Positions 1 through 64,000 of a DNA stretch of 64,000 nucleotides are shown here, piece by piece. Source of the stretch: Torpedo marmorata (Eukaryota); assembly GCA_977017645.1 (NCBI GenBank), contig OZ360220.1:289602001-289666000 (forward strand), in the 5' to 3' direction. A program made the translations under genes and the position numbers. The notes below the pieces were generated by a model. The model made no database searches. It saw only the letters and a program-made list of their open reading frames with translations, and was not told the origin of the DNA. Positions within the stretch are counted from its first letter, which is position 1, and every line of letters starts with the position of its first letter.

Positions 1-461
1 TATTTTTAAATCTTTATCATTGATTTTTAAGATTAATATTGAACCATGTCCTATAATTGCTCTGTTTGGTTTTTCACGTGAACCTAACATACCTTTGTCT
101 GCATCACAGGAAAAAGTTTTAGCTTTTTCCACGTTGATTGCCAGATGAGCAATTTTATTGAAATGGAAAGATGAGTTATCACCGACACATAGACAGTGGT
201 TACTAGATATAATGTCCTATCTGAGTTTGGAGAAAATTAGATATAATATTGAATATAGAAAGTTTCAATTTTTAAAGATCTGGGGGCCATTCATTGAATA
301 CTATTATGATTGGAAGAATTAACAAAACTGACTATCCCGAGGACTCTCTGTCCGATGCTTGGAGGTCGCTAGAGGATCCATACCCTTTTTTTTGTTGTTC
401 TTTTCCTTTTTTACAACATCAAGGTAACCTTGCTTAGAGGGAGGGGTTAGAATAGATTAGT

Positions 462-1490
462 AAAAAACACAAATGCTGGAGAACTCAGCAGGTCAAACAG
501 TGTCTTTTATGTAGCAAAGGTAGAAATACATAACTGACGTTTCAGGCTTGAGCCCTTCTTCAAAGTATGAGAAAATGCCGGCAGACGTCCGAACAAAGGA
601 GTGAGGGGGGAAGGGTGGGTGGGAAAGGCAGAAGATAATAGGTGGAGACAGGAGGGAGGGGACAGTAGCAAAGAGGGGGAGGAGGGATGGCTGGGTAGCT
701 GGAGAAACACAGGAAGGACAGGTGAGGGGGGAGGGGAAGGGAACAACAAGCAGGTTTAGTGGAAAGCAGAAAAGTCAATGTTAATTCCATCTGGCTGGAG
801 AGTGCCGAGACGGAATATGAGATGTTGTTCCTCCAGTTTGCGGGTAGTCTTGGTGGGATAGTACATGAGGCCATGGACAGACATGTGAGTGTGGGAGTGT
901 GACCCAGAATTGAAATGGTTGGCCACTGGGAGGTCGCTGTTGTTGCGAACCGAGCGGAGGTGCTGAGCGAAGCGATCTCCCAATCTACGACCGGTCTCTC
1001 CAATGTATAGAAAGCCACAAAGGGAGCACCGGATGCAGTAAATAAGTCCTCTGGATGTACAAGTGAAGTGTTGCTTCACTTGGAAGGCCTGTTTGGGGCC
1101 CTGGACCGTGGTGAGGGGGGACGTGTGGGCGCAGGTGTTGCACCTCCTGCGGGCACAGGGGAAGGTTCCGGGGGTGCGATGGGTGGGGAGGGACGAGTGC
1201 ACGAGTGAATCACGGAGGGAGCGGTCCCTACGGAAGGCCGAGAGGGGAGGAGAAGGAAAAATGTGTCTGGTGGTGGGATCCTGCAGCAAGTGCCGGAAAT
1301 TCCGACGGATAATGTGTTGGATGCGGAGGCTGGTGGGGTGGTAGGTGAGGATGAGGGGTATTCTATGTTTGTTGTGTCTGGGGGCAGAGGGGGCCAGGGC
1401 AGATGAGCGGGAAATGGAGGAGATGCGGGTGAGGGCTGAGTTGATGGTGGTGGAGGGGAAGCCACGTTTGTGGAAAAAGGCAGACATTTC
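462..1490 (-). mobile_element. Penelope-like retroelement, 5'-truncated
   Basis: Carries a GIY-YIG ORF. 8-bp target duplication AGATTAGT at 454-461 and 1491-1498. Its 3' region matches the copies at 58759 and 60048. Confidence 0.9.
756..1487 (-). CDS. Penelope RT thumb plus GIY-YIG endonuclease (truncated ORF)
   Basis: IPLILTYHP; C-x4-C-x2-C linker; LIYCIRCSLCGFLYIGETGRRLGDRFAQH; VANHF; LEEQHLIFRLGTLQPDGIN. Confidence 0.9.
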   Translation of the reverse strand: MSAFFHKRGFPSTTINSALTRISSISRSSALAPSAPRHNKHRIPLILTYHPTSLRIQHIIRRNFRHLLQDPTTRHIFPSPPLSAFRRDRSLRDSLVHSSLPTHRTPGTFPCARRRCNTCAHTSPLTTVQGPKQAFQVKQHFTCTSRGLIYCIRCSLCGFLYIGETGRRLGDRFAQHLRSVRNNSDLPVANHFNSGSHSHTHMSVHGLMYYPTKTTRKLEEQHLIFRLGTLQPDGINIDFSAFH

Positions 1491-1734
1491 AGATTAGTTA
1501 TTAGTGTTTTTTTTAATCTTTTTTTTCCTTTTTTTTTATTTTACTTTCAATTTTTTTTTTAAGATAATTATACGGAATTAGAGTTTTAACCTATATTCAG
1601 AATTTAGTTACAACAATTTACTTAGTTTTTTTTATATACATGTATGAATACCAGCTGATTTTTTGAATGTTTTTCTTAATTCTGTTACTCTGTATACATG
1701 TTTATTGTTGATATTTTTAAAAGAAAAGAAAGGA

Positions 1735-3283
1735 GTGATATTTATAAATGACCGAGAATAGATGAAGTGTAAGGATGTGTCAGTAAGTTTGTGGATGATA
1801 CGAAGGTTGGAGGAGTTGTGGATAGTGTCGTAGTTTAAAAAAGGATATTGACACATGCAGAGTTGGGCGGAAAAGTGGCAAATGGAGTTCAATCTAGATA
1901 AGTGTGAGGTGACGCATTTTGGAAAGTCAAACCTGAAGGCTGAGTACAGGGTTAATGCTCAGATGCTTAACAGTGTGAAATAACAGAGGTACCTTGTGGT
2001 CCAAATCCATACATCTCTCAAGGCTGCCGCACAGATTGATAGGATAGTTAAGAAGGCATAAGTCAGGGGATTGAGTTCAGGAGTCGAGAGGTAATGTTGC
2101 AACTCTACAAATCTCTGTTAAGATGACACTTGGAATATTGTGTTCAGTTCTGGTCACCTCGTTATAGGAAGGATGTGAAAGCTATGGAGAGGGTGCAGAG
2201 GAGTTTTGTCAGGATGTTGCCTGGATTGGAAAATAAGTCTTATGAGGCAAGGTTAGCAGAGCTAGGACTTTTCTCTCTGGAGTGAAGAAGGATGAGAGGT
2301 TACTTAATCGAGGTCTATAAGATTCTGAGAGGCATAGATAAGGTGGACAGCCAAAACCTTTTTCCCAGGGCAGGAATAGCAAACACCAGAGGATATCTAA
2401 GATCAGAATCAAAATTTATTGTCATGAACAAGTCATGAAATTCGGTGTTTTGTGGCAGCATCATAGTGCAAACATTCATATTATAAACCATCTTACAACA
2501 TTACTATAAAAAAATATAAATAATAAGCACGAAAAGTAAGGCAGTGTCTTTGGTTCATTGATTATTCAGGAATCTGATTGCAGCGGGGAAGAAGCTGTCC
2601 TTGTGCCGTTGAGTTCTCGTCTTTAGGCTCCTGTATCTTTTTCCCGATGGTAGCAGAGTGAAGAAGGCATGGCCTGGGTGGTGGGGGCCTTTGACGATAG
2701 AGGCTGCTTTTTTAAGACACCGCCTCATGTAGATGTTCTCGATGGAGTGAAGTCTGGTGCCTGTGATATCACAGGCCGAGTTAACAACCCTCTGGAGTTT
2801 ATTCTTGTCCTGAGAGTTGGCGCCTCCATACCAGGCAGTGATGCAACCAGCCAGAATGCTCTCCATGGTGCACCTGTAGAAGTTTACGAGAGTCTTCAGT
2901 GACATACCGAATCTCCTCAGACACCTCACAAAGTATAGCTACTGGCGAGCCTTCTTTGTGATTGCATCAACGGATATCAAGAGGATATCTGTACAATGTG
3001 AAGGGATGGAAGTTTAGGGGAAACATCAGGAGTAAGTTGTTTTTTTTTTAAATTTCATTTTTACAGACAGTTGAGGGTGCCTGGAATGCCTTTCCAGGGG
3101 TGGTAGTGGAGGCTGGAACAATAGGGCATTTAAGAGATTCTTAGACAGGCACTTGGGTGAAAGAAAAATAGATGGTTACGAGGTAGGAAGTGTTTCATTT
3201 TTTTTGGTAGGAATATACTGTATAGGTCGCCACGACATCGAGGACTGAAGGGCCTGTACTGTGCTCTAGTGTTCTATGTTCTA
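1735..3283 (+). mobile_element. CR1 LINE 3' fragment, degenerate, interrupted by a Rex1 copy
   Basis: Remnants of SKF(A)DDTKVGG, W...WQMEFN.DKCEV.HFG and [10 protein letters not shown]. Ends in a GTTCTAT-type tail. Confidence 0.85.
2399..2979 (-). mobile_element. Rex1/Babar-type LINE 3' fragment
   Basis: ORF 2555-2929 NFYRCTMESILAGCITAWYG...LLPSGKRYRS...SFFPAAIRFLN. 11-bp TSD AGAGGATATCT at 2388-2398 and 2980-2990. Confidence 0.85.
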
Positions 3284-3689
3284 AAACACCTTAGAAAGCA
3301 TGACAGTTTCTGAAGCGATGGCTTTGAATTGATCATGGGAATTCACATGGATGAGCATGTGAACAACATTGGCAGTACTGCTCTGTAAGTGACCCAAGAA
3401 AGCTGGCACTTTGTTTAGTGATTGGTTTTACAATTGGGGGCAATAAGCAACAACTGGCGAGCAGAGGATTGAAGTGATGCACAGGCCATGAGAGACCAAT
3501 GCAGAACAGATTTTTGTTTTATTTGACCACCTGTAGCCTTCATGATTTCCTTTTAAATGGCCCTTGAATCACCTAATTTATTGAATTCACTTTCACGACC
3601 AGCTATCGTTGAGATTTGGAACTCTCACCTTCCCTGTTGGTTGTCCAGAATCACAATCAGTACATCACCAATACCAATTACATCAGGAC

Positions 3690-4100
3690 TGTGAGGTCAC
3701 ATTTAACTAACCTCCTGGAGATTTTCCAAAGAAATGATGGACACAGGAAATGAATGTGATATTATATACTTAGAGTTTCAGAGAGCTTTTGACAGGATCC
3801 TATATTGGTGATTAATGGGCACGGCAAGAACTTACATAATTGAAGATAAAGTGCAATGCTGGATAGACATTTGGAAAACAGAAAGGGCAGTTAAATACAA
3901 ATGAGAACTTTTCACTTCGATAAAGGCCACGTGTAGTGCATCAGGAGTCTGTCTTGAAAGCTGTGCTGCTTATAAATATTTGAATATATAACTGAAATTT
4001 TGCAGATGATTCTAAAATCAATGCACAAAAAATTAAAGCAACTAGAATCAGAAGGATTTCATTCTTTTAGGAATTTCTGACAATTGCAATTCAATGTAGT
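3690..4100 (+). mobile_element. Highly degenerate CR1 RT fragment
   Basis: Remnants of LTNLLE, DIIYL.FQRAFD and FADDSK. Confidence 0.55.
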
Positions 4101-4378
4101 TTTGGGGTGGCACAGCACCACTGCCAATAGAATTGCTAACTCTCAGTTTCAGAGACCTGATTTCAATCCTGAAATTCCAGCTCTATGCATGTGGAGTTGG
4201 CAGACATTTTGCCAGTTCATTAAAGAGGATATTGTTGGGGACGTCACGTGATGGAGTAGAGTCAGGGCATAGAAACCCGACTCTCCTGGGACCGTTAAAA
4301 AAAGTTTAATTAAAAAACGTTTTTCTAAAGTTTAAACTTATTTAAAAGTGATATAAAGTTACTAAAGAAAGAATAAGA

Positions 4379-5464
4379 ATGCCTCCAAAGAAGGATAAAA
4401 GAGTTAAAGACTTACCAAAACTTCAACGGAGAGAGAAGACCTCGACTGTGAAAAGGCCTCGGCAGCAGGGAGCTGGAGTGCGAACGGAGCCCCAGGAAGA
4501 GGCTCAGTTGATGGGAACGGCTGCAGGCACTGATCCCTCCCGACGCCAAAAACATGGTGCCGGTGAGGAAATCGGGCCTGCTTCGCGCATGCGCGAAACT
4601 CTGCCAATAACATCGGAGACAACGACCTCAGATCAGGGAGACACGAGCAGCTCCGATCTGGAAGACGAAGGAGACCAGCTGGAGGCCGAGGCATTACAAC
4701 AACAACCACCGGAGACGTCACAGCAAGTATTTAAAGGGAAAACATCAAGCACTACAGCTATACTAACAGCACTTCATGAATTAAAAGAAGATATGAAATA
4801 TGTGAAAAAGGTGATTGATGATATGAAAGGTTTGAAGTTAAAAGTGAACAAGATTGAAAATAAAGTTAAGAAAATAAAAGTAGAAGTGGAAAATACTGAA
4901 GGAAGAGTGGAGGTAGTGGAAAATAATTATACTGTTTTACAAATGGAAAATAAAAAGCTCAAGCAGCAAGTGGACATATTGGAAAACTTTAGTAGAAGAA
5001 ATAACATAAAGATCGTTGGTCTTAAAGAAGGTGAGGAAGGACAGGATATGATCGCTTTTATGAAGGCCTGGCTACCTGACGTGCTGGGCGCAGATAAGTT
5101 TGATCATGAAATTGAAATCGAAAGAGCCTACAGGGCCTTAAGAGCAAGACCAGCACAAGATCAATATCCGCGTTCTATACTGGTCAAATTTTTAAGATAT
5201 CAAGATAGGGAGCGAATTTTGCAGATCGCAATGGAGGCAGCAAGACAGAGAGGAGGTCCTTTGATGTATAAAGCAGCCAAAGTTCTTTTTTACCCTGACA
5301 TAAGCGCCGACTTGATGAAGAGGAGGAAAGAATTCAATGCAGCTAAAAAGACTTTGTGGGAGAAGGGATATAGATTTGTGCTGCGACACCCAGCGACCTT
5401 GAAGATCTTCATACCAGACCAGCAAAACAAATTTTTTACAAACTATACTTTAGCAGAGGGATGA
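4379..5464 (+). CDS. L1 ORF1p (coiled coil, RRM, CTD)
   Basis: Heptad-rich region, then LENFSRRNNIKIVGLKEGEE, IEIERAYR, PRSILVKFLRYQDRERIL, FYPDIS, RRKEF, HPATLKI. Confidence 0.9.
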   Translation: MPPKKDKRVKDLPKLQRREKTSTVKRPRQQGAGVRTEPQEEAQLMGTAAGTDPSRRQKHGAGEEIGPASRMRETLPITSETTTSDQGDTSSSDLEDEGDQLEAEALQQQPPETSQQVFKGKTSSTTAILTALHELKEDMKYVKKVIDDMKGLKLKVNKIENKVKKIKVEVENTEGRVEVVENNYTVLQMENKKLKQQVDILENFSRRNNIKIVGLKEGEEGQDMIAFMKAWLPDVLGADKFDHEIEIERAYRALRARPAQDQYPRSILVKFLRYQDRERILQIAMEAARQRGGPLMYKAAKVLFYPDISADLMKRRKEFNAAKKTLWEKGYRFVLRHPATLKIFIPDQQNKFFTNYTLAEG

Positions 5465-5914
5465 GCGTTGAAAAATGAATGTTTTTTTTTTATTATATAT
5501 TGGTAAAAAGAGTGATATATACCAGTTTATAACTTGGTAAATCTGATGATAAAAGAATGTTTATGCTAAAAGTGTGATACCAGGGGGGTCGGGGAGAGGA
5601 GGGTGAGATCCTGACTTCTGCTATAATCATGTGTACTTTTGCGGCTAAGGCCGCGGCCCGTAAAATAGAGGGAGGTAGCGCTGTATATATTAATAGCGCT
5701 AGTGGGGTTATAGTTAGACTATGTTTTCTTTTCTACAGGGAGGGGGGAATGTACTTAGTAACTGTATATTTTTCTTATATTAATTGTATGTATTATTGCA
5801 AGGAATACATGTTGGCTCGATGGAGATTGAAGAAAGTAGTTATGGAGGGTGAGAAAGGGGTCTGGGATGGAGGGGGTAACATTAACAGAAACGAAACATA
5901 ATTAAAAATGAGTA

Positions 5915-7378
5915 ATGTGGGTTCGGACAGATAATAAATTAAAGAATTTATATAAATGGAACTATGTACCATTACTTAATAAGATTAAGGAGGATCTAGA
6001 GAAATGGATTAATCTACCAATCACATTGATAGGAAGAGTTAATTGTATTAAAATGAATATATTTCCAAGGATACAGTATTTGTATCAGACTATACCTATT
6101 TCATTACCACAGGTATTTTTTCAAGACTTAAATAAACAGGTGCGAAAATTTTTATGGAAAGGCAAAATGTCAAGAGTATCGATGGAACGTTTAACATGGA
6201 AGTATGAATTGGGAGGTTTACAACTCCCTAATTTTAAGAACTATTATAGAGCGGCACAGATGCGTTTTATTGCTTCTTTTTTTGAAACTGAAGAAAGACC
6301 TGCATGGGTTGGAATAGAACTTGGAGAAATAGGAGAGAAGACACCACAAGAATTTATATATAAATGGAATTCAAAATTGTTGACAGGTGTTAAAGAAACA
6401 CCGTTATTAAAACATTTGATTAATGCTTGGAATAAGGTTAATGACGATATAGGATTGAAAGGAAGTATATCACCTAAAGTGCCATTGATACAGAACAATT
6501 TGATACCATTTACAAAGGATAACCCTTTTTTAAATACATGGTCATTAAAAGGAATAAAGAAGATAGAAGATTGTTATGAAGGAAATCAAATGATGTCATT
6601 TATACAATTACAGAATAAATATGGAATACCTAGAAATACATTTTTTTGCTATTTTCAACTAATAGCTTATTTAAGAGAAAAATTAGGTCCAGATATGTTG
6701 TTACAAGATTGTAGTGAGGTAGAAACTATTATCAGGAAAGGAAATACTAAGAAATTTACTTCTATAGTATATTCTTTGTTACAGAGGGGAGCTTTAAAAC
6801 GAGGACTTCATAAGTCTAGACAAAGATGGGAACAAGATCTTAATATTACAATTGATGAAAAAAGATGGTCGGATCTATGTTTAGATAGTATGACTAATAC
6901 TGTTAATGTAAGATATAGACTGGTACAGTACAACTTTTTACATCAATTATATCTCACACCACAAGATGAACTCTGCAATATCAAATAGATGTTTTAGATG
7001 TGGTGAAGAAGAAGGAACTTTTTTACATTCAACGTGGTCATGTTCTAAAGTTAAAGATTTTTGGACAGAGTTAGGAAACCGGTTAAAACAAATTACAGGT
7101 GTTACATTTCCTCAGAATCTGACTTATTCTTATTGGGAAATGTAGAAGGAACTAGACCAAAATTGAAATTATCTATATGGCAATTAAAGTTCATAAGTAG
7201 CTAGGAAATGTATAGCAGTAACTTGGAAATCGGATACAAATTTAAGTATGGATAGATGGAATTCATAGATGCAGAGTTGTATCCCATTGGAAAAAATAAC
7301 GTACAATATGAGGAATAAATATGGATTCTTTTTGCAAATTTGGCGTCCATTTATCCAATTATTAGGAATGAATATTTA
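5915..7378 (+). pseudogene. L1 ORF2 C-terminal half only (post-RT region and CCHC finger)
   Basis: LPITLIGRVNCIKMNIFPRIQYL, GGLQLPNFKNYY and QYNFLHQLYLTP. After a frameshift comes CFRCGEEEGTFLHSTWSC. No EN or YADD motif is present. Confidence 0.85.
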
Positions 7379-8047
7379 AATATGTTGCCCTACATCCCAG
7401 ACCCTGCTGACTCTCTTAAGTTTAAATTTGAAGAATGAACATTGTTGAATTTCTTGCACCGAGCCATGGATCTGTACAGATATATTTTCACTTTTTCTTT
7501 TCCTTTCTCTTTTCTTTTTTAGTTCTAGTATGGGGAGGGGATAAGGGATGGGAAGGGTGGAGGGTGGGTTGTTTTAGTAAGGGTGGGTTTAGATTCATGG
7601 TAATACGAAATTCCTATGTATCGAACTTAACTAATGTTTACTATGTATTTTATGTTATTTTGTATTATTGTGAAAAATTTGAAAAATTTAAAATAAAATA
7701 TTTTAAAAAAAAGAGGATATTGTTCGTGTCTTCCTCCGACTACAACTGCAATACACAGCATTCACTGTCCACTAACACACCTGCCAAGCTCCCAACCAAG
7801 TCTAGTATTGCAACTGTGCTGCATATTCCATATCACTCTACCTTCCTCAGCCACACTGATGATGTTGCTTTTTTCATTTCATCATTGTTTGTCATGGAAA
7901 TTCTTGCTGATGTCTGTCATCTGTGTCCACTCTGGGGATGGGGAGAGTGTTCATACAATCCACCCATCCCATGAAAGGACATAATTGAGAAACATAACCA
8001 GAGTTTTCACTATAGATGAGCTAATATAACAGTTTATTAAGGCATCT

Positions 8048-8163
8048 GACCCAGGAGGTAGGACATGGAAGTGGTCCAGGGGGGTGAGAAGGAGAGGTGG
8101 CCCGGGAGGTTGGACATGGAAGTGGTCCAGGAGGTGAGAAGGGGAAGTGACCCAGGAGGTTGG
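8048..8163. repeat. Tandem repeat, about 51-bp unit x2.3
   Basis: G(A/G)CCC(A/G)GGAGGT(A/T)GGACATGGAAGTGGTCCAGG..GGTGAGAAGG.GA.GT repeated. Confidence 0.85.
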
Positions 8164-8166
8164 TGG

Positions 8167-9330
8167 AACATAACAAAACATAACACAAGAAATAAAAGCA
8201 GGATTCGGCCATTCAGCTGCTCATACATCCTAGGCTATTCAATAGGATCATGAATGATCTCTTACCTCCACAGAATTTTCTTGCACTACAATTCCCTTGA
8301 TTCCCTCAATCCTAAAAAATATTATTGATCTCTGTGCTTAAGACTCGCGATAACTGAGCTTCCACGGCTCTGTTGGGTGGAGAATTCCAAAGATTAACAA
8401 TTGCTTGGTTAAGACATTTCTTTTCATCTCTGTTTCGAATGGCTGTCCCTTTATTTTGAAACTGTCACCCAGGTTCCAGCTGGGAGAAATATCAACTCAA
8501 TGTCTACTCAGTCAAGCCTGTTAAAAATGTTGTGTATTTCACAGAGATTATATCTCAGTCTTCTAAACTCTGGAGAACATGGGCCCATCCCACTTTATCT
8601 CTGCTAACTTGACAAATCCACCATCCAAGGAATCAGTCTGCATTCCTTCCAGCAGAAGTATATTCTTCGTTCGGTACGGAGATCCACATAAAGAAGGATT
8701 TGGAAAAGTAGTAAGGAATATTCAAGATGCTCCAATATAACTGGAGCAAAAGATCACAGCAGTTGTACTGAAATCACCTACAGGTAGTCCTCAACTTACG
8801 ACCGTGTTCCATTCTGACCGACCGGTCGTATCTCGAAATGGACGTGAGTCGCAAATTCACTGTATCCGTTTTATCGTTCGTCAAATACAACATGGCGGCC
8901 ACCAGCCAGCTCTCGCGAGAGGTTGGCCATCCCTGCCATAGGCGCTATTTTCCATAGATAGGCCCCTACTTTCACCCCAAAAGTGTAATTTTTATATTTT
9001 TTCTTTATTTATTTTATTTTTTAAAAATTCGGTCATATGTACGATGGCCGTAAGTCACATAGGTTGAAAGTCCGGGACTACCTGTACAAAAAAAAGGCCA
9101 GCATACCATTTGACTTCACGTTTGCCTGCATGTTGACCTTCAGTGCTTTATGTCCAAGTCATCTAATCCCTCTGAACATCCAATCTTTCAATCTCCCATC
9201 TTTTAAAAAATACTCCACGTTTGTATATTTTTCTACCAAAGACCTTACATTTTTTTTACATTATATACCATCTGTCATGTCCATATCCATTCACTTAACC
9301 TGTCTTTATTCCCTTGATGCCTTTATGGAT
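8167..9330 (-). mobile_element. Old degenerate CR1 fragment interrupted by a MITE
   Basis: Reverse-complement CR1 tail (AACATAAC repeats, GGCCATTCAGC) and GAATTCCAAAGATT..C motif typical of CR1 3' ends. Confidence 0.6.
8781..9084. mobile_element. Tigger/pogo-family MITE, 304 bp
   Basis: TIRs CAGGTAGTCC...GGACTACCTG flanked by TA on both sides, with internal ACTTACG subterminal motifs. Confidence 0.85.
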
Positions 9331-11774
9331 TCACCTTACTTCCTTCAGTGCCAAGAAAGGGGTGTGGTGCAGATGGCTGGTATGGGTGGTGATCTGTGAG
9401 GCAGCTAGAAGAGTTTAATCAAGGGATTGGCGTGGTTGGTGGTTCAGGAGATTGGTAGGCGCGGTGGTCTGGGTGATTGGTAGAGAACCAGTTGCACTAA
9501 CTGCTACGCTAATCATGCCGCCCATTATTGAATCAATATCCAGGTTAGCTCATTTAAACAGAATATTTGAATGTAATTCTGGACAGCAGGGAGCTTTAAT
9601 TGTCATATAAACATGGGTGACAGTTTTAAGCAAGAAGCCTTTTACTTGGTCTGGAATCCCTCTTAGAGAAAAAATAAATTATTCAGCAGTTTTTTTGGAT
9701 TTCACCATGACTATAAATGCATGTATTCAGTTCAATTTTCTGAATTTGCCTCACTCTTTGCAAAAATAGAAGGACTTTCACCTGATTGTTCATGGTATCT
9801 CTGACAGGAGATGATTAGAAAATCAGAAAAACAATGGAAATCATACTTATAACATTCTTCCAGACTCCTTCACGTTTTGAAGTGTGTCAGTGAAGCTACA
9901 GCAAGTAATCTCACAGAAACCCAACATTAACCCTTTTGCTTCTCATATATTTATCTTGACTAACTGAATGAGGGAACTACTTACACCTATTCATTTGACA
10001 GATTATTTAAAACCTTGACAATTTTTTTGTGATTGTTTAGCAGAAGTTTGAAAACCAAAAATTCTTCATTCCAAAGAATGAAAATGATTTTAAAAATAGA
10101 GTAAGAGTTACAGGCATATTTTTTTCTCAATCCTTGTGCAGTAAGTTTTACCTTCAAAACATACTGATGCTTTGACTTAAGAATTCATAAAACGCTGAAG
10201 TCCGCCACCGGGAGTTCAAACAATGTGAGAGACTTGTTCAGCACAGCTGCAGCCCTTACAGAGGCTTTAGAGGGGTGATCTGAAGCATTATTGCAGACTT
10301 CCAAAGCATTGCGGTGAGCAAAGAAACTATTGAAAGAGAACGAGCAGCCAAGAAACAAAATCCATAGGCAAATGATGAAATCATTCAGGAATTGACCACC
10401 CTGTAAGATCATGGGTGAAGTAGATAAACAGATTGCAGGAGACGTGGCTGCCAATTCGAGTATCAGTGAAAGAAGGTGGTACACTGAAACGAAGCTGCCA
10501 GGACACATTATCCATGATGACAGAAAAACAGATATTTTGCATGCCAAAACATCGTGTCTCTCATGCCCCTCAGACAGCCATGCTGCTCAATAAATTTTGA
10601 TCATGCACACACACAGTAAGATGTTTAAGCTAAAAAAAATACCTTTGGGAAACAGACATGGTAAAAGCAAGTTGCCCTGGCACACAGTCAAGCAATGTGA
10701 TCTATGATGATTGCTGATATTCGGGATCCATTACAAGCAAGTTAAATGTTGGTTATTGTTGATTCACAGCATCTCAAGAATGCTGACTGAAAGAGAGCCT
10801 TAGTTGTGTAATTGGCATGGATCCTTTGACCTCCCTTGCACACTATTTAAGGGCTTCCTCCTTAAAAAAAAACAGAGGCTCCCTTGGCCGCTCGATTTGG
10901 ATCAAGATTGCCATTGAAAAGAAACCTGGCTTTCAGAATAGTAGCAACAAAGAGCCGCTCCCTGCAAAGTTTCACTCATGCAATATATTATTCCTGTTTT
11001 CTCACACATTTAAGTACACAACCTTTGAATTAAGTGTTTGTTAAACAATCTCACAGTAGGGGTTGGAAAAAGGGACTGCTACACTTTGTGGAATGTCTCA
11101 GCTGAAAAAGACCAAACCCCAACCACGCCACTTTCCCACAATTCCTCCTCCTCCATCCTCAACATCACCACAGGTTCAAATAAGGCATGCAGAAATAGCA
11201 AGAGAAATGCACTCAAAAACCATTGCATAACTTTGGTGAAAAGTAGCTAGCACTATTATTGCCACGTTCATTTTTGGCACTGATTGTTCTCAAAGTTTCA
11301 GGGCATTTATTGAATTTGACAAGGCTGGACTGTGCAGACTGGTTATGAAAGAAAGAATGACTTACCTAACCTTGCTTTGTTTGAGCACCTTGTTATCATT
11401 TGTATTTATGTTCTGCTGACACTTGACATTGCATCTGAAAAAAAACAAATTTAATTTGGATGATCTAGAATAGGACAATCAGAACAGAATCAGACATTTT
11501 AGATTAAAATATAACTTCAAAACACAGGAGCCTATGAATCACTGGAATTTCCTACTCATTTGTGAAATATGTTCAACAGAAAATGGCTGAATGAACCCCA
11601 TAAAAATGCGACCATTCTGCCCTTGCTTGGTGCTAATTGACCTTTTCATTGCAATTCTTTACCCTGCATTTGTGCTCTTTACATGGTTGTATGAATGTTA
11701 GGGATAACCTCCATCTGCTTGCAGAAGAACACTTCTCATTGTATGAGGTATTTTGTGACAAATAAACTTACATT

Positions 11775-11880
11775 TTAAAATGCTGAAAATAGTTAGCAAG
11801 TCAGGCAGTGTCTGCAGAGGAAGATGTAGTTAATATTTCAGATGAATGACCTTTCATTAGAACAGAATAATGTTAAATTT
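11775..11880 (-). mobile_element. Degenerate Penelope-type 3' fragment
   Basis: AAATGCTGAAAATA..TAGCAAGTCAGGCAGTGTC resembles 471-505. Confidence 0.45.
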
Positions 11881-12092
11881 ATGACCCAGGGTATGGAACA
11901 AGGATCAGTGAGAACAAAAGGAAAGATCTGTAATAGGGCAGAAAGCCAGAGAGAGTGCAAGCAAAAAAAATGAGAACCTACAGTGGTGCAAAAGTGGTGA
12001 CGGAAGAGGCAAAGAGAAAGAGTGCAACAGAAATGCAGAATCATTATCTGGAAGTACAAGTTCCACTGATGATATTGTAGCCTTGTCCTGCC

Positions 12093-13150
12093 AGTCCGTC
12101 CCCAGAGGCTAGTGGAGAATCTGTCCTCGCTGGGACTCAACAACCTTCTCTGTAACTAGATCCTGGGCTTCCCAATGGTCAGTAGCAGAATATCGAGCTA
12201 AGCACAGGTGCAACACAGGGCTGTGTGCTCAGATCGCTCCTGTTCACACAACTGACCCACGACTGCATTGCAAGATCCAGTTCCAACAGTGTCATCAAGT
12301 TTGCAGATGACACAACAGTAGTTGGCCTCATCTAGCAACAATAATGAGTCGCACTACAGAGAAGAGGTGGAAAATCTTGTGATATGGTGCGAGAATAACA
12401 AGTCAAAGGGGATGATCGTGGACTTCAGAAGGATCAAGGATGACCATGCTCCACCACACATCAATAACTCGGTAGTGGAAAGAGTAGAGAGCACCATGTT
12501 CCTTGGAGTGCCCTTAATAAGTGACCTATGATGGACACATAACATCTCCTCACTTGTCAGGAAGGCGCAACAGCAACTGCACTTCCTGAGAAGACTGAAG
12601 CGGGCAAAGCTATCGGCCACCATCATGTCAACCTTCTACATGAGCTCTATTGAGAGTGTCCAGGCCAGCTGCATTGCAGTGTGGTACAGTTACTGTAGAG
12701 AATTGGATCGGAGGTAAATCCACAGGACCATAAGAGTGGTAGAGAGGATCGCAGAAGTCTCCCTCCCCGCATCGATGTGATCTACCGGGATCGTTGTCTG
12801 AAGAGGGCGCGCAAAATCATTGAGGACCCCTTCCACCCTGCACACAGCATCTTTCAGCTGCTCCCGTTGGGGAAGAGATACAGGAGTATCAGAGCCAGCA
12901 CCACCAGTCTGAGAAACAGCTTCTTCCCTCGGCCAGTGAGAATGCTGAACGACCAAAGGAACAGCTCACCCTAACCATCCTAGACATTAATATTCACTAA
13001 ACAATATTTATTTATTTATTTTTTATATATGTATATTTGCCCTGCGTATGTATTGTTTGTCTTTATGTGTGTTACGTCTGGTTGTGTGTCTGTATGCTTT
13101 GCACTGAGGAATGGAGAACGCTGTTTCGTTAGCTTGAACTTGAACAAAAT
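12093..13150 (+). mobile_element. Rex1/Babar LINE, degenerate RT and 3' end
   Basis: QGCVL, IKFADDTTVVGLI, YREEVENLVIWC, MIVDFRR, LLPLGKRYRS, SFFPRPVRMLN. Confidence 0.85.
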
Positions 13151-14074
13151 ACAGTTAATGCTGAGAATCTGAATTTTACAATACTGAAAATGCTCATTAT
13201 TTGACATGGTGGAACTCAATTTTTCAATGAAACCTCTAATTAGACCATTGAATTTATGACCAATAGCTGACAGATTCCGCAAATCAAAAGATGAGAGGAT
13301 TGGGTAGGAAAGAGGATTTAAGGTGGAGAATTAGCCATAATCTTTTTGAATGGGGAACAGGTTTGCAAGCATGTATGGTGTCCTCCTGCTTTTACTTCTT
13401 AAGTCCTTGTGTATTTTTACTCCTTCCGTTATTCTTAACAGGAAACAGCTTTTTTTAATACCAGAGTGAGATTGGGGACAGATGATGGAGCAGCAACCTC
13501 TGCTCTTTCTCTCACGCCCTACTTTAGAACTCCTGGAAAACAGCCAAAAATCACATTTGGAGTCAGGAAATTCTGAGGACTGTTGCCAACTTTGTTGCAG
13601 TCAAAAATCGTGTATCAGTAGACTATATCACATATATCAGCAGACAATATTGTGTCACATACAAGTATCACAATGCAATAAAAGTTTAATTCCAGGAGGG
13701 ATTTTAACCCCAGGCTCAAGTGATTTTTCACAGCAGAATGGGGTTAAATTGGTAAATCCAATGCAAAATTACAGACATACTGCGAATGCATCAGGCAATA
13801 AATAAGAAACCACAGAGGGAGGAATGAGCTAGTAATTTCAAAATGTTAATTGCTTATTAACAGCTGCAGTTGGGGATTTAAGCCGGAGTGCATGTGTTCC
13901 TTGAATTCTCTGAAACACACCTGTGAAACACTGGCAACAGCAAAGCAGCAATAGATGGAGGCTGAAGAGCCAACAGTGTGATCTCACTATATATTCTGCA
14001 ACTACACCCTGAGTTCACCAGTGAAAGGAATTACTTTCAGTGGCTGTGTTGGTTCTGTCCTTGATAAACTCTGA

Positions 14075-14203
14075 GGAAAGCTTTGCAAGAATCTTAACCT
14101 AAGTTATCTTCTGTCTACTTCCCTTTACAAATGTGGCCTGACCCTGAGTTCCTCCAGCAGTTTGTTTTCTGCTCCAAATTCCAGTGTCTGCAGTCTCTTG
14201 TGT
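14075..14203 (+). mobile_element. Degenerate Penelope-type 3' fragment
   Basis: CCTGACC-CTGAGTTCCTCCAGCAGTTTG...GTGTCTGCAG resembles 58988-59045. Confidence 0.45.
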
Positions 14204-14375
14204 AACTTAGTGTCAACCCTCCTTTTCAATATCCACACATTTGCATCAACCATCATGTTTGCAACATTCATCATTGCAACTTCAACATTGATGAAGTATT
14301 GAATGGGAGCTAATTATCCAACAAGGCTATAGGACCCAAAGGAGGAATAGGCAGTAGTTGAAATACAAATGGTAA

Positions 14376-14647
14376 TTTTTTTTAATTTTTATTTTATTTA
14401 GACATACAGCACGATAACAGGCCATTTCAGCCCACGAGTCTGTGCCGCCCAATTTACACCCCATTAACCTACACCCCCGGTACGTTTTGAACGGTGGGAG
14501 GAAACCGGAGCTCCCGGAGAAAACACACACAGACACGGGGAGAACGTACAAACTCCTTACAGACAGCGCAGGACTCGATCCTCAGTCCAGTCCCGATCGC
14601 TGGCGCTGTAAAGGCGTTCCGCTAACCGCTACGCCAACCGTGCCACC
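14376..14647 (-). mobile_element. tRNA-derived V-SINE (HE1-like)
   Basis: On the minus strand: A-box TGGCGTAGCGG, B-box GGATCGAGTCC, V-domain GGAGTTTGTACGTTCTCCCCGTG...CTCCGGTTTCCTCCCA, CR1-like tail and A-rich end. Confidence 0.85.
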
Positions 14648-17179
14648 TGTTGCAAACTCCTTGCGGTGAATCTTATGTAAGAGGATGAGACAGAACCTCC
14701 CGAGGCCTCCAACAGAGACTTTGCAGTGATGTCCCTGTTTCCCTATCAGCTTCTGTTGATGAATGAGACTATGTTCAAATTGTCCCCGTTGCACATCCTG
14801 TGGGATAAACGAAGACCTCAAGAAGAGTGAAGACATGATTGAGAATGTTGAAGGTGAAGCAGAGGTAAGGAGAAGTGGCTGGAGTAATGAGCAATGTAGG
14901 TGGAAGTGCCACTGTGCTGACCTTTACAGATCTGATGAATTCATCAAACTGATTGCAGGGAGTCTGTTGCTGATGTCTGCAGCCGCCTCAAGCCTCCATT
15001 TGTAGTCAAGCAATTAAAGTCAAGGATGAGCAAAAGATAAGAAGTGGAGATGCACAAAGCCTCTGAAGGCTGGGGGACTGAAGGACACGATGAACAAAGG
15101 GTGGAGGAAGACCATGGATGGAAATGAAAACAAGGACGAAAATGTTAAAGTTGGGACTTTGCCAGACCAGGAAACAATACGCGGGGTGATGGATACTGGT
15201 GAATGGAAGTAGCTTCAAGTTAGAACACAGGCTGCAGAATCTTGAAATAACCTCAGGTTCGTAAAAGCCAGAAGATAAGAAGCCAGGATGGCAAGACGTG
15301 GAATGCGGAGGTAAAAAAGTCCTGCGTGGGGATATATCAGTAAAAAGGGCTCAAACTCAGGAAGCAGGTTTGGTGGTCAGCATCATTTTGAGGATAAGGT
15401 CAAAGCAGACGGAGGTGAGAGTATTGCAAAGAAACCACGTTCTGACAGAGCATGGGGACTCGTGCACATTGAGGACTAGCAGAGAGCATGGGTTTAGTCC
15501 AAGACTGACGAGGTGTGCAAAAGGAATAGAGAGAAGTGACACAGGCAGCTGAATACTTGGTTTCAATCTTCAGGACAAAAAATGTCTTGTATTTGTTCAG
15601 AAGATGAAAATGGAAAGAACAAGGAAGAGGGTTGGAAGAAAATGTTTTCTGTTCAATTCCTAATATTAGTTCAGACAATCATAAAAAGAGAGCCAATATA
15701 TAACAAAAATGTAAGTACCAACAATAACACCTTCAATGTGGAAACTGGCCTGAGCTACACTAATAATTTGCAATTGAAGGGCACCTTCTTATGTCCTCTC
15801 TTTGTAATGGCCATCCGATTCTGCTGAACACTTGTAAATGTTTTATTAACAGACAGGATCTGGTGATATTGGAAACAATATTTTACTGGTTCTGCACCAA
15901 GACAATGGCAGGAGAAGATATCATTTATTTCTACAACCCACTTCTACCTCCCCTTTGAAAAAGGGACAGTGACTCACCTTCTTGAACTGCAAAGGCGTTT
16001 CAGGGGAAACAACTCTCAAAATGCTGTTGATTTGGGAATTCCAGATTTTTAACCAATGAAAGAATGGTGAAATATATGCACGTCAGAATACTGTACATCT
16101 AGGAGTGGAACCTACAGCTGGTGGTGTTCCCTTCTCCTTCTGATAGTGGGGGCACAGGATTAGAAGGTGCTGTCAGAGGTCCGGTTACTGCAGCGTGTTT
16201 TATAAATGTCATATAATGCGGCCATTATACGGAGAAAATGATGTCTTTGAGTGATGAATGGGATTTCAATCAACTAACCTGCTTCTTCCAGGATGAAGTT
16301 GAACATCTTAAACCATGTAGGATCCCCACTCATCCAGGCAAGCAGAGAATATTAAATCACATTTCTGACTTGAGCATTGCAGTTAGTGGAAAGGCTTTGG
16401 TGTCAGGAAGTGATACCTTTGCCATAAGTTGCCCAGTCTCTGATGTGTAGGTGTGTATTTATGTGGCTGGTCCAGATGAGTTTCTGATCACCAAAGTTTT
16501 GAAGATGAGGACATAGTGGTGATAATGCTATTGAACGTCAAATGTAGGTGCTTCGACTCAAGCTGTAAAGGGCCAATTTTTCTGTGAATATTACTTACTA
16601 CTTTTTATCAACCAGTGACTGTTGTTTTGTTCTTACTACTGAGGAGTTGTAAACGTTATACAATCATCAATGAATATCCCCATATAGGGTCTTGTGATAA
16701 AAGGAATGTCATAGATGAAGTGATATAGATAGTTGGGCCCAGAACACTGCCTTGAGATTTTCCTTAAACAAGAAAATAATATAAACAAAATATTGAACTT
16801 TATCTCTCAGTTTCAAATGGAAAGTTTAATTTTTACTCTAATATTTTTTTCCAGTTCAGAATTTAAACCAAACTAAATACATAGTACTGTGACATTACAA
16901 GACCATTCAGAAAAAAATGCAGAAAAAGTATTTATAGATAAAACTTAACACTTTTATTTTCATTCTAAACTAAAATGGTAAGAGGACATTTTAAAATTGT
17001 ACATGAATGGGTTATTTTTGAATGATTTAATGGAGAGGGAAGAATCTTCATCCATTCCATATGCTTAGCTTGAAACTAAGTCATGATGTTGTAACTTATT
17101 CTAAACATTGTCTGGTATTGAATTCCACAAAAAGAATACTTTACAAATTTGAAATGCTAACACACGTGAAATATATCAA

Positions 17180-17838
17180 CCTATTTTAAAAGAAATATTT
17201 AGTACACTATCTTTAATTCTTGATATAAATCTGTCCACGAGCCCTTTTATTGCTATTTTTGGAATGAGTGGACCAATGGACTTAATTTTGACTCCATCTC
17301 AATCCCATGTAGTTGCTTTTGCTTCCCTGATTGCTAGAAGGCTCATTTTGCTGCGGTGGAAAGATGTTGTCCCTCCCACGCATACACAATGGTTATTGGA
17401 TTTGATGGCATCCCTCTCTCTAGAGAAAATTAGGTGCTCAACTACTAAAACGAGTATTACATTTTTTTCTCTTTGGGGTTCTTTTTTCAATTATTTTAAA
17501 AATTTATAGATCAATTATTTTTGCTTGTTATTAAAAATCTTTTTTTATTTTTTTCTCTTTTTCTTCATTTCCTGAACTATTAGTATTGAAATTAATAGTT
17601 GACGACTGGCTTAAATAGTAATCGCTCATATAATAGGTTGGGGTTAGAAATTAGATTCGTTATAGATTTTTTTTTCTTTTCTGTTTTTTAATCAATAACA
17701 TGGGTCATATGTATCTTGTTTACCGTTGTTTACTATCTGTAATTTTATTTTACTTTTACCTGAACTTTATATCATATGTATCTATGTATTTGATTTTTTT
17801 TTCTCAAAAAACAATAAAAAGATTGAAAAGGAAAGAAA
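17180..17838 (+). mobile_element. L1 3' fragment
   Basis: ORF 17264-17509 ARRLILLRWKDVVPPTHTQWL...LEKIR...WGSF, followed by a T-rich UTR, AATAAA and an A-rich tail. Confidence 0.8.
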
Positions 17839-19164
17839 AGGCACCATGCTATATAGTGGGACTTTTAAAATTATTTTTATGTTTAATTTGATGCTTTCTA
17901 GGATTACAGCTCAAAACAAAGTTGGTCTTAGCTTGCAATATTAGAGATACATCTGATGCTAAGCGGTAAAGCACAAAGATTGACATTTAGGAACAGGGTT
18001 CAAAGAGATAGTCCGTTTCTAGAATACTGGTTAGCACGGATGAAAGTGATGCCATGAGGCATAAAAAGGAACATATGTGTTTCATCAATGGTAAAGAAAC
18101 TACCAGCACTGAAGGCAAGTATTGATCTCTGGAAGACAGCATAATCTGCCAAATAAAGGCACTTTGCTCTGCATATATTCCGTGTTGTTCTGTTGACAGA
18201 GTGCCATTCTTTCAATACCCTCTCGCATTCGTAACTGGATTGGCATTGTGGTCCTAATTAACCCATATTTTTCTTCCGTATTTCAATAGTATATTTCTTT
18301 CCCACAAAGTTTCATAGCAGAGTGCAGGAAACCCTTGCCCTCATTATCTACAAAATGTTTTGATCATGGAAATGCACTACTGAAACACTGAAACGAATAA
18401 ATCCTCTTACCACAATTGATTTCAATCAGAAACATGATTCTCACATTGATACTGTTTCAGAGAACTCACATGATTAACCATAAAATATTCCATGGATAAT
18501 AATCCAGATGTTACATTCAGGGAAACGACTCAGATCTGACTTACTTTTAGCTTGTGATTTCACAGAGATCCACCAGCTACCTTTGGCCAACAGCTCAGCA
18601 CTTCTCACCACGCAAGTAATACACAGTCCAAACAAAAATCCATGATGAGCTGGATGTCAGGTTCTGAGCCGTCTGACCACTTACTTTGCTCCAGGGCTTA
18701 CTTATGAGTACTGTGGTGGAACACTGATTGAGAGAAGCAGGTTCTGTTGGCCTTGAAGTTTACAACAGGGTAAGCTTGTGTACAAACTCTGAGCCTATTT
18801 ATTTAGTCATCCTTTTAATGAAAATAAGTGAAAACTGATGGGTTAGTTTAATGTTTTTTTTTAAATTAATTGCTGAAATTTGATTATATTATTTGACAAT
18901 AATGAACTAACTGAGATGTCAGGGCTCTTCTGCGCTTTGATGCTGACTGGCAGTAGGTTCAGGAAGCAAGCCAGCTCCAGGATGATCAAGCACAATGGTA
19001 AGGCAGCTGCACTCCCTGTTATTGTGGAGTGAATTGGGCAGCAGTGTGCAGAGTCTGACATGCAGGGTGAAATAGTTTCAATTTTCTGACTCTTCCACAG
19101 GCTTTGCTCACAATGTCAGGTGACTGGCTCAGCACTGAGAGTAATGAGAAGCCATGTGGTTACT

Positions 19165-19545
19165 GCACCCACTCACCACTATCCACCAAGCAGTCACTAC
19201 CCACCAAGTAGCCACTACCCTTCAAGCAGTCACAATCCATCAAGCCAGTCACTACCCACCACTCACTGCCCACCAAGCATTCACTACCCACCACTCACTA
19301 CCCACCAAGCAGTTACTACGCACCAAGCAGTTACTACCCACCAAGCAGCCACTACCCACCACTCACTACCCACCAAGCATTCACTACCACCACTCACTAC
19401 CCACCAAGCAGTTACTACCCACCAAGCAGCCACTACCCACCACTCACTACCCACCAAGCATTCACTACCACCACTCACTACCCACCAAGCAGTTACTACC
19501 CACCAAGCAGCCACTACCCACCACTCACTACCCACCAAGCAGTCA
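19165..19545. repeat. CA-rich minisatellite (about 18-bp core CACTACCCACCAAGCAG with a higher-order unit of about 81 bp)
   Basis: Directly visible repeats. They produce the low-complexity ORFs on both strands. Confidence 0.95.
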
Positions 19546-20021
19546 TTCGTGATTACAGAATATTTGGGTTGGTGCAAGTGAATGTTAATGGTGCAACCAG
19601 TCATAATTCCAGCAAAATGAATGCAGCTTTGAAAATATAACTTTATACATTCAGAATCTTACTCCTTCAGAACTTAATTATTGTTGATTTTTTCTTTCTT
19701 TCATTTTTCTCTCTGTCTCTTAACCATTCACCCTGTCTTCCTTTCCCTAATCTTCATTGTGTGTACATGTTTTTTTATCGCATGTATAGATTGCGGTTTT
19801 GGCTCCATATAATATTGGTAAGGATTCCCCACTCTGATTGGCTAATGCCACAGGCCTCCCTGGAGGTCACTGAGCTTTTGCATAAAAGTCAACAAGAGCT
19901 GTGTGAGCAGCTGCAGGACCAGTGTAAGGTGGGTGGCTTTCCTTTCCCACTGACACAAAACCCATGCCAGTCCTTTCGGAGTTCTGGCTATTTCCTGTAA
20001 AAAAAAAAAAAAAAATGGGAT

Positions 20022-20053
<32 letters not shown>

Positions 20054-20068
20054 TTATTTATTTATTTG
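20022..20068. repeat. (TATC)n/(TATT)n microsatellite
   Basis: Direct observation. Confidence 0.9.
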
Positions 20069-20484
20069 TTCATTGTTCCATTTGGAGTGAGTGAGGCACA
20101 ATGAGGACATCCTGACCTTCCTGCACCCATTTTCAGGCCTGAAGATGCCAGGAGGACAGAAGAACTCCTGGGCTGTCATTTGTCTCATCAGCTTTCAGCC
20201 TCCTCTCCTTCTTCATCGCAAACTGTGATGATTGCTGGTCAACGATAAATGGTTCCTCGGCTGGGGCAGCGTGAGAACTTTCAGCTAAGACCTGGGAGAG
20301 GGGTGAGAGACAAGATGGAGGGGGTAAAGGTGGGCAGGGGCTGGCCACACTGCTGCTCACCTGCCTCCAAGAAGGTAGTTAAGCCTTGATGGAGATCTCC
20401 AGCACTCCTATTAAGGTTTTGTGGCCAGGTCACATTAAAAATAAGAAAAATTGTGTTCAACAGATCCTCCACGCAATAGAGTCA

Positions 20485-21660
20485 CGTATAACCATATAAC
20501 AATTACAGCACAGAAACAGGCCAGTTCGGCCCTTCTAGTCCATGGCGAACACCTTCTCCCACCTAGTCCCACTGACCCGCACCCGGCCCATAACCCTCCA
20601 CACCTCTCTCGTCCATATACCTATCCAACTTTTCCTTAAACATTAAAATTGAACCTGCATCTACAACTTCGGTCGGAAGCTCGTTCCACACTCCCACCAC
20701 CCTCTGAGTGAAGAAATTCCCCCTCATGTTTTCTCTAAACTTTTCCCCCTTCAATCTCAATCCATGCCCTCTTGTTTGAATCTCCCCCACTCTCAATGGA
20801 AAAAGCCTGTCCACATTGACTCTATCTGCCCCTTCATAATTTTAAATACCTCTATCAAATCACCCCTCAATCTTCCTCGCTCCAGGGAATAAAGTCCCAG
20901 CCCGCTCAACCTTTCCCTGTAATTCAAACCCAGAAACCTTGGCAACATTCTTGTAAATCTCCTCTGCACTCTCTCTATTCTGTTTATATCCTTCCTATAA
21001 TTCGGCGACCAAAACTGCACACAATATTCCAAATTTGGCCTCACCAATGCCTTATACAACTTCAACATGACATCCCAACTCCTGTATTCAATACTCTGAT
21101 TTATGAAGGCCAACATACCAAATGCTTTCTTCACCACCCTATCTATGTGTGACTCAACTTTCAGGGAATTATGTACCAGAATTCCTAAATCCCTCTGTTC
21201 TACTGCACTCCTCAATTGTCTTCCATTTAACATGTATGACCTTTGCTGATTAGTCCTACCAAAATGTAGCACCTCACATTTATCACCTCCATCTGCCATG
21301 TTTCAGCCAACTCTTCTAACTGTCCTATATCCCCCTGCAAGCTTTGATAACCCTCTTCACTGTCCACAACACCACCAATCTTGGTGTCATCTGCGTACTT
21401 ATTAATCCAATTTACCACCCTATCATCTAGATAATTAATATATATGATAAAAACAGCAATGGACCCAGTACCGATCCCTGAGGCACTCCACTAGTCACCG
21501 GCCTCCAATTTGACAAACAATTTTCCACCACTACTCTCTGGCATCTCCTATCCAACCATTTTTGAATCCATTTCACTACTTCGACGTTAATACCTAATGC
21601 TTGAACCTTCCTAACTTGCCTCTTACGCGGAACCTTGTCAAATGCCTTACTAAGGTCCAA
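20485..21660 (-). mobile_element. CR1 LINE, 5'-truncated, frameshifted RT and 3' end
   Basis: [64 protein letters not shown]. Confidence 0.9.
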
Positions 21661-21689
21661 GGCAGCATTGCTGCTTCTCCGAGCTAAAG

Positions 21690-21988
21690 GTCAAGTCAAA
21701 ACACGTTTATTGTCATCTGATTGTAGAAGTACAACCCGACGAAACACAGTTCTCCGGTCCTTGGTGCAAAACATGCAGACACACAACCAGACGTAACACA
21801 CATGCAGACAAATAATACATATGCAGGGCAAGTATTATATCTATAAAAATAAATAAGTAAATATTGTTTCGTGAATATGAAAGTCTCGGATGGTTAGTGT
21901 GAGCAGTTCCTTTGGTCGTTCAGCATTCTCACTGCCCATGGGAAGAAGCTGTTCCTCAACCTGGTGGTAGCTGGCACTGATACTCCTG
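21690..21988 (-). mobile_element. Rex1/Babar 3' tail fragment
   Basis: Reverse complement of the 12890-13150 family tail (NSFFP..VRMLNDQRN and UTR). Confidence 0.8.
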
Positions 21989-22479
21989 TAAAGGAGGTTT
22001 CATTTTTCGATTCCTCTATAAGTATAATTAAAGCTTCAGCTTCAATGAGAAGAGAGCTCTACAAACATGGGAAAGTCATACTAGAGCCCGCTCCCTGCAC
22101 ATGCACTAACACCTTGAATCATTTCCAAATTGAAAGCAGGTGTAAATCAGGACTGGGGAGCATAGCCAATTGAAGTAACAGCTGGGTACTTTATAAAAAT
22201 CATTCTAAACCCAGTACAAAAAGTTAACTGCAAAGGATCTTTTTTCTAGTGTCCCACACACAGGAGATTCTGGTGCACTTGATTCCAAGGATGACCTTAT
22301 GCACACTCCCTATAATGTGCCATTCCTGTTGAACAATAAACCTGTTGTTCCACATGCAAACCGACAAGAGGTAACCTTGCTCAAAGTAGTGGATGATCCC
22401 CTATACTCTTCCAATGTATCAATTGAAAAGACAAGCAGAGGGCACACCTTGGGCTGTGAACCTCCAAATCAAGTTCAAT

Positions 22480-24815
22480 TTTAGGTTCAACTTTATTATC
22501 ATCCGATTGTACAAGTACAACAACGAAATAGCGTTCTCCGGTCCTCAGTGTAAAAACATGCAGACACACAACCAGACATAACACACATACAGAGAAACGA
22601 TACATATGCAGTATGTATATCCATATATAAAAATAAATAAATATAGTTTAATTGTCTCAGAGGGTTTGTATCAGCAATTCATTACAGTCGTTCAGCAGTC
22701 TCACTGCCCGAGGGATGAAACTGTCTCACAGCCTGGTGGTTCTGGCTCTGATACTCCTGCACCCCTTTCCCAACAGGAGTAGCTGAAAGTTGCTGTGTGT
22801 GGGGTGGTAGGGGTTCTCAACGATTTTGCAAGCGAACAAACAATGATCCCGGTAGATCACACTGATGGGGGAAGGTGGTGGGGGGAGAGGGAGGAAGACC
22901 CCAGTGATCCTCACTGCTGCTCTTATGGTCCTGTGGATTGACCTCCGGTCCAATGCTCTACAGCAGTGGTTTTCAAACTGACCCCTTAAACTCACATTCC
23001 ACTTTAAGCAATCCCTATGCCATAAGTGCTCTGTGATTGGTAAGGGATTACTTTAGGTGGTATGTGAGTGGGGAAAAAAAGGTTGAGAACCACTGCTCTA
23101 GACCCAATTGTTACTGAAATATTTTGCTTGAGAAAAATTGTCATGGGCCCATTTCCTTTGAAGTTATATGAAATAGTGCACATAACGAGTCAATTAGGTA
23201 CGATTAAAACAGTGGTTTTCAAACTTTTTCTTTCCACTCACATACCACCTTAAGCAATCCCTTACTAATCACAGAGCACTTATGGCATAGGGATTGCTTA
23301 AGGTGGAGTGTGAGTTTAAGGGGGCAGTTTGAAAACCACTGCTCTACAGCAATCGTACCACACTGTGATGCAGCCGGCCAGGATGCTCTCAACAGAGCTC
23401 CTGTAGAAAGTTAACAAGATAGTGGCCGGTAGCCTTGCCCACCTCAGACTTATAGGGAAGTGCAGTCGCTGTCGCGCCTTCCTGACAAATGAGGAGATGC
23501 TGTGTGTTCAGGATAGGTCACTTCTTACGTGGACTCCAAGGAACTCGAGGCTCTCCACTCGCTCCACTACCGAGCTATTAATGTGTAGTGGAGGGTGGTC
23601 ATTCCTGGTCCTCCTGAAGTCCACGTTTATCTCCTTTTTCTTGTTCACATTGAGACTTAGGTTGTTATTCTCGCACCATTCCACGAGATTTTCCACCTCT
23701 TCTCCGTAGTGCGACTCATTGTTATTGCTGATGAGGCCAACTACTGTTGTGTCATCTGCAAACTTGATGACTTTTTTTGGAGCTGGATCTGGCGTTGCAG
23801 TCGTGGGTCAAAAAAATCAAAGTTCAGATTTATTGTCGGAGTACATACTGTACGTGACATCACATACAACCCTGAGATTCTTTTTCATGCAGTAGCATGA
23901 ACAGGAGCGGGCTGAGCACACAGCCCTGAGGTGCACCAGTGCTCAGCGTGATGGTGCTCAAGCATCTGCTGCCGACAAGGACCGATTGTAGCCTTTTCGT
24001 TAGGAAGGCCAGAATCCAGTTACAGAGAGGGGTGTGGAGTCCCAGCGAGGACAGCTTCTCCACCAGCCTCTGGGGAATGATCGTATTAAACGCAGAGCTG
24101 AAGTCGATGAACAGCAGCCTGGTGTATGAAGCATGATTCTCCAGGTAGGTCAGGACGGTGTGGAGGGACATGGGTATAGCATCATTAGTGGAATGGTTTC
24201 TTCTTTAGGTGAATTGAAATGGGTCCAGTGTCCCTGGGAGGTGCGCTTTGATGTGTTCCATCACCAGATGCTTGAAGCATTTCATAATGGTGGAGGTCAG
24301 TGCCACGGGGCGGTAGTCATTGAGGCCTGTTACTGTCACCCACTTTGGTACTGGGATGATGGTGGCTGTCTTAAAACCCACGGGGACCTTGGACTGCTGC
24401 AGTGACATGTTGAAGATGTCCGTAAGGACCTCCATCAGTTGGTCTGCACAGACCTTCAGTATCCGACAAGGTCTGTTGTCTGGTACCGCTGCCTTGTGGG
24501 TACACCTTGGATAGGGTTCTCCTCATCTCGGCTATGCAGGGGACCCGTTCATCGGGGGGACATGGAGCTTTCTTCAGCATCAGCCTGTTCTTCTCCTCAA
24601 ACTGTGTATAGAAGATGATCAGTCTGTCCGGAAGGGAGGCATACCCACGCTTTACCTCTCAGATTGCAGGGGAGAGTTCTGCCCTGCCTGGTCTTAGTGC
24701 CATCTTGTCTCCTGTCCTGAAGGCAGCATCACAAGCTCTGAGAAGTGCCCGGACCTCTGCATCCAACCATGGTTTCTGGTTAGCTTTGGTTGTGAAGCAT
24801 TTGATCTCGGTTTCA
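22480..24815 (-). mobile_element. Rex1/Babar LINE, degenerate, about 2.3 kb, interrupted by a hAT MITE and a short LINE tail (about 23810-23888)
   Basis: [53 protein letters not shown]. Confidence 0.9.
22964..23341. mobile_element. Compound hAT (Charlie-like) MITE, 378 bp
   Basis: TIR CAGTGGTTTTCAAAC and 8-bp TSD CTCTACAG at 22956-22963 and 23342-23349. Built from two inverted 132-bp sub-MITEs. Confidence 0.9.
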
Positions 24816-25289
24816 GTATTTCCAGCAGCGAAAAAAAAACCAGATAGCAGCCGAAAGACACTGCATTCAACATGAAATCCGTATCAAACTCAAGAAATGT
24901 CAAAACTCTTGCAGATATAGAAAGCGGCACTCAGACAAGCTTTCAAAAGAGTTGGCAATGTTACTTACAGTAATTCAGAAAAGACTGTTGGTAATCTTAA
25001 CCTCCTTCCGAAGAGACAATATTCACTTCAAAATGTCATGACCAGCAAAAGCAAGTACTGATTGTCTGTGATACTCAAATACACACTTCATTTGAATTGA
25101 GGAGCTAGAAGTGTGGGAGTGTGTACAACCAACCTCATGCATGTGACCAGAGCCGAATTTCCATATCCGTGTTGACATTTGAACCTTCGTTGCTTTGTTG
25201 TTGATCGCAAATTCTGGCCCATGTTTTCTCAAATTATCTCCTGCTTCCTCTATATTGGGAGCTGGATAACTGCAAGTCAGCAAGTCATC

Positions 25290-25800
25290 GAGCCATAGAA
25301 CACTATAGCACAGGCCCTTCGGCCCATATAGTCCGTGCCGATATTATTCTGCCTAGTCCCGGTAACCTGCACCTGGACCATAGCCCTCCATTCTCCTCCC
25401 ATCCATATACTGTACCTATCCAAATTAGTCTTATATGTCAAAATCGAACCAGCAAACACCACTTCAGCTGGCAGCTCATTCCATGCTCTCTCCAATCTCT
25501 CTCTCTCACCTTATAATCAGCCTAAACATCTCACCCATAAACCTCGTCCTTGTCTCACCCAACCTCACTGGAAATAGCCTGCTTGTATTCACTCTATGTT
25601 TACACCTCATAACTTTGTATACCTCTATCGAATCTCCCCTCATTCTGTGACGCTCCTAGGAATAAACTTCTAACCTGTTTTACCTTTCCCTGTAACTCAG
25701 TTCCTCAAGTCCTTGTAAATCTTCTCTGCACTCTTTCAATCTTATGTATATTACAGGAAAGATATAGGTGACCAAAATTGCACACAATACTCCAAATTCA
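25290..25800 (-). mobile_element. CR1 3' fragment
   Basis: [18 protein letters not shown] and AWNELP remnants on the minus strand. Confidence 0.8.
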
Positions 25801-25869
25801 TATAGCACAGAAATAGACCATTGGAAAATTATTTTAAATGAGGTGTGAGAAAAAATAGGAAACTCAGCT

Positions 25870-27793
25870 CAGTGAGGGGTAGGTCGTGCCGCATGAGCCT
25901 AATTGAGTTTTTTTTTTAGGAAGTAATAAAATAAATTAATGAAGGTAGGGCAGCGGACGTGGTGTGTATGGATTTTAGTAAGGCATTTGACAAGGTCCCA
26001 TATGATGGACTCATTCAGAAAGTCATGCAGCATGGGATCCATGGAACCTTGGCTGTGTGGATTCAGAATTGGCTTACCTGCAGAAAGCAGAGGATAGTAG
26101 TGGATGGAATGTATTCTGCTTGGAGGTTAATGATTTGTGGAGTTCTGCAAGGACTTGTGGAGTTCTGCGAGGGCTCAGTAGTGGAGAGGGTCAAGAACTT
26201 CAAATTCCTGGATGTCAACATCTCCGAGGATCTGTCCTGGAGCCTCCACGTCGATGCAATCACAAAGAAGACTTGCCAGTGGCTATACTTTGTGAGGTGT
26301 CTGAGGAGATTCTGTATGTCACCGAAGACTCTTGAAAACTTCTACAGCTGTACCGTGGGGAGCATTCTGGCTGGTTGCATCACTGTCTGGTATGGACGTG
26401 CCAACTCCCAGGACAAGAATAAACTCCAGAGGGTTGTTAACTCAGCCTGCGACATCATCGGCACCAGACTTCACTCCATCAAGGACATCTACATGAGGCG
26501 GTGTCTTAAAAAAGCAGCCTCTATCCTCAAAGACCCCCACCACCCAGGCCATGCCCTCTTCACTCTGCTACCATCGGGAAAAAGGTACAGGAGCCTAAAG
26601 ACGAGCACTCAACAGCACAAGGACAGCTTCTTCCCCACTGCCATCAGGTTCCTGAATAATCAATAAACCAAAGACACTGCCTTACTTTTTCGTGCACTAT
26701 TTTTTTTTAATTTATTGTTGTAAGGTGGTGTATATGAAAGTTTGCACTATGATGCTGCTGCAAAGCACCAAATTTCGTGACTTGTTCATGACAATAAATT
26801 CTGATTCGGATCTGTTCTGGGACCCCTGCTCTTCGTGATTTTTATAAATGACCTGGATGAAGAAGTAGAGGGATGGGTCAGTAAGTTTGCGGATGATATG
26901 AAGGTTGGAGTTGTTGTGGATAGTGCAGAAGGTTGTGAAAGGTTACAACAGGATATGGACAGGATGCAGGGTTGGGAGGAAAAGTGGCAGATGGTATTCA
27001 ATCAGGATAAGTGTGAAGTGATGCATTTTGGAGGGTCAAACGTGAAGGCAGAGAACATGGTTAATGGCAAGATTCTTAACAGTGTGGAAGAACAGAGGGA
27101 CCTTGGGGTCCAAATCCACAGATCTCTCAGGGTTGCCATGCAGATTGATAGTGTAGTTAAGAAGGTTTATGGTGTGCTGGCCTGCATTAGTCGGAGGATT
27201 GAGTTCAAGAGTTGTGAGGTAACGTTGCAGATCTATAAAACTCTGGTTTGATCACACTTGGAATATTGTGTTCAGTTCTGGTTGCCTCATTACAGGAAGG
27301 ATGTGGAAGTTATAGAGAGGGTGCAGAGGAGATTTATCAGGATGGAGAACGTGGCTTATGAGGCAAGGTTAACAGAGCTAGAGCTTTCCTCTTTGCAGCA
27401 AGGAAAGATGAGAGGTAACTTAATAGAGGTTTATAAAATTTTGAAAAGAATAGATAGGGTGGACAACCACACCTTTTTCCTGGGGCAAGAGCAGCAAACA
27501 CCAGAGGATATCTGCACAGGATGAGTGGAGGAAAGTTTAGGGGAGACGACAGGGGTAAGTTTTTTTATGCCGAGTAGTGGGTGCCTGAAATGCAATGGCA
27601 GGGGTGGTGGTGGAGGCTGGTACAATAGGAACATTTTTTAAAAATTCTCAAATGGGCTCATAGATATAAGAAAAACAGAAGGATATGGGTGTGAGGTAGG
27701 AAAGGTTTCGTTTATTGAGTAGGTTGAGTAGGTCAGCACAACATCACGAGCCATTGGGCCTGTACTCTACTTTAATGTTCTTGTTCTATGTTA
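25870..27793 (+). mobile_element. CR1 LINE fragment interrupted by a Rex1 copy
   Basis: MDFSKAFDKVP...GVLQG, then after the insert SVLGPLLFVIFINDLD, SKFADD and LEYCVQFW. Confidence 0.9.
26154..26807 (+). mobile_element. Rex1/Babar LINE 3' fragment (same family as 2399-2979)
   Basis: VERVKNFKFL, NFYSCTVGSIL, LLPSGKRYRS, and tail GACAATAAATTCTGATTC. Confidence 0.85.
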
Positions 27794-28049
27794 AATAATG
27801 GTAGTATTGAAAGGTGAGAAGCTACAGCAAGATTACAGGACATATCAAAAACACCAATGGGAGCAGACAAAGACAACTTGGATTTCAGGAAGAGACAAAC
27901 ATTTAGAGTTATTTGAGGATACCACAATGAATATGGGAATACCAGTGGGTGTAATGTACTTTGATTTTCAAAAGTTTTTGATCAACTCCCACATGAAAGG
28001 TCACTGTGTAAAACTAAACTGGAATTTGTTGGAAATAATTTTGTTATCT

Positions 28050-28972
28050 GTATGAATAGTTGTCTATATTAACAATTTGGATTGCAATGTAGTTAACACT
28101 ATTGGTACATTTGCAGATGACACCAACATTGGTGGTGTAGTGGACAATGAGGAAGGATGTCTTAGTTCACAACAAGAGCAAGATCAGCTGGGAAGGTGGG
28201 CCAAGGAAAAGCAAACGGAATTTAACTCTGATAAATGTGAGGTGTTGCGCTTTGGTAAGTCAAACCAGGGAAGGACTTGTACAGTAAATAGCAAGGCCCT
28301 GGAGAGTGTTGGAGAACAGAGATCCAAGGGGCGGATGTGCAGTTTCCCAAAAGTGGCGACTCAGGTGGACAGGGTGATGAATTAGGCATTGGGCAAGGTA
28401 ATGAGTACAACATTTTCCACCTCGTGATACAGCTGTATAAGGTGTTGGAGAAACCACACATGAACTACATTGTGCAGTTCTGCTCACCCAGATCTAGGAA
28501 GGGCATCAATAATTTGGTATGGGTGCAGATGAGATTCACCAGGTTGTGGCCAGGACTGGAGGGCTTGAGTTATAGGAAAAGGTTAGGTTGGCTAGGTCCA
28601 TTCTCTGGAGTGTTGGAGGCTGAGTGGTGACCTTACAGAGGTTTATAAAATCATCAGGGGCATGGATAAAGTAAATACTCCCCAGGGCAGACAATTCTAG
28701 ACCTAGAAGACATATGTTAAAGCAAAGAGAGAAGAGAGTTAAGAGGGATATGGTGGGCAACTTTTTCACTCAATGGGTAGTCCGTATCTAGAACAAGCTG
28801 CCAGAGGAAGCTATAGAAACAGGTACAATTACAATATTCAGAAGGGATGTAAATAGAAATGGATAGAAAGGGCTAAGGGCCATTTGCAGACAAACAGGAG
28901 TTACTCAGAATAACAACTTGGTTGGCTTGGATGAGTTGGGCCAAATGGCCTACTTCATGCTGTTTGACTCTC
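28050..28972 (+). mobile_element. CR1 fragment, degenerate
   Basis: FADDTNIGG, FNSDKCEVL.FG, VQFCSP. Confidence 0.8.
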
Positions 28973-29109
28973 AGTTGAAAATTGGTTAACAAACAAGAAA
29001 TTAGAAGTTGAATAATTAGGTCTTTTTGGGGATGCAGCAGTAACTAGTGGACAGGATTAGTGCTGGGGCTGTTGTGTGTACTTATGGTTTTCTTACCTAT
29101 GAAAGTATA

Positions 29110-29765
29110 TAATTTCCATAGAGGGAGTGCATCAAGTGTTCACCAGACTGATTCATGGGAATGGCAGCTCAGCAATTTAATGATAGATTAAGTTGTCTAG
29201 ATGTGTTCTCACCAGGTTTAGTAAAGTGGGAGAGGATCTAATAGAAACCTATAAAATTCTGATAAGTCAAAACTGCCCGGATGTGGGGAGGAAGTGTCGC
29301 TTAGATGCTTTTGGCTGCTTCCTTTTTATAGAGGAGGTGGAGAGATTAGCTCCACCTCTGTGTCTACCTCCTAGGCGTTTTGGATTACACTTTGCCAATT
29401 CGCCATCTGCCTTTTTATAAAGGTAAGTGAGGCGACTTAAAGACAGAAATGTTCTGTCTTTACAGTCGCTTTCTTTGCAGTATAAAAGGGGCTATAGTGT
29501 CTAGAAAGAGGGGTCACAATCTCAGGTTACAAAGCAAGAGATATAGGATTGAAAGGAAGAAAAAGTTCTTCCCTCAGAGACTGGTGAAACTGGAATGTTT
29601 TACCACTGTGGAGTCCAAGGCACTGGATTATTTTAAGAAGGAAAGAGATACATTCTGGACTCTGAGCATTGGGGGTATGGAGAGAGAGTATTCATATGAT
29701 ATTGAGATTTATGTTTGTTTTGAATTATGAAATAGGCCCAAATGCCAACACTTGATTTCTATGTT
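29110..29765 (+). mobile_element. CR1 3' fragment, degenerate, with an insert of about 200 bp
   Basis: DLIETYKIL and RGHNLRL...FFPQR remnants. Confidence 0.6.
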
Positions 29766-31336
29766 TCATTAATAATGATGCAATATAGATTAAACTTCTG
29801 GAGATGAAGAATGGGCTATGTGAATAAAAACCTCTATCAGGAAATGGGAGACATTTGCTGTCACTTCTTATGCATAAAGGGTGCATAAAAAATTATTTTT
29901 AAAACATTGCTTGTTTTCACCCATTTCTTGTTGAACTCCTAGCTATCCATTCATTTGTCATGGCTTGTCTTGTTATGGATTCCCTTACCTCAATGTCAGT
30001 TCTCCATCTTATTTTCTGTTGACGTCATCAACACACACCATGACCATTGATTACTTACCAATGGAAACTGTATGAAAAGGTCATGACTTAAAACCTCATT
30101 ATTAGTTCACAGTTCAACCTGAAATACACATGATGCATGATCTGGATATCATCGTCATGTTTTAAAAATCAAGCCCTGGAATGTTTATTTCCATATAACA
30201 TTTTGCTGGCAGCCCGTGATACTGATCCCTCAGCATGAATCGTGGTGCTACTCCAGATCGTAGGTCATGACCATAGGCCACAATCTCTCCAGTCTATGCT
30301 CTAGGGAAGAGCTATATGCCTGTTACACCCCACTCCTGCACAGTATTCCCACATCACACATGTGCTTTTCCTGACCTCCAATGCATCCTCCATTGTAATA
30401 GTGCTGACGCATTTCCTGTAGATCAGCACATGAATGCTGTTATCGATGAGTGGCTTGCAAGAGCAGTGAATATGAAATGCTCTCAGAAGGTTTTAACCCA
30501 ACATAAAGGAAATAAGCCACAAGCACATTCTGACTTCATGTTGACCTAATTTGACACCAACACTGCCCATGGTGCCTGTTCAATGAAACAAATAGGAGGG
30601 ACTTAATTTTGTACCTTCTTTTGTAGCCATCAGAGGTGACAGATACAGACACTGGGTTGATAGATGTATTCCTTTTCCCAGGAATAGAAAAGTCAAGTCA
30701 AGTCACCTTTATTTGTCGTTCATTACCATATACACAGTAAGATGAGATAGCATTTCTCCAGGACCATGGAGAAATTGCATAGTACCATGCAGTTACTATA
30801 TCTAAGAGAGAAAATCATTTTTTTCTGGTGGAATGTGATTATGATGATTTCCAGGTTGAATTAAGGTCTGGAAGGTCAGCTAGTGGATCTGAGGCATGCC
30901 AGTCATTGGATCTGCAGCAGAATGATTTAGAGCAGGTCTTTTCTGACAATTTGATCCAGGTAGGTCCCAAGTAAATTATTTAACTGCACTCCTTCAAAGA
31001 TTCACTCAATGATTCGACCTAATACCGACCTCCTCACTCACACCCAGTTTATGACTCTCAACCCCCCAGGCCACAATTCACAAATCAAATCACCCAACTC
31101 CTGAACCCCCAAGCCTGAGTTCACAACCACTAATTCCTGTCTGGATGTTCAGATGCCAAAACCCCCCAGTATTCCCCTCCTACCACAGAGCCCAAAGGTA
31201 AACATCTCTGGCGTCTCCAGAACACCAGCCATGCATCCCACCATTCTAGCAACGATTTGAGGTCCTAACCTCCAATTGGCAACCATCACTCCCTGAAAAC
31301 TCCACTCTGCTCGTAGAACCATCTACTACATTCTAC

Positions 31337-34300
31337 AGTTTATAGCGAGCGTGGAAAAACGGTAGCGGCAATAAAACAATTACGCGCACAATTTATAGCA
31401 AGCATGGGAAAGTCACACCGGCAATAAAACACACGCGCACAATTTATAGACGAACGTGGGAAAATCGCACCAGCGATGAAATACACACACATACAACGAA
31501 CTGGGTACATACAACAATCAAGGAAAAACCAATACAATACCCGCCACCCTTTGACTCAGTGCAGGCACGGCTCTATGTTACTTGGGACACTAATTAAATG
31601 CTCCCAACCCTTTAACAGTGCACATCTTACCAACAATTTCTCCAGCGCCCTTCCACGGTTCTAGGCCTGGAGTGAAGCAGGGTGGTTCCAAGATGGTAAA
31701 GAGGGCGATTCGAGTACACGTGGTGCCCTTTATAGTGCTGGGTGGCTGGGGGAGTCCAGCCCAGGTCGTTTACAGGGGGCCAATGGCTTGGTGCCAGCAA
31801 GGTTAATCCGATTACAACAGCCAATGGCCCAAGGCCAAGTACAGGCGGGCTGGAGAGTCCAGCCCAGGTAATTTACAGGGGGCCAATGGCTTGGTGCCAG
31901 AAAGGTTAAGCCGATTACAAAGGCCAATGGCCCAAGGCCAAGTACAAAGGAATTTAAATTGGCCAACGACAAGGTGTGCACTAATTGGTGGGGTGGGGCC
32001 AAACCTTGATTGGCAGGTGGTGTGTCTTCCAACCAGGTCACATGACAGCATGACCCTTTACAATACAATACACCCCTCGGAAGTCACACCACTCACCAAT
32101 CATTATGAAGACAATCAATACCTCTATGTATATGTTATAAGTAAAAACAAAAAGACGTGTTCAAAAAAAAAACAATACTAATCAAGCGGGTCAATATATA
32201 CACGTGCCTTCCGTGTGCTGGACAAGGCACAGTCAAATTCAATGACAACGCCTCACCAGCCCCCCCCCCCCACCCCCCACCCAAACTAAACAGGGTCAGT
32301 GTGTTACCAATGGAGCAGGGTGCTGTGGGAGCTGCTCCCCAGTGTTGGAGAGGAGGGTAGAAAAAGGAATGTGTCTGGTCACCGACTCGTATGCCTGGTT
32401 TCTCCGGCTTGGTTGGCAAATGTGAGCACCCTTACCACGAACGTCTGCGAGCAGGCAGTGCAAGGTCATCCATCAGGTGCCAGAACTGTCTTGGCTTGCG
32501 CATCCCACGCCTTGGCCTCACGCTTGGGTGCTCCCTAAGCACAGATCCCAGATGCACGTCACCGTGCTATCCCATGGTGAGGCAGGGGGCAGGCCGGCAG
32601 GTATACATCCCAGGGTGTACCAGGGGTGCCCTTTTATTCTGGGCTGGCGTTTGACACCAGGATGCCTTTCCTGCTCATGTTCTCTTTCAACGGGTGCCCC
32701 AAGTGCCTGTGCTGGACCCCTGCAATGATAGCCAGGAGGAGTCGGGACCGAAAGCCAGCCAATTTAGTGTTTTTAAATAAAAGGTCCCGAAGCTCCCACC
32801 CCATGAGATGTTTCTCTGTTAATGGAAGTTCTGGGGTGACGCTGTCATTGTGAATCAAAATATATACAATGTTTCCTACCATGGTCTGATCAATGACGGT
32901 CTACTTATAAACTGTAACTTTGCATCTACAAATTGTAATTATGAATCTATAAATTGTAACTATGAACTCCCTGAGTGTGCTTAGAGACATTATGCAGAGT
33001 AGATACCACAGCTCAAGGTGCCATTAAAAAAAAAGTCCATTACAAAGGCTGTACTTGGAAGGTGCATAACAAAGCATGAGCCCTTGATAAACTAGAATGT
33101 CCAGTGATAACGTTTCCATGGCAACAGCTGATCACTTGCTGAGCCTTCTTTGCATGATAAGTGACAAACTGTGTCTTGTTGGTTATTGTAAAGGTGCTGG
33201 CTCTGTGTTGATAAGCGTTTTGCAGATCCTCACATCGAGAAGAGGAACAGCTTGAAGGGTAGTCTTCTCCTGTGGGGGGGGGGGGGGAAAGAGCTCAAAA
33301 GATAGATTAGTCGGGGGCCACCTCCGGTGGGGGAGGACCAGAGGGGAGGCTGGTTCAGGTCGGAGTGGGCAGCACATGGGAGGCCCCAGGGAGGGGGCTG
33401 GAGGTCTGCCACCCTGTGGGTGGATTGTCCTGCTGGCAGAGATGAGACATTTCCTTATCTCAGCAGGTCTCTGAGCTCAGTCTTGAGGGCAGGAGAGATT
33501 GTTTCAAGTGGGGGAGGGCAAGAGGCAGTGTCAGTGCGTCTCAGGCGGGACGTAATCAGCCAGAAGGCACCCCTTTGACTCGCCTTAGCCTTGAGGAAAC
33601 CCGAATTCTTAACGAGGGAGACCAAGTGGTGCCCCAGTTTCTCACCACGCGGGTCTAACTGCTCAGACCAGTCCACTGGTTTACCGTGGTCCGCCAGCAT
33701 GCTGGCCAAATCCCTCCCTCTCGTCGGTCCACACGGGAATCCTATCCTCGGTGCCTGCACTGGCTTTCTTGCCTGTTCCACAACATCCCTCCCCGCGTCT
33801 GTGTTCAGCCAAGACCTTTGAGACCCTGCTCGCAGCGCTAATTGTTATGAGTGAGAAAACAGATTCGATGGGTCTCATAAGCAAGGACTCTGAATGCAGT
33901 TTTGTAGTAAATGATTTTATTTACAAAAAAACGGGCGTGGGAAAATGGTAACGGGGATAACACATATACACAGTTTATAGCGAGCATGGGAAAGCGGTAG
34001 CGGCAATAAAACACATACGCGCACAATTTATAGCGAGCGTGGGAAAGTTGCACCGGCAATAAAACACACGCATTCACGCTTGGGAAAATCACACCGGCAA
34101 TGAAACATGTGTACAATTTATAGACGAACGTGGGAAAATCGCACCGTGGATGAAATACACACACAATGAACTGGGTACATACAAAAATCAAGGAAAAACC
34201 AATACGATACCCGCCACCCCTTGACTCAGTGCAGGCACGGCTCTATGCTACTAGGGACACGAATTAAACACTCCCAACCCTTTAACAGTGCACATCTTAC

Positions 34301-34735
34301 CAACAATTTATCCAGTGCCGTTCCATGGTTCTAGGACTGGAGTGAAGCAGGGTGGTCCCAAGATGGCAAAGAGGGCAATTCGAGTACACGTGGCACCCTT
34401 TATAGTGCTGGAGGCCTGGGGGGTCCAGCCCAGGTCGTTTACAGGGGGCCAATGGCTCGGTGCCAGCAAGGTTAATCCGATTACAACAGCCAATGGCCCA
34501 AGACCAAGTACAGGCGGGTTGGAGAGTCCAGCCCAGGTAATGTACAGGGGCCAATGGTTCAGTGCCAGCAAGGTTAGGCTGATTACAAAGGCCAATGGCC
34601 CAAGGCCTAGTACAAAGGAATTTAAATTGGCCAACGGCAAGGTGTGCACTAATTGATGGGGCAGAGCTAAACCTTGATTGGCAGGTGGTGTGTCTTCTGA
34701 CCAGGTCACATGACAGCACGACCCTTCACAATACA
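31337..34735 (-). mobile_element. Non-autonomous LTR element, about 3.4 kb
   Basis: 5' LTR 34735-33843 (TG...CA). 3' LTR 32072-31337 lacks its last ~130 bp. TCTAC flanks both ends (31332-31336, 34736-34740). tRNA-Ser-like PBS present; no pol motifs recognised inside. Confidence 0.8.
33823..33840 (-). promoter_or_regulatory. Primer binding site, tRNA-Ser-like
   Basis: TAGCGCTGCGAGCAGGGT 2 nt after the LTR CA. Matches 16/18 to the recalled tRNA-Ser(TGA) complement TGGCGCAGCGAGCAGGGT. Confidence 0.7.
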
Positions 34736-34989
34736 TCTACCCAGAACCCTTCTTTCTCTCTTCTGGGCTCCTCCAGAGAAAATTAATGTGTTTTCAGACA
34801 AAATATTATTGCAAAAGGGTCCATTATATGCAGTAAATATAGGTAAATGGCTTCAAGCAGACTCGCTGCAGTTATGTGCTATCTGCCACATGGTGAAATA
34901 AATGGGACTCAACTATAACTGATTGCTCAACAAATCTATAAGCAAAAGCTGATCACTTTACGTTGATCAGGAGAAAAGCTCTGTTAAGA

Positions 34990-35458
34990 TTTCCTCACGA
35001 GTTTGCAGAGGTTTGGAATGACATCGGAAACACTGGCAAATTTCTACAGATGTGTGGTGGAAAGTGTGCTGACCGGCTGCATCACACCATGGGGACACCA
35101 ATACCCCTGAGCGTAAAGCCCTGCAAAAGGTAGTGGACAGAGCCCAGGACATCACAGGCAAAACCCTCCCCACCACCGAGTACATCGACAGGGAACGCTG
35201 CCGGCGGAGAGCAGCAGCAATCATTCAAGGATCCACATCACTCTTCTCGCTGCTACCATCAGGAAAGCAGTATAAGTACCACAAGACTCACACCAACAAG
35301 TCCAGAACAGCTGCTACCCTCCACCATCAGACTCCTCAACAACAAACTCAATCAGGGACTCATTTAAGGACTCTTACCTTTGCACTTTATTGATTTTTTT
35401 CTCTGTATTGTACTGTCAGTTTGTTTACATTTCTTTATTTGTTTACACGTAAACGATT
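34990..35458 (+). mobile_element. Rex1/Babar LINE fragment, host of the nest; its tail resumes at 61066-61171
   Basis: NFYRCVVESVLTGCIT, AQDITG and LLPSGKQY. The tail GAATCTC...AATAAATCTGAACTTT at 61128-61171 matches the reversed tail at 23818-23885. Confidence 0.75.
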
Positions 35459-35618
35459 TGTTACAAACTCAAACCAGCAACGACAGAAGACGCAATGCAA
35501 AGGGGTTAAAATTTAAATTTATATTTATTAAAGACAATTCAATATATAACTTCTTAACGATTAACCCCACTATAAATGTCTATAACAACTATTCAGTTAT
35601 CAAATACTTATCTAAAGT

Positions 35619-35654
<36 letters not shown>

Positions 35655-36341
35655 AGCCCAAACCATTACAGTCTGTGATCAACCGTCATGTAAAAATGGA
35701 AAACCTTCCCCAAAACCCCAGGTCAGTCATAAAAATAATTCAGTCCCAAAAATACAGTCCACAAAAGTCACTCTCTATGTTCAGGGTCCAAATTCAGATC
35801 TGTGTGCTGGCACAAAGGACTTCTTAATGAACATTGGAGAGAGAGAGAGAGAGAGAGAGACACTGACTGTATTAAGCTTATGAATGCTTGGTCTGCTATA
35901 TGCTTCCGATGACTTTCCTTTTGTAGGTGCACGAGGGTTGCTGTTCAAATGAGTGTTCCACTGATGAAGGTGTGTACGTGGATCTCACATCCCGTCTAGC
36001 TGATCTCATGCCTGTTATCCAAGAAAGTTGCTTTAAATCAGTATTTTACTGATAAAGGAGGCCATGTGCTCCACAGCCTTTCTAGCTAGAATGCAAAGCC
36101 TCTGTTTTTGCTGTTCTCTCTCTAGCCATTGCAACTCCACTGACTGCTTTTGCAGAGTTTTGCACCTGCAACAAAGTATATTTTTCACAGCCTGTCTCTC
36201 TCTCTATGTGTGTCTCTCTCTGAGCACAGCCAGCCCTGGGCAAGTTAACTCTTTCAGTACCTGGTCCCAGTGTGTACTCAAAAGACTTCATCCTTCCTGC
36301 TGACCACCCGCAGTCCAAATGGTCAGTCATGGTCCATAACA
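35459..36341 (-). repeat. 3' LTR of Gmr1-B
   Basis: TGTTATGGACC...TAACA on the minus strand. Homologous to 51264-52056 plus 60994-61065. Contains (GT)n and (GA)n tracts. Confidence 0.9.
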
Positions 36342-36463
36342 CCTCCCAACCACAAGGAAACTTTTGGTCTGCATGAACAAAATTTTGGAAATTAATTGTG
36401 GTGTCACAATATAAACAAAACCCACAATGTTCATCCACAAACACAAAAATATGAACTATTTTC

Positions 36464-39400
36464 TTTTTCTTTTTTTTATTAAATATTTTATTTTAAATTT
36501 TTAAATCACAAAATACATAAAATAAAATACAAAATTATCAAAATACATGTGATACATTTTCACCACCCCCCCTCCCTCCCCTCCCTAACCCTCCCACCCC
36601 TACTAATCTACTAAAAGGGTGGACTTGGGAGAGCCAGTGGATGTGGTGTATTTGGACTTCCAGAAGGCCTTTGATAAGGTACCGCACGGGAGACTAGTGG
36701 GCAAGATCAGGGAGCATGGTATTGAAGGTAAGGTGCTGACATGGATAGGAAGTTGGTTAAGAAATAGGAAACAAAGGGTTGGGGTAAGCGGGTCTTTTTC
36801 AGGATGGCAGGATGTGACGAGTGGAGTGCCGCAGGGATCGGTGTTGGGTCCTCAGTTGTTTGTCATTTATGTAAATGATTTGGATGATGGGATTATTAAT
36901 AACATGAGCAAATTTGCAGATGACACTAAACTGGGTGGCGGTGTAAAGTGTGAAGAGGATGTCAGGAAAATGCAGAGGGACTTGGACAGGTTGGGGGAGT
37001 GGGCTGAAGAATGGAAGATGAAGTTCAATGTGAGCAAATGTGAGGTTATCCATTTTGGGGGCAGAAATAGGAAAGCTGAGTATTATTTTTAAATGGAGAC
37101 AAGCTAGGGAGTGGGGAAGTGCAAATGGATCTGGGTGTACTTGTTCACCGGTCACTGAAGGCTAACATGCAGGTTCAGAAAGCTGTGAAGAAGGCAAATG
37201 GCATGTTGGCTTTCATAAAGAGGGGATTGGAGTATAGGAGCAGAGACGCCCTTCTGCAGTTGTACAGGGCCCTGGTGAGACCCCACCTGGAGTATTGCGT
37301 CCAATTCTGGTCTCCAAATTTGAGGAAGGACATACTAGCTATAGAGGGTGTGCAGCGCAGATTTACAAGGTTAGTTCCAGGGATGGCAGGGTTGACATAT
37401 GCTGAAAGGTTAGAAAAACTGGACTTATATCCGATGGAGTTTAGAAGGATGAGGGGGGACATGATTGAGGTATACAAAATTATCAAGGGGATAGACAGGG
37501 TGAAGTCAGATTACTTGTTCCCAATGATGGGAGAGACGAGGACTAGAGGGCATAGTTTAAGAATACAGGGAAGGCCCTTTAGGACGGAGATGAGGAAAAA
37601 ATTTTATACCCAGAGAAGTGTGAATCTGTGGAATGCTCTGCCACAGAGGGTGGTAGAGGCAGATTCGCTGATTATGTTCAAAAGAGAGTTAGATAAGACT
37701 CTAGTGGGCAGAGGAGTTAAGGGTTATGGGGATAAGGCTGGTAAGGGGTACTGATAGTAGTGATCAGCCATGATCTGTAAAATGGCGGTGCTGGCTCGAC
37801 GGGCCGAAGGGCCTACTCCAGCTCCTATTGTCTATTGTCTATTGTCTAAAATAAAAAATAAAAAGAAAGAAAGAAAAAGATAGAGTAAGGAGAATGTCAT
37901 AAAAAAGAACAACTATAAACTAATTTTATTGTGGAAGATAGGTTCGCCAGTCAGATCTGATATCCAAAGATCTTCAAATCCTTAAACCAACAGTTTTTAT
38001 ATATGGGCTCCATATTTTCAAAAAGAAATTATATTTATTACGTAAATTATAAGTAATTCTTTCGTGGTATACATGAACGAAGTTCTGCATGCCATTTTCT
38101 AACCCTAAATCTACATCAGATTTCCAAGTAATAGCAATGCATTTCTTAGAAACAGCTAAAACAATTCACAAAAATTCTATTTGATATATATTTAATTTCA
38201 TCTTAATACTAATTCTTTTAATATCTCCAAACAAAAATATCATAGGGTCCATTGGAAGTGTAATACTTAATACCTTATCTAACAAAAATTTAACTTTCAA
38301 CCAAAAATCATATATCTTTGAACAAAACCATGAAGAATGTACAAAAGAACCTTCCTCTCTATAACATCTAAAACATAAACCTGATAATGTTAAATTAAAT
38401 TTATTTAATTTTTTAGGCGTTAAATATAATTGCTGAAAAAAATTATATTGAACTAATCTATATCTAACGTTAATAATCTTCATCATACTTTGTTTACATA
38501 ATTCTTTCCAATGTTCTTCATCTATTGTTACATTCAAATCTGATTCCCATTTTAATCTTGATTTCTGAATTCCTAATTTAGGCATTTTCCTCTGTAACAA
38601 TCTATACATTTGAGAAATAAATTTATTTACACCTCCATTAGTAACTAATAATTCCAGTTCACTCTGTCTTGGTAAAGTCAAACTATAACCCAACTTTCCA
38701 ACAAAAAATGCTCTAATTTGATAATAAGCAAAAAGTGTATTATTCAATACATTAAACTTATCTTTCATTCTTTGAAAAGTAATAAATTTACTAGCTTCAA
38801 AACAATCATTTATTTTCTTAATTCCCTTTTGGAACCAAATTTTAAATAATTGATTATCAACAGTAAATGGAATAAGTTTATTTTGATATAAAGGCATTTT
38901 TCGAGATATCGACCCTTTCCCTCCTATCTCCCTATCCACTCTATTCCATATTTCTAACAAATGTTTAAAAATAGGAGAATTCTTCCCTCTTGTTAATAAT
39001 AATTTAGAATTCCATTTATAAATAGCTTCTTCTTTCAAATCTTCTCCTATATTATTTAGTTCTATTCTAATCCAAGCAGAAGACTTACCTAAATCAAACA
39101 TTTCATTAACAAATTTTAATTAAGCTGCTTTATAATAATTTTGAAAATTAGGAAGTTGTAAACCACCCATTTCATAATTCCAAGTTAATTTCTCCATACC
39201 TACTCTAGCAAACTTTCCTTTCCACAAAAACTTCCTAATAATTAAATTTAAATCCTTAAATAATTTCGAAGGGATTTCGTAAAGAATTGATTGAAAAAGA
39301 TATTGAATTCTTGGAAAGACATTCATTTTAATACAGTTTACCCTTCCTATTAAAGTTACAGGTAAATCCTTCCAACTTTCTAAATCTTTTTTTAATTTTG
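36464..39400 (-). mobile_element. 5'-truncated L1 inserted in the Gmr1-B 3' UTR
   Basis: 12-bp TSD TGAACTATTTTC at 36452-36463 and 39401-39412. ORF2 remnants at 39326-38166 include CFRC..EEGSFVHSSWFC. Confidence 0.9.
36617..37845 (+). mobile_element. Young 5'-truncated CR1 inserted in the L1 3' UTR
   Basis: RT ORFs 36619-37092 and 37119-37754 are separated by one frameshift in a T-run. (TCTATTG)n tail. TSD CTAAAA at 36611-36616 and 37846-37851. Confidence 0.92.
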
Positions 39401-39477
39401 TGAACTATTTTCATTTATAAAGTTTAGCATCTAGACAATCAGCGATTACATTATCCTTCCCTTTTATATGTATTATA

Positions 39478-40709
39478 CCGTATATTTTGGCGTATAAGTC
39501 GAGTCTTGAAACCCTCATAAATCTCTCAAAAAACGGGGGTCTACTGGCATACCTGACCTCCATAATAGAATTAGTTTATAGATGTATTTTTTTTTTAGAT
39601 TGGCATTCTCCTCTATCCTTTTCTTTCTTCTTATTTTTTCTTCTTTTTCTATTTTTATTTTATTTTTTATTTTTTATTAGATTAGTGGGGTTGGGAGGGT
39701 TGGGGAGGGGAGGGTGGGAGGGGGGGTGAAAATGTATCACAAATATTTTGATGATTTCATATTTTATTTTATGTATTTTGTGATTTAAAAATTTTAAATA
39801 AAATATTTTTTTAAAAAACGGGGGTCGACTTATACGCCGGATATACTTCTGAGACATTAAAATCAGCTCAAAAACTACTCCATGCCGATTCGGCGTATAA
39901 GTCGAACCTTGAAAACATGATTCGGCGTATAAGTCGACCCTTGAAAACCCACTTTGGCGTATAAGTCGACCCATGAAAAACCGATTTGGCATATAGGTCG
40001 ACCCTGGAAGCACCTCCCCACCACCGGCGCCACTGCTCCCCAACACCTCCCCACCGCAGGGCGCCGCCATAAACCACCCAGACATTCTACAATTGTAGAG
40101 CCTGAGGTCACCGCCCCTGCCTGGTAAGCTGAGGCTCCTGGCCGGTAGGGTGAGGTTCCCGCTCCTTCCACGTAGTCCAAGTCCATTCCCGACATGCCAG
40201 GAGAAAGAGGTTGCCACCCCTGCCACGCAAGCCGAGGTCGCCGCTTCTGCTGAGGACAATGGGGTCGCCGCTACTGCCCGGGAGAACGAGGTCGCTGCAC
40301 CTGCCCGGGAACCGACACGTAGCCGTGGTTCCTGCACCGAGCACACTTGGGCAGCGAGGCGACTTCTTTGATGTGGACAGCACCGCACCCGATGTGGAGA
40401 ATGGAGTCACCTGTCGCCAACTCTGGCTGCAGCCGAAGCTGAAGACTTGGACCCAGCTCCGTTTGGCATCTTCCTGGCCAGAAGCAAAGGTTTTTTTTAC
40501 TGTTATATTTTTACTTACTTGCTTAATTTACAGCTTTGTTACTTGGCGATTCGGGTGCTGTAACAAATTTTGGGTTGTTGCTGGGAGGCCCGGACAACCC
40601 AAAAATTGGGGGTCGAGTTATACGCCGGATATACAATAAAACCATTAAAATGAAGCTGAAAAAGGGGGTTGACTTATCCGCGAGTCGACTTATACACCAA
40701 AATATACGG
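39478..40709. mobile_element. Tc1/mariner (Tc2/pogo-like) non-autonomous DNA transposon inserted in the Gmr1-B RNase H
   Basis: TIR CCGTATATTTTGG(C/T)GTATAAGTCGA at both ends with TA duplication. The flanks rejoin as RNase H sequence. Confidence 0.9.
39542..39812 (+). mobile_element. Short L1 3' UTR copy inside the MITE
   Basis: 14-bp TSD AAAAAACGGGGGTC at 39528-39541 and 39813-39826. Inverted homolog of 36464-36616 plus 37846-37900. Confidence 0.85.
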
Positions 40710-40711
40710 TA

Positions 40712-41378
40712 ATTAAATCATATTCTTGCAAAATTAGACTCCAATTTAACAACCGTCGATTCTTATTTTTCATTTTACAGATATACACATCAAAGTGTTG
40801 TAGAGCCAACACAAGAGCTAACAACTCTTTTCTATGGTTGAATAATTCCTTTGATGATCATTGAACTTCTTCGAGAAGTCGGATACCGGATGGTCAATGT
40901 CCTCTTCGTTCTTCCTCTGTAACAGCACCGCACCCACAGCTTCATCGCTGGCATCCACGGCTAAAGAAAATGGCTTTTCTAAATCCGGTGACTTAAGCAC
41001 AGGTTGGTGGCATAAAATGGCTTTCAATTTGACAAATGCTTTCTGACAACCTGTCGACCATACAAATTTTTCTCCCTTTCTAAGCAAATTTGTGAGAGGG
41101 AGCGCAAGATCTGCAAAGTTTTTACAAAAGTTGCGGTAGTAGCCAATCATCTCCAGGAACCTCCTCAGAGTTTTCTTATCAGTTGGAACAGGGAACTCGG
41201 AAATAGTCACAACCTTTGCCTCTACTGGCGCCAACTGCCCCTGACCCACTACATAACCCAGATAAATAACAGTCTCATGTCCAAACTCACTTTTACTTAA
41301 ATTAACTGTGAGATTTGCTTTTGAGTCATTTGAACAATTGTTTTAACTCAAAGACATGCTCTTCCCAGGTGTTACTAC
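40712..41378 (-). pseudogene. Gmr1-B RT C-terminus and RNase H
   Basis: SNTWEEHV...VIYLGYVVGQG, RRFLEMIGYYR, AVDASD, NYSTIEK. Confidence 0.9.
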
Positions 41379-41499
41379 TGTTATGGACCATGACTGACCA
41401 TTTGGACTGCGGACGGTCAGCAGGAAGGATGAATTCTTTTGGAGTATACACTGGGGCCAGGTACTGAAAAAGTTAACTTCCCCAGGACTTGGTGTACCC

Positions 41500-41531
<32 letters not shown>

Positions 41532-42241
41532 TGTGGAATAGATACATTGTTGCACTTTTGCAAAAAGCAGGGGCAGATCTCTGCAAAGCAGACAGTTGTG
41601 AGTTGCAAAGGCTACAGAAAACAGCCAGATTCAGGTTTGTGTGCAGTCAGAGAAAATCTGGCAAAATAGCACATGGCCTCCTGTCTCAGAGAAAAATTCT
41701 GAGAAAAGCAACTTCTGTGGAGAACAGGCGTGAGATCAGCGAGACTAGCTGTGAGATTCAAGCATACGCCTAAATCAGTGGTATACTGATCTGGAACTTG
41801 CAATCCTTATGAACCTACAAGAAGGGGACGTCATCAGAGAAGAAAACAAGTATTTGTAAGCATAATCAGTCATTTGTCTCTCTCCAACGTTCATTCAGAA
41901 GTACTTCTACCAGACCCAGAGGAAAAGTTGAAGCCTGAACTTAGAGAGTAAATTTGTGGACTGTTTATCTTTTTTTTTGACTGACTTGTTGTTTTATGAC
42001 TGACCTGGGGTTTTTGGGGAAAGTTTTTCCATTTTTTCATAAGGGTTGGGCACAGACTGTAATGGTCTGGGCTTTACACACACACACATACACCTTTTAG
42101 ATAAGAATAGAGTTTATAGACGTTTATAGTGGGGTTAATTGTTGTGAAATTATATGTTTACTTGTGTTTAATAAATAATAATTTCAATTTTTACCCCTTT
42201 TGCATTGCGTCTTCTGTCGTTGCTGGTTTGATTCTGTAACA
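41379..42241 (+). repeat. 5' LTR of Gmr1-A (863 bp)
   Basis: TGTTA...TAACA, with AATAAA near 42170. Confidence 0.95.
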
Positions 42242-42244
42242 AAT

Positions 42245-42263
42245 TGGGGGCTCGTTGCGGGAT
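42245..42263 (+). promoter_or_regulatory. Primer binding site, tRNA-Pro-like
   Basis: TGGGGGCTCGTTGCGGGAT versus the canonical TGGGGGCTCGTCCGGGAT. Confidence 0.8.
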
Positions 42264-42374
42264 TTGAATCAAAATCCATCTTGGTAATTGAAGGAATCCC
42301 AGTTTGTTTTAAGGCATTCCTTTTTGGTAAAGCTAATTAAAAGCTAGTGTGTGTGTAACAAAAAACCAGCAACA

Positions 42375-45300
42375 ATGGATGTAGAACATTTTTTGGAATC
42401 ACCTGAACCTGATACTTTAAAAAAGGCGAAAAAGGAACAGTTAGTGGCTATAGCAACAGAGTTGGGCATTGCTTCTGTAAAACCATCTATGAAAAAGGCA
42501 GAGATTGGGAGAAAAATTGTCAAGTACTATATAAAAGAAAAAAAATTGGAGGAGAGCGTGTTAGAGCAGTTTCCCAAGGGTAAACCTTCTGAAAACATAC
42601 AGTTGGAATTAAAGAAATTGGAATTGGAGGCAGCCAGAGAACAAAAGAAATTAGAATTGGACGCAGACAGGGAACAAAAGAACAGGGAATTGGAGGCAGC
42701 CAGAGAAAAAAAGAAATTAGAATTAGAATTGGAATTGGAACGAAGGAAATTAGAATTGGAGGTAACCAGAGAACAGAAGAGATTAGACTTAGAGAACGAG
42801 GAGAAAAATAGGAAATATGAGCTGGAAAAGATGAGGTTGGAAAATGAGAGGAGACAAGAAGAGCGCCAAGATCAAATTCGTCATCCTGCTGAGGGGTTTT
42901 TGGCTAGTAGGGAAGTTAGGTTGGTTCCTCCATTTGAGGAGGCAGAAATAGATAAGTACTTCCAACATTTTGAGAAGGTGGCTGTGAAATTAAAATGGCC
43001 ACAAGACCAATGGTCTCTTATGTTGCAAAGTGTAATAAAAGGAAAAGCCCAGCAAGCTTATTCTACTCTTACCACAGAACAAGCTGCTGATTATGAAACG
43101 GTGAAGAAGGCTATACTCCAGGCTTATGAGTTAGTTCCAGAGGCTTATAGACAGAAGTTTAGAAATCTAAAAAGATCAGCAACCCAATCTTATACAGAGT
43201 TTGCCTATGAAAAAGTTGTGTGTTTTGACAGGTGGTGCACATCTAAGGAAGTAAACAATGATTACAATCAATTGAGAGAATTGATAATAATCGAGGAGGT
43301 AAAAAGGTGTGTTCCTGAGGATATTAAGGTATACTTAGATGAAAAGGAGGTGAAAACTTGGCGAGATTCAGCTAAGTTGGCAGATGGATATGCTTTAACC
43401 CACAAGCCTAAGAGGACGTCAGGTAGAATTTTCCAAAAGGTCACGGTGGATAATCAGAAGCAAGTGGAAAGTAAATTTGGAAGTGGTGTTAAGGAAAGGG
43501 ATGAAGGAAAGTGGAAAAGGGAAAACAATTCAGGTCCCATTTGCCACTACTGTAGAAAGGCTGGTCATATGCTAGCAAGCTGTCCAGTGTTGAAAAAGAA
43601 GAGAGAAAAGGATGCAACACCTAATGCTTGTATTCAGAGTGAGAAGATGCATAACACCCAGGAAGGAGATAAATTTACTGACCAAGTTAAAGATGTATTT
43701 AAACCTTTTGTGACTGATGGTTTTGTTTCAGTTAAGGCAGGATCAAAACAAGTGCCAGTGAAAATCTTGCGAGATACTGGAGCTGCTCAGTCACTTGTGT
43801 TAGATAGTGTCTTGGAATTTTGTGAAGCTACTGACACCGGTGACATAAATTTAATAAAAGGAATTGGTGGTGAAGTTGAGTCCATTCCTTTGCACAAAAT
43901 AGTATTGAACTCAGACTTGGTGGAAGGACCAGTTATAATAGGAGTGAGATCAGAGTTGCCCATAGAAGGAGTCTCACTGTTGTTAGGCAATGACTTGGCC
44001 AAGGGTAAAGTAGTTCCTGCAGTGCGAATGACCACTAAGCCAGTCATTGATAAGTCAGAGAAAGACTCTGATATTTATCCGGCATGTGCCATAACCAGGG
44101 CCATGTCTAAGAAAAATGTCACTGTAGAGAAGGCAGTGGAAAATAACTTAGTGAAAGAAAAAGAAACTGATAATCAAGAAAACCTGGAAAAGATTGAGCA
44201 ATCTCCTATGTTACACCCATCCACTGATAAGACACCTAAAGGCACAGATTTGTCACTATCCCGACAGGAGTTAATAGCAAGGCAAAAAGACGATCCGGAT
44301 CTTGCTGAGGTGAGGGATAAGGTTCTCTCTGAAGAAGAGATTAAAAAGGTGCCAGTAGGGTATTATGGAAAAGATGGGGTGTTGATGAGAAAGTGGAGAC
44401 CACGTGATGTTCCTGCCAATGAAGAATGGGCATTAGTGCAGCAGGTTGTGATCCCTAAAGTATATAGGGATGAAATAATAACTTTGGCTCATAGTACACC
44501 CTTAGGTGGTCATCTTGGGGTGAAGAAAACTATAAGTAAGATAATGAAACAGTTTTATTGGCCCAGTTTGAGAAGGGAGGTTGTAAGCTTTTGCCGGGCC
44601 TGTCACACTTGTCAGGTGGTGGGTAAACCTAATCAGGGTCCCCCGGTGGCACCCTTGCAACCTATCCCTGCGTTTAGTGAGCCTTTCTCGAGAGTAATTG
44701 TGGACTGTGTTGGCCCATTGCCCAAAACCAAAGCGGGGAATGAGTATTTGTTAACAATTATGTGTGCAGCCACCAGATTTCCAGAGGCCATTCCTCTGAG
44801 AAACATAAAAGCAAAGTCAATTGTAAAGGCTATGGTAAAGTTTTTCACCTTGGTAGGTTTGCCAAGGGAAATTCAATCAGATCAGGGCAGTAATTTCATG
44901 TCAGGCGTTTTCCAACAAGTGGTTGATGGACTAGGAGTTAAACAGATTGTATCCTCTGCGTACCATCCAGAAAGTCAAGGGGCTTTGGAGAGGTTCCATT
45001 CGACTTTGAAAACAATGATTAGAACCTATTGTTGTGAGAAGGAAAAGGATTGGGATGAGGGGGTTCATTTGTTGTTATTTGCAGCGAGGGAGTCTGTCCA
45101 AGATTCGCTTGGTTTTAGTCCATTTGAGTTAGTTTTCGGACATGAGGTGAGAGGTCCTTTAAGATTATTAAAAGAACAGTGGATTAATCGTGATGTGCAT
45201 TTAAATCTGTTAGATTATGTTTCCAAATTTAAGGATCGGTTGCATAGGGCTTGTGAGATGGCAAAGGAGAATTTAAAGGCCACTCAACAGAAAATGAAGG

Positions 45301-45641
45301 TTTGGTATGATCGAAAGGCGAAGATGAGAACTTTTAAACCTGGTGAGAACGTATTAGTTCTGTTTCCCATCCATTCAAATCCTCTTAGGGCTAGATTTTT
45401 AGGACCCTATAGAGTTAAGTCAAAAATTAATGAGGTCACCTATGTCATAGAAACACCTCATCGCAGACGAGACACACAGGTCTGTCATGTGAATATGATT
45501 AAGCCATATTTTGAACAGGTGCCTCACAAAGGGACTGAAAATTTACAGAGGTACTGGTTATTGACAGGGGTAAGGAGGAGACAGATAAAACCAGTTTCAG
45601 AGAGGGTCATGGGACTGTTAATTCTTGGAGTTATGTTGTAG
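42375..45641 (+). CDS. Gmr1 Gag-protease-integrase polyprotein (1088 aa from the first ATG)
   Basis: Capsid YFQHFEKVA..WP..W and PEAYRQKFR (SCAN-related); knuckle CHYCRKAGHMLASC; protease LRDTGA; integrase HHCC, DCVG, SDQGSNF, ERFH; GPY. IN before RT defines the Gmr1 group. Confidence 0.93.
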   Translation: MDVEHFLESPEPDTLKKAKKEQLVAIATELGIASVKPSMKKAEIGRKIVKYYIKEKKLEESVLEQFPKGKPSENIQLELKKLELEAAREQKKLELDADREQKNRELEAAREKKKLELELELERRKLELEVTREQKRLDLENEEKNRKYELEKMRLENERRQEERQDQIRHPAEGFLASREVRLVPPFEEAEIDKYFQHFEKVAVKLKWPQDQWSLMLQSVIKGKAQQAYSTLTTEQAADYETVKKAILQAYELVPEAYRQKFRNLKRSATQSYTEFAYEKVVCFDRWCTSKEVNNDYNQLRELIIIEEVKRCVPEDIKVYLDEKEVKTWRDSAKLADGYALTHKPKRTSGRIFQKVTVDNQKQVESKFGSGVKERDEGKWKRENNSGPICHYCRKAGHMLASCPVLKKKREKDATPNACIQSEKMHNTQEGDKFTDQVKDVFKPFVTDGFVSVKAGSKQVPVKILRDTGAAQSLVLDSVLEFCEATDTGDINLIKGIGGEVESIPLHKIVLNSDLVEGPVIIGVRSELPIEGVSLLLGNDLAKGKVVPAVRMTTKPVIDKSEKDSDIYPACAITRAMSKKNVTVEKAVENNLVKEKETDNQENLEKIEQSPMLHPSTDKTPKGTDLSLSRQELIARQKDDPDLAEVRDKVLSEEEIKKVPVGYYGKDGVLMRKWRPRDVPANEEWALVQQVVIPKVYRDEIITLAHSTPLGGHLGVKKTISKIMKQFYWPSLRREVVSFCRACHTCQVVGKPNQGPPVAPLQPIPAFSEPFSRVIVDCVGPLPKTKAGNEYLLTIMCAATRFPEAIPLRNIKAKSIVKAMVKFFTLVGLPREIQSDQGSNFMSGVFQQVVDGLGVKQIVSSAYHPESQGALERFHSTLKTMIRTYCCEKEKDWDEGVHLLLFAARESVQDSLGFSPFELVFGHEVRGPLRLLKEQWINRDVHLNLLDYVSKFKDRLHRACEMAKENLKATQQKMKVWYDRKAKMRTFKPGENVLVLFPIHSNPLRARFLGPYRVKSKINEVTYVIETPHRRRDTQVCHVNMIKPYFEQVPHKGTENLQRYWLLTGVRRRQIKPVSERVMGLLILGVML

Positions 45642-46291
45642 GACAGGGGAAGTTGGCGCCAGTAGAGGCAAAGGTTGTCGCTATTTCCGAGTTCCCTGTT
45701 CCAACTGGTAAGAAAACTCTGAGGAGGTTCCTGGAAATGATTGGCTACTACCGCAAGTTCTGTAAAAACTTTGCTGATCTTGCGCTCCCTCTCACAAATT
45801 TGCTTAGAAAGAAAGAGAAATTTGTATGGTCTACAGGTTGTCAGGAAGCATTTGTCAAATTGAAAGCCATGTTATGCCACCAACCTGTGCTTAAGTCACC
45901 TAATTTAGAACAGTCGTTTTCTTTAGCCGTGGATGCGAGCGATGAAGCTGTGGGTGCGGTGCTGTTACAGAAGAAGAATGAAGAGGACATTGAACATCCG
46001 GTATCCTACTTCTCAAAGAAGTTCAATGATCATCAAAGGAATTATTCAACTATAGAGAAAGAGTTGTTGGCTCTTGTATTGGCTCTACAACATTTTGATG
46101 TGTATATCTGTACAGCTCAAAAACCACTCATAGTGTATACTGACCATAATCCATTGGTTTTTCTTTGTAAAATGAAAAATAAGAATCGACGGTTGTTGAA
46201 TTGGAGTCTAATTTTGCAAGAATATAATTTGGTAATCACTCATATAAAAGGGAGAGATAATGTAATTGCTGATTGTATTTCTAGATGTTAA
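45542..46291 (+). CDS. Open -1 frame: linker, RT thumb/connection and RNase H
   Basis: No stop from 45542 to 46291. RNase H residues in DAS, EKE, TDH and ADC are all present. Confidence 0.8.
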   Translation, partial: FTEVLVIDRGKEETDKTSFREGHGTVNSWSYVVGQGKLAPVEAKVVAISEFPVPTGKKTLRRFLEMIGYYRKFCKNFADLALPLTNLLRKKEKFVWSTGCQEAFVKLKAMLCHQPVLKSPNLEQSFSLAVDASDEAVGAVLLQKKNEEDIEHPVSYFSKKFNDHQRNYSTIEKELLALVLALQHFDVYICTAQKPLIVYTDHNPLVFLCKMKNKNRRLLNWSLILQEYNLVITHIKGRDNVIADCISRC

Positions 46292-46423
46292 ACTTTATTA
46301 ATGAAAAGAGTTCATATTTTGTATTTGTGGATAAACATTGTAGATTTTGTTTATATTCTGACACCTCACTTACTTTCCTAAATTTTGTTCTTGCAGACCA
46401 AAATTTCCTTTGAGGGAGGGAAG

Positions 46424-47285
46424 TGTTATGGACCATGACTGACCATTTGGACTGCGGACGGTCAGCAGGAAGGATGAATTCTTTTGGAGTATACACTGGG
46501 GCCAGGTACTGAAAAAGTTAACTTCCCCAGGACTTGGTGTACCTAGAGAGAGAGAGAGAGACAGACAGACAGACTGTGGAATAGATACATTGTTGCACTT
46601 TTGCAAAAAGCAGGGGCAGATCTCTGCAAAGCAGACAGTTGTGAGTTGCAAAGGCTACAGAAAACAGCCAGATTCAGGTTTGTGTGCAGTCAGAGAAAAT
46701 CTGGCAAAATAGCACATGGCCTCCTGTCTCAGAGAAAAATTCTGAGAAAAGCAACTTCTGTGGAGAACAGGCGTGAGATCAGCGAGACTAGCTGTGAGAT
46801 TCAAGCATACGCCTAAATCAGTGGTATACTGATCTGGAACTTGCAATCCTTATGAACCTACAAGAAGGGGACGTCATCAGAGAAGAAAACAAGTATTTGT
46901 AAGCATAATCAGTCATTTGTCTCTCTCCAACGTTCATTCAGAAGTACTTCTACCAGACCCAGAGGAAAAGTTGAAGCCTGAACTTAGAGAGTAAATTTGT
47001 GGACTGTTTATCTTTTTTTTTTGACTGACTTGTTGTTTTATGACTGACCTGGGGTTTTTGGGGAAAGTTTTTCCATTTTTTCATAAGGGTTGGGCACAGA
47101 CTGTAATGGTCTGGGCTTTACACACACACACATACACCTTTTAGATAAGAATAGAGTTTATAGACGTTTATAGTGGGGTTAATTGTTGTGAAATTATATG
47201 TTTACTTGTGTTTAATAAATAATAATTTCAATTTTTACCCCTTTTGCATTGCGTCTTCTGTCGTTGCTGGTTTGATTCTGTAACA
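46424..47285 (+). repeat. 3' LTR of Gmr1-A (862 bp)
   Basis: Differs from the 5' LTR, by eye, by one substitution, one GA unit and one T. Confidence 0.95.
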
Positions 47286-47289
47286 CTAC

Positions 47290-50200
47290 TTACAATTAAA
47301 TCATCAATCTTCAACCCATGACTTACTGAATTAATCATGCTCTGAAATGTTCCTGGAGCATTCTTCATCCCAAAAGGCATAACATTATAATCATACAGCC
47401 CAAAAGGTGTTACAAATGGAGAAATCTCCCTACCCCTTTTTATCAAAGGAACACACCAGTACCCTTTCAATAAGTCAATTTTAGAAAGAAATTTGGACTT
47501 CCCCCCCCCCCTCATCTATACATTCGTCTATTCTAGGGATAAGAAAAGCATCTGTCTTTGTCACAGCATTTACTTTCCTATAATCAGTGCAAAACCTAAC
47601 TGTTTCATCAGGCTTAGGCACTAAAACACAAGGTGAACTACAATTGGAAGTAGACTTTCGAATGATACTGTTCTTAACATGTAGTCAATTTCCTGATCTA
47701 CCAGTTTTCACTTTTCTGCATTTATCGATATGGATGCTGTTTTATAGGTCTTGCATCTCCTACATCCACATCATGATAAGCTATGGAATTTTTCTGAGGC
47801 ACATCGGGAAATAAATTTATAAATTTTTAAAATAACTGACTCATCTCTTCCTTTTCGGAAGTTTTGAGATGAGCCAACTTTGTCTCCAGATTGCACAAAA
47901 TCATGGAATTTTCTAACCTCGGGCTTATCAATTTCTGTGTCCCATGACCCTCTCTGAAACTGGTTTTATCTGTCTCCTCCTTACCCTGGTCGATAACCAG
48001 CACCTCTGGTAAATGTTCAGTCTCTTTGTGCGGCACCTATTCAAAATATGGCTTAATCATATTCACGTGACAGACCTGTGTGTCTCGTCTGCGATTAGGT
48101 GTTTCTATGACATAAGTGACCTAATTCATTTTAGACTTAACTCTATAGGGTCCTGAAAATCTAGCCCTAAGTGGATTTGAATGTGTGGGAAACAGAACTA
48201 ATACATTCTCACCAGGTTGAAAAGTTCTCATCTTGGCCTTTCGATCATACCAAACCTTCATTCTCTGTTGAGTGGCCTTTAAAGTCTCCTTTGCCATCTC
48301 ACAAGCTTTTTGAAACCGATCCTTAAATTTGGAAACATAATCCAACAGATTTAAATGCACATCACTATTAATTCACTGTTCTTTTAATGACATTAAAGGA
48401 CCTCTCACCTCATGTCCGAAAACTAACTCGAATGGACTAAAACCAAGTGATTCTTGGACAGACTCCCTCGCTGCAAATTACAACAAATGAACCCCATCAT
48501 CCCAATCCTTTTCCTTCTCACAACAATAAGTTCTAATCATGGTTTTCAAAGTCGAATGGAACCTCTCCAAGGCCCCTTGACTTTCTGGATGGTACACAGA
48601 GGATACAATCTGTTTAACTCCCAGTCCATCAACCACTTGTTGAAATACGCCTGACATGAAATTACTACCCTTATCTGATTGAATTTCCCGAGGCACACCT
48701 ACCAAGGTGAAAAACTTTACCATAGCCTTTACAATTGACTTTGCTTTAATGTTTCTCAGAGGAATGGCCTCCGGAAATCTGGTGGCTGCACACATAATTG
48801 TTAACAAATACTCATTCCCCGCTTTGGTTTTGGGCAATGGGCCAACACAGTCCACAATCACTCTCGAGAAAGGCTCACTGAAAGCAGGGATAGGTTGCAA
48901 GGGTGCCACCGGGGGACCCTGATTAGGTTCACCCACCACCTGACAAGTGTGACAGGCCCGGCAAAAGCTTACAACCTCCCTTCTTAAACTGGGCCAATAA
49001 AATTGTTTCATTACCTTATGTATAGTTTTCTTCACCCCAAGGTGACCACCTAAGGGTGTGCTGTGAGCCAAAGTTATTATTGCATCCCTATATACTTTAG
49101 GGATCACAACCTGCTGCACTACTGCCCGTTCTTCATTGGCAGGAACATCACATGGTCTCCACTTTCTCATCAACACCCCATATTTTTCATAATAACCCAC
49201 TGGCACCTTCTTAATCTCCTCTTCAGAGAGAACCTTATCCCTCATCTCAGCAAGATCAGGTTCCTCCTTTTGCCTTGCTATTAGCTCCTGTGGGGATAGT
49301 GACAAATCTGTGTCTTTAGGTGTCTTATTAGTGTATGGGTCTAACACAGGAGATTGCTCAACCTTTTCCAGGTGTTTTTGATTATCACCGACTTTTTCTT
49401 TCAACAATTCATTTTCCACTGCCTTCTCTACAGTGACATTTTTTCTTAGACTTGGCCCTGGTTATGGCACATGCCAGATAAATATCAGAGTCCTTCTCTG
49501 ACTTATCAATGACTGGCTTAGTGGTCATTCGCACTGCAGGAACTACTTTACACTCAGCCAAGTCATTGCCTAGCAACAGTGAGACTCCTTCTACTGGCAA
49601 CTCTGATCTCACTCTTATTATAGCAGGTCCTTCCACCAAGGTGGAGTTCAACACTATTTTGTGCAAAGGAATCACCCCCAATTAATTTAATTAAATTCAT
49701 TTCACCGGTGTCAGTGGCTTCACAAAATTCCAAGACACTATCTAACACAGATGATTGAGCAGCTCCAGTATCTCACAAGATTTTCACTGGAACTTGCTTT
49801 GACCCTGCCTTAACTGAAACAAAACCATCAGTCACAAAAGGTTTAAATGCATCCCTAACTTTGTCAGTAAATGTGTCTCCTTCCTGGGTGTTATGCCTCT
49901 TCTCACTCTGAATACAAGCATTAGGTGTTGCATCCTTTTCTCTCTTCTTTTTCAACACAGGACAGCTTGCTAGCATATGACCAGCCTTCCTACAGTAGTG
50001 GCAAATGGGACCCGAAGGGTTTTCCTTTTTCGACTTCCCTTCATCTCTTCCCTTAACACACTTCCTAATTTACTTTCCACTTGCTTGGGATTATCCATAG
50101 TGCCCTTTTCGAGAATTCTGCCTAACATCCACTTAGGCTTGTGGGTTAAAGCATATTCATCTGCTAATTTAGCTGAATCTTGCTTTTCAACTAAGTAAGC

Positions 50201-51008
50201 CTTAATATCCTCAGGAACACACCTTTTTATCTCCTCAATTAGTATCAATTATCTCAATTGATTGTAATCATTGTTTACCACCTTAGATATACACCACCAT
50301 CAAAACACATAACCTTTTCATAGGCAAACACTGTGTGAGATTGGGTTGCTGATCTTTTTTTTAAATTTCTAAACTTCTGTCTATAAGCCTCTGGAACTAA
50401 CTCATAAACCTGGAGTATAGCCTATTCACCATCTCATAATCAGCAGAATAAGCTTGCTGAGCTTTTCCTTTAATTACACTTTGTAACATAAGAGACCATT
50501 GGTCTTGAAGCCATTTTAATTTCACAGCCACCTTTTCAAAATGCTGGAAGTATTTATCTATTTCATTCTCCTCAAATGGAGGAACCAAGCTAACTTCTCT
50601 ACTGGCCAAAAACCCCTCAAAAGGACCACAAATTTGATTTTGGGGTTACTGTCTCCTCTCATTTTCCAATTTAATCTTTTCCAGCTCATGTTGCCTAATT
50701 TTCTCCTCTAATCTCTTTTGTTCTCTGGCTGCTTCCAAGTCTAATCTCTTTTGTTCCAATTCCAATTTCTTCAATTCCAACAGTGTGTTCTCAGAAGGTT
50801 TACCCTTGGGAAAGTGCTCTAACCTGCTCTCCTCAAACTTTTTTTCTTTTATATAATATTTGGCAATTTTTCTCCCAATCTCTGCCTTTTTCATTGATGG
50901 TTTTACAGAAGCAATGCCCAACTCTGTTGCTATAGCCACTAACTGTTCCTTTTTAGCCTTTTTCAAAGCATCAGGTTCGGGTGATCCCAAAAAAATTTCT
51001 ACATCCAT
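47290..51008 (-). pseudogene. Gmr1-B gag-PR-IN-RT (N-terminal part), with many stops and frameshifts
   Basis: Fragments homologous to the Gmr1-A ORF, plus RT motifs IDLLKGYW, MPFGMKNAPGTFQ and IDD. Confidence 0.92.
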
Positions 51009-51242
51009 TGTTGCTGGTTTATGTTACACACACCCTAGCTTTTAATTAGCTTTACAAAAGGAATGTCTTAAACCAGACTGGAATTCCTTCAATTACCAAG
51101 CTGGAGCTTGATTCAAATTCAGCCGATTGATCTCGAATCAATCGACCTCCAAGCTCCCAAATTTGTTTTGATCCCAAATTTGTTTGGATCCTGGATGATT
51201 GATCACCAATCAATCGACCCCTAAGCTCCCAAATTTGTTGAG

Positions 51243-51260
51243 ATCCCGGCCGAGCCCCCA
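51243..51260 (-). promoter_or_regulatory. Primer binding site, tRNA-Pro (Gmr1-B)
   Basis: TGGGGGCTCGGCCGGGAT, 17/18 to canonical. Confidence 0.88.
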
Positions 51261-51263
51261 ATT

Positions 51264-52056
51264 TGTTTCAAACTCATACCAGCGACGACAGAAGATGCAA
51301 TGCAAAGGGGTTAAAATTTATATTTATTAAAGACAATTCAATATATAACTTCTTAATGATTAACCCCACTATAAATGTCTATAACAACTATTCAGTTATC
51401 AAATACTTATCTAAAGTGTGTGTGTGTGTGTGTGAAAAGCCCAAACCATTACAGTCTGTGCCCAACCCTCATGTGAAAAGGGAAAACCATCCCCAAAACC
51501 CCAGGTCAGTCATAAAAATAAATTAGTCCAAAAAATACAGTCCACAAAATTCACTCTCTATGTTCAGGGTCCAAATTCAGCTCTGTGTGCTGCCATGAAG
51601 GACTTCTTAATGAACGTTGGAGAGAGAGACACTGACTGTTTTAAGCTTACGAATGCTTGGTCTGCTATATGCTTCCGATGACTTTCCTTTTGCAGGTGCA
51701 TGAGGGTTGCTGTTCAAATAAGTGTTCCACTGATGAAGGTGTCCATGTGGATCTCACAGCCCGTCTAGCTGGTCTCACGCCTGTTATCCTCGAAAGTTGC
51801 TTTAAATCAGTATTTTACTGATAAAGGAGACCATGTGCTCTTCTCAACAGCCTTTCTTGCTGGAATGCACAAGCCTCTGTTTTTGCTGTTCTCTCTCCAG
51901 CCATTGCAACTCCACTGAATGCTTTTGCAGAGTTTTGCACCTGCTTTTCCAAAAGTGCAACAAAGTATATTTTTCATAGCCTGTCTCTCTCTCTATGTGT
52001 GTCTCTCTCTGAGCACAGCCAGCCCTGGGCAAGTTAACTCTTTCAGTACCTGGTCC
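51264..52056 (-). repeat. 5' LTR of Gmr1-B, main part; the remainder is at 60994-61065
   Basis: Colinear with 35459-36341 once the ERV is removed (CCTGGTCC|CAGTGTG). Confidence 0.92.
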
Positions 52057-52639
52057 TGAGAAAGTTGACTCTAAAATGGCATCTAAAGTTGCAAAGTATT
52101 GCGAGACATTTGACCAGAGTAACTTACTTATCGTACATAAATACTTTAAGTGTGATTATATTTAACCTTCTGCTTATACAGAGATACTTAACAAACAAAA
52201 CTGGACAGCTCCTTATCTATTCTAAACTGCACTCTGTACCATGGAGCAAATAACGGTCATAAGGATACGAAAGGATAGTAAAAAACAATTCCTTATGAGG
52301 AGTATGTTTAAATAGGTTAAAACTGCTGGACTACAAAATACGTAATCACGAGTTAGAATGAATGGTCTCGAAACTGCTTATCAGATGGAAGTAGCTGCGT
52401 AAGAAAAACAAGTCCACTTATGGTGCAGCTGAACTTTGTTAATGCTAAGAACTAAGAATGGTATTATAACCTCAGATGTGTTGGCATGCTTTGAGTGGGG
52501 GCTCCAGAGCACAGAGCATATGTGCTTATGCGCAGTGTTGTACTCTGGCCACTCCGATCCAGATCAAGTTGATTAAACTGAGTTGTTCTATTGAACTGTT
52601 GTTGTCCGGTTATTCTCTCTTAGGTAACGAACACTTACA
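52057..52639 (+). repeat. ERV 5' LTR
   Basis: TG...CA; TATA-like motif near 52462; ATTAAA at 52572. About 5% divergent from the 3' LTR by eye. Confidence 0.95.
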
Positions 52640-52640
52640 T

Positions 52641-52658
52641 TGGCGTAGTCGGCAGGAT
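52641..52658 (+). promoter_or_regulatory. ERV primer binding site, tRNA-Ser
   Basis: TGGCGTAGTCGGCAGGAT is the complement of the tRNA-Ser 3' end ATCCTGCCGACTACGCCA (recalled sequence). Confidence 0.9.
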
Positions 52659-53081
52659 TTCACTGGGACAGATGCCGGAGACTGAGTAGGAGGCTGCAGG
52701 TTGCCGGGATTGAAAGAGGAGAAAGGTGAGCTCTAGGTGGACCCTTTGAGACCGACCTCCTAAGGAACCTCCCGGGAATACTGTGGTCCCTCATCCGAGG
52801 TAGATCTGATTCCCTGCCGAAACACAGGAAGAGTGAATACCGGTGAGTAAAAGAATATATATATATTCGGGTAGTGAAAAGGGGAAAACTTGTGGTGCTG
52901 GGGAAGTTGCAGGCAAGAGGCTTGCCAGTGAAAAATCGCAAGCAGTAAGATTTGTTGCTCAGTAAATTAGGATAGGGTCCATCTCTGACACCTTGCCCTA
53001 GAATAGTTGTTAAGAGAGGAAATCCTCCACGCGAAGGTCGGGAACCTGAAGTAGGTGCAAAGGAGATGGACTGAGGGGCTA

Positions 53082-54647
53082 ATGGGAAATAGCCTGGATA
53101 AAAGTGACGGGGGAGAACCCATACAGATAATGTGTTATTTGAAACCTCAATATAATAAAGACTATCGAACCTTAAGTTATTGGTTAACCAAGAGATTAGG
53201 AAACGAGGCCTGACCCATTGGAGGAACATGGAATGTTGAGACAATAAAGAAAGCAATGGATGCGAGGAGTAGGATTTGGGTGAATAATGCATGTAAAAAG
53301 GGTATAGAGATACATGATAAGGAAGGAAAACTCAAAGAATGGAAGGTTCTGGAGGCAGAATGTAAGTGGATAGAGGAGAAGGAAAAGCTTGAGAAAGAAA
53401 GTAATGGTACCAGTAAAGAAAATCTGAGGAAACAGCTAGTTAACAAAAAACGCTAGGAAAAACCACAGACAAGTTCAGCCTCCGGAGACCCCATGTTTGG
53501 CATAACGACCCTAACAATCAGTGATAATGAGAAAGAAGAGGACGATGGATTCCGGGGAAGACCCCCTCCATATGCACCAGTCCAGGCTAACGTAGGACCC
53601 CTATCAGGAGCACAGGGAAAATCATTACATCCTAATATCAGCAATGATGGAGAAGGAGATCTATCACCCTTCCCTAGCATGACTCCTGCCGAGGAGGTAA
53701 AAATACATCCCCGACCACTACACCAGCCTGACAGACTGCAGATGTTCCCACTTAGAACTGTGCCCAACCCTCAGGCAGGCCAAGGGAACCAACCTCTTAA
53801 TGTAGAAATATATTCCCCATAGAAACCCCAGGAATTATGTTTGATTAGAGATAAAGCCCCAAATAAGACTGCGTCGCCTGACGCATTTGTCGATTATTTA
53901 CGATCTACAGTGGAATATTACAGTGCCAATGATCGAGATTTGTGGGGTCTGACAATATCACTATTGACGGTAGCAGAAAAGACTAAATGGAAAAATGCTA
54001 TGAACCTTTAAACTTGGGAGGCAGTCAAAAACATCCCGGCACACAGAGAAGATGTTGGAATTCCCCCCTGTATAAACTTTATGATGGAACATTTAACTAA
54101 TTGTTTAAAACAGCCCATCAATATGTCTAAAGTGATTGATTGTAAGCCAGCTCCACGGGAAGATCCACAGACCTATTTGTCGAAACGTATAAAACCCATG
54201 CCGGAGATAGTGCTTTTAACCGGGGGGGGGGGTGTAATTCGGCACCATTCAATTCGATTCTTATGAGTTGTCTACCCTACAAGCAACAAACAATGATAAA
54301 AACTAATCTGAATTGGGCTGAAAATGACTTGAATCAGATGAGATGCGCTGTGGTTACATTTTGGCCAGAAGCATCCGGAAAGGGACCTGGAGTAGCAGGA
54401 GGAATGGGGATAGGAATTAAAAATGAATATGTGTTGAGAGAAGATGATTTAGCACCTGAGAGGAGGTCCTGGTCGCTCTTTTGGAAACACCGGCCAAAGG
54501 TAGTGGGACTGGAATAAGAATAGGAATAATTGATGTTTCCGATGTGGGAGAGAGGGACATTGGATGAGGGATTGTCTGGCAAGAAGGGGACCGGGACCAG
54601 AAGCACGAAGAACCCCATACTCTGACCATAATCCCTTTCGCCAGTGA
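53082..54647 (+). pseudogene. gag: ERV gag
   Basis: MGNS start, PPPY late domain, QMFPLR capsid start, and CFRCGREGHWMRDC knuckle at 54534-54575. Several stops and frameshifts. Confidence 0.88.
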
Positions 54648-57600
54648 CTCACCTCAGAGTCCCAATGGCATCTCTTTCCCTTGCTGTCTAACACAGATGA
54701 GGAGCCCACTGTAGTAATGAAGTTGGAGGGATTCCGGATTCCATTTATGATTGACACAGGGGTAACAATGTCAACCCTGCGAAATGAGGTTGTGGAACAC
54801 CTACGGATCCCTCTTTCAGGAGAGAAGACTCGACTTTCTGGAATTGATGGCAAGACTAAGGTATACACCTTAACCTATCCGCTGACAGTGGAATTTGAAA
54901 GGAACATGTACACCTTGACCTTTTCCATTACTGCAGGTCTTGATTGTAATATAGCTGGGAGAGACATGCTGATGGGGCTGGGAATTAACATTGAGTGTTC
55001 GGACCAGGGGCTATCTATATACCACCCACGAGCACTGGTTATAAAATTTCCACCACCACAATGGTGGGCGGTTGATTTAATGCCTGCTCCTGAACTAAAG
55101 GGATTGCCCAATCCCCATGTAACCCTGTATTGTGATGCCACTGGTTGCAACGAAGAAATGACTGAATATTTTGAATCCCTCCTTACTAAGCCAGTAATGG
55201 TAACTATCATCGGAGACGTAGCCGGAGATCCAGGAACAGCATTAGTCGCCAGACTGCCGGACGGATTGTGGAAGTTAGATTCGGACCTAACCAGCCCTCA
55301 TGTTACGACCTCCGTAAGTGCTGGACATACACCAAAAGAATTAAGCCATTTGGTCTACACCTTGTTAAATCAGGCTCGACCTAACGACTTTGGAGAGCAA
55401 CACCTTTCGGCTGGAACACTTCGGTTTTGGAAGACACCATGCCTCCTAAATGGGGAGGAATGACATCATCGAGCGGGGAGACCAGAAGACCACGACAACA
55501 AGGGACACTTGTGGTCGGTATCACCTTATGAGGTGGGACTAACTACTTGCGACCCGATCAACATTAAGACACAAGAAGGTGTCACGCTCCCGTCAGTCCC
55601 ACAGTATCCATTGCAAGAGGAAGCAAAGAAAGGAGTAAGAGCACTGATTTATTCGTTGTGACATCAAGGAATTCTGAAGGAATGCCAGTCGCCATGTAAC
55701 ACTCCTATATTTCCAGTGCCTAAAGCAGGACGAACTGAGTGGCGCCTGGTCCAAGATCTACGAGCCATAAACAAGGTGGTAGAACCTGTGCATGCTATTG
55801 TTCCCAATCCTGCAACCATCCTCAGCCAGATTCCTGCGACAGCTATGATTTTCACTGTAGTCGACTTTCAGCATGCTTTCTTTTCGGTTCCCTTACATCC
55901 TGACTGTGAATACCTCTTTTCTTTCACCTATGATAAACGACAATACACCTGGACAAGGCTGCCACAGGACTTTGTGCACTCGCCTACCATTTTTTCACAG
56001 GCTCTAGCGAAACAATTAAGTACATTGACCCTGCCCCGTGAATCCACGATTGAACAGTACGTAGATGACCTTCTACTTGCTAGCAAGACCACCGACGACA
56101 ATATAGCCGATACGGATGTCTTGCTTGAAGCATTACACCAATGGGGCTATGTAATCCCCAAGAGGAAAGTAACCCAGGCACAGCGGGAAGTTAAGTTTCT
56201 GGGAATACGGTTGAGTGCCAAGGAACAGACTCTCACTGAAGATCGTCTACGTCCGATACTGCATCACCCAGCACCTACCACCCCGAAACAGATGCATGCC
56301 TTCCTAGGATTGATCAACTTCTGCTGGCAGGGGATTCCGGACGTGGCAGTATATACCAAGCACCTGTCACCCTACTCCTCAGCAAATGCTCCTCAGACTT
56401 TTGTACTCACTCAGGAAGAATTGAAGATGTTTGTAGAATTAAAAAGGGCTCTTTCCTCAACACCGGTTATAGGGAGGCCCTTGTATGACCGGCCGTTCCA
56501 ACTGTATGTCACAATAATCCAAGACTGTGCATCTGCAGTTCTCACCCAGAAACATGGGGATGTCCGAAGGCCGGTGGCTTACCACTCAGTCCGGTTGGAT
56601 CCGGTTGCACGTGGCTACCCACCTATGCAGCTGTCACTGCAGCATCTAACATTACTCTCCATCATCCTGTGACTGTGTATACAACTCATTGTGTTACAGT
56701 TCTGATGAATTCTGACTTGACCAAATACACGACTATGGCTCGGTTCGGAAGGTATGAAGTAAGCCTTTTATACAATCCTAATTTGACCTTTCAACACTGT
56801 TCTACGATTAACCCCTCTTCCTTCCTCTAATGCCCGCCGGAAGGACTTGTGGATCCACCGCATGATTGTATCCAAGAAAACTCCACTTTAACTAGGGTAA
56901 GGGAAGATCTATTAGATACCCTCCTGCCTGAGCCATGCTCTACATGGTTTGTTGATGGTGTTGCAGGACACAGGGAGAAGAGCTTCCAGATATGTCATGG
57001 TTTGCCAGGACGGAACACTGGTTGAAGATGGAAGATTTGAGAGTTCTCTTTCAGCCCAGCAAACGGAACTCTATGCTTTGACCCGTGCCTGTATTCTAGG
57101 TAAAGACAAGGATGTAAATCTTTATACTGATTCCCGTTATGTTTTCGGAGTTGCCCATGACTTTGGGGCACTATGGCAACACCGAGGGTTTCTGACGTCT
57201 GCAGGGACCCCAATCAAAAATGCCTCCTATGTTATGAATTTGCTGAAGGCCCACACTAGGGGAAACGATGCTGTATCCCAAGGGAATGTGGCAGCGGACA
57301 GAGCGGCTAAGAAAGCTGCAAGCCAGTCCTCGCATTTAGTTCCAACTGAGGGGCAGATCCTGATCAATAGAACGGTTATGCCAAACATGGAAATAACGTT
57401 AAGTAAACAGAGGGACGCCTCTGCCAACGAAATTGATCTATGGAAACAAGAGGGTTGCACCCAAGACTCTCAGACAGGTCTGTGGCTTACCCCCCCCTTG
57501 GACAAGTATGTATACCCGATTCCCTGCTACCCATTATTTTGAATTATTTACATACCCTCACGCATGCTAGAAAGGAGGGAATGATAAGAATGATTGGGGA

Positions 57601-58545
57601 AACATGGTGGCATCCTAAGGTACGGCAAGAGGCACTGCGAGTGGCCTCAGAATGTAAAATTTGCAAAAGAATAAATCCCGGAAAAGCAGTAAAAGGATCT
57701 ACAGGAAATACACCTATGCCATCATGCCCATTTGAATGTATCCAAATTGATTACATAGCAATGCCCAGGGCTCAGTGCTATAAATATTGTTTAGTAATCT
57801 TGGATTTATTTAGCAGATGGATTGAGGCTCTGCCGACCACCAACAACACAGCTGAAACCACGGTAACCCTACTATTAAAGGAAGTAATACCAATATTTGG
57901 GTTACCAACAACTATAAGTTCGGATAATGGCCCATATTTTGTTGCAGTAATAAATAAGGAACTATGTGACTATTTTAAAATAAAGCAACAGTTCCACTGC
58001 GTACATCATCCCCAAGCTGCAGGTGTGGTGGAAAGAGCCAATGGAGTATTGAAAAATGAGGTGACTAAGTTGATAAGGGAAACAGGCAATCATGGATTAA
58101 GGTACTGCCTCTCGCCCTGTTTGAAATGAGGGTCACTCCTCATGGCACCACCAGAATCTCCCCTGCTGAAGTACTTCATGGAAGACCACTGAGGACTCCC
58201 TGGGGAGCAGAGAAAAACGGGCTAGGAACATTGGACTTACATGCACTCAGTGATGAATTAATCACCTATGTGAAGCAACTAACTCATACTTTGTCAGTAT
58301 TGCACTCACAGGTAAAGGATTCGCAGAGACCTTGTGATGAACCGGAGAGAGACAAAGGGCATCTTCTGCAACCAGGCGACTATGTGTTAATCCGAAATTG
58401 GGACAAAAAGAGACTGGGAGATCGGTGGAACGGACCGTTCCAAGTACGACTCACCACCCCGACAGCAGTAAAGGTTGAAGGCAATTCACGGTGGATACAC
58501 GTTACAGACTGTAAGAGGATCGGTGGAAGACACCAACCCACATGA
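54648..58545 (+). pseudogene. pol: ERV pol: protease, 2H-like domain, RT, RNase H, integrase
   Basis: IDTG; SPCNTPIFPVPK, WRLVQDLRAIN, YTWTRLPQ, QYVDDLLL; WFVDG, SAQQTEL, YTDSRY; HHCC, QIDYI, SDNG, VERAN; WNGPF. Confidence 0.95.
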
Positions 58546-58758
58546 TGAAGGGAACACTTGCCTACTATGGACTTGCATGCTCAATTCTATCATTAACCTT
58601 TGCTCTACAACATAACTTGTTTTATCAAACGCATAACCTTTTATATGGTAATCGCACGGTATGTTACCCATTAGCCAGGTCAGTAAGAACGTTGTTTGCA
58701 GCATCCCCTGTTAGTTATCCCTTTGAAACACTGGTCAAGGGAAGTAATAATAGTCATT

Positions 58759-59063
58759 ATTCACCTGTCCTTCCTGTTTTTTTCCACCCACCCAGCCATC
58801 CCTCCTCCCCCTCTTTGCTGCTGTCCCCTCCCTCCTTTCTCCACCTATCATCTCCTGCCTTTCCCACCCCCCTTCCCCCCTCACTCCTTTGTTCGGACGT
58901 CTGCCGGCATTTTCTCATACTTTGATGAAGGGCTCAAGCCCGAAACGTCGGTTATGTATTTCTACCTTTGCTACATAAAAGACACTGTTTGACCTGCTGA
59001 GTTCTCCAGCTTTTGTGTTTTTTACTTCAACCACGGTGTCTACAGATTTTCATGTTTACTTTT
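58759..59063 (+). mobile_element. Penelope 3' fragment in env
   Basis: Reverse complement of 462-730. 14-bp TSD TAATAATAGTCATT at 58745-58758 and 59064-59077. Confidence 0.92.
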
Positions 59064-60047
59064 TAATAATAGTCATTGCCAAGGTACTGACGGTACCTTC
59101 TTGGTGGGAGGAAGGGGCCACTGTTGGTCTATACGACCACCCTGGCACACGGAAAAAAATAATACATGTCAATTGGGGTACCATTTTAAGGAATATTACC
59201 CTACTCCAATACCCGACGCACCCACCACCAAGAAAATAAGAAATGCCAATTTGAGCACGATAAAGGGACTAGCTATCTATCCCCTTTGCCACGATGGGAC
59301 TGGTTGGGCCTGTGTGCTTGTGAACGTTACCCAAAATTACACCTGCGTGGAACAGCATTGCACAGGAGGCTATGGCTGTGGTCTTCGGGGCAGTGTCTTC
59401 ACCTGCCAGTGCCTAAAATGGCAATGCTTAAATCTAGCTTCCGGGTTGCAGATGGTATGTGGGCAGAGTAACAGGACCCACCTGACCAGGGGAAACCTAA
59501 CCTTCTCCGATCCCTCCTGGACCTTTTATTATAAGTATAATAGGGACCACCAGCCAACTTCCTACAATAATACCTGCTACCGGATGAAGAAGGGATAGGT
59601 TTTCCTTTTTAATGGAACCTTTACAACAGCCACGAGACGACTACCTACCTATTTTGCAATTGGTGTGCTTGGTCCTATTACTGTTCCTTGTCCTAATAAG
59701 GCCTGGGCTAATCAACGTATCGTTGCCAGGTCTGCTAGTAAAGAATTTTGTGAGGACTGGAAAAACCCCAAAACCTTGGGATCACCAGTAGGCTATGGGA
59801 TCTTAAGTTCAATAACCCTTGGTGGAACTGCCAGCGTTATATCTACTAAAAAAATCGTAATTACCTTATCTGCGGCCTGACGCTTCTCGGAAACGAGATA
59901 ACTGCCACCATAGATGATATTAACAAAGAGCTCTCCGAACTCTGTTTGTATGCCCAGCAAAATCGATATGCCCTTGATTACCTCCTTGTTCAACAGGGAG
60001 AAGACGGTGTTTGCACCATTATTGGAGACAAATGTATTACCAATATA

Positions 60048-60127
60048 TTACACTGTTTGACCTGCTGAGTTCTCCAGCTTTTGTGTTTTTTACTCTAACC
60101 ACGGTGTCTACAGATTTTCGTGTTTAC
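60048..60127 (+). mobile_element. 80-bp Penelope 3' fragment in env
   Basis: Matches 58983-59060. 11-bp TSD TTACCAATATA at 60037-60047 and 60128-60138. Confidence 0.9.
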
Positions 60128-60378
60128 TTACCAATATAAGGGATCATTCATATAATATTTCTGAGCATATTGACCATATTAGGACATATGTTGATAGTCT
60201 CTGTGAAGGCCCACAAGTATGGTGGCCTTTCAACTGGCTGGGAAACCTATGGGGAAAGATGGTGCATTATGGGACTATCTTATTGCTTATTATTATTATC
60301 TTGCTTCTGCTTCGCTGTGTGGTACCAATCTTCAGAAGTCTGTGTGATATGAGGAAACTGTAGTTATCATATAATGAT

Positions 60379-60391
60379 AAAAGGGGGGGAA
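60379..60391 (+). promoter_or_regulatory. ERV polypurine tract
   Basis: AAAAGGGGGGGAA immediately before the 3' LTR. Confidence 0.92.
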
Positions 60392-60989
60392 TGAGAAAGT
60401 TGACTCTAAAATGGCATCTAAAGTTGCAAAGCATTGCGAGACGTTTGACCAGAGTAACTTACTTATAGTACATAAATACTTTAAGTGTGATTAGATTTAA
60501 CCTTCTGCTTATACAGAGATACTTAACAAAAACTAGACAGCTCGTTATCTATTCTAAACTGCACTCTGTACCATGGAGCAAATAACGGTCATAAGGATAT
60601 GAAAGGATAGTAAAAAAAAACTCCTTATGAGGAGTATGTTTAAATTGGTTCAAACTGCTAGACTACAAAATACGTAATCACGAGTTAAAATGAATGGTCT
60701 CGAAACTGTTTATCAGATGGAAGTAAAAAGATGTAAGAAAAACAAGTCCACTTATGGTGCAGCTGAACTTTGTTACTGACTAATGTATTTAAGTGCTAAG
60801 AACTAAGAATGGTATAAAAACCTCAGATGTGTAGGCATACTTTGAGTGGGGGCTCCAGAGCACGGAGCATATGTGCTTTTGCTCAGTGTTGTACTCTGGC
60901 CACTCCGATCGGATCAAGTTGATTAAACCGAGTTGTTCTATTGAACTGTTGTTGTCCAGTTATTCTCTCTTAGGTAACGAACTTTTACA
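60392..60989 (+). repeat. ERV 3' LTR
   Basis: Direct repeat of 52057-52639; TATAAAA near 60813. Confidence 0.95.
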
Positions 60990-62963
60990 GTCCCAGTGTG
61001 CACTCAAGACTTCATCCTTCCTGCTGACCGTCCGCAGTCCAAATTGTCAGTCATGGTCCATAACAGTTGTGTACAGTATTTTTTGGCACTATCAATAAGT
61101 GGTAATTCTGCCTCGCCTGCAGGAAAAAGAATCTCAGGTTTGTATGTACTCTGAAAATAAATCTGAACTTTGCTTCCCAGTGCATAGTCCCTATTGGATA
61201 TTAATTACATCTTTATCTTTCAATTCATATGACAACCAGCATTCGAGCAGTGTGTGAGAGTTAATCTCATTTGGGCATTTGGGCTCTGTCGTCACATCAC
61301 ATGCAGTTGCTGGCTGAAATTCTTGTTATATATCCGAAGCATTAGTTCCTGATCAAAACCTCAATGCACGAAATAAATTTTAATGTATTTACAACACATT
61401 AAATATATGATTACGTTTCTGGGCCCCTATTTGCCATTTACTTAAATTTCAGGAAATTCCCATGTTATATCTTTAACAGATTCAGTTGGTTGAATGTTCA
61501 TGCAATTTATTTTCCATAAATTGAAATAAATGTTATTGTTTAATTTTACTCTAATTAATAGAATAAAAATGCCTTCATCTGGACATAAAATATCAGAAAG
61601 CTGTGGTCACTTAAAAATGGATGCCTGTTTTATTGTTCTATTGCAAGGAAAGTTGTTTACCATTTAAAATGCCCTGTTCTGCTAATCTGCAAGTATTGTT
61701 ATCATCTCAGGGGACTTTCCTTGTAAATTATTGAAACATGAAAGGATTTTTTTCCCCATTTTCATAAGACAAATGGAGGATGAATTTGGTTACCAGTTAC
61801 TTACATTTCTTTGTTGTGGGTATGGAGCAGCTGCTTGTAGTTATTGGAATAGAACACAGCTGATCTAAGTTCTATGGAAAGTGAGGCACATACTGTTTTA
61901 TAAGGTCATATGCAACCCAATGATACTTCAAGATGCAGAATTGCTTTTAAGATATTATACAATTCCTATTGGCATCTGTGAAGGAATGTAACCAATAAAA
62001 ATGTTCACAGACTTAGTCTGAAACTTACCCTCAATGGCAGAAAAGCAATTATATGTTTGTTTGCTTCTTGTTAAATTATCAGAAATGTAATTACCCCCCC
62101 CCCCCCCACTGAAAGGTTCACTTTAATTTCCATGAAAGTTTTACTGCTTTATAGATAAAAACTCAATTGGCATAACATATTTCTTGACATTAATAAAAAG
62201 ATTAAATTATAGTTTCAAGTATTCGGGGAGTGACCTTACCCTATTCACCTGCATATCAACAACTAAAATAAATTAGAAGGCTACTTATTGTCCCTGGAGT
62301 CATTGGGAATGACGATTGCTGACTTTATCCTGTCTCATTTAGCTGGATGCATGTAAACCTGCCTAAAGCCAACAGGTCATATTTTACATTTGTACAGCTA
62401 GTACTAATGATGTTATCAGTTTTGATTGTAATCGAATGCATGACTAGATTTTCAAAATTCACATTCTTTATGAGAAGCAGAACCGTTCACTGAAGCTCAT
62501 ATGCCAATCCCCTGGAGCAATGTAAGCAAGAAACTGGCATATTTTGGAACTTGTAATCTTCCATTTAATTTGCCCACAGTTCTTGCCAGCATCATCTTTT
62601 TGCCAGCAAGAATTTCCAAGCCTTGATAATCAAACCTTTCAATATTTTTGCTTCAAAAACCTATAACAGAAGCACAAAAAAAGAAAATAAAAAATCTGTG
62701 TTATCATGTTTTTTTTAATGAGAAAACACATTAATTACAGCAGAGAAATGAAGTGAAATATCACAAATATCAAAGACAATTAAAATGTGAATGTGTTAAA
62801 CTCTTAAAATGGTAGTGTGACGCGCTGCAGGAAATAGCGAAGGAAAATGTCAAATGTTACATTTAAGTGGTCTTAAGTTTGTTTGCACTAAGTTGGATGG
62901 TCTAAAGCAAATAAGTTCATATTATTGGCGTATCAGGATTTGACAAGTTGACAATTAAAGGTA

Positions 62964-63678
62964 CAGTAAAACCACTGTTATCTGGAATTCAAGCAGCCGA
63001 CAACCTCAAGCAACCGGAAAAAAAACAATCGAGGAAAATAAATAAATAGACATTAAAATAAATAAAAATTTAAATAAAAGTTTAAAATTGTAAAAGTAAA
63101 TGTTCTCTGAAGTAACACATAAACCTTTGGTGAAGATGGGAGCAAATATTCAGCTAGCGGAGTGCCTTGGTCGTGCTTTGCTCGAGGCAGCTGTTTAAAT
63201 AAAGTTGTGTTTGAATGAAAGATGAAGAGCTGGTTGATGCCGCTCGATGTTGGGGGTGACTCTCTTAAAGTGTCTCCTTATCCCTGCTTAGTAAGAGTCT
63301 TTATCTTTATTAGTATATTATTAAGTATATTAGTAAGGCTTCATCTGTAAACTTGGGGGAGGGGGGTTAATTATGATGGCAGCACGGTTAGCGTAGCAGT
63401 TAGCGCAATGCTGTTACAGCGCCAGCAACGGGGTTCAAATTTCAATTTTGTAAGTTATGGGAATTACCTGATTAAAGTGAACTTGACATAATTAAGGACT
63501 ATAATGCCGATTTTTTTCAAATTACTTTACATTTTGCACTGTCTTTTGTCTTTTAAACTGTTTATTCTTAATGGTGGTATTAGTTAGGCATTGTAAGAGT
63601 GAGTCTCAAGCAACCACAAAACTCACTTAACCAGCATCTACCAAACCCCGTACATGCCAGATACCAAGGGTTTTATTG
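62964..63678. mobile_element. Tigger-like MITE, 715 bp, containing a SINE head (63378-63441)
   Basis: Imperfect TIRs CAGTAAAACCACTGTTATCTGG / CCAGATACCAAGGGTTTTATTG with TA flanks. SINE A-box TAGCGTAGCAG and B-box GGTTCAAAT inside. Confidence 0.75.
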
Positions 63679-64000
63679 TACTTGGTCGGAGCATTGGTTA
63701 AGCTTATATTGGTAACAAGTGGCTTCACACTTGTTTAATACAGCAACCTTACTGTGGAAGCAAGAAGTTTACAGGCCAGCATAATAACTCTGAGTCACTA
63801 ACAGTCATCTGTAGCCGCCTGGAGACACTTTGAGAAATCTAATGATATATTTAGTATTCAAAAATGACACTGCATTCATGTATTAATCTGTTGGATGGAA
63901 TATCCACTTGAAATAGTAATTCATTCCAATTTAACCAGTGTACCAGACAGAGCTTCAAATCCTCCAAGTCCCAGTGCAATAATTGGTTTTACTCCCACAT

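Follow-up and report, generated by a model that had tools for sequence, protein, structure and literature searches.

The window, by which we mean the whole stretch of 64,000 nucleotides of Torpedo marmorata DNA analysed here, carries on its forward strand a young, recently inserted Gmr1-like LTR retrotransposon of the Ty3/gypsy type (41379..47285, +; hereafter element A). It sits inside a related element on the reverse strand (hereafter element B). Their features are given below, with protease, integrase, reverse transcriptase and RNase H abbreviated as PR, IN, RT and RH.

35459..61065, - strand: sister element B, dead, with nested insertions; its LTRs are 5.2% apart (40/773 sites)
41272..41378, - strand: 3' part of B's RT, absent from A (sequence comparison with A)
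41375..41378, + strand: left TSD, 4 bp; the same four letters occur again at 47286-47289
41379..42241, + strand: 5' LTR of A, 863 nt, TG..CA; one substitution and two slips relative to the 3' LTR
42245..42263, + strand: PBS, tRNA-Pro-like, imperfect beyond its first 11 nt
42375..45641, + strand: ORF1, 1088 aa, Gag-PR-IN plus 31 out-of-frame codons (open frame, domain matches, motifs)
45545..45546, + strand: frame break, where A is one base shorter than B; it separates ORF1 from the thumb-RNase H frame
45605..45615, + strand: deletion join, within an imperfect repeat of 11 nt; the RT core is gone (756 bp relative to B)
45617..46291, + strand: open frame for the RT thumb and RNase H, 224 codons, unconnected to ORF1
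45621..45629, + strand: 9-nt stretch with 5 clustered mismatches relative to B, changing the conserved YLG motif at the RT end
46412..46423, + strand: polypurine tract, 12 purines abutting the 3' LTR (from sequence)
46424..47285, + strand: 3' LTR of A, 862 nt, TG..CA ends
47286..47289, + strand: right TSD, repeating 41375-41378
47290..47938, - strand: 5' part of B's RT, broken, absent from A; RVT_1 match, E 9.8e-10

Element A has the parts of a semi-autonomous element: LTRs, a PBS (judged by visual comparison with the MLV PBS-Pro core in PMC4587795), a polypurine tract, a TSD and an open structural ORF, with one enzyme missing. The two slips in the LTR pair are a 2-nt change in a microsatellite and a 1-nt change in a T run, and the small LTR divergence claimed in an earlier, sequence-only reading of this DNA was thus borne out by sequence comparison. 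The unbroken ORF claimed there was likewise recovered at its full length, except that its last 31 codons are out of frame. The Gag region contains a SCAN-like capsid domain (PF02023, E 7.7e-11, aa 255-344) and a CCHC zinc motif (aa 390-403), and is followed by a PR with DTG at aa 467 and an IN with H2C2 (aa 693-749), rve core (aa 770-865), SH3 domain (aa 999-1045) and the D-D-E motif. The domain order of A is PR, IN, then the RT thumb and RH. Since A carries Integrase_H2C2, SH3_Tf2-1 and RT_RNaseH and B carries RVT_1, the elements are of the Ty3/gypsy type and not of the copia type. Gmr1-like elements are described as having a SCAN-like capsid followed by PR, IN and RT-RH in that order (10.1101/2025.03.03.638093), SCAN is reported in over half of frog Gmr elements (PMC4131045), and the Gmr elements of pufferfishes are described as one fused ORF of 1506-1634 aa (PMC11117352). 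A resembles these elements in its PR-IN-RT-RH order and SCAN-like capsid, but differs from the described Gmr elements in that its RT core is deleted and its RNase H is out of frame; the single ORF through RT and RNase H that marks an autonomous Gmr1 element is not found in it.

Element A was inserted within the RT of B, just past B's damaged catalytic motif. The two elements share PBS type and domain order and are ~90-94% identical internally, whereas their LTRs are only ~75% similar and B has accumulated many stops and indels. B therefore cannot be the present helper of A. B nevertheless serves as a reference for what A lacks, as it holds RT between IN and RH and has a single frame running from IN via the linker into RT.

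The RT core is absent from A. The 756 bp that the sequence-only reading counted as missing relative to B were confirmed, B having indels of its own, and relative to a full-length sawfish protein (P0168) ~257 codons are missing by hand count. The deletion spans nearly all of the Pfam RT core (P0168 residues 1211-1368). That the join lies in an imperfect repeat, as also claimed earlier, held as well: the two breakpoint flanks in B match at 9 of 11 nt, and random joins in A equal this in 0.23% of cases (empirical null 0.0023), which makes a homology-guided jump likely. Such a jump can be made either by template switching during reverse transcription or by microhomology-mediated repair. Next to the join, the cluster at 45621-29 is the sole window of its kind among 3486, against a background mismatch rate of 6.6%, and its three codons are derived in A relative to all five outgroups. 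We considered templated filler as the source of the cluster and rejected it, as every other site in the window differs from 45614-45633 at 5 positions or more. The earlier argument had been that this local divergence from B, set beside LTRs that have hardly diverged, places the deletion before the insertion. The divergence is present, but it makes a weak argument for age, because changes packed so tightly more likely arose in one event tied to the deletion than over elapsed time, and the cluster therefore does not date the deletion. A 21-nt pattern across the join had 0 matches in metagenome contigs and viral contigs, and protein searches for the join gave nothing near-identical at 137-438 aa (9 distant matches among 13 candidates) or at 30-136 aa. 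The host is not expected in the collections searched, so that these blanks say little.

The one-base shortfall of A relative to B lies ~70 nt 5' of the join, and as a result ORF1 continues out of frame for 31 codons until its stop at 45639-41. The sequence-only reading called the deletion clean and in-frame. This holds for the two sides of the join, linker and thumb, which form one frame (45539-46291), but not for ORF1, whose frame is a different one, and the wording is misleading in this respect. The open RNase H that it reported stood in the sense that the frame runs open to 46291, but this frame is cut off from ORF1. To judge from its reading frames, A in its present state probably yields Gag-PR-IN extended by a short tail, and no RNase H. 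We noticed an in-frame slippery-type heptamer of the form XXXYYYZ at 45539-45545, on the frame break itself, from which the -1 frame is open onward to 46291. ORF1 contains five such heptamers, with a chance expectation of 0.15 in the overlap. In none of four downstream windows was the predicted folding better than that of shuffled sequences (z -0.27 to 1.29; folding without pseudoknots). A programmed -1 frameshift is thus unsupported, with a heptamer present but no structure beyond shuffles. Given the frame break and no frameshift stimulator found, a supply of its own RNase H is unlikely for A. The RNase H of A departs from its relatives at 3 of 93 columns that are at least 90% conserved among 25 full-length relatives, and is no outlier against a control median of 3.

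Among 120 relatives, 57 carry IN, RT and RH in one protein, and over IN and RH element A is ~70-77% identical to full-length single-ORF relatives, sawfish proteins included. Two of the 120 (P0114 and P0037) show IN and RH signal with almost no RT and one shows partial RT, although such cases may be artefacts of gene prediction. P0114, an RT-less protein that is in frame, is the single case of its kind in the 15 members listed for its cluster, which also includes full-length proteins; lone deletions of such shape may thus occur. Two 1058-aa sawfish proteins that were considered as forms with Gag-PR-IN only turned out to be PR-to-RH pieces with RT.

Sequencing-run contigs bear on whether the deletion is shared. 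Part of the stretch is contained in 21 of the 24 listed runs, and four of them (X1, X2, X3 and X7) were aligned, as contigs only, to 42250-47935 at 88% likeness; runs X9-X21, with a small share, were left out of the depth comparison. X1 may be the source sample, and X7 was guessed to be RNA. Long X2 contigs, with 97.7-98.8% likeness to A, span gag, PR, IN and RH at depths of 28.7-36.2, and one contig of this run extends from 45615 into RT at a depth of 8.94, giving a ratio to the IN and RH contigs of 0.25-0.31. The RT depth ratio to IN and RH contigs was 0.20-0.34 in X7, and in X1 the RT bins were at 0.28 of the IN bins. X3 was equivocal: its bins over RT came to 11.9, 2.58 and 5.35 and its IN contigs to 10.7-12.4, and its join bin of 7.04 leaves, by hand sum, little room for a bridging contig. 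X2 also contains a second RT piece of ~34 nt at 47497 with a depth of 27, raising the total there to 36.3, the same as the depth over RH; this piece probably comes from another family. Depth over RT at ~0.2-0.3 of IN in three of the four runs is a weak hint at an RT-less subfamily, in that contig depth is not copy number and cannot rank gene parts, according to the tool's own warning, and in that the RT reference is the degenerate B, near the 88% threshold. No contig bridging the join was found among the records listed for X1, X2, X3 and X7. Contigs that pass from 45615 into RT in X1, X2 and X3 indicate that RT-bearing relatives exist, which are candidate partners of A. At 45545, a longer form without the frame break accounts for all of the X2 depth, 39% in X1 and 10% in X7, while X3 has no cover there. 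These shares fit a deletion that came first and a frame break that came later, with the reservation that short contigs clipped near 45545 can inflate the apparent frame-broken share.

The single LTR substitution leads us to expect ~2.4 internal substitutions since insertion (0.06-13.5). Among the 40 variants listed out of 572, A differs from more than 94% of the X1 depth at 13 coding sites or more, and 6 of 13 changes private to A are synonymous (p 0.05-0.17). Compared with each of five outgroups, IN has 2-4 A-derived amino-acid changes over 418 sites against 15-21 derived in B, and the thumb-RNase H part has 6-10 A-derived changes over 186-187 sites against 3-7 derived in B. The contrast between the two parts gave Fisher p values of 0.0008-0.04, or 0.016-0.31 when the three join codons were taken out, and suggests mild relaxation at most of A's thumb-RNase H. 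IN is constrained on A's branch, a branch that also covers time before the deletion. Pairwise dN/dS between A and B (gag 0.27, PR 0.27, IN 0.21, thumb-RH 0.19-0.20) mixes pre-deletion time with the decay of B, and is thus no test of a semi-autonomous lifestyle. The earlier claim that the element supplies its own Gag, PR, IN and possibly RNase H is reasonable for the first three, with an open frame and few A-derived changes in IN, and unlikely for RNase H on account of the frame break.

In our preferred reading, to which we give a probability of roughly 0.55, A belongs to an RT-less Gmr1-like subfamily that is semi-autonomous and uses RT-RNase H in trans, and is a young copy of it. The cis signals and ORF1 are intact and the LTRs near-identical, and yet, where ~2.4 substitutions are expected, A shows the deletion, the frame break, the cluster of five changes and the coding differences from X1. 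The lower RT depth in X1, X2 and X7, the contigs that run into RT, the unbroken form at 45545 in X2 and the lean of A-derived changes to thumb-RNase H also speak for this reading, and IAP 1delta1 is a precedent (PMC6466679). Borrowing of RT in trans follows from the anatomy of A if its parent RNA already had the deletion. Counting against such a subfamily are the lack of a bridging contig among the records listed, the depths in X3, the X2 piece at 47497, the weaker contrast between IN and thumb-RNase H once the join codons are taken out, an RNase H that is no outlier at conserved columns, the mere 6 synonymous changes among 13 private ones and the lone occurrence of P0114. The limits of contig depth and of B as RT reference count against it as well. 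The claim of the sequence-only reading that a family borrows RT is therefore plausible: RT-bearing relatives were seen in three of the four runs, and the family itself is suggested by contig depth, while the anatomy described there was largely right.

The main competitor, which we regard as clearly less probable although it deserves serious attention, is that A is a one-off defective copy. The deletion and the cluster would then have arisen in the reverse transcription that made A or in its immediate parent, an RT-bearing element would have given all proteins, and there would be no descendants. A join in significant microhomology with its changes in one 9-nt cluster is what a single error-prone event would give, no second copy of the join was found in the run contigs listed, in metagenome and viral contigs or in the protein searches, P0114 is likewise an isolated RT-less protein whose family includes full-length members, and a section of PMC9744471 deals with new insertions that are dead on arrival. 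On the other hand, a one-off copy does not account well for an RT depth below that of IN and RH in X1, X2 and X7, for the 90% of X7 depth at 45545 without the longer form, or for A-derived changes that lean to thumb-RNase H. Alternatively, an autonomous copy may have lost RT in the chromosome once inserted, through microhomology-mediated repair. This would also explain the microhomology at the join, and any very young copy should have ORF1 and the RNase H frame open; one LTR substitution, however, leaves room for ~2 internal changes, beside which a deletion, a frame break and a cluster are hard to fit, and we hold this to be improbable. We see equally little chance that A makes RNase H by a -1 slip at the heptamer and so supplies everything but the polymerase. 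The position of the heptamer on the frame break, the open -1 frame and the retained conserved columns of RNase H speak for a slip, and the number of such heptamers in ORF1, the folding no better than that of shuffles and the single ORF described for Gmr elements (PMC11117352) speak against it. An assembly error at the join or the frame break would agree with the lack of a bridging record among those listed, but is very hard to reconcile with a clean TSD, an ORF open over 3.3 kb, a join that falls in microhomology and a local cluster unmatched elsewhere in the window, and is the least credible explanation of all.

If the subfamily reading is correct, its history may have been as follows. In an ancestral copy, RT would have been lost by a jump between the two imperfect 11-nt repeats, whether through template switching or through microhomology-mediated repair, the first product being an in-frame fusion of IN, linker, thumb and RNase H. 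A later one-base loss in the line of A would have cut RNase H off. The RNA of A would be translated into Gag-PR-IN, which may favour its own packaging, and these proteins would co-assemble with the polyprotein of RT-bearing relatives, the putative source of RT and RNase H. The relatives' RT and RNase H would then copy the RNA, and integration would add a new insertion. In the Gmr1 order IN comes before RT, so that RT-RNase H can be dropped from the end with IN untouched. One may speculate, although this is rather doubtful and in our view a little less probable than the one-off copy, that an RT-less Gmr1 lineage is common to several related animal species and outnumbers its RT-bearing helper by ~3:1, with Gag-PR-IN under selection. 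Two of its stages would then be on view: first the fusion of IN and RNase H in one frame, suggested by X2, and afterwards the frame-broken state of A and perhaps X7. In the boldest form of this speculation, remodelled join codons or the slippery heptamer would keep RNase H in use, and the polymerase alone would be borrowed.

Should the deletion prove to be shared, A would represent, among animal Ty3/gypsy elements, a semi-autonomous family in which RT-RNase H alone has been dropped and integrase retained. Such a family would offer a natural way to tell the retrotransposon proteins that work in cis from those that can be borrowed, and would escape surveys that require an RT domain. Should the join be unique, A is an ordinary defective young copy. 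We found no title on an RT-less Gmr1 family in the literature covered, with most subscription papers outside that coverage and repeat databases outside its scope, and novelty is accordingly unproven. The borrowing of RT as a lifestyle is already known. The mouse IAP 1delta1 element is described as internally deleted and non-autonomous, needing proteins in trans while its own translated product helps in cis, and as the source of most new IAP insertions (PMC6466679). Unlike A, it is an endogenous retrovirus, and its deletion of 1.9 kb joins gag to pol. In A, Gag, PR and IN are all retained in full, and a cis effect of its product is putative, by likeness to IAP 1delta1. The plant semi-autonomous elements TR-GAG, RLG_Sabrina_SA and RLG_WHAM are described as having an open Gag or Gag-protease frame and borrowing their enzymes (PMC9744471, PMC13570524). 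These plant elements lack RT and IN or retain only decayed pieces of pol, whereas A does not belong to the TR-GAG type, which has Gag or Gag-protease and no integrase, and is instead a case in which an open integrase with its motifs is kept.

At least one fifth of the words sampled from window 44900-46420, within the young Gmr1-like Ty3/gypsy element A (window 41379-47285, + strand), were present in each of eight sequencing runs from 7 organisms. Contigs of three other organisms that were aligned to A were mostly 96-99% like it. Judging from these sequence comparisons, the wide presence of A-like sequence may reflect recent spread among relatives or, alternatively, horizontal transfer.

Among the 120 protein relatives compared with A, which has lost its RT core, we noticed an ENA protein of 1406 aa (P0114) that comprises Gag-PR-IN-RNase H with no RT match, and whose breakpoints differ from those of A. 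The cluster to which this protein belongs includes full-length members of 1644 and 1655 aa. It is possible that P0114 represents an independent in-frame loss of RT, or else an artefact of gene calling.

The Gag coiled coil of A carries a 33-nt tandem repeat (window 42605-42802), at which A exceeds its dead sister element B (- strand) by 123 nt; parts of the repeat were skipped by the contigs of X1, a sequencing run possibly made from the source sample. In the thumb, the end part of RT, both A and B carry Glu at 45734-45736, a column whose conservation among 25 relatives is 90% or more.

Element B is itself interrupted. A broken endogenous-retrovirus-like element (window 52057-60990), with domains for PR, RT, two types of RNase H and IN on the + strand and direct repeats that are 94-97% alike, splits the 5' LTR of B, cutting off its first ~75 nt (61065-60992). 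The end of the RNase H of B is broken by an insert at window 39478-40709, which is flanked by TA, has short inverted repeats at its termini and is presumably of the Tc1/mariner type.

LINE-like frames were found at 4352-5464, 5912-6988 and 38166-39119. One of the three, a 370-codon open frame, resembles the LINE-1 ORF1 protein (atlas scores of 0.93-0.95); the other two are mutually alike by eye and, on the same inspection, look like C-terminal parts of LINE ORF2. A weak GIY-YIG match, under the Pfam cut-off, lies at window 756-1493, which we take to be perhaps a Penelope-like remnant. Finally, units of ~18 nt form a tandem array at window 19173-19570, with open frames on both strands.

Follow-up and report, generated by a model that had tools for sequence, protein, structure and literature searches.

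A decayed class I provirus

The window, the whole 64,000-nucleotide stretch of Torpedo marmorata DNA that was analysed, carries a provirus at positions 52057-60989, in which gag, pro, RT, RNase H, IN and env follow one another between paired LTRs. The 5′ LTR (52057..52639, + strand) has TG...CA ends, the 3′ LTR lies at 60392..60989 (+), and a 4-bp target-site duplication flanks the element (52053..52056 (+) on the left, 60990-60993 on the right). The LTRs share 90.9% identity over 604 columns, with 28 mismatches and 27 gap positions; at about 5% mismatch, the element can be dated in relative terms only. The primer binding site (52641..52658, +) is complementary to the 3′ end of tRNA-Ser(AGA). 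The PBS-complementary stretch is the 3′ end of the ARAGORN tRNA-Ser(aga) genes at 4/4 loci scanned in the same genome, and it has six genome matches versus none for a reversed control. The polypurine tract is located at 60379..60391 (+).

The gag remnant (53214..54517, +) consists of several broken frames and is placed by position only, a Pfam scan of five pieces of the region having given zero matches. It is followed by a retroviral protease frame (54648..55463, +; PF00077, E 3e-6; PF13650, E 4e-7); between protease and RT, in the protease frame, about 130 codons at 55060-55460 look like an insert and have no Pfam match. The class I reverse transcriptase piece with its YVDD motif (55662..56672, +; PF00078, E 9e-27) finds its best PDB matches in MLV-type RT (252 bits), ahead of foamy-type (about 120) and HIV RT (about 61). 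It is 41-43% identical to RTs of gammaretrovirus type and 41% identical to one of fish type, in a comparison with no identified epsilonretrovirus RT, and it lacks an insertion that is present in the MLV-type rows. An RNase H piece (56916..57542, +; PF00075, E 6e-14) and an integrase in two broken frames with an MLV-type C-terminal domain (57437..58545, +; PF00665, PF17921, PF18697) complete pol. The paired LTRs, target-site duplication, PBS, PPT and gamma/epsilon-type RT, with gag assigned by position, identify the element as a class I ERV.

The env gene opens with a signal peptide and SU (58542..59720, +), which are interrupted by an insert and frame changes; the SU is collinear with two natural copies, L048 and L049, at 91-97%. 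A repeat of about 310 bp is inserted in the SU (58752..59063, ends approximate, no strand assigned), and a relative of this repeat sits inverted at 459-725 of the window. The 80-bp insert in the TM that the initial annotation had removed was confirmed at about 60048-60127 (60048..60127, no strand assigned), where it is accompanied by a short flanking duplication. It is 96% identical to 58982-59061, the end of the larger insert, and thus env was hit twice by one repeat family. Stops, frame changes and the two inserts break pol and env, so the window copy is dead and encodes no working Env or Pol. There is no sign of a host role for it.

A direct repeat of about 750 bp (35512-36267 and 51311-52056; 93-99% identity) ends exactly at the left junction of the provirus, which suggests that the ERV inserted into or beside the LTR of another element. 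Two more large LTR-retrotransposon-like elements in opposite orientation, with long arms 92-94% alike, occupy approximately 40828-50860; on the minus strand, frames resembling protease and integrase lie at about 48100-50100, and by eye the elements look Gypsy-like. A tandem array of units of about 18 bp is found at 19173-19570.

The transmembrane subunit and its family

The TM carries a predicted Cys-bounded internal fusion loop (59749..59873, +). Both of its cysteine codons (59749-59751 and 59871-59873) were confirmed, as was the frame change that the initial annotation had placed in the A7 run at 59848-59854, which breaks the loop in the window copy. The TM core (59850..60047, +) comprises the second loop Cys, HR1, an ISD-like motif and CX6C-I. 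Beyond the 80-bp insert, HR2 with an N-glycan sequon, a Trp-rich membrane-proximal stretch, the membrane anchor and a short tail extend over 60128..60363 (+).

The unbroken piece 59850-60047 (66 aa) had Sudan/Ebola GP2 as its top match among 177,635 PDB sequences (33 bits, E 4e-7), against 19 bits for MLV p15 and 18 bits for syncytin-1. It is identical to Zaire GP2 at 25/64 positions. In Pfam, the TM piece matched TLV_coat (E 1.6e-6; 27.6 bits, over the cut-off of 22.5), while Ebola-like_HR1-HR2 (E 2e-4) stayed under its cut-off. With an ISD-like motif followed by a cysteine loop and membership of the TLV_coat family, the TM agrees with the broad definition of gamma-type Env.

A filovirus glycoprotein fragment endogenised or captured inside a retroelement might also place filovirus GP2 at the top of a PDB search, and the filovirus GP cluster reached 0.93 in the ESM Atlas, at rank 11. 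This reverse route is already largely refuted and we regard it as extremely improbable: TLV_coat outscores the Ebola-like family, retroviral env makes up the best-ranked Atlas clusters, and the gene occupies the env position of an LTR provirus. Furthermore, the family is diverse across chondrichthyans and falls outside the filovirus clade with 98-100 support (52- and 28-row trees), and this ectodomain is missing from fish filoviruses according to the part of PMC11521997 available to us.

In the 6.2-Gb genome, 1270 TM candidates were found; all 150 that were scored had E<1e-17, and there are therefore at least 150 related TM copies. Motifs were counted in the best 30 of these copies, read as they lie. 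Both loop cysteines are in frame, with no stop and 39 residues between them, in 22/30, and LICGL is present in 22/30; its conservation in sister copies, set beforehand as a test of the initial reading, was thus borne out. The HR1 sequon is kept in 28/30, as NET in 27/30; the window copy has NEI instead and has lost the sequon. CX6C occurs in 29/30 and a third Cys in 0/30. The more divergent lineages within the genome have the same design, with both loop cysteines in 7/7 such rows listed, and named homologs that retain the loop cysteines occur in Heterodontus (horn shark), Pristiophorus (sawshark), Leucoraja (skate), Hemiscyllium (epaulette shark) and Mobula (manta), which makes a cartilaginous fish the probable host. 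Searches of viral contigs with the TM profile, and likewise with the RT piece, yielded no related loci.

The third Cys is also missing in all 11 shark rows of a 28-row alignment, and the family thus lacks the strict gamma-type trait, CX6CC with a covalent SU–TM link. Since this cysteine forms the SU–TM bond in gamma-type Env (bioRxiv 10.1101/2021.11.23.469661, accessible text), its absence indicates that SU and TM were probably joined without the usual disulfide, which suggests non-covalent association or a different bond. The family does hold an ASLV-type trait, a Cys-flanked internal fusion peptide about nine residues past the cleavage site (22/30). The SU/TM junction at 59716-59733 and in sister copies reads R-I-V-A-R, which is not a canonical furin motif, and therefore another protease may have cleaved the Env of this family. 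The related shark envs P0007, P0009, P0011 and P0023 carry basic R-x-K/R-R sites.

By analogy with class I fusogens of the ASLV/filovirus type, the ancestral Env would have been cleaved just upstream of the loop (PMC3758190; 10.1101/2023.10.07.561363). The two loop cysteines would pair in a disulfide that closes the loop, the hydrophobic Gly-rich loop would enter the target membrane, and HR1 would trimerise, with HR2 folding back to give a six-helix bundle. An AlphaFold model of full-length Env had a pLDDT of 43, under 50 over residues 269-434, so its TM part is unusable; a Foldseek search with it returned nothing at E<=0.001.

Resemblance to filovirus glycoproteins

Against PDB chains of filovirus GP2 that span HR1-HR2, a sister TM scored 41-64 bits, versus 36 bits for reptarenavirus GP2, 20 for ASLV and 14-30 for syncytins and MLV; the TM of ASLV itself reached at most 35 bits against the filovirus chains. 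A natural sister copy is identical to Zaire GP2 at 33/80 positions; with the 25/64 of the window piece, this is consistent with the roughly 30 identities in 79 counted by eye in the initial annotation. Raw identity by itself does not set Ebola apart, because an ordinary loop-less catshark env scores 34/80 with the same sister copy. Sudan, Marburg and Lloviu viruses read LVCGL, LVCRL and IVCQL, respectively, so the exact LICGL match that had been reported stands for some ebolaviruses and not for these three.

The loop compares differently. The fusion loop had been described as filovirus-like, and a Cys-bounded loop is indeed conserved in the family; in contrast, its sequence cannot be aligned with the filovirus loop. 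Local alignments to filovirus GP2 start at the second loop Cys or a few residues before it and leave the loop interior unaligned. The loop is 39-43 residues long in shark rows versus 44 in filoviruses, with 22% identity (27% for lizard rows). Two loop resemblances were observed in passing: the shark-type env P0009 and reptarenavirus GP2 (L056) have nearly identical loop centres (G-W-G-[LI]-A-G-F-F-T-L-G), though their HR1-HR2 regions are distant, and the loop of P0271, an ASLV-like env, opens with the six residues that also open the Ebola loop (C-N-P-N-L-H), by chance or shared ancestry.

From 304 proteins, 21 without a usable TM core were dropped, and 253 rows remained after removal of duplicate filovirus, construct and short rows; thinning at 80% identity left 181, and two smaller sets, of 52 and of 28 rows, were selected manually. 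When 243 rows were ranked over 80 HR1-HR2 columns by mean identity to 8 filovirus rows, ranks 1-11 were all shark-type, ASLV stood at 92 and an MLV-type row at 231; the row set had been assembled from 150 of the 1229 hits to the shark profile and from follow-up searches. Reptarenaviruses are represented in it by one row, and none of its envs was identified as tarsier, Varanus, percomORF or epsilonretrovirus. The ranking supports a closer resemblance of the family to filovirus GP2 than is seen for the TMs of ASLV, MLV-type or HTLV-type viruses. The median identity to filoviruses was 0.377 for 24 shark-type rows versus 0.291 for 219 others; the margin is small, the best loop-less anamniote env reaching 0.378.

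Loop-less catshark and fish envs at 34-38% identity to filovirus GP2 would be expected if the resemblance were mostly ancestral sequence retained by slow anamniote envs in an old, unresolved radiation, with no special link between sharks and filoviruses. Besides ASLV, alpharetrovirus-like envs of bats have Cys-flanked fusion peptides, and related elements are known from saurians and amphibians (PMC13568524), which also fits such a radiation, as do the deep forks, which are unsettled in every tree (filovirus+ASLV in 55-403/1000 bootstraps). On the other hand, the top 11 ranks are all shark-type, and the same broad group of these retroelements and filoviruses was found independently with a posterior of 0.89 (PMC11521997, legend of supplementary figure 4). 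The similarity of the SU links the family specifically to Mab-Env2 of the lizard Mabuya: a shark SU profile scored 33.8 bits with the Mab-Env2 SU, compared with a maximum of 6.5 in 880 shuffles. On balance, we regard the old radiation as an improbable explanation, in our estimate about one chance in five.

Other comparisons of SU and whole Env were as follows. The same SU profile gave -1.7 bits for Tapajos SU, and filovirus GP1 also went unscored. Over whole proteins, a sawshark Env aligns to Mab-Env2 over 422 columns, and Mab-Env2 aligns to Tapajos GP over 434. The family Env scored 87 bits with Tapajos, over 202 aa, but 65 bits with Zaire GP, over 129 aa. A candidate match of the SU C-terminus with GP1 residues about 153-187 (36 columns, 33%) was rejected as not significant, since its score of 21.4 lay below the highest value from 40 column shuffles (21.6). 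Filo_glycop, the Pfam family of GP1 sequence, was not matched in the window env or the homologs scanned. The SU model (pLDDT 76) had filovirus GP1 as its top Foldseek PDB rows at E 0.1-0.3, with nothing at E<=0.001 in PDB or BFVD; the PDB rows contained no ASLV SU, and the ranking of GP1 over other retroviral SU is thus not a fair test.

Relationship to Tapajos virus, lizard and Ebola-type envelopes

FastTree placed the shark, filovirus, Tapajos, Mab-Env2 and reptarenavirus rows together with about three others in the 181-row set (SH 90, unstarred). IQ-TREE grouped the shark family with Tapajos and Mab-Env2 at 86/60 (52 rows x 105 columns, mixture model) and 93/93 (28 loop-bearing rows x 140 columns), and across four settings this group appeared in 633-926 of 1000 bootstraps; none of the deep branches is starred in any tree and the preference was formed post hoc. 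The 52-row tree also joined filoviruses with the reptarenavirus (89/57). A single loop-bearing clade was not recovered, because the ASLV and lizard rows stay apart from the other loop-bearing rows in that tree. Likewise, no clade of shark and ASLV TM was recovered in the 181-, 52- or 28-row trees, with an AU test that did not reject this pairing (p 0.083).

A rival reading, proposed in PMC11521997 and in broader terms in the initial annotation, makes the chondrichthyan lineage the direct sister of ebolavirus, marburgvirus, cuevavirus and dianlovirus GP2. This placement has a published posterior of 0.83, and AU tests did not reject it (p 0.46 with 52 rows, p 0.098 with 28). Moreover, shark-type rows are the closest in identity to these viruses, the N-x-N-x-[LI]-[IV]-C-G-L stretch ahead of HR1 and the NET sequon are common to both, and the best structural matches of the predicted SU fold are filovirus GP1 cores. 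In contrast, only 8-186 of 1000 bootstraps in the four settings returned it. The loops differ in sequence and length, these filoviruses keep the third Cys that the shark family lacks, and the SU–GP1 sequence match is not above shuffles. We therefore judge a direct sister relationship to be rather unlikely. The further proposal that the lineage lies near the source of filovirus and reptarenavirus GP2 was not borne out, as the trees prefer Tapajos GP and Mab-Env2 and the pairing of sharks with the reptarenavirus was marginally rejected (p 0.047, one row).

Our preferred reading is a relationship to Tapajos GP and Mab-Env2. Both have, like the shark family, a Cys-bounded loop (of 37 residues in these two), no third Cys, an Env of about 460-470 aa and alignable SU ends. 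They differ in having CX7C versus CX6C and in sharing about 24-32% identity with the family, and Mab-Env2 is without the HR1 sequon. The third Cys is absent from the lizard rows as well, and is kept in ebola/marburg, ASLV and reptarenavirus. The grouping of Tapajos with the other filoviruses was rejected (AU, p 0.009), which agrees with its published independent capture (PMC11521997, accessible part). The nearest filovirus relative of the family is likely the snake virus Tapajos (Tapjovirus) rather than Ebola, and we find it somewhat probable that Tapajos GP and Mab-Env2 are the nearest relatives overall, with ebola/marburg GP2 more distant in the same loop-bearing group.

The GP2s of Ebola, Sudan, Marburg, Mengla and Lloviu viruses share with the family the two loop cysteines, the HR1 and HR2 sequons and an ISD-like N-R-x-A-[IL]-D-[FY]-L-L. 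Filovirus GP2s are 36-41% identical to the sister copy over 80 HR1-HR2 columns, and the SU fold of the family is predicted to resemble the GP1 core. They differ in keeping CX6CC, in the glycan cap and mucin extension of GP1, and in a loop unrelated by local alignment; in Marburg and Mengla viruses, moreover, cleavage takes place far upstream of it. ASLV Env shares the position of the Cys-flanked fusion peptide, about nine residues past the cleavage site, and the HR1 sequon (PMC3758190, in the part available), but has a 35-residue loop, CX6CC, 21-23/80 identical positions and, in alpharetroviruses, a class II pol.

A link between shark and filovirus envelopes has been in print since 2024, on weak support (Nino Barreat and Katzourakis, PMC11521997, of which a part was available). 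This paper describes 14 chondrichthyan loci in Amblyraja, Scyliorhinus, Chiloscyllium, Rhincodon and Leucoraja, for most of which the best viral match is the GP of a filovirus (or of CAS virus). Tapajos groups there with lizard elements only (posterior 1.0), and three captures are proposed. The family studied here agrees with the description of these loci, its best viral match being filovirus GP in a retroelement env position, and a Leucoraja erinacea protein, P0007, falls inside our clade. The loci and the window family are likely the same family, although the motifs of the family are absent from the supplements that were searched. In its accessible parts the paper covers the HR1-HR2 ectodomain without the loop, the missing Cys or SU, and its sister grouping differs from ours.

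The supposition that such a match on an epsilon-like pol might be undescribed has been overtaken by this paper and by Chen et al. (bioRxiv 10.1101/2021.11.23.469661), who, in the text available, report gamma-type env on epsilon-related pol in anamniotes, six cartilaginous fish being surveyed, with CXnC subtypes and three new fusion peptides. Compared by text description, these classes share with the window element the gamma-type env, a class I pol (epsilon-related in those classes, perhaps also here), a CXnC subtype and novel fusion peptides, but no sister link to filoviruses is drawn there. PMC9967133, as far as consulted, reviews GP2 as a homolog of gamma-type Env. In 2013, when birds were the sole hosts in which a Cys-flanked fusion peptide was known, an avian source of the Ebola-type spike was suggested for that reason (PMC3758190). 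The accessible portion of a 2026 preprint on chondrichthyan Env mentions neither filoviruses nor the fusion peptide nor CX6C. The literature searched, mostly excluding subscription papers, contained no description of the shark loop, the missing cysteine or the link between shark, Mab-Env2 and Tapajos. With moderate confidence, we consider the recognition of the loop and of the absent third cysteine as traits of the family, the SU kinship with Mab-Env2, the Tapajos-favouring tree and the GP1-like SU fold to be new here.

Our analysis makes it quite probable that the window TM belongs to a decayed, multi-copy class I ERV env of gamma type, with a Cys-bounded likely fusion loop, and that it likely falls in the group of retroviral envelopes that supplied filoviruses with their glycoproteins. 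A more tentative picture, to which we give slightly less than an even chance, is that the shark family is sister to Mab-Env2 and the whole Tapajos glycoprotein and not to Ebola GP2, that its SU has a GP1 core, that at least two whole-env captures were made from the loop-bearing group, and that shark genomes preserve hundreds of fossil copies from the donor group that can be dated.

How the Ebola-type spike arose from a retroviral envelope has long been asked. The many copies of this family, its several sub-lineages and its foldable SU could firm up or revise the published tree. A loop-type envelope is present in cartilaginous fish, and the comparison points to capture of a whole env, not of the ectodomain only.
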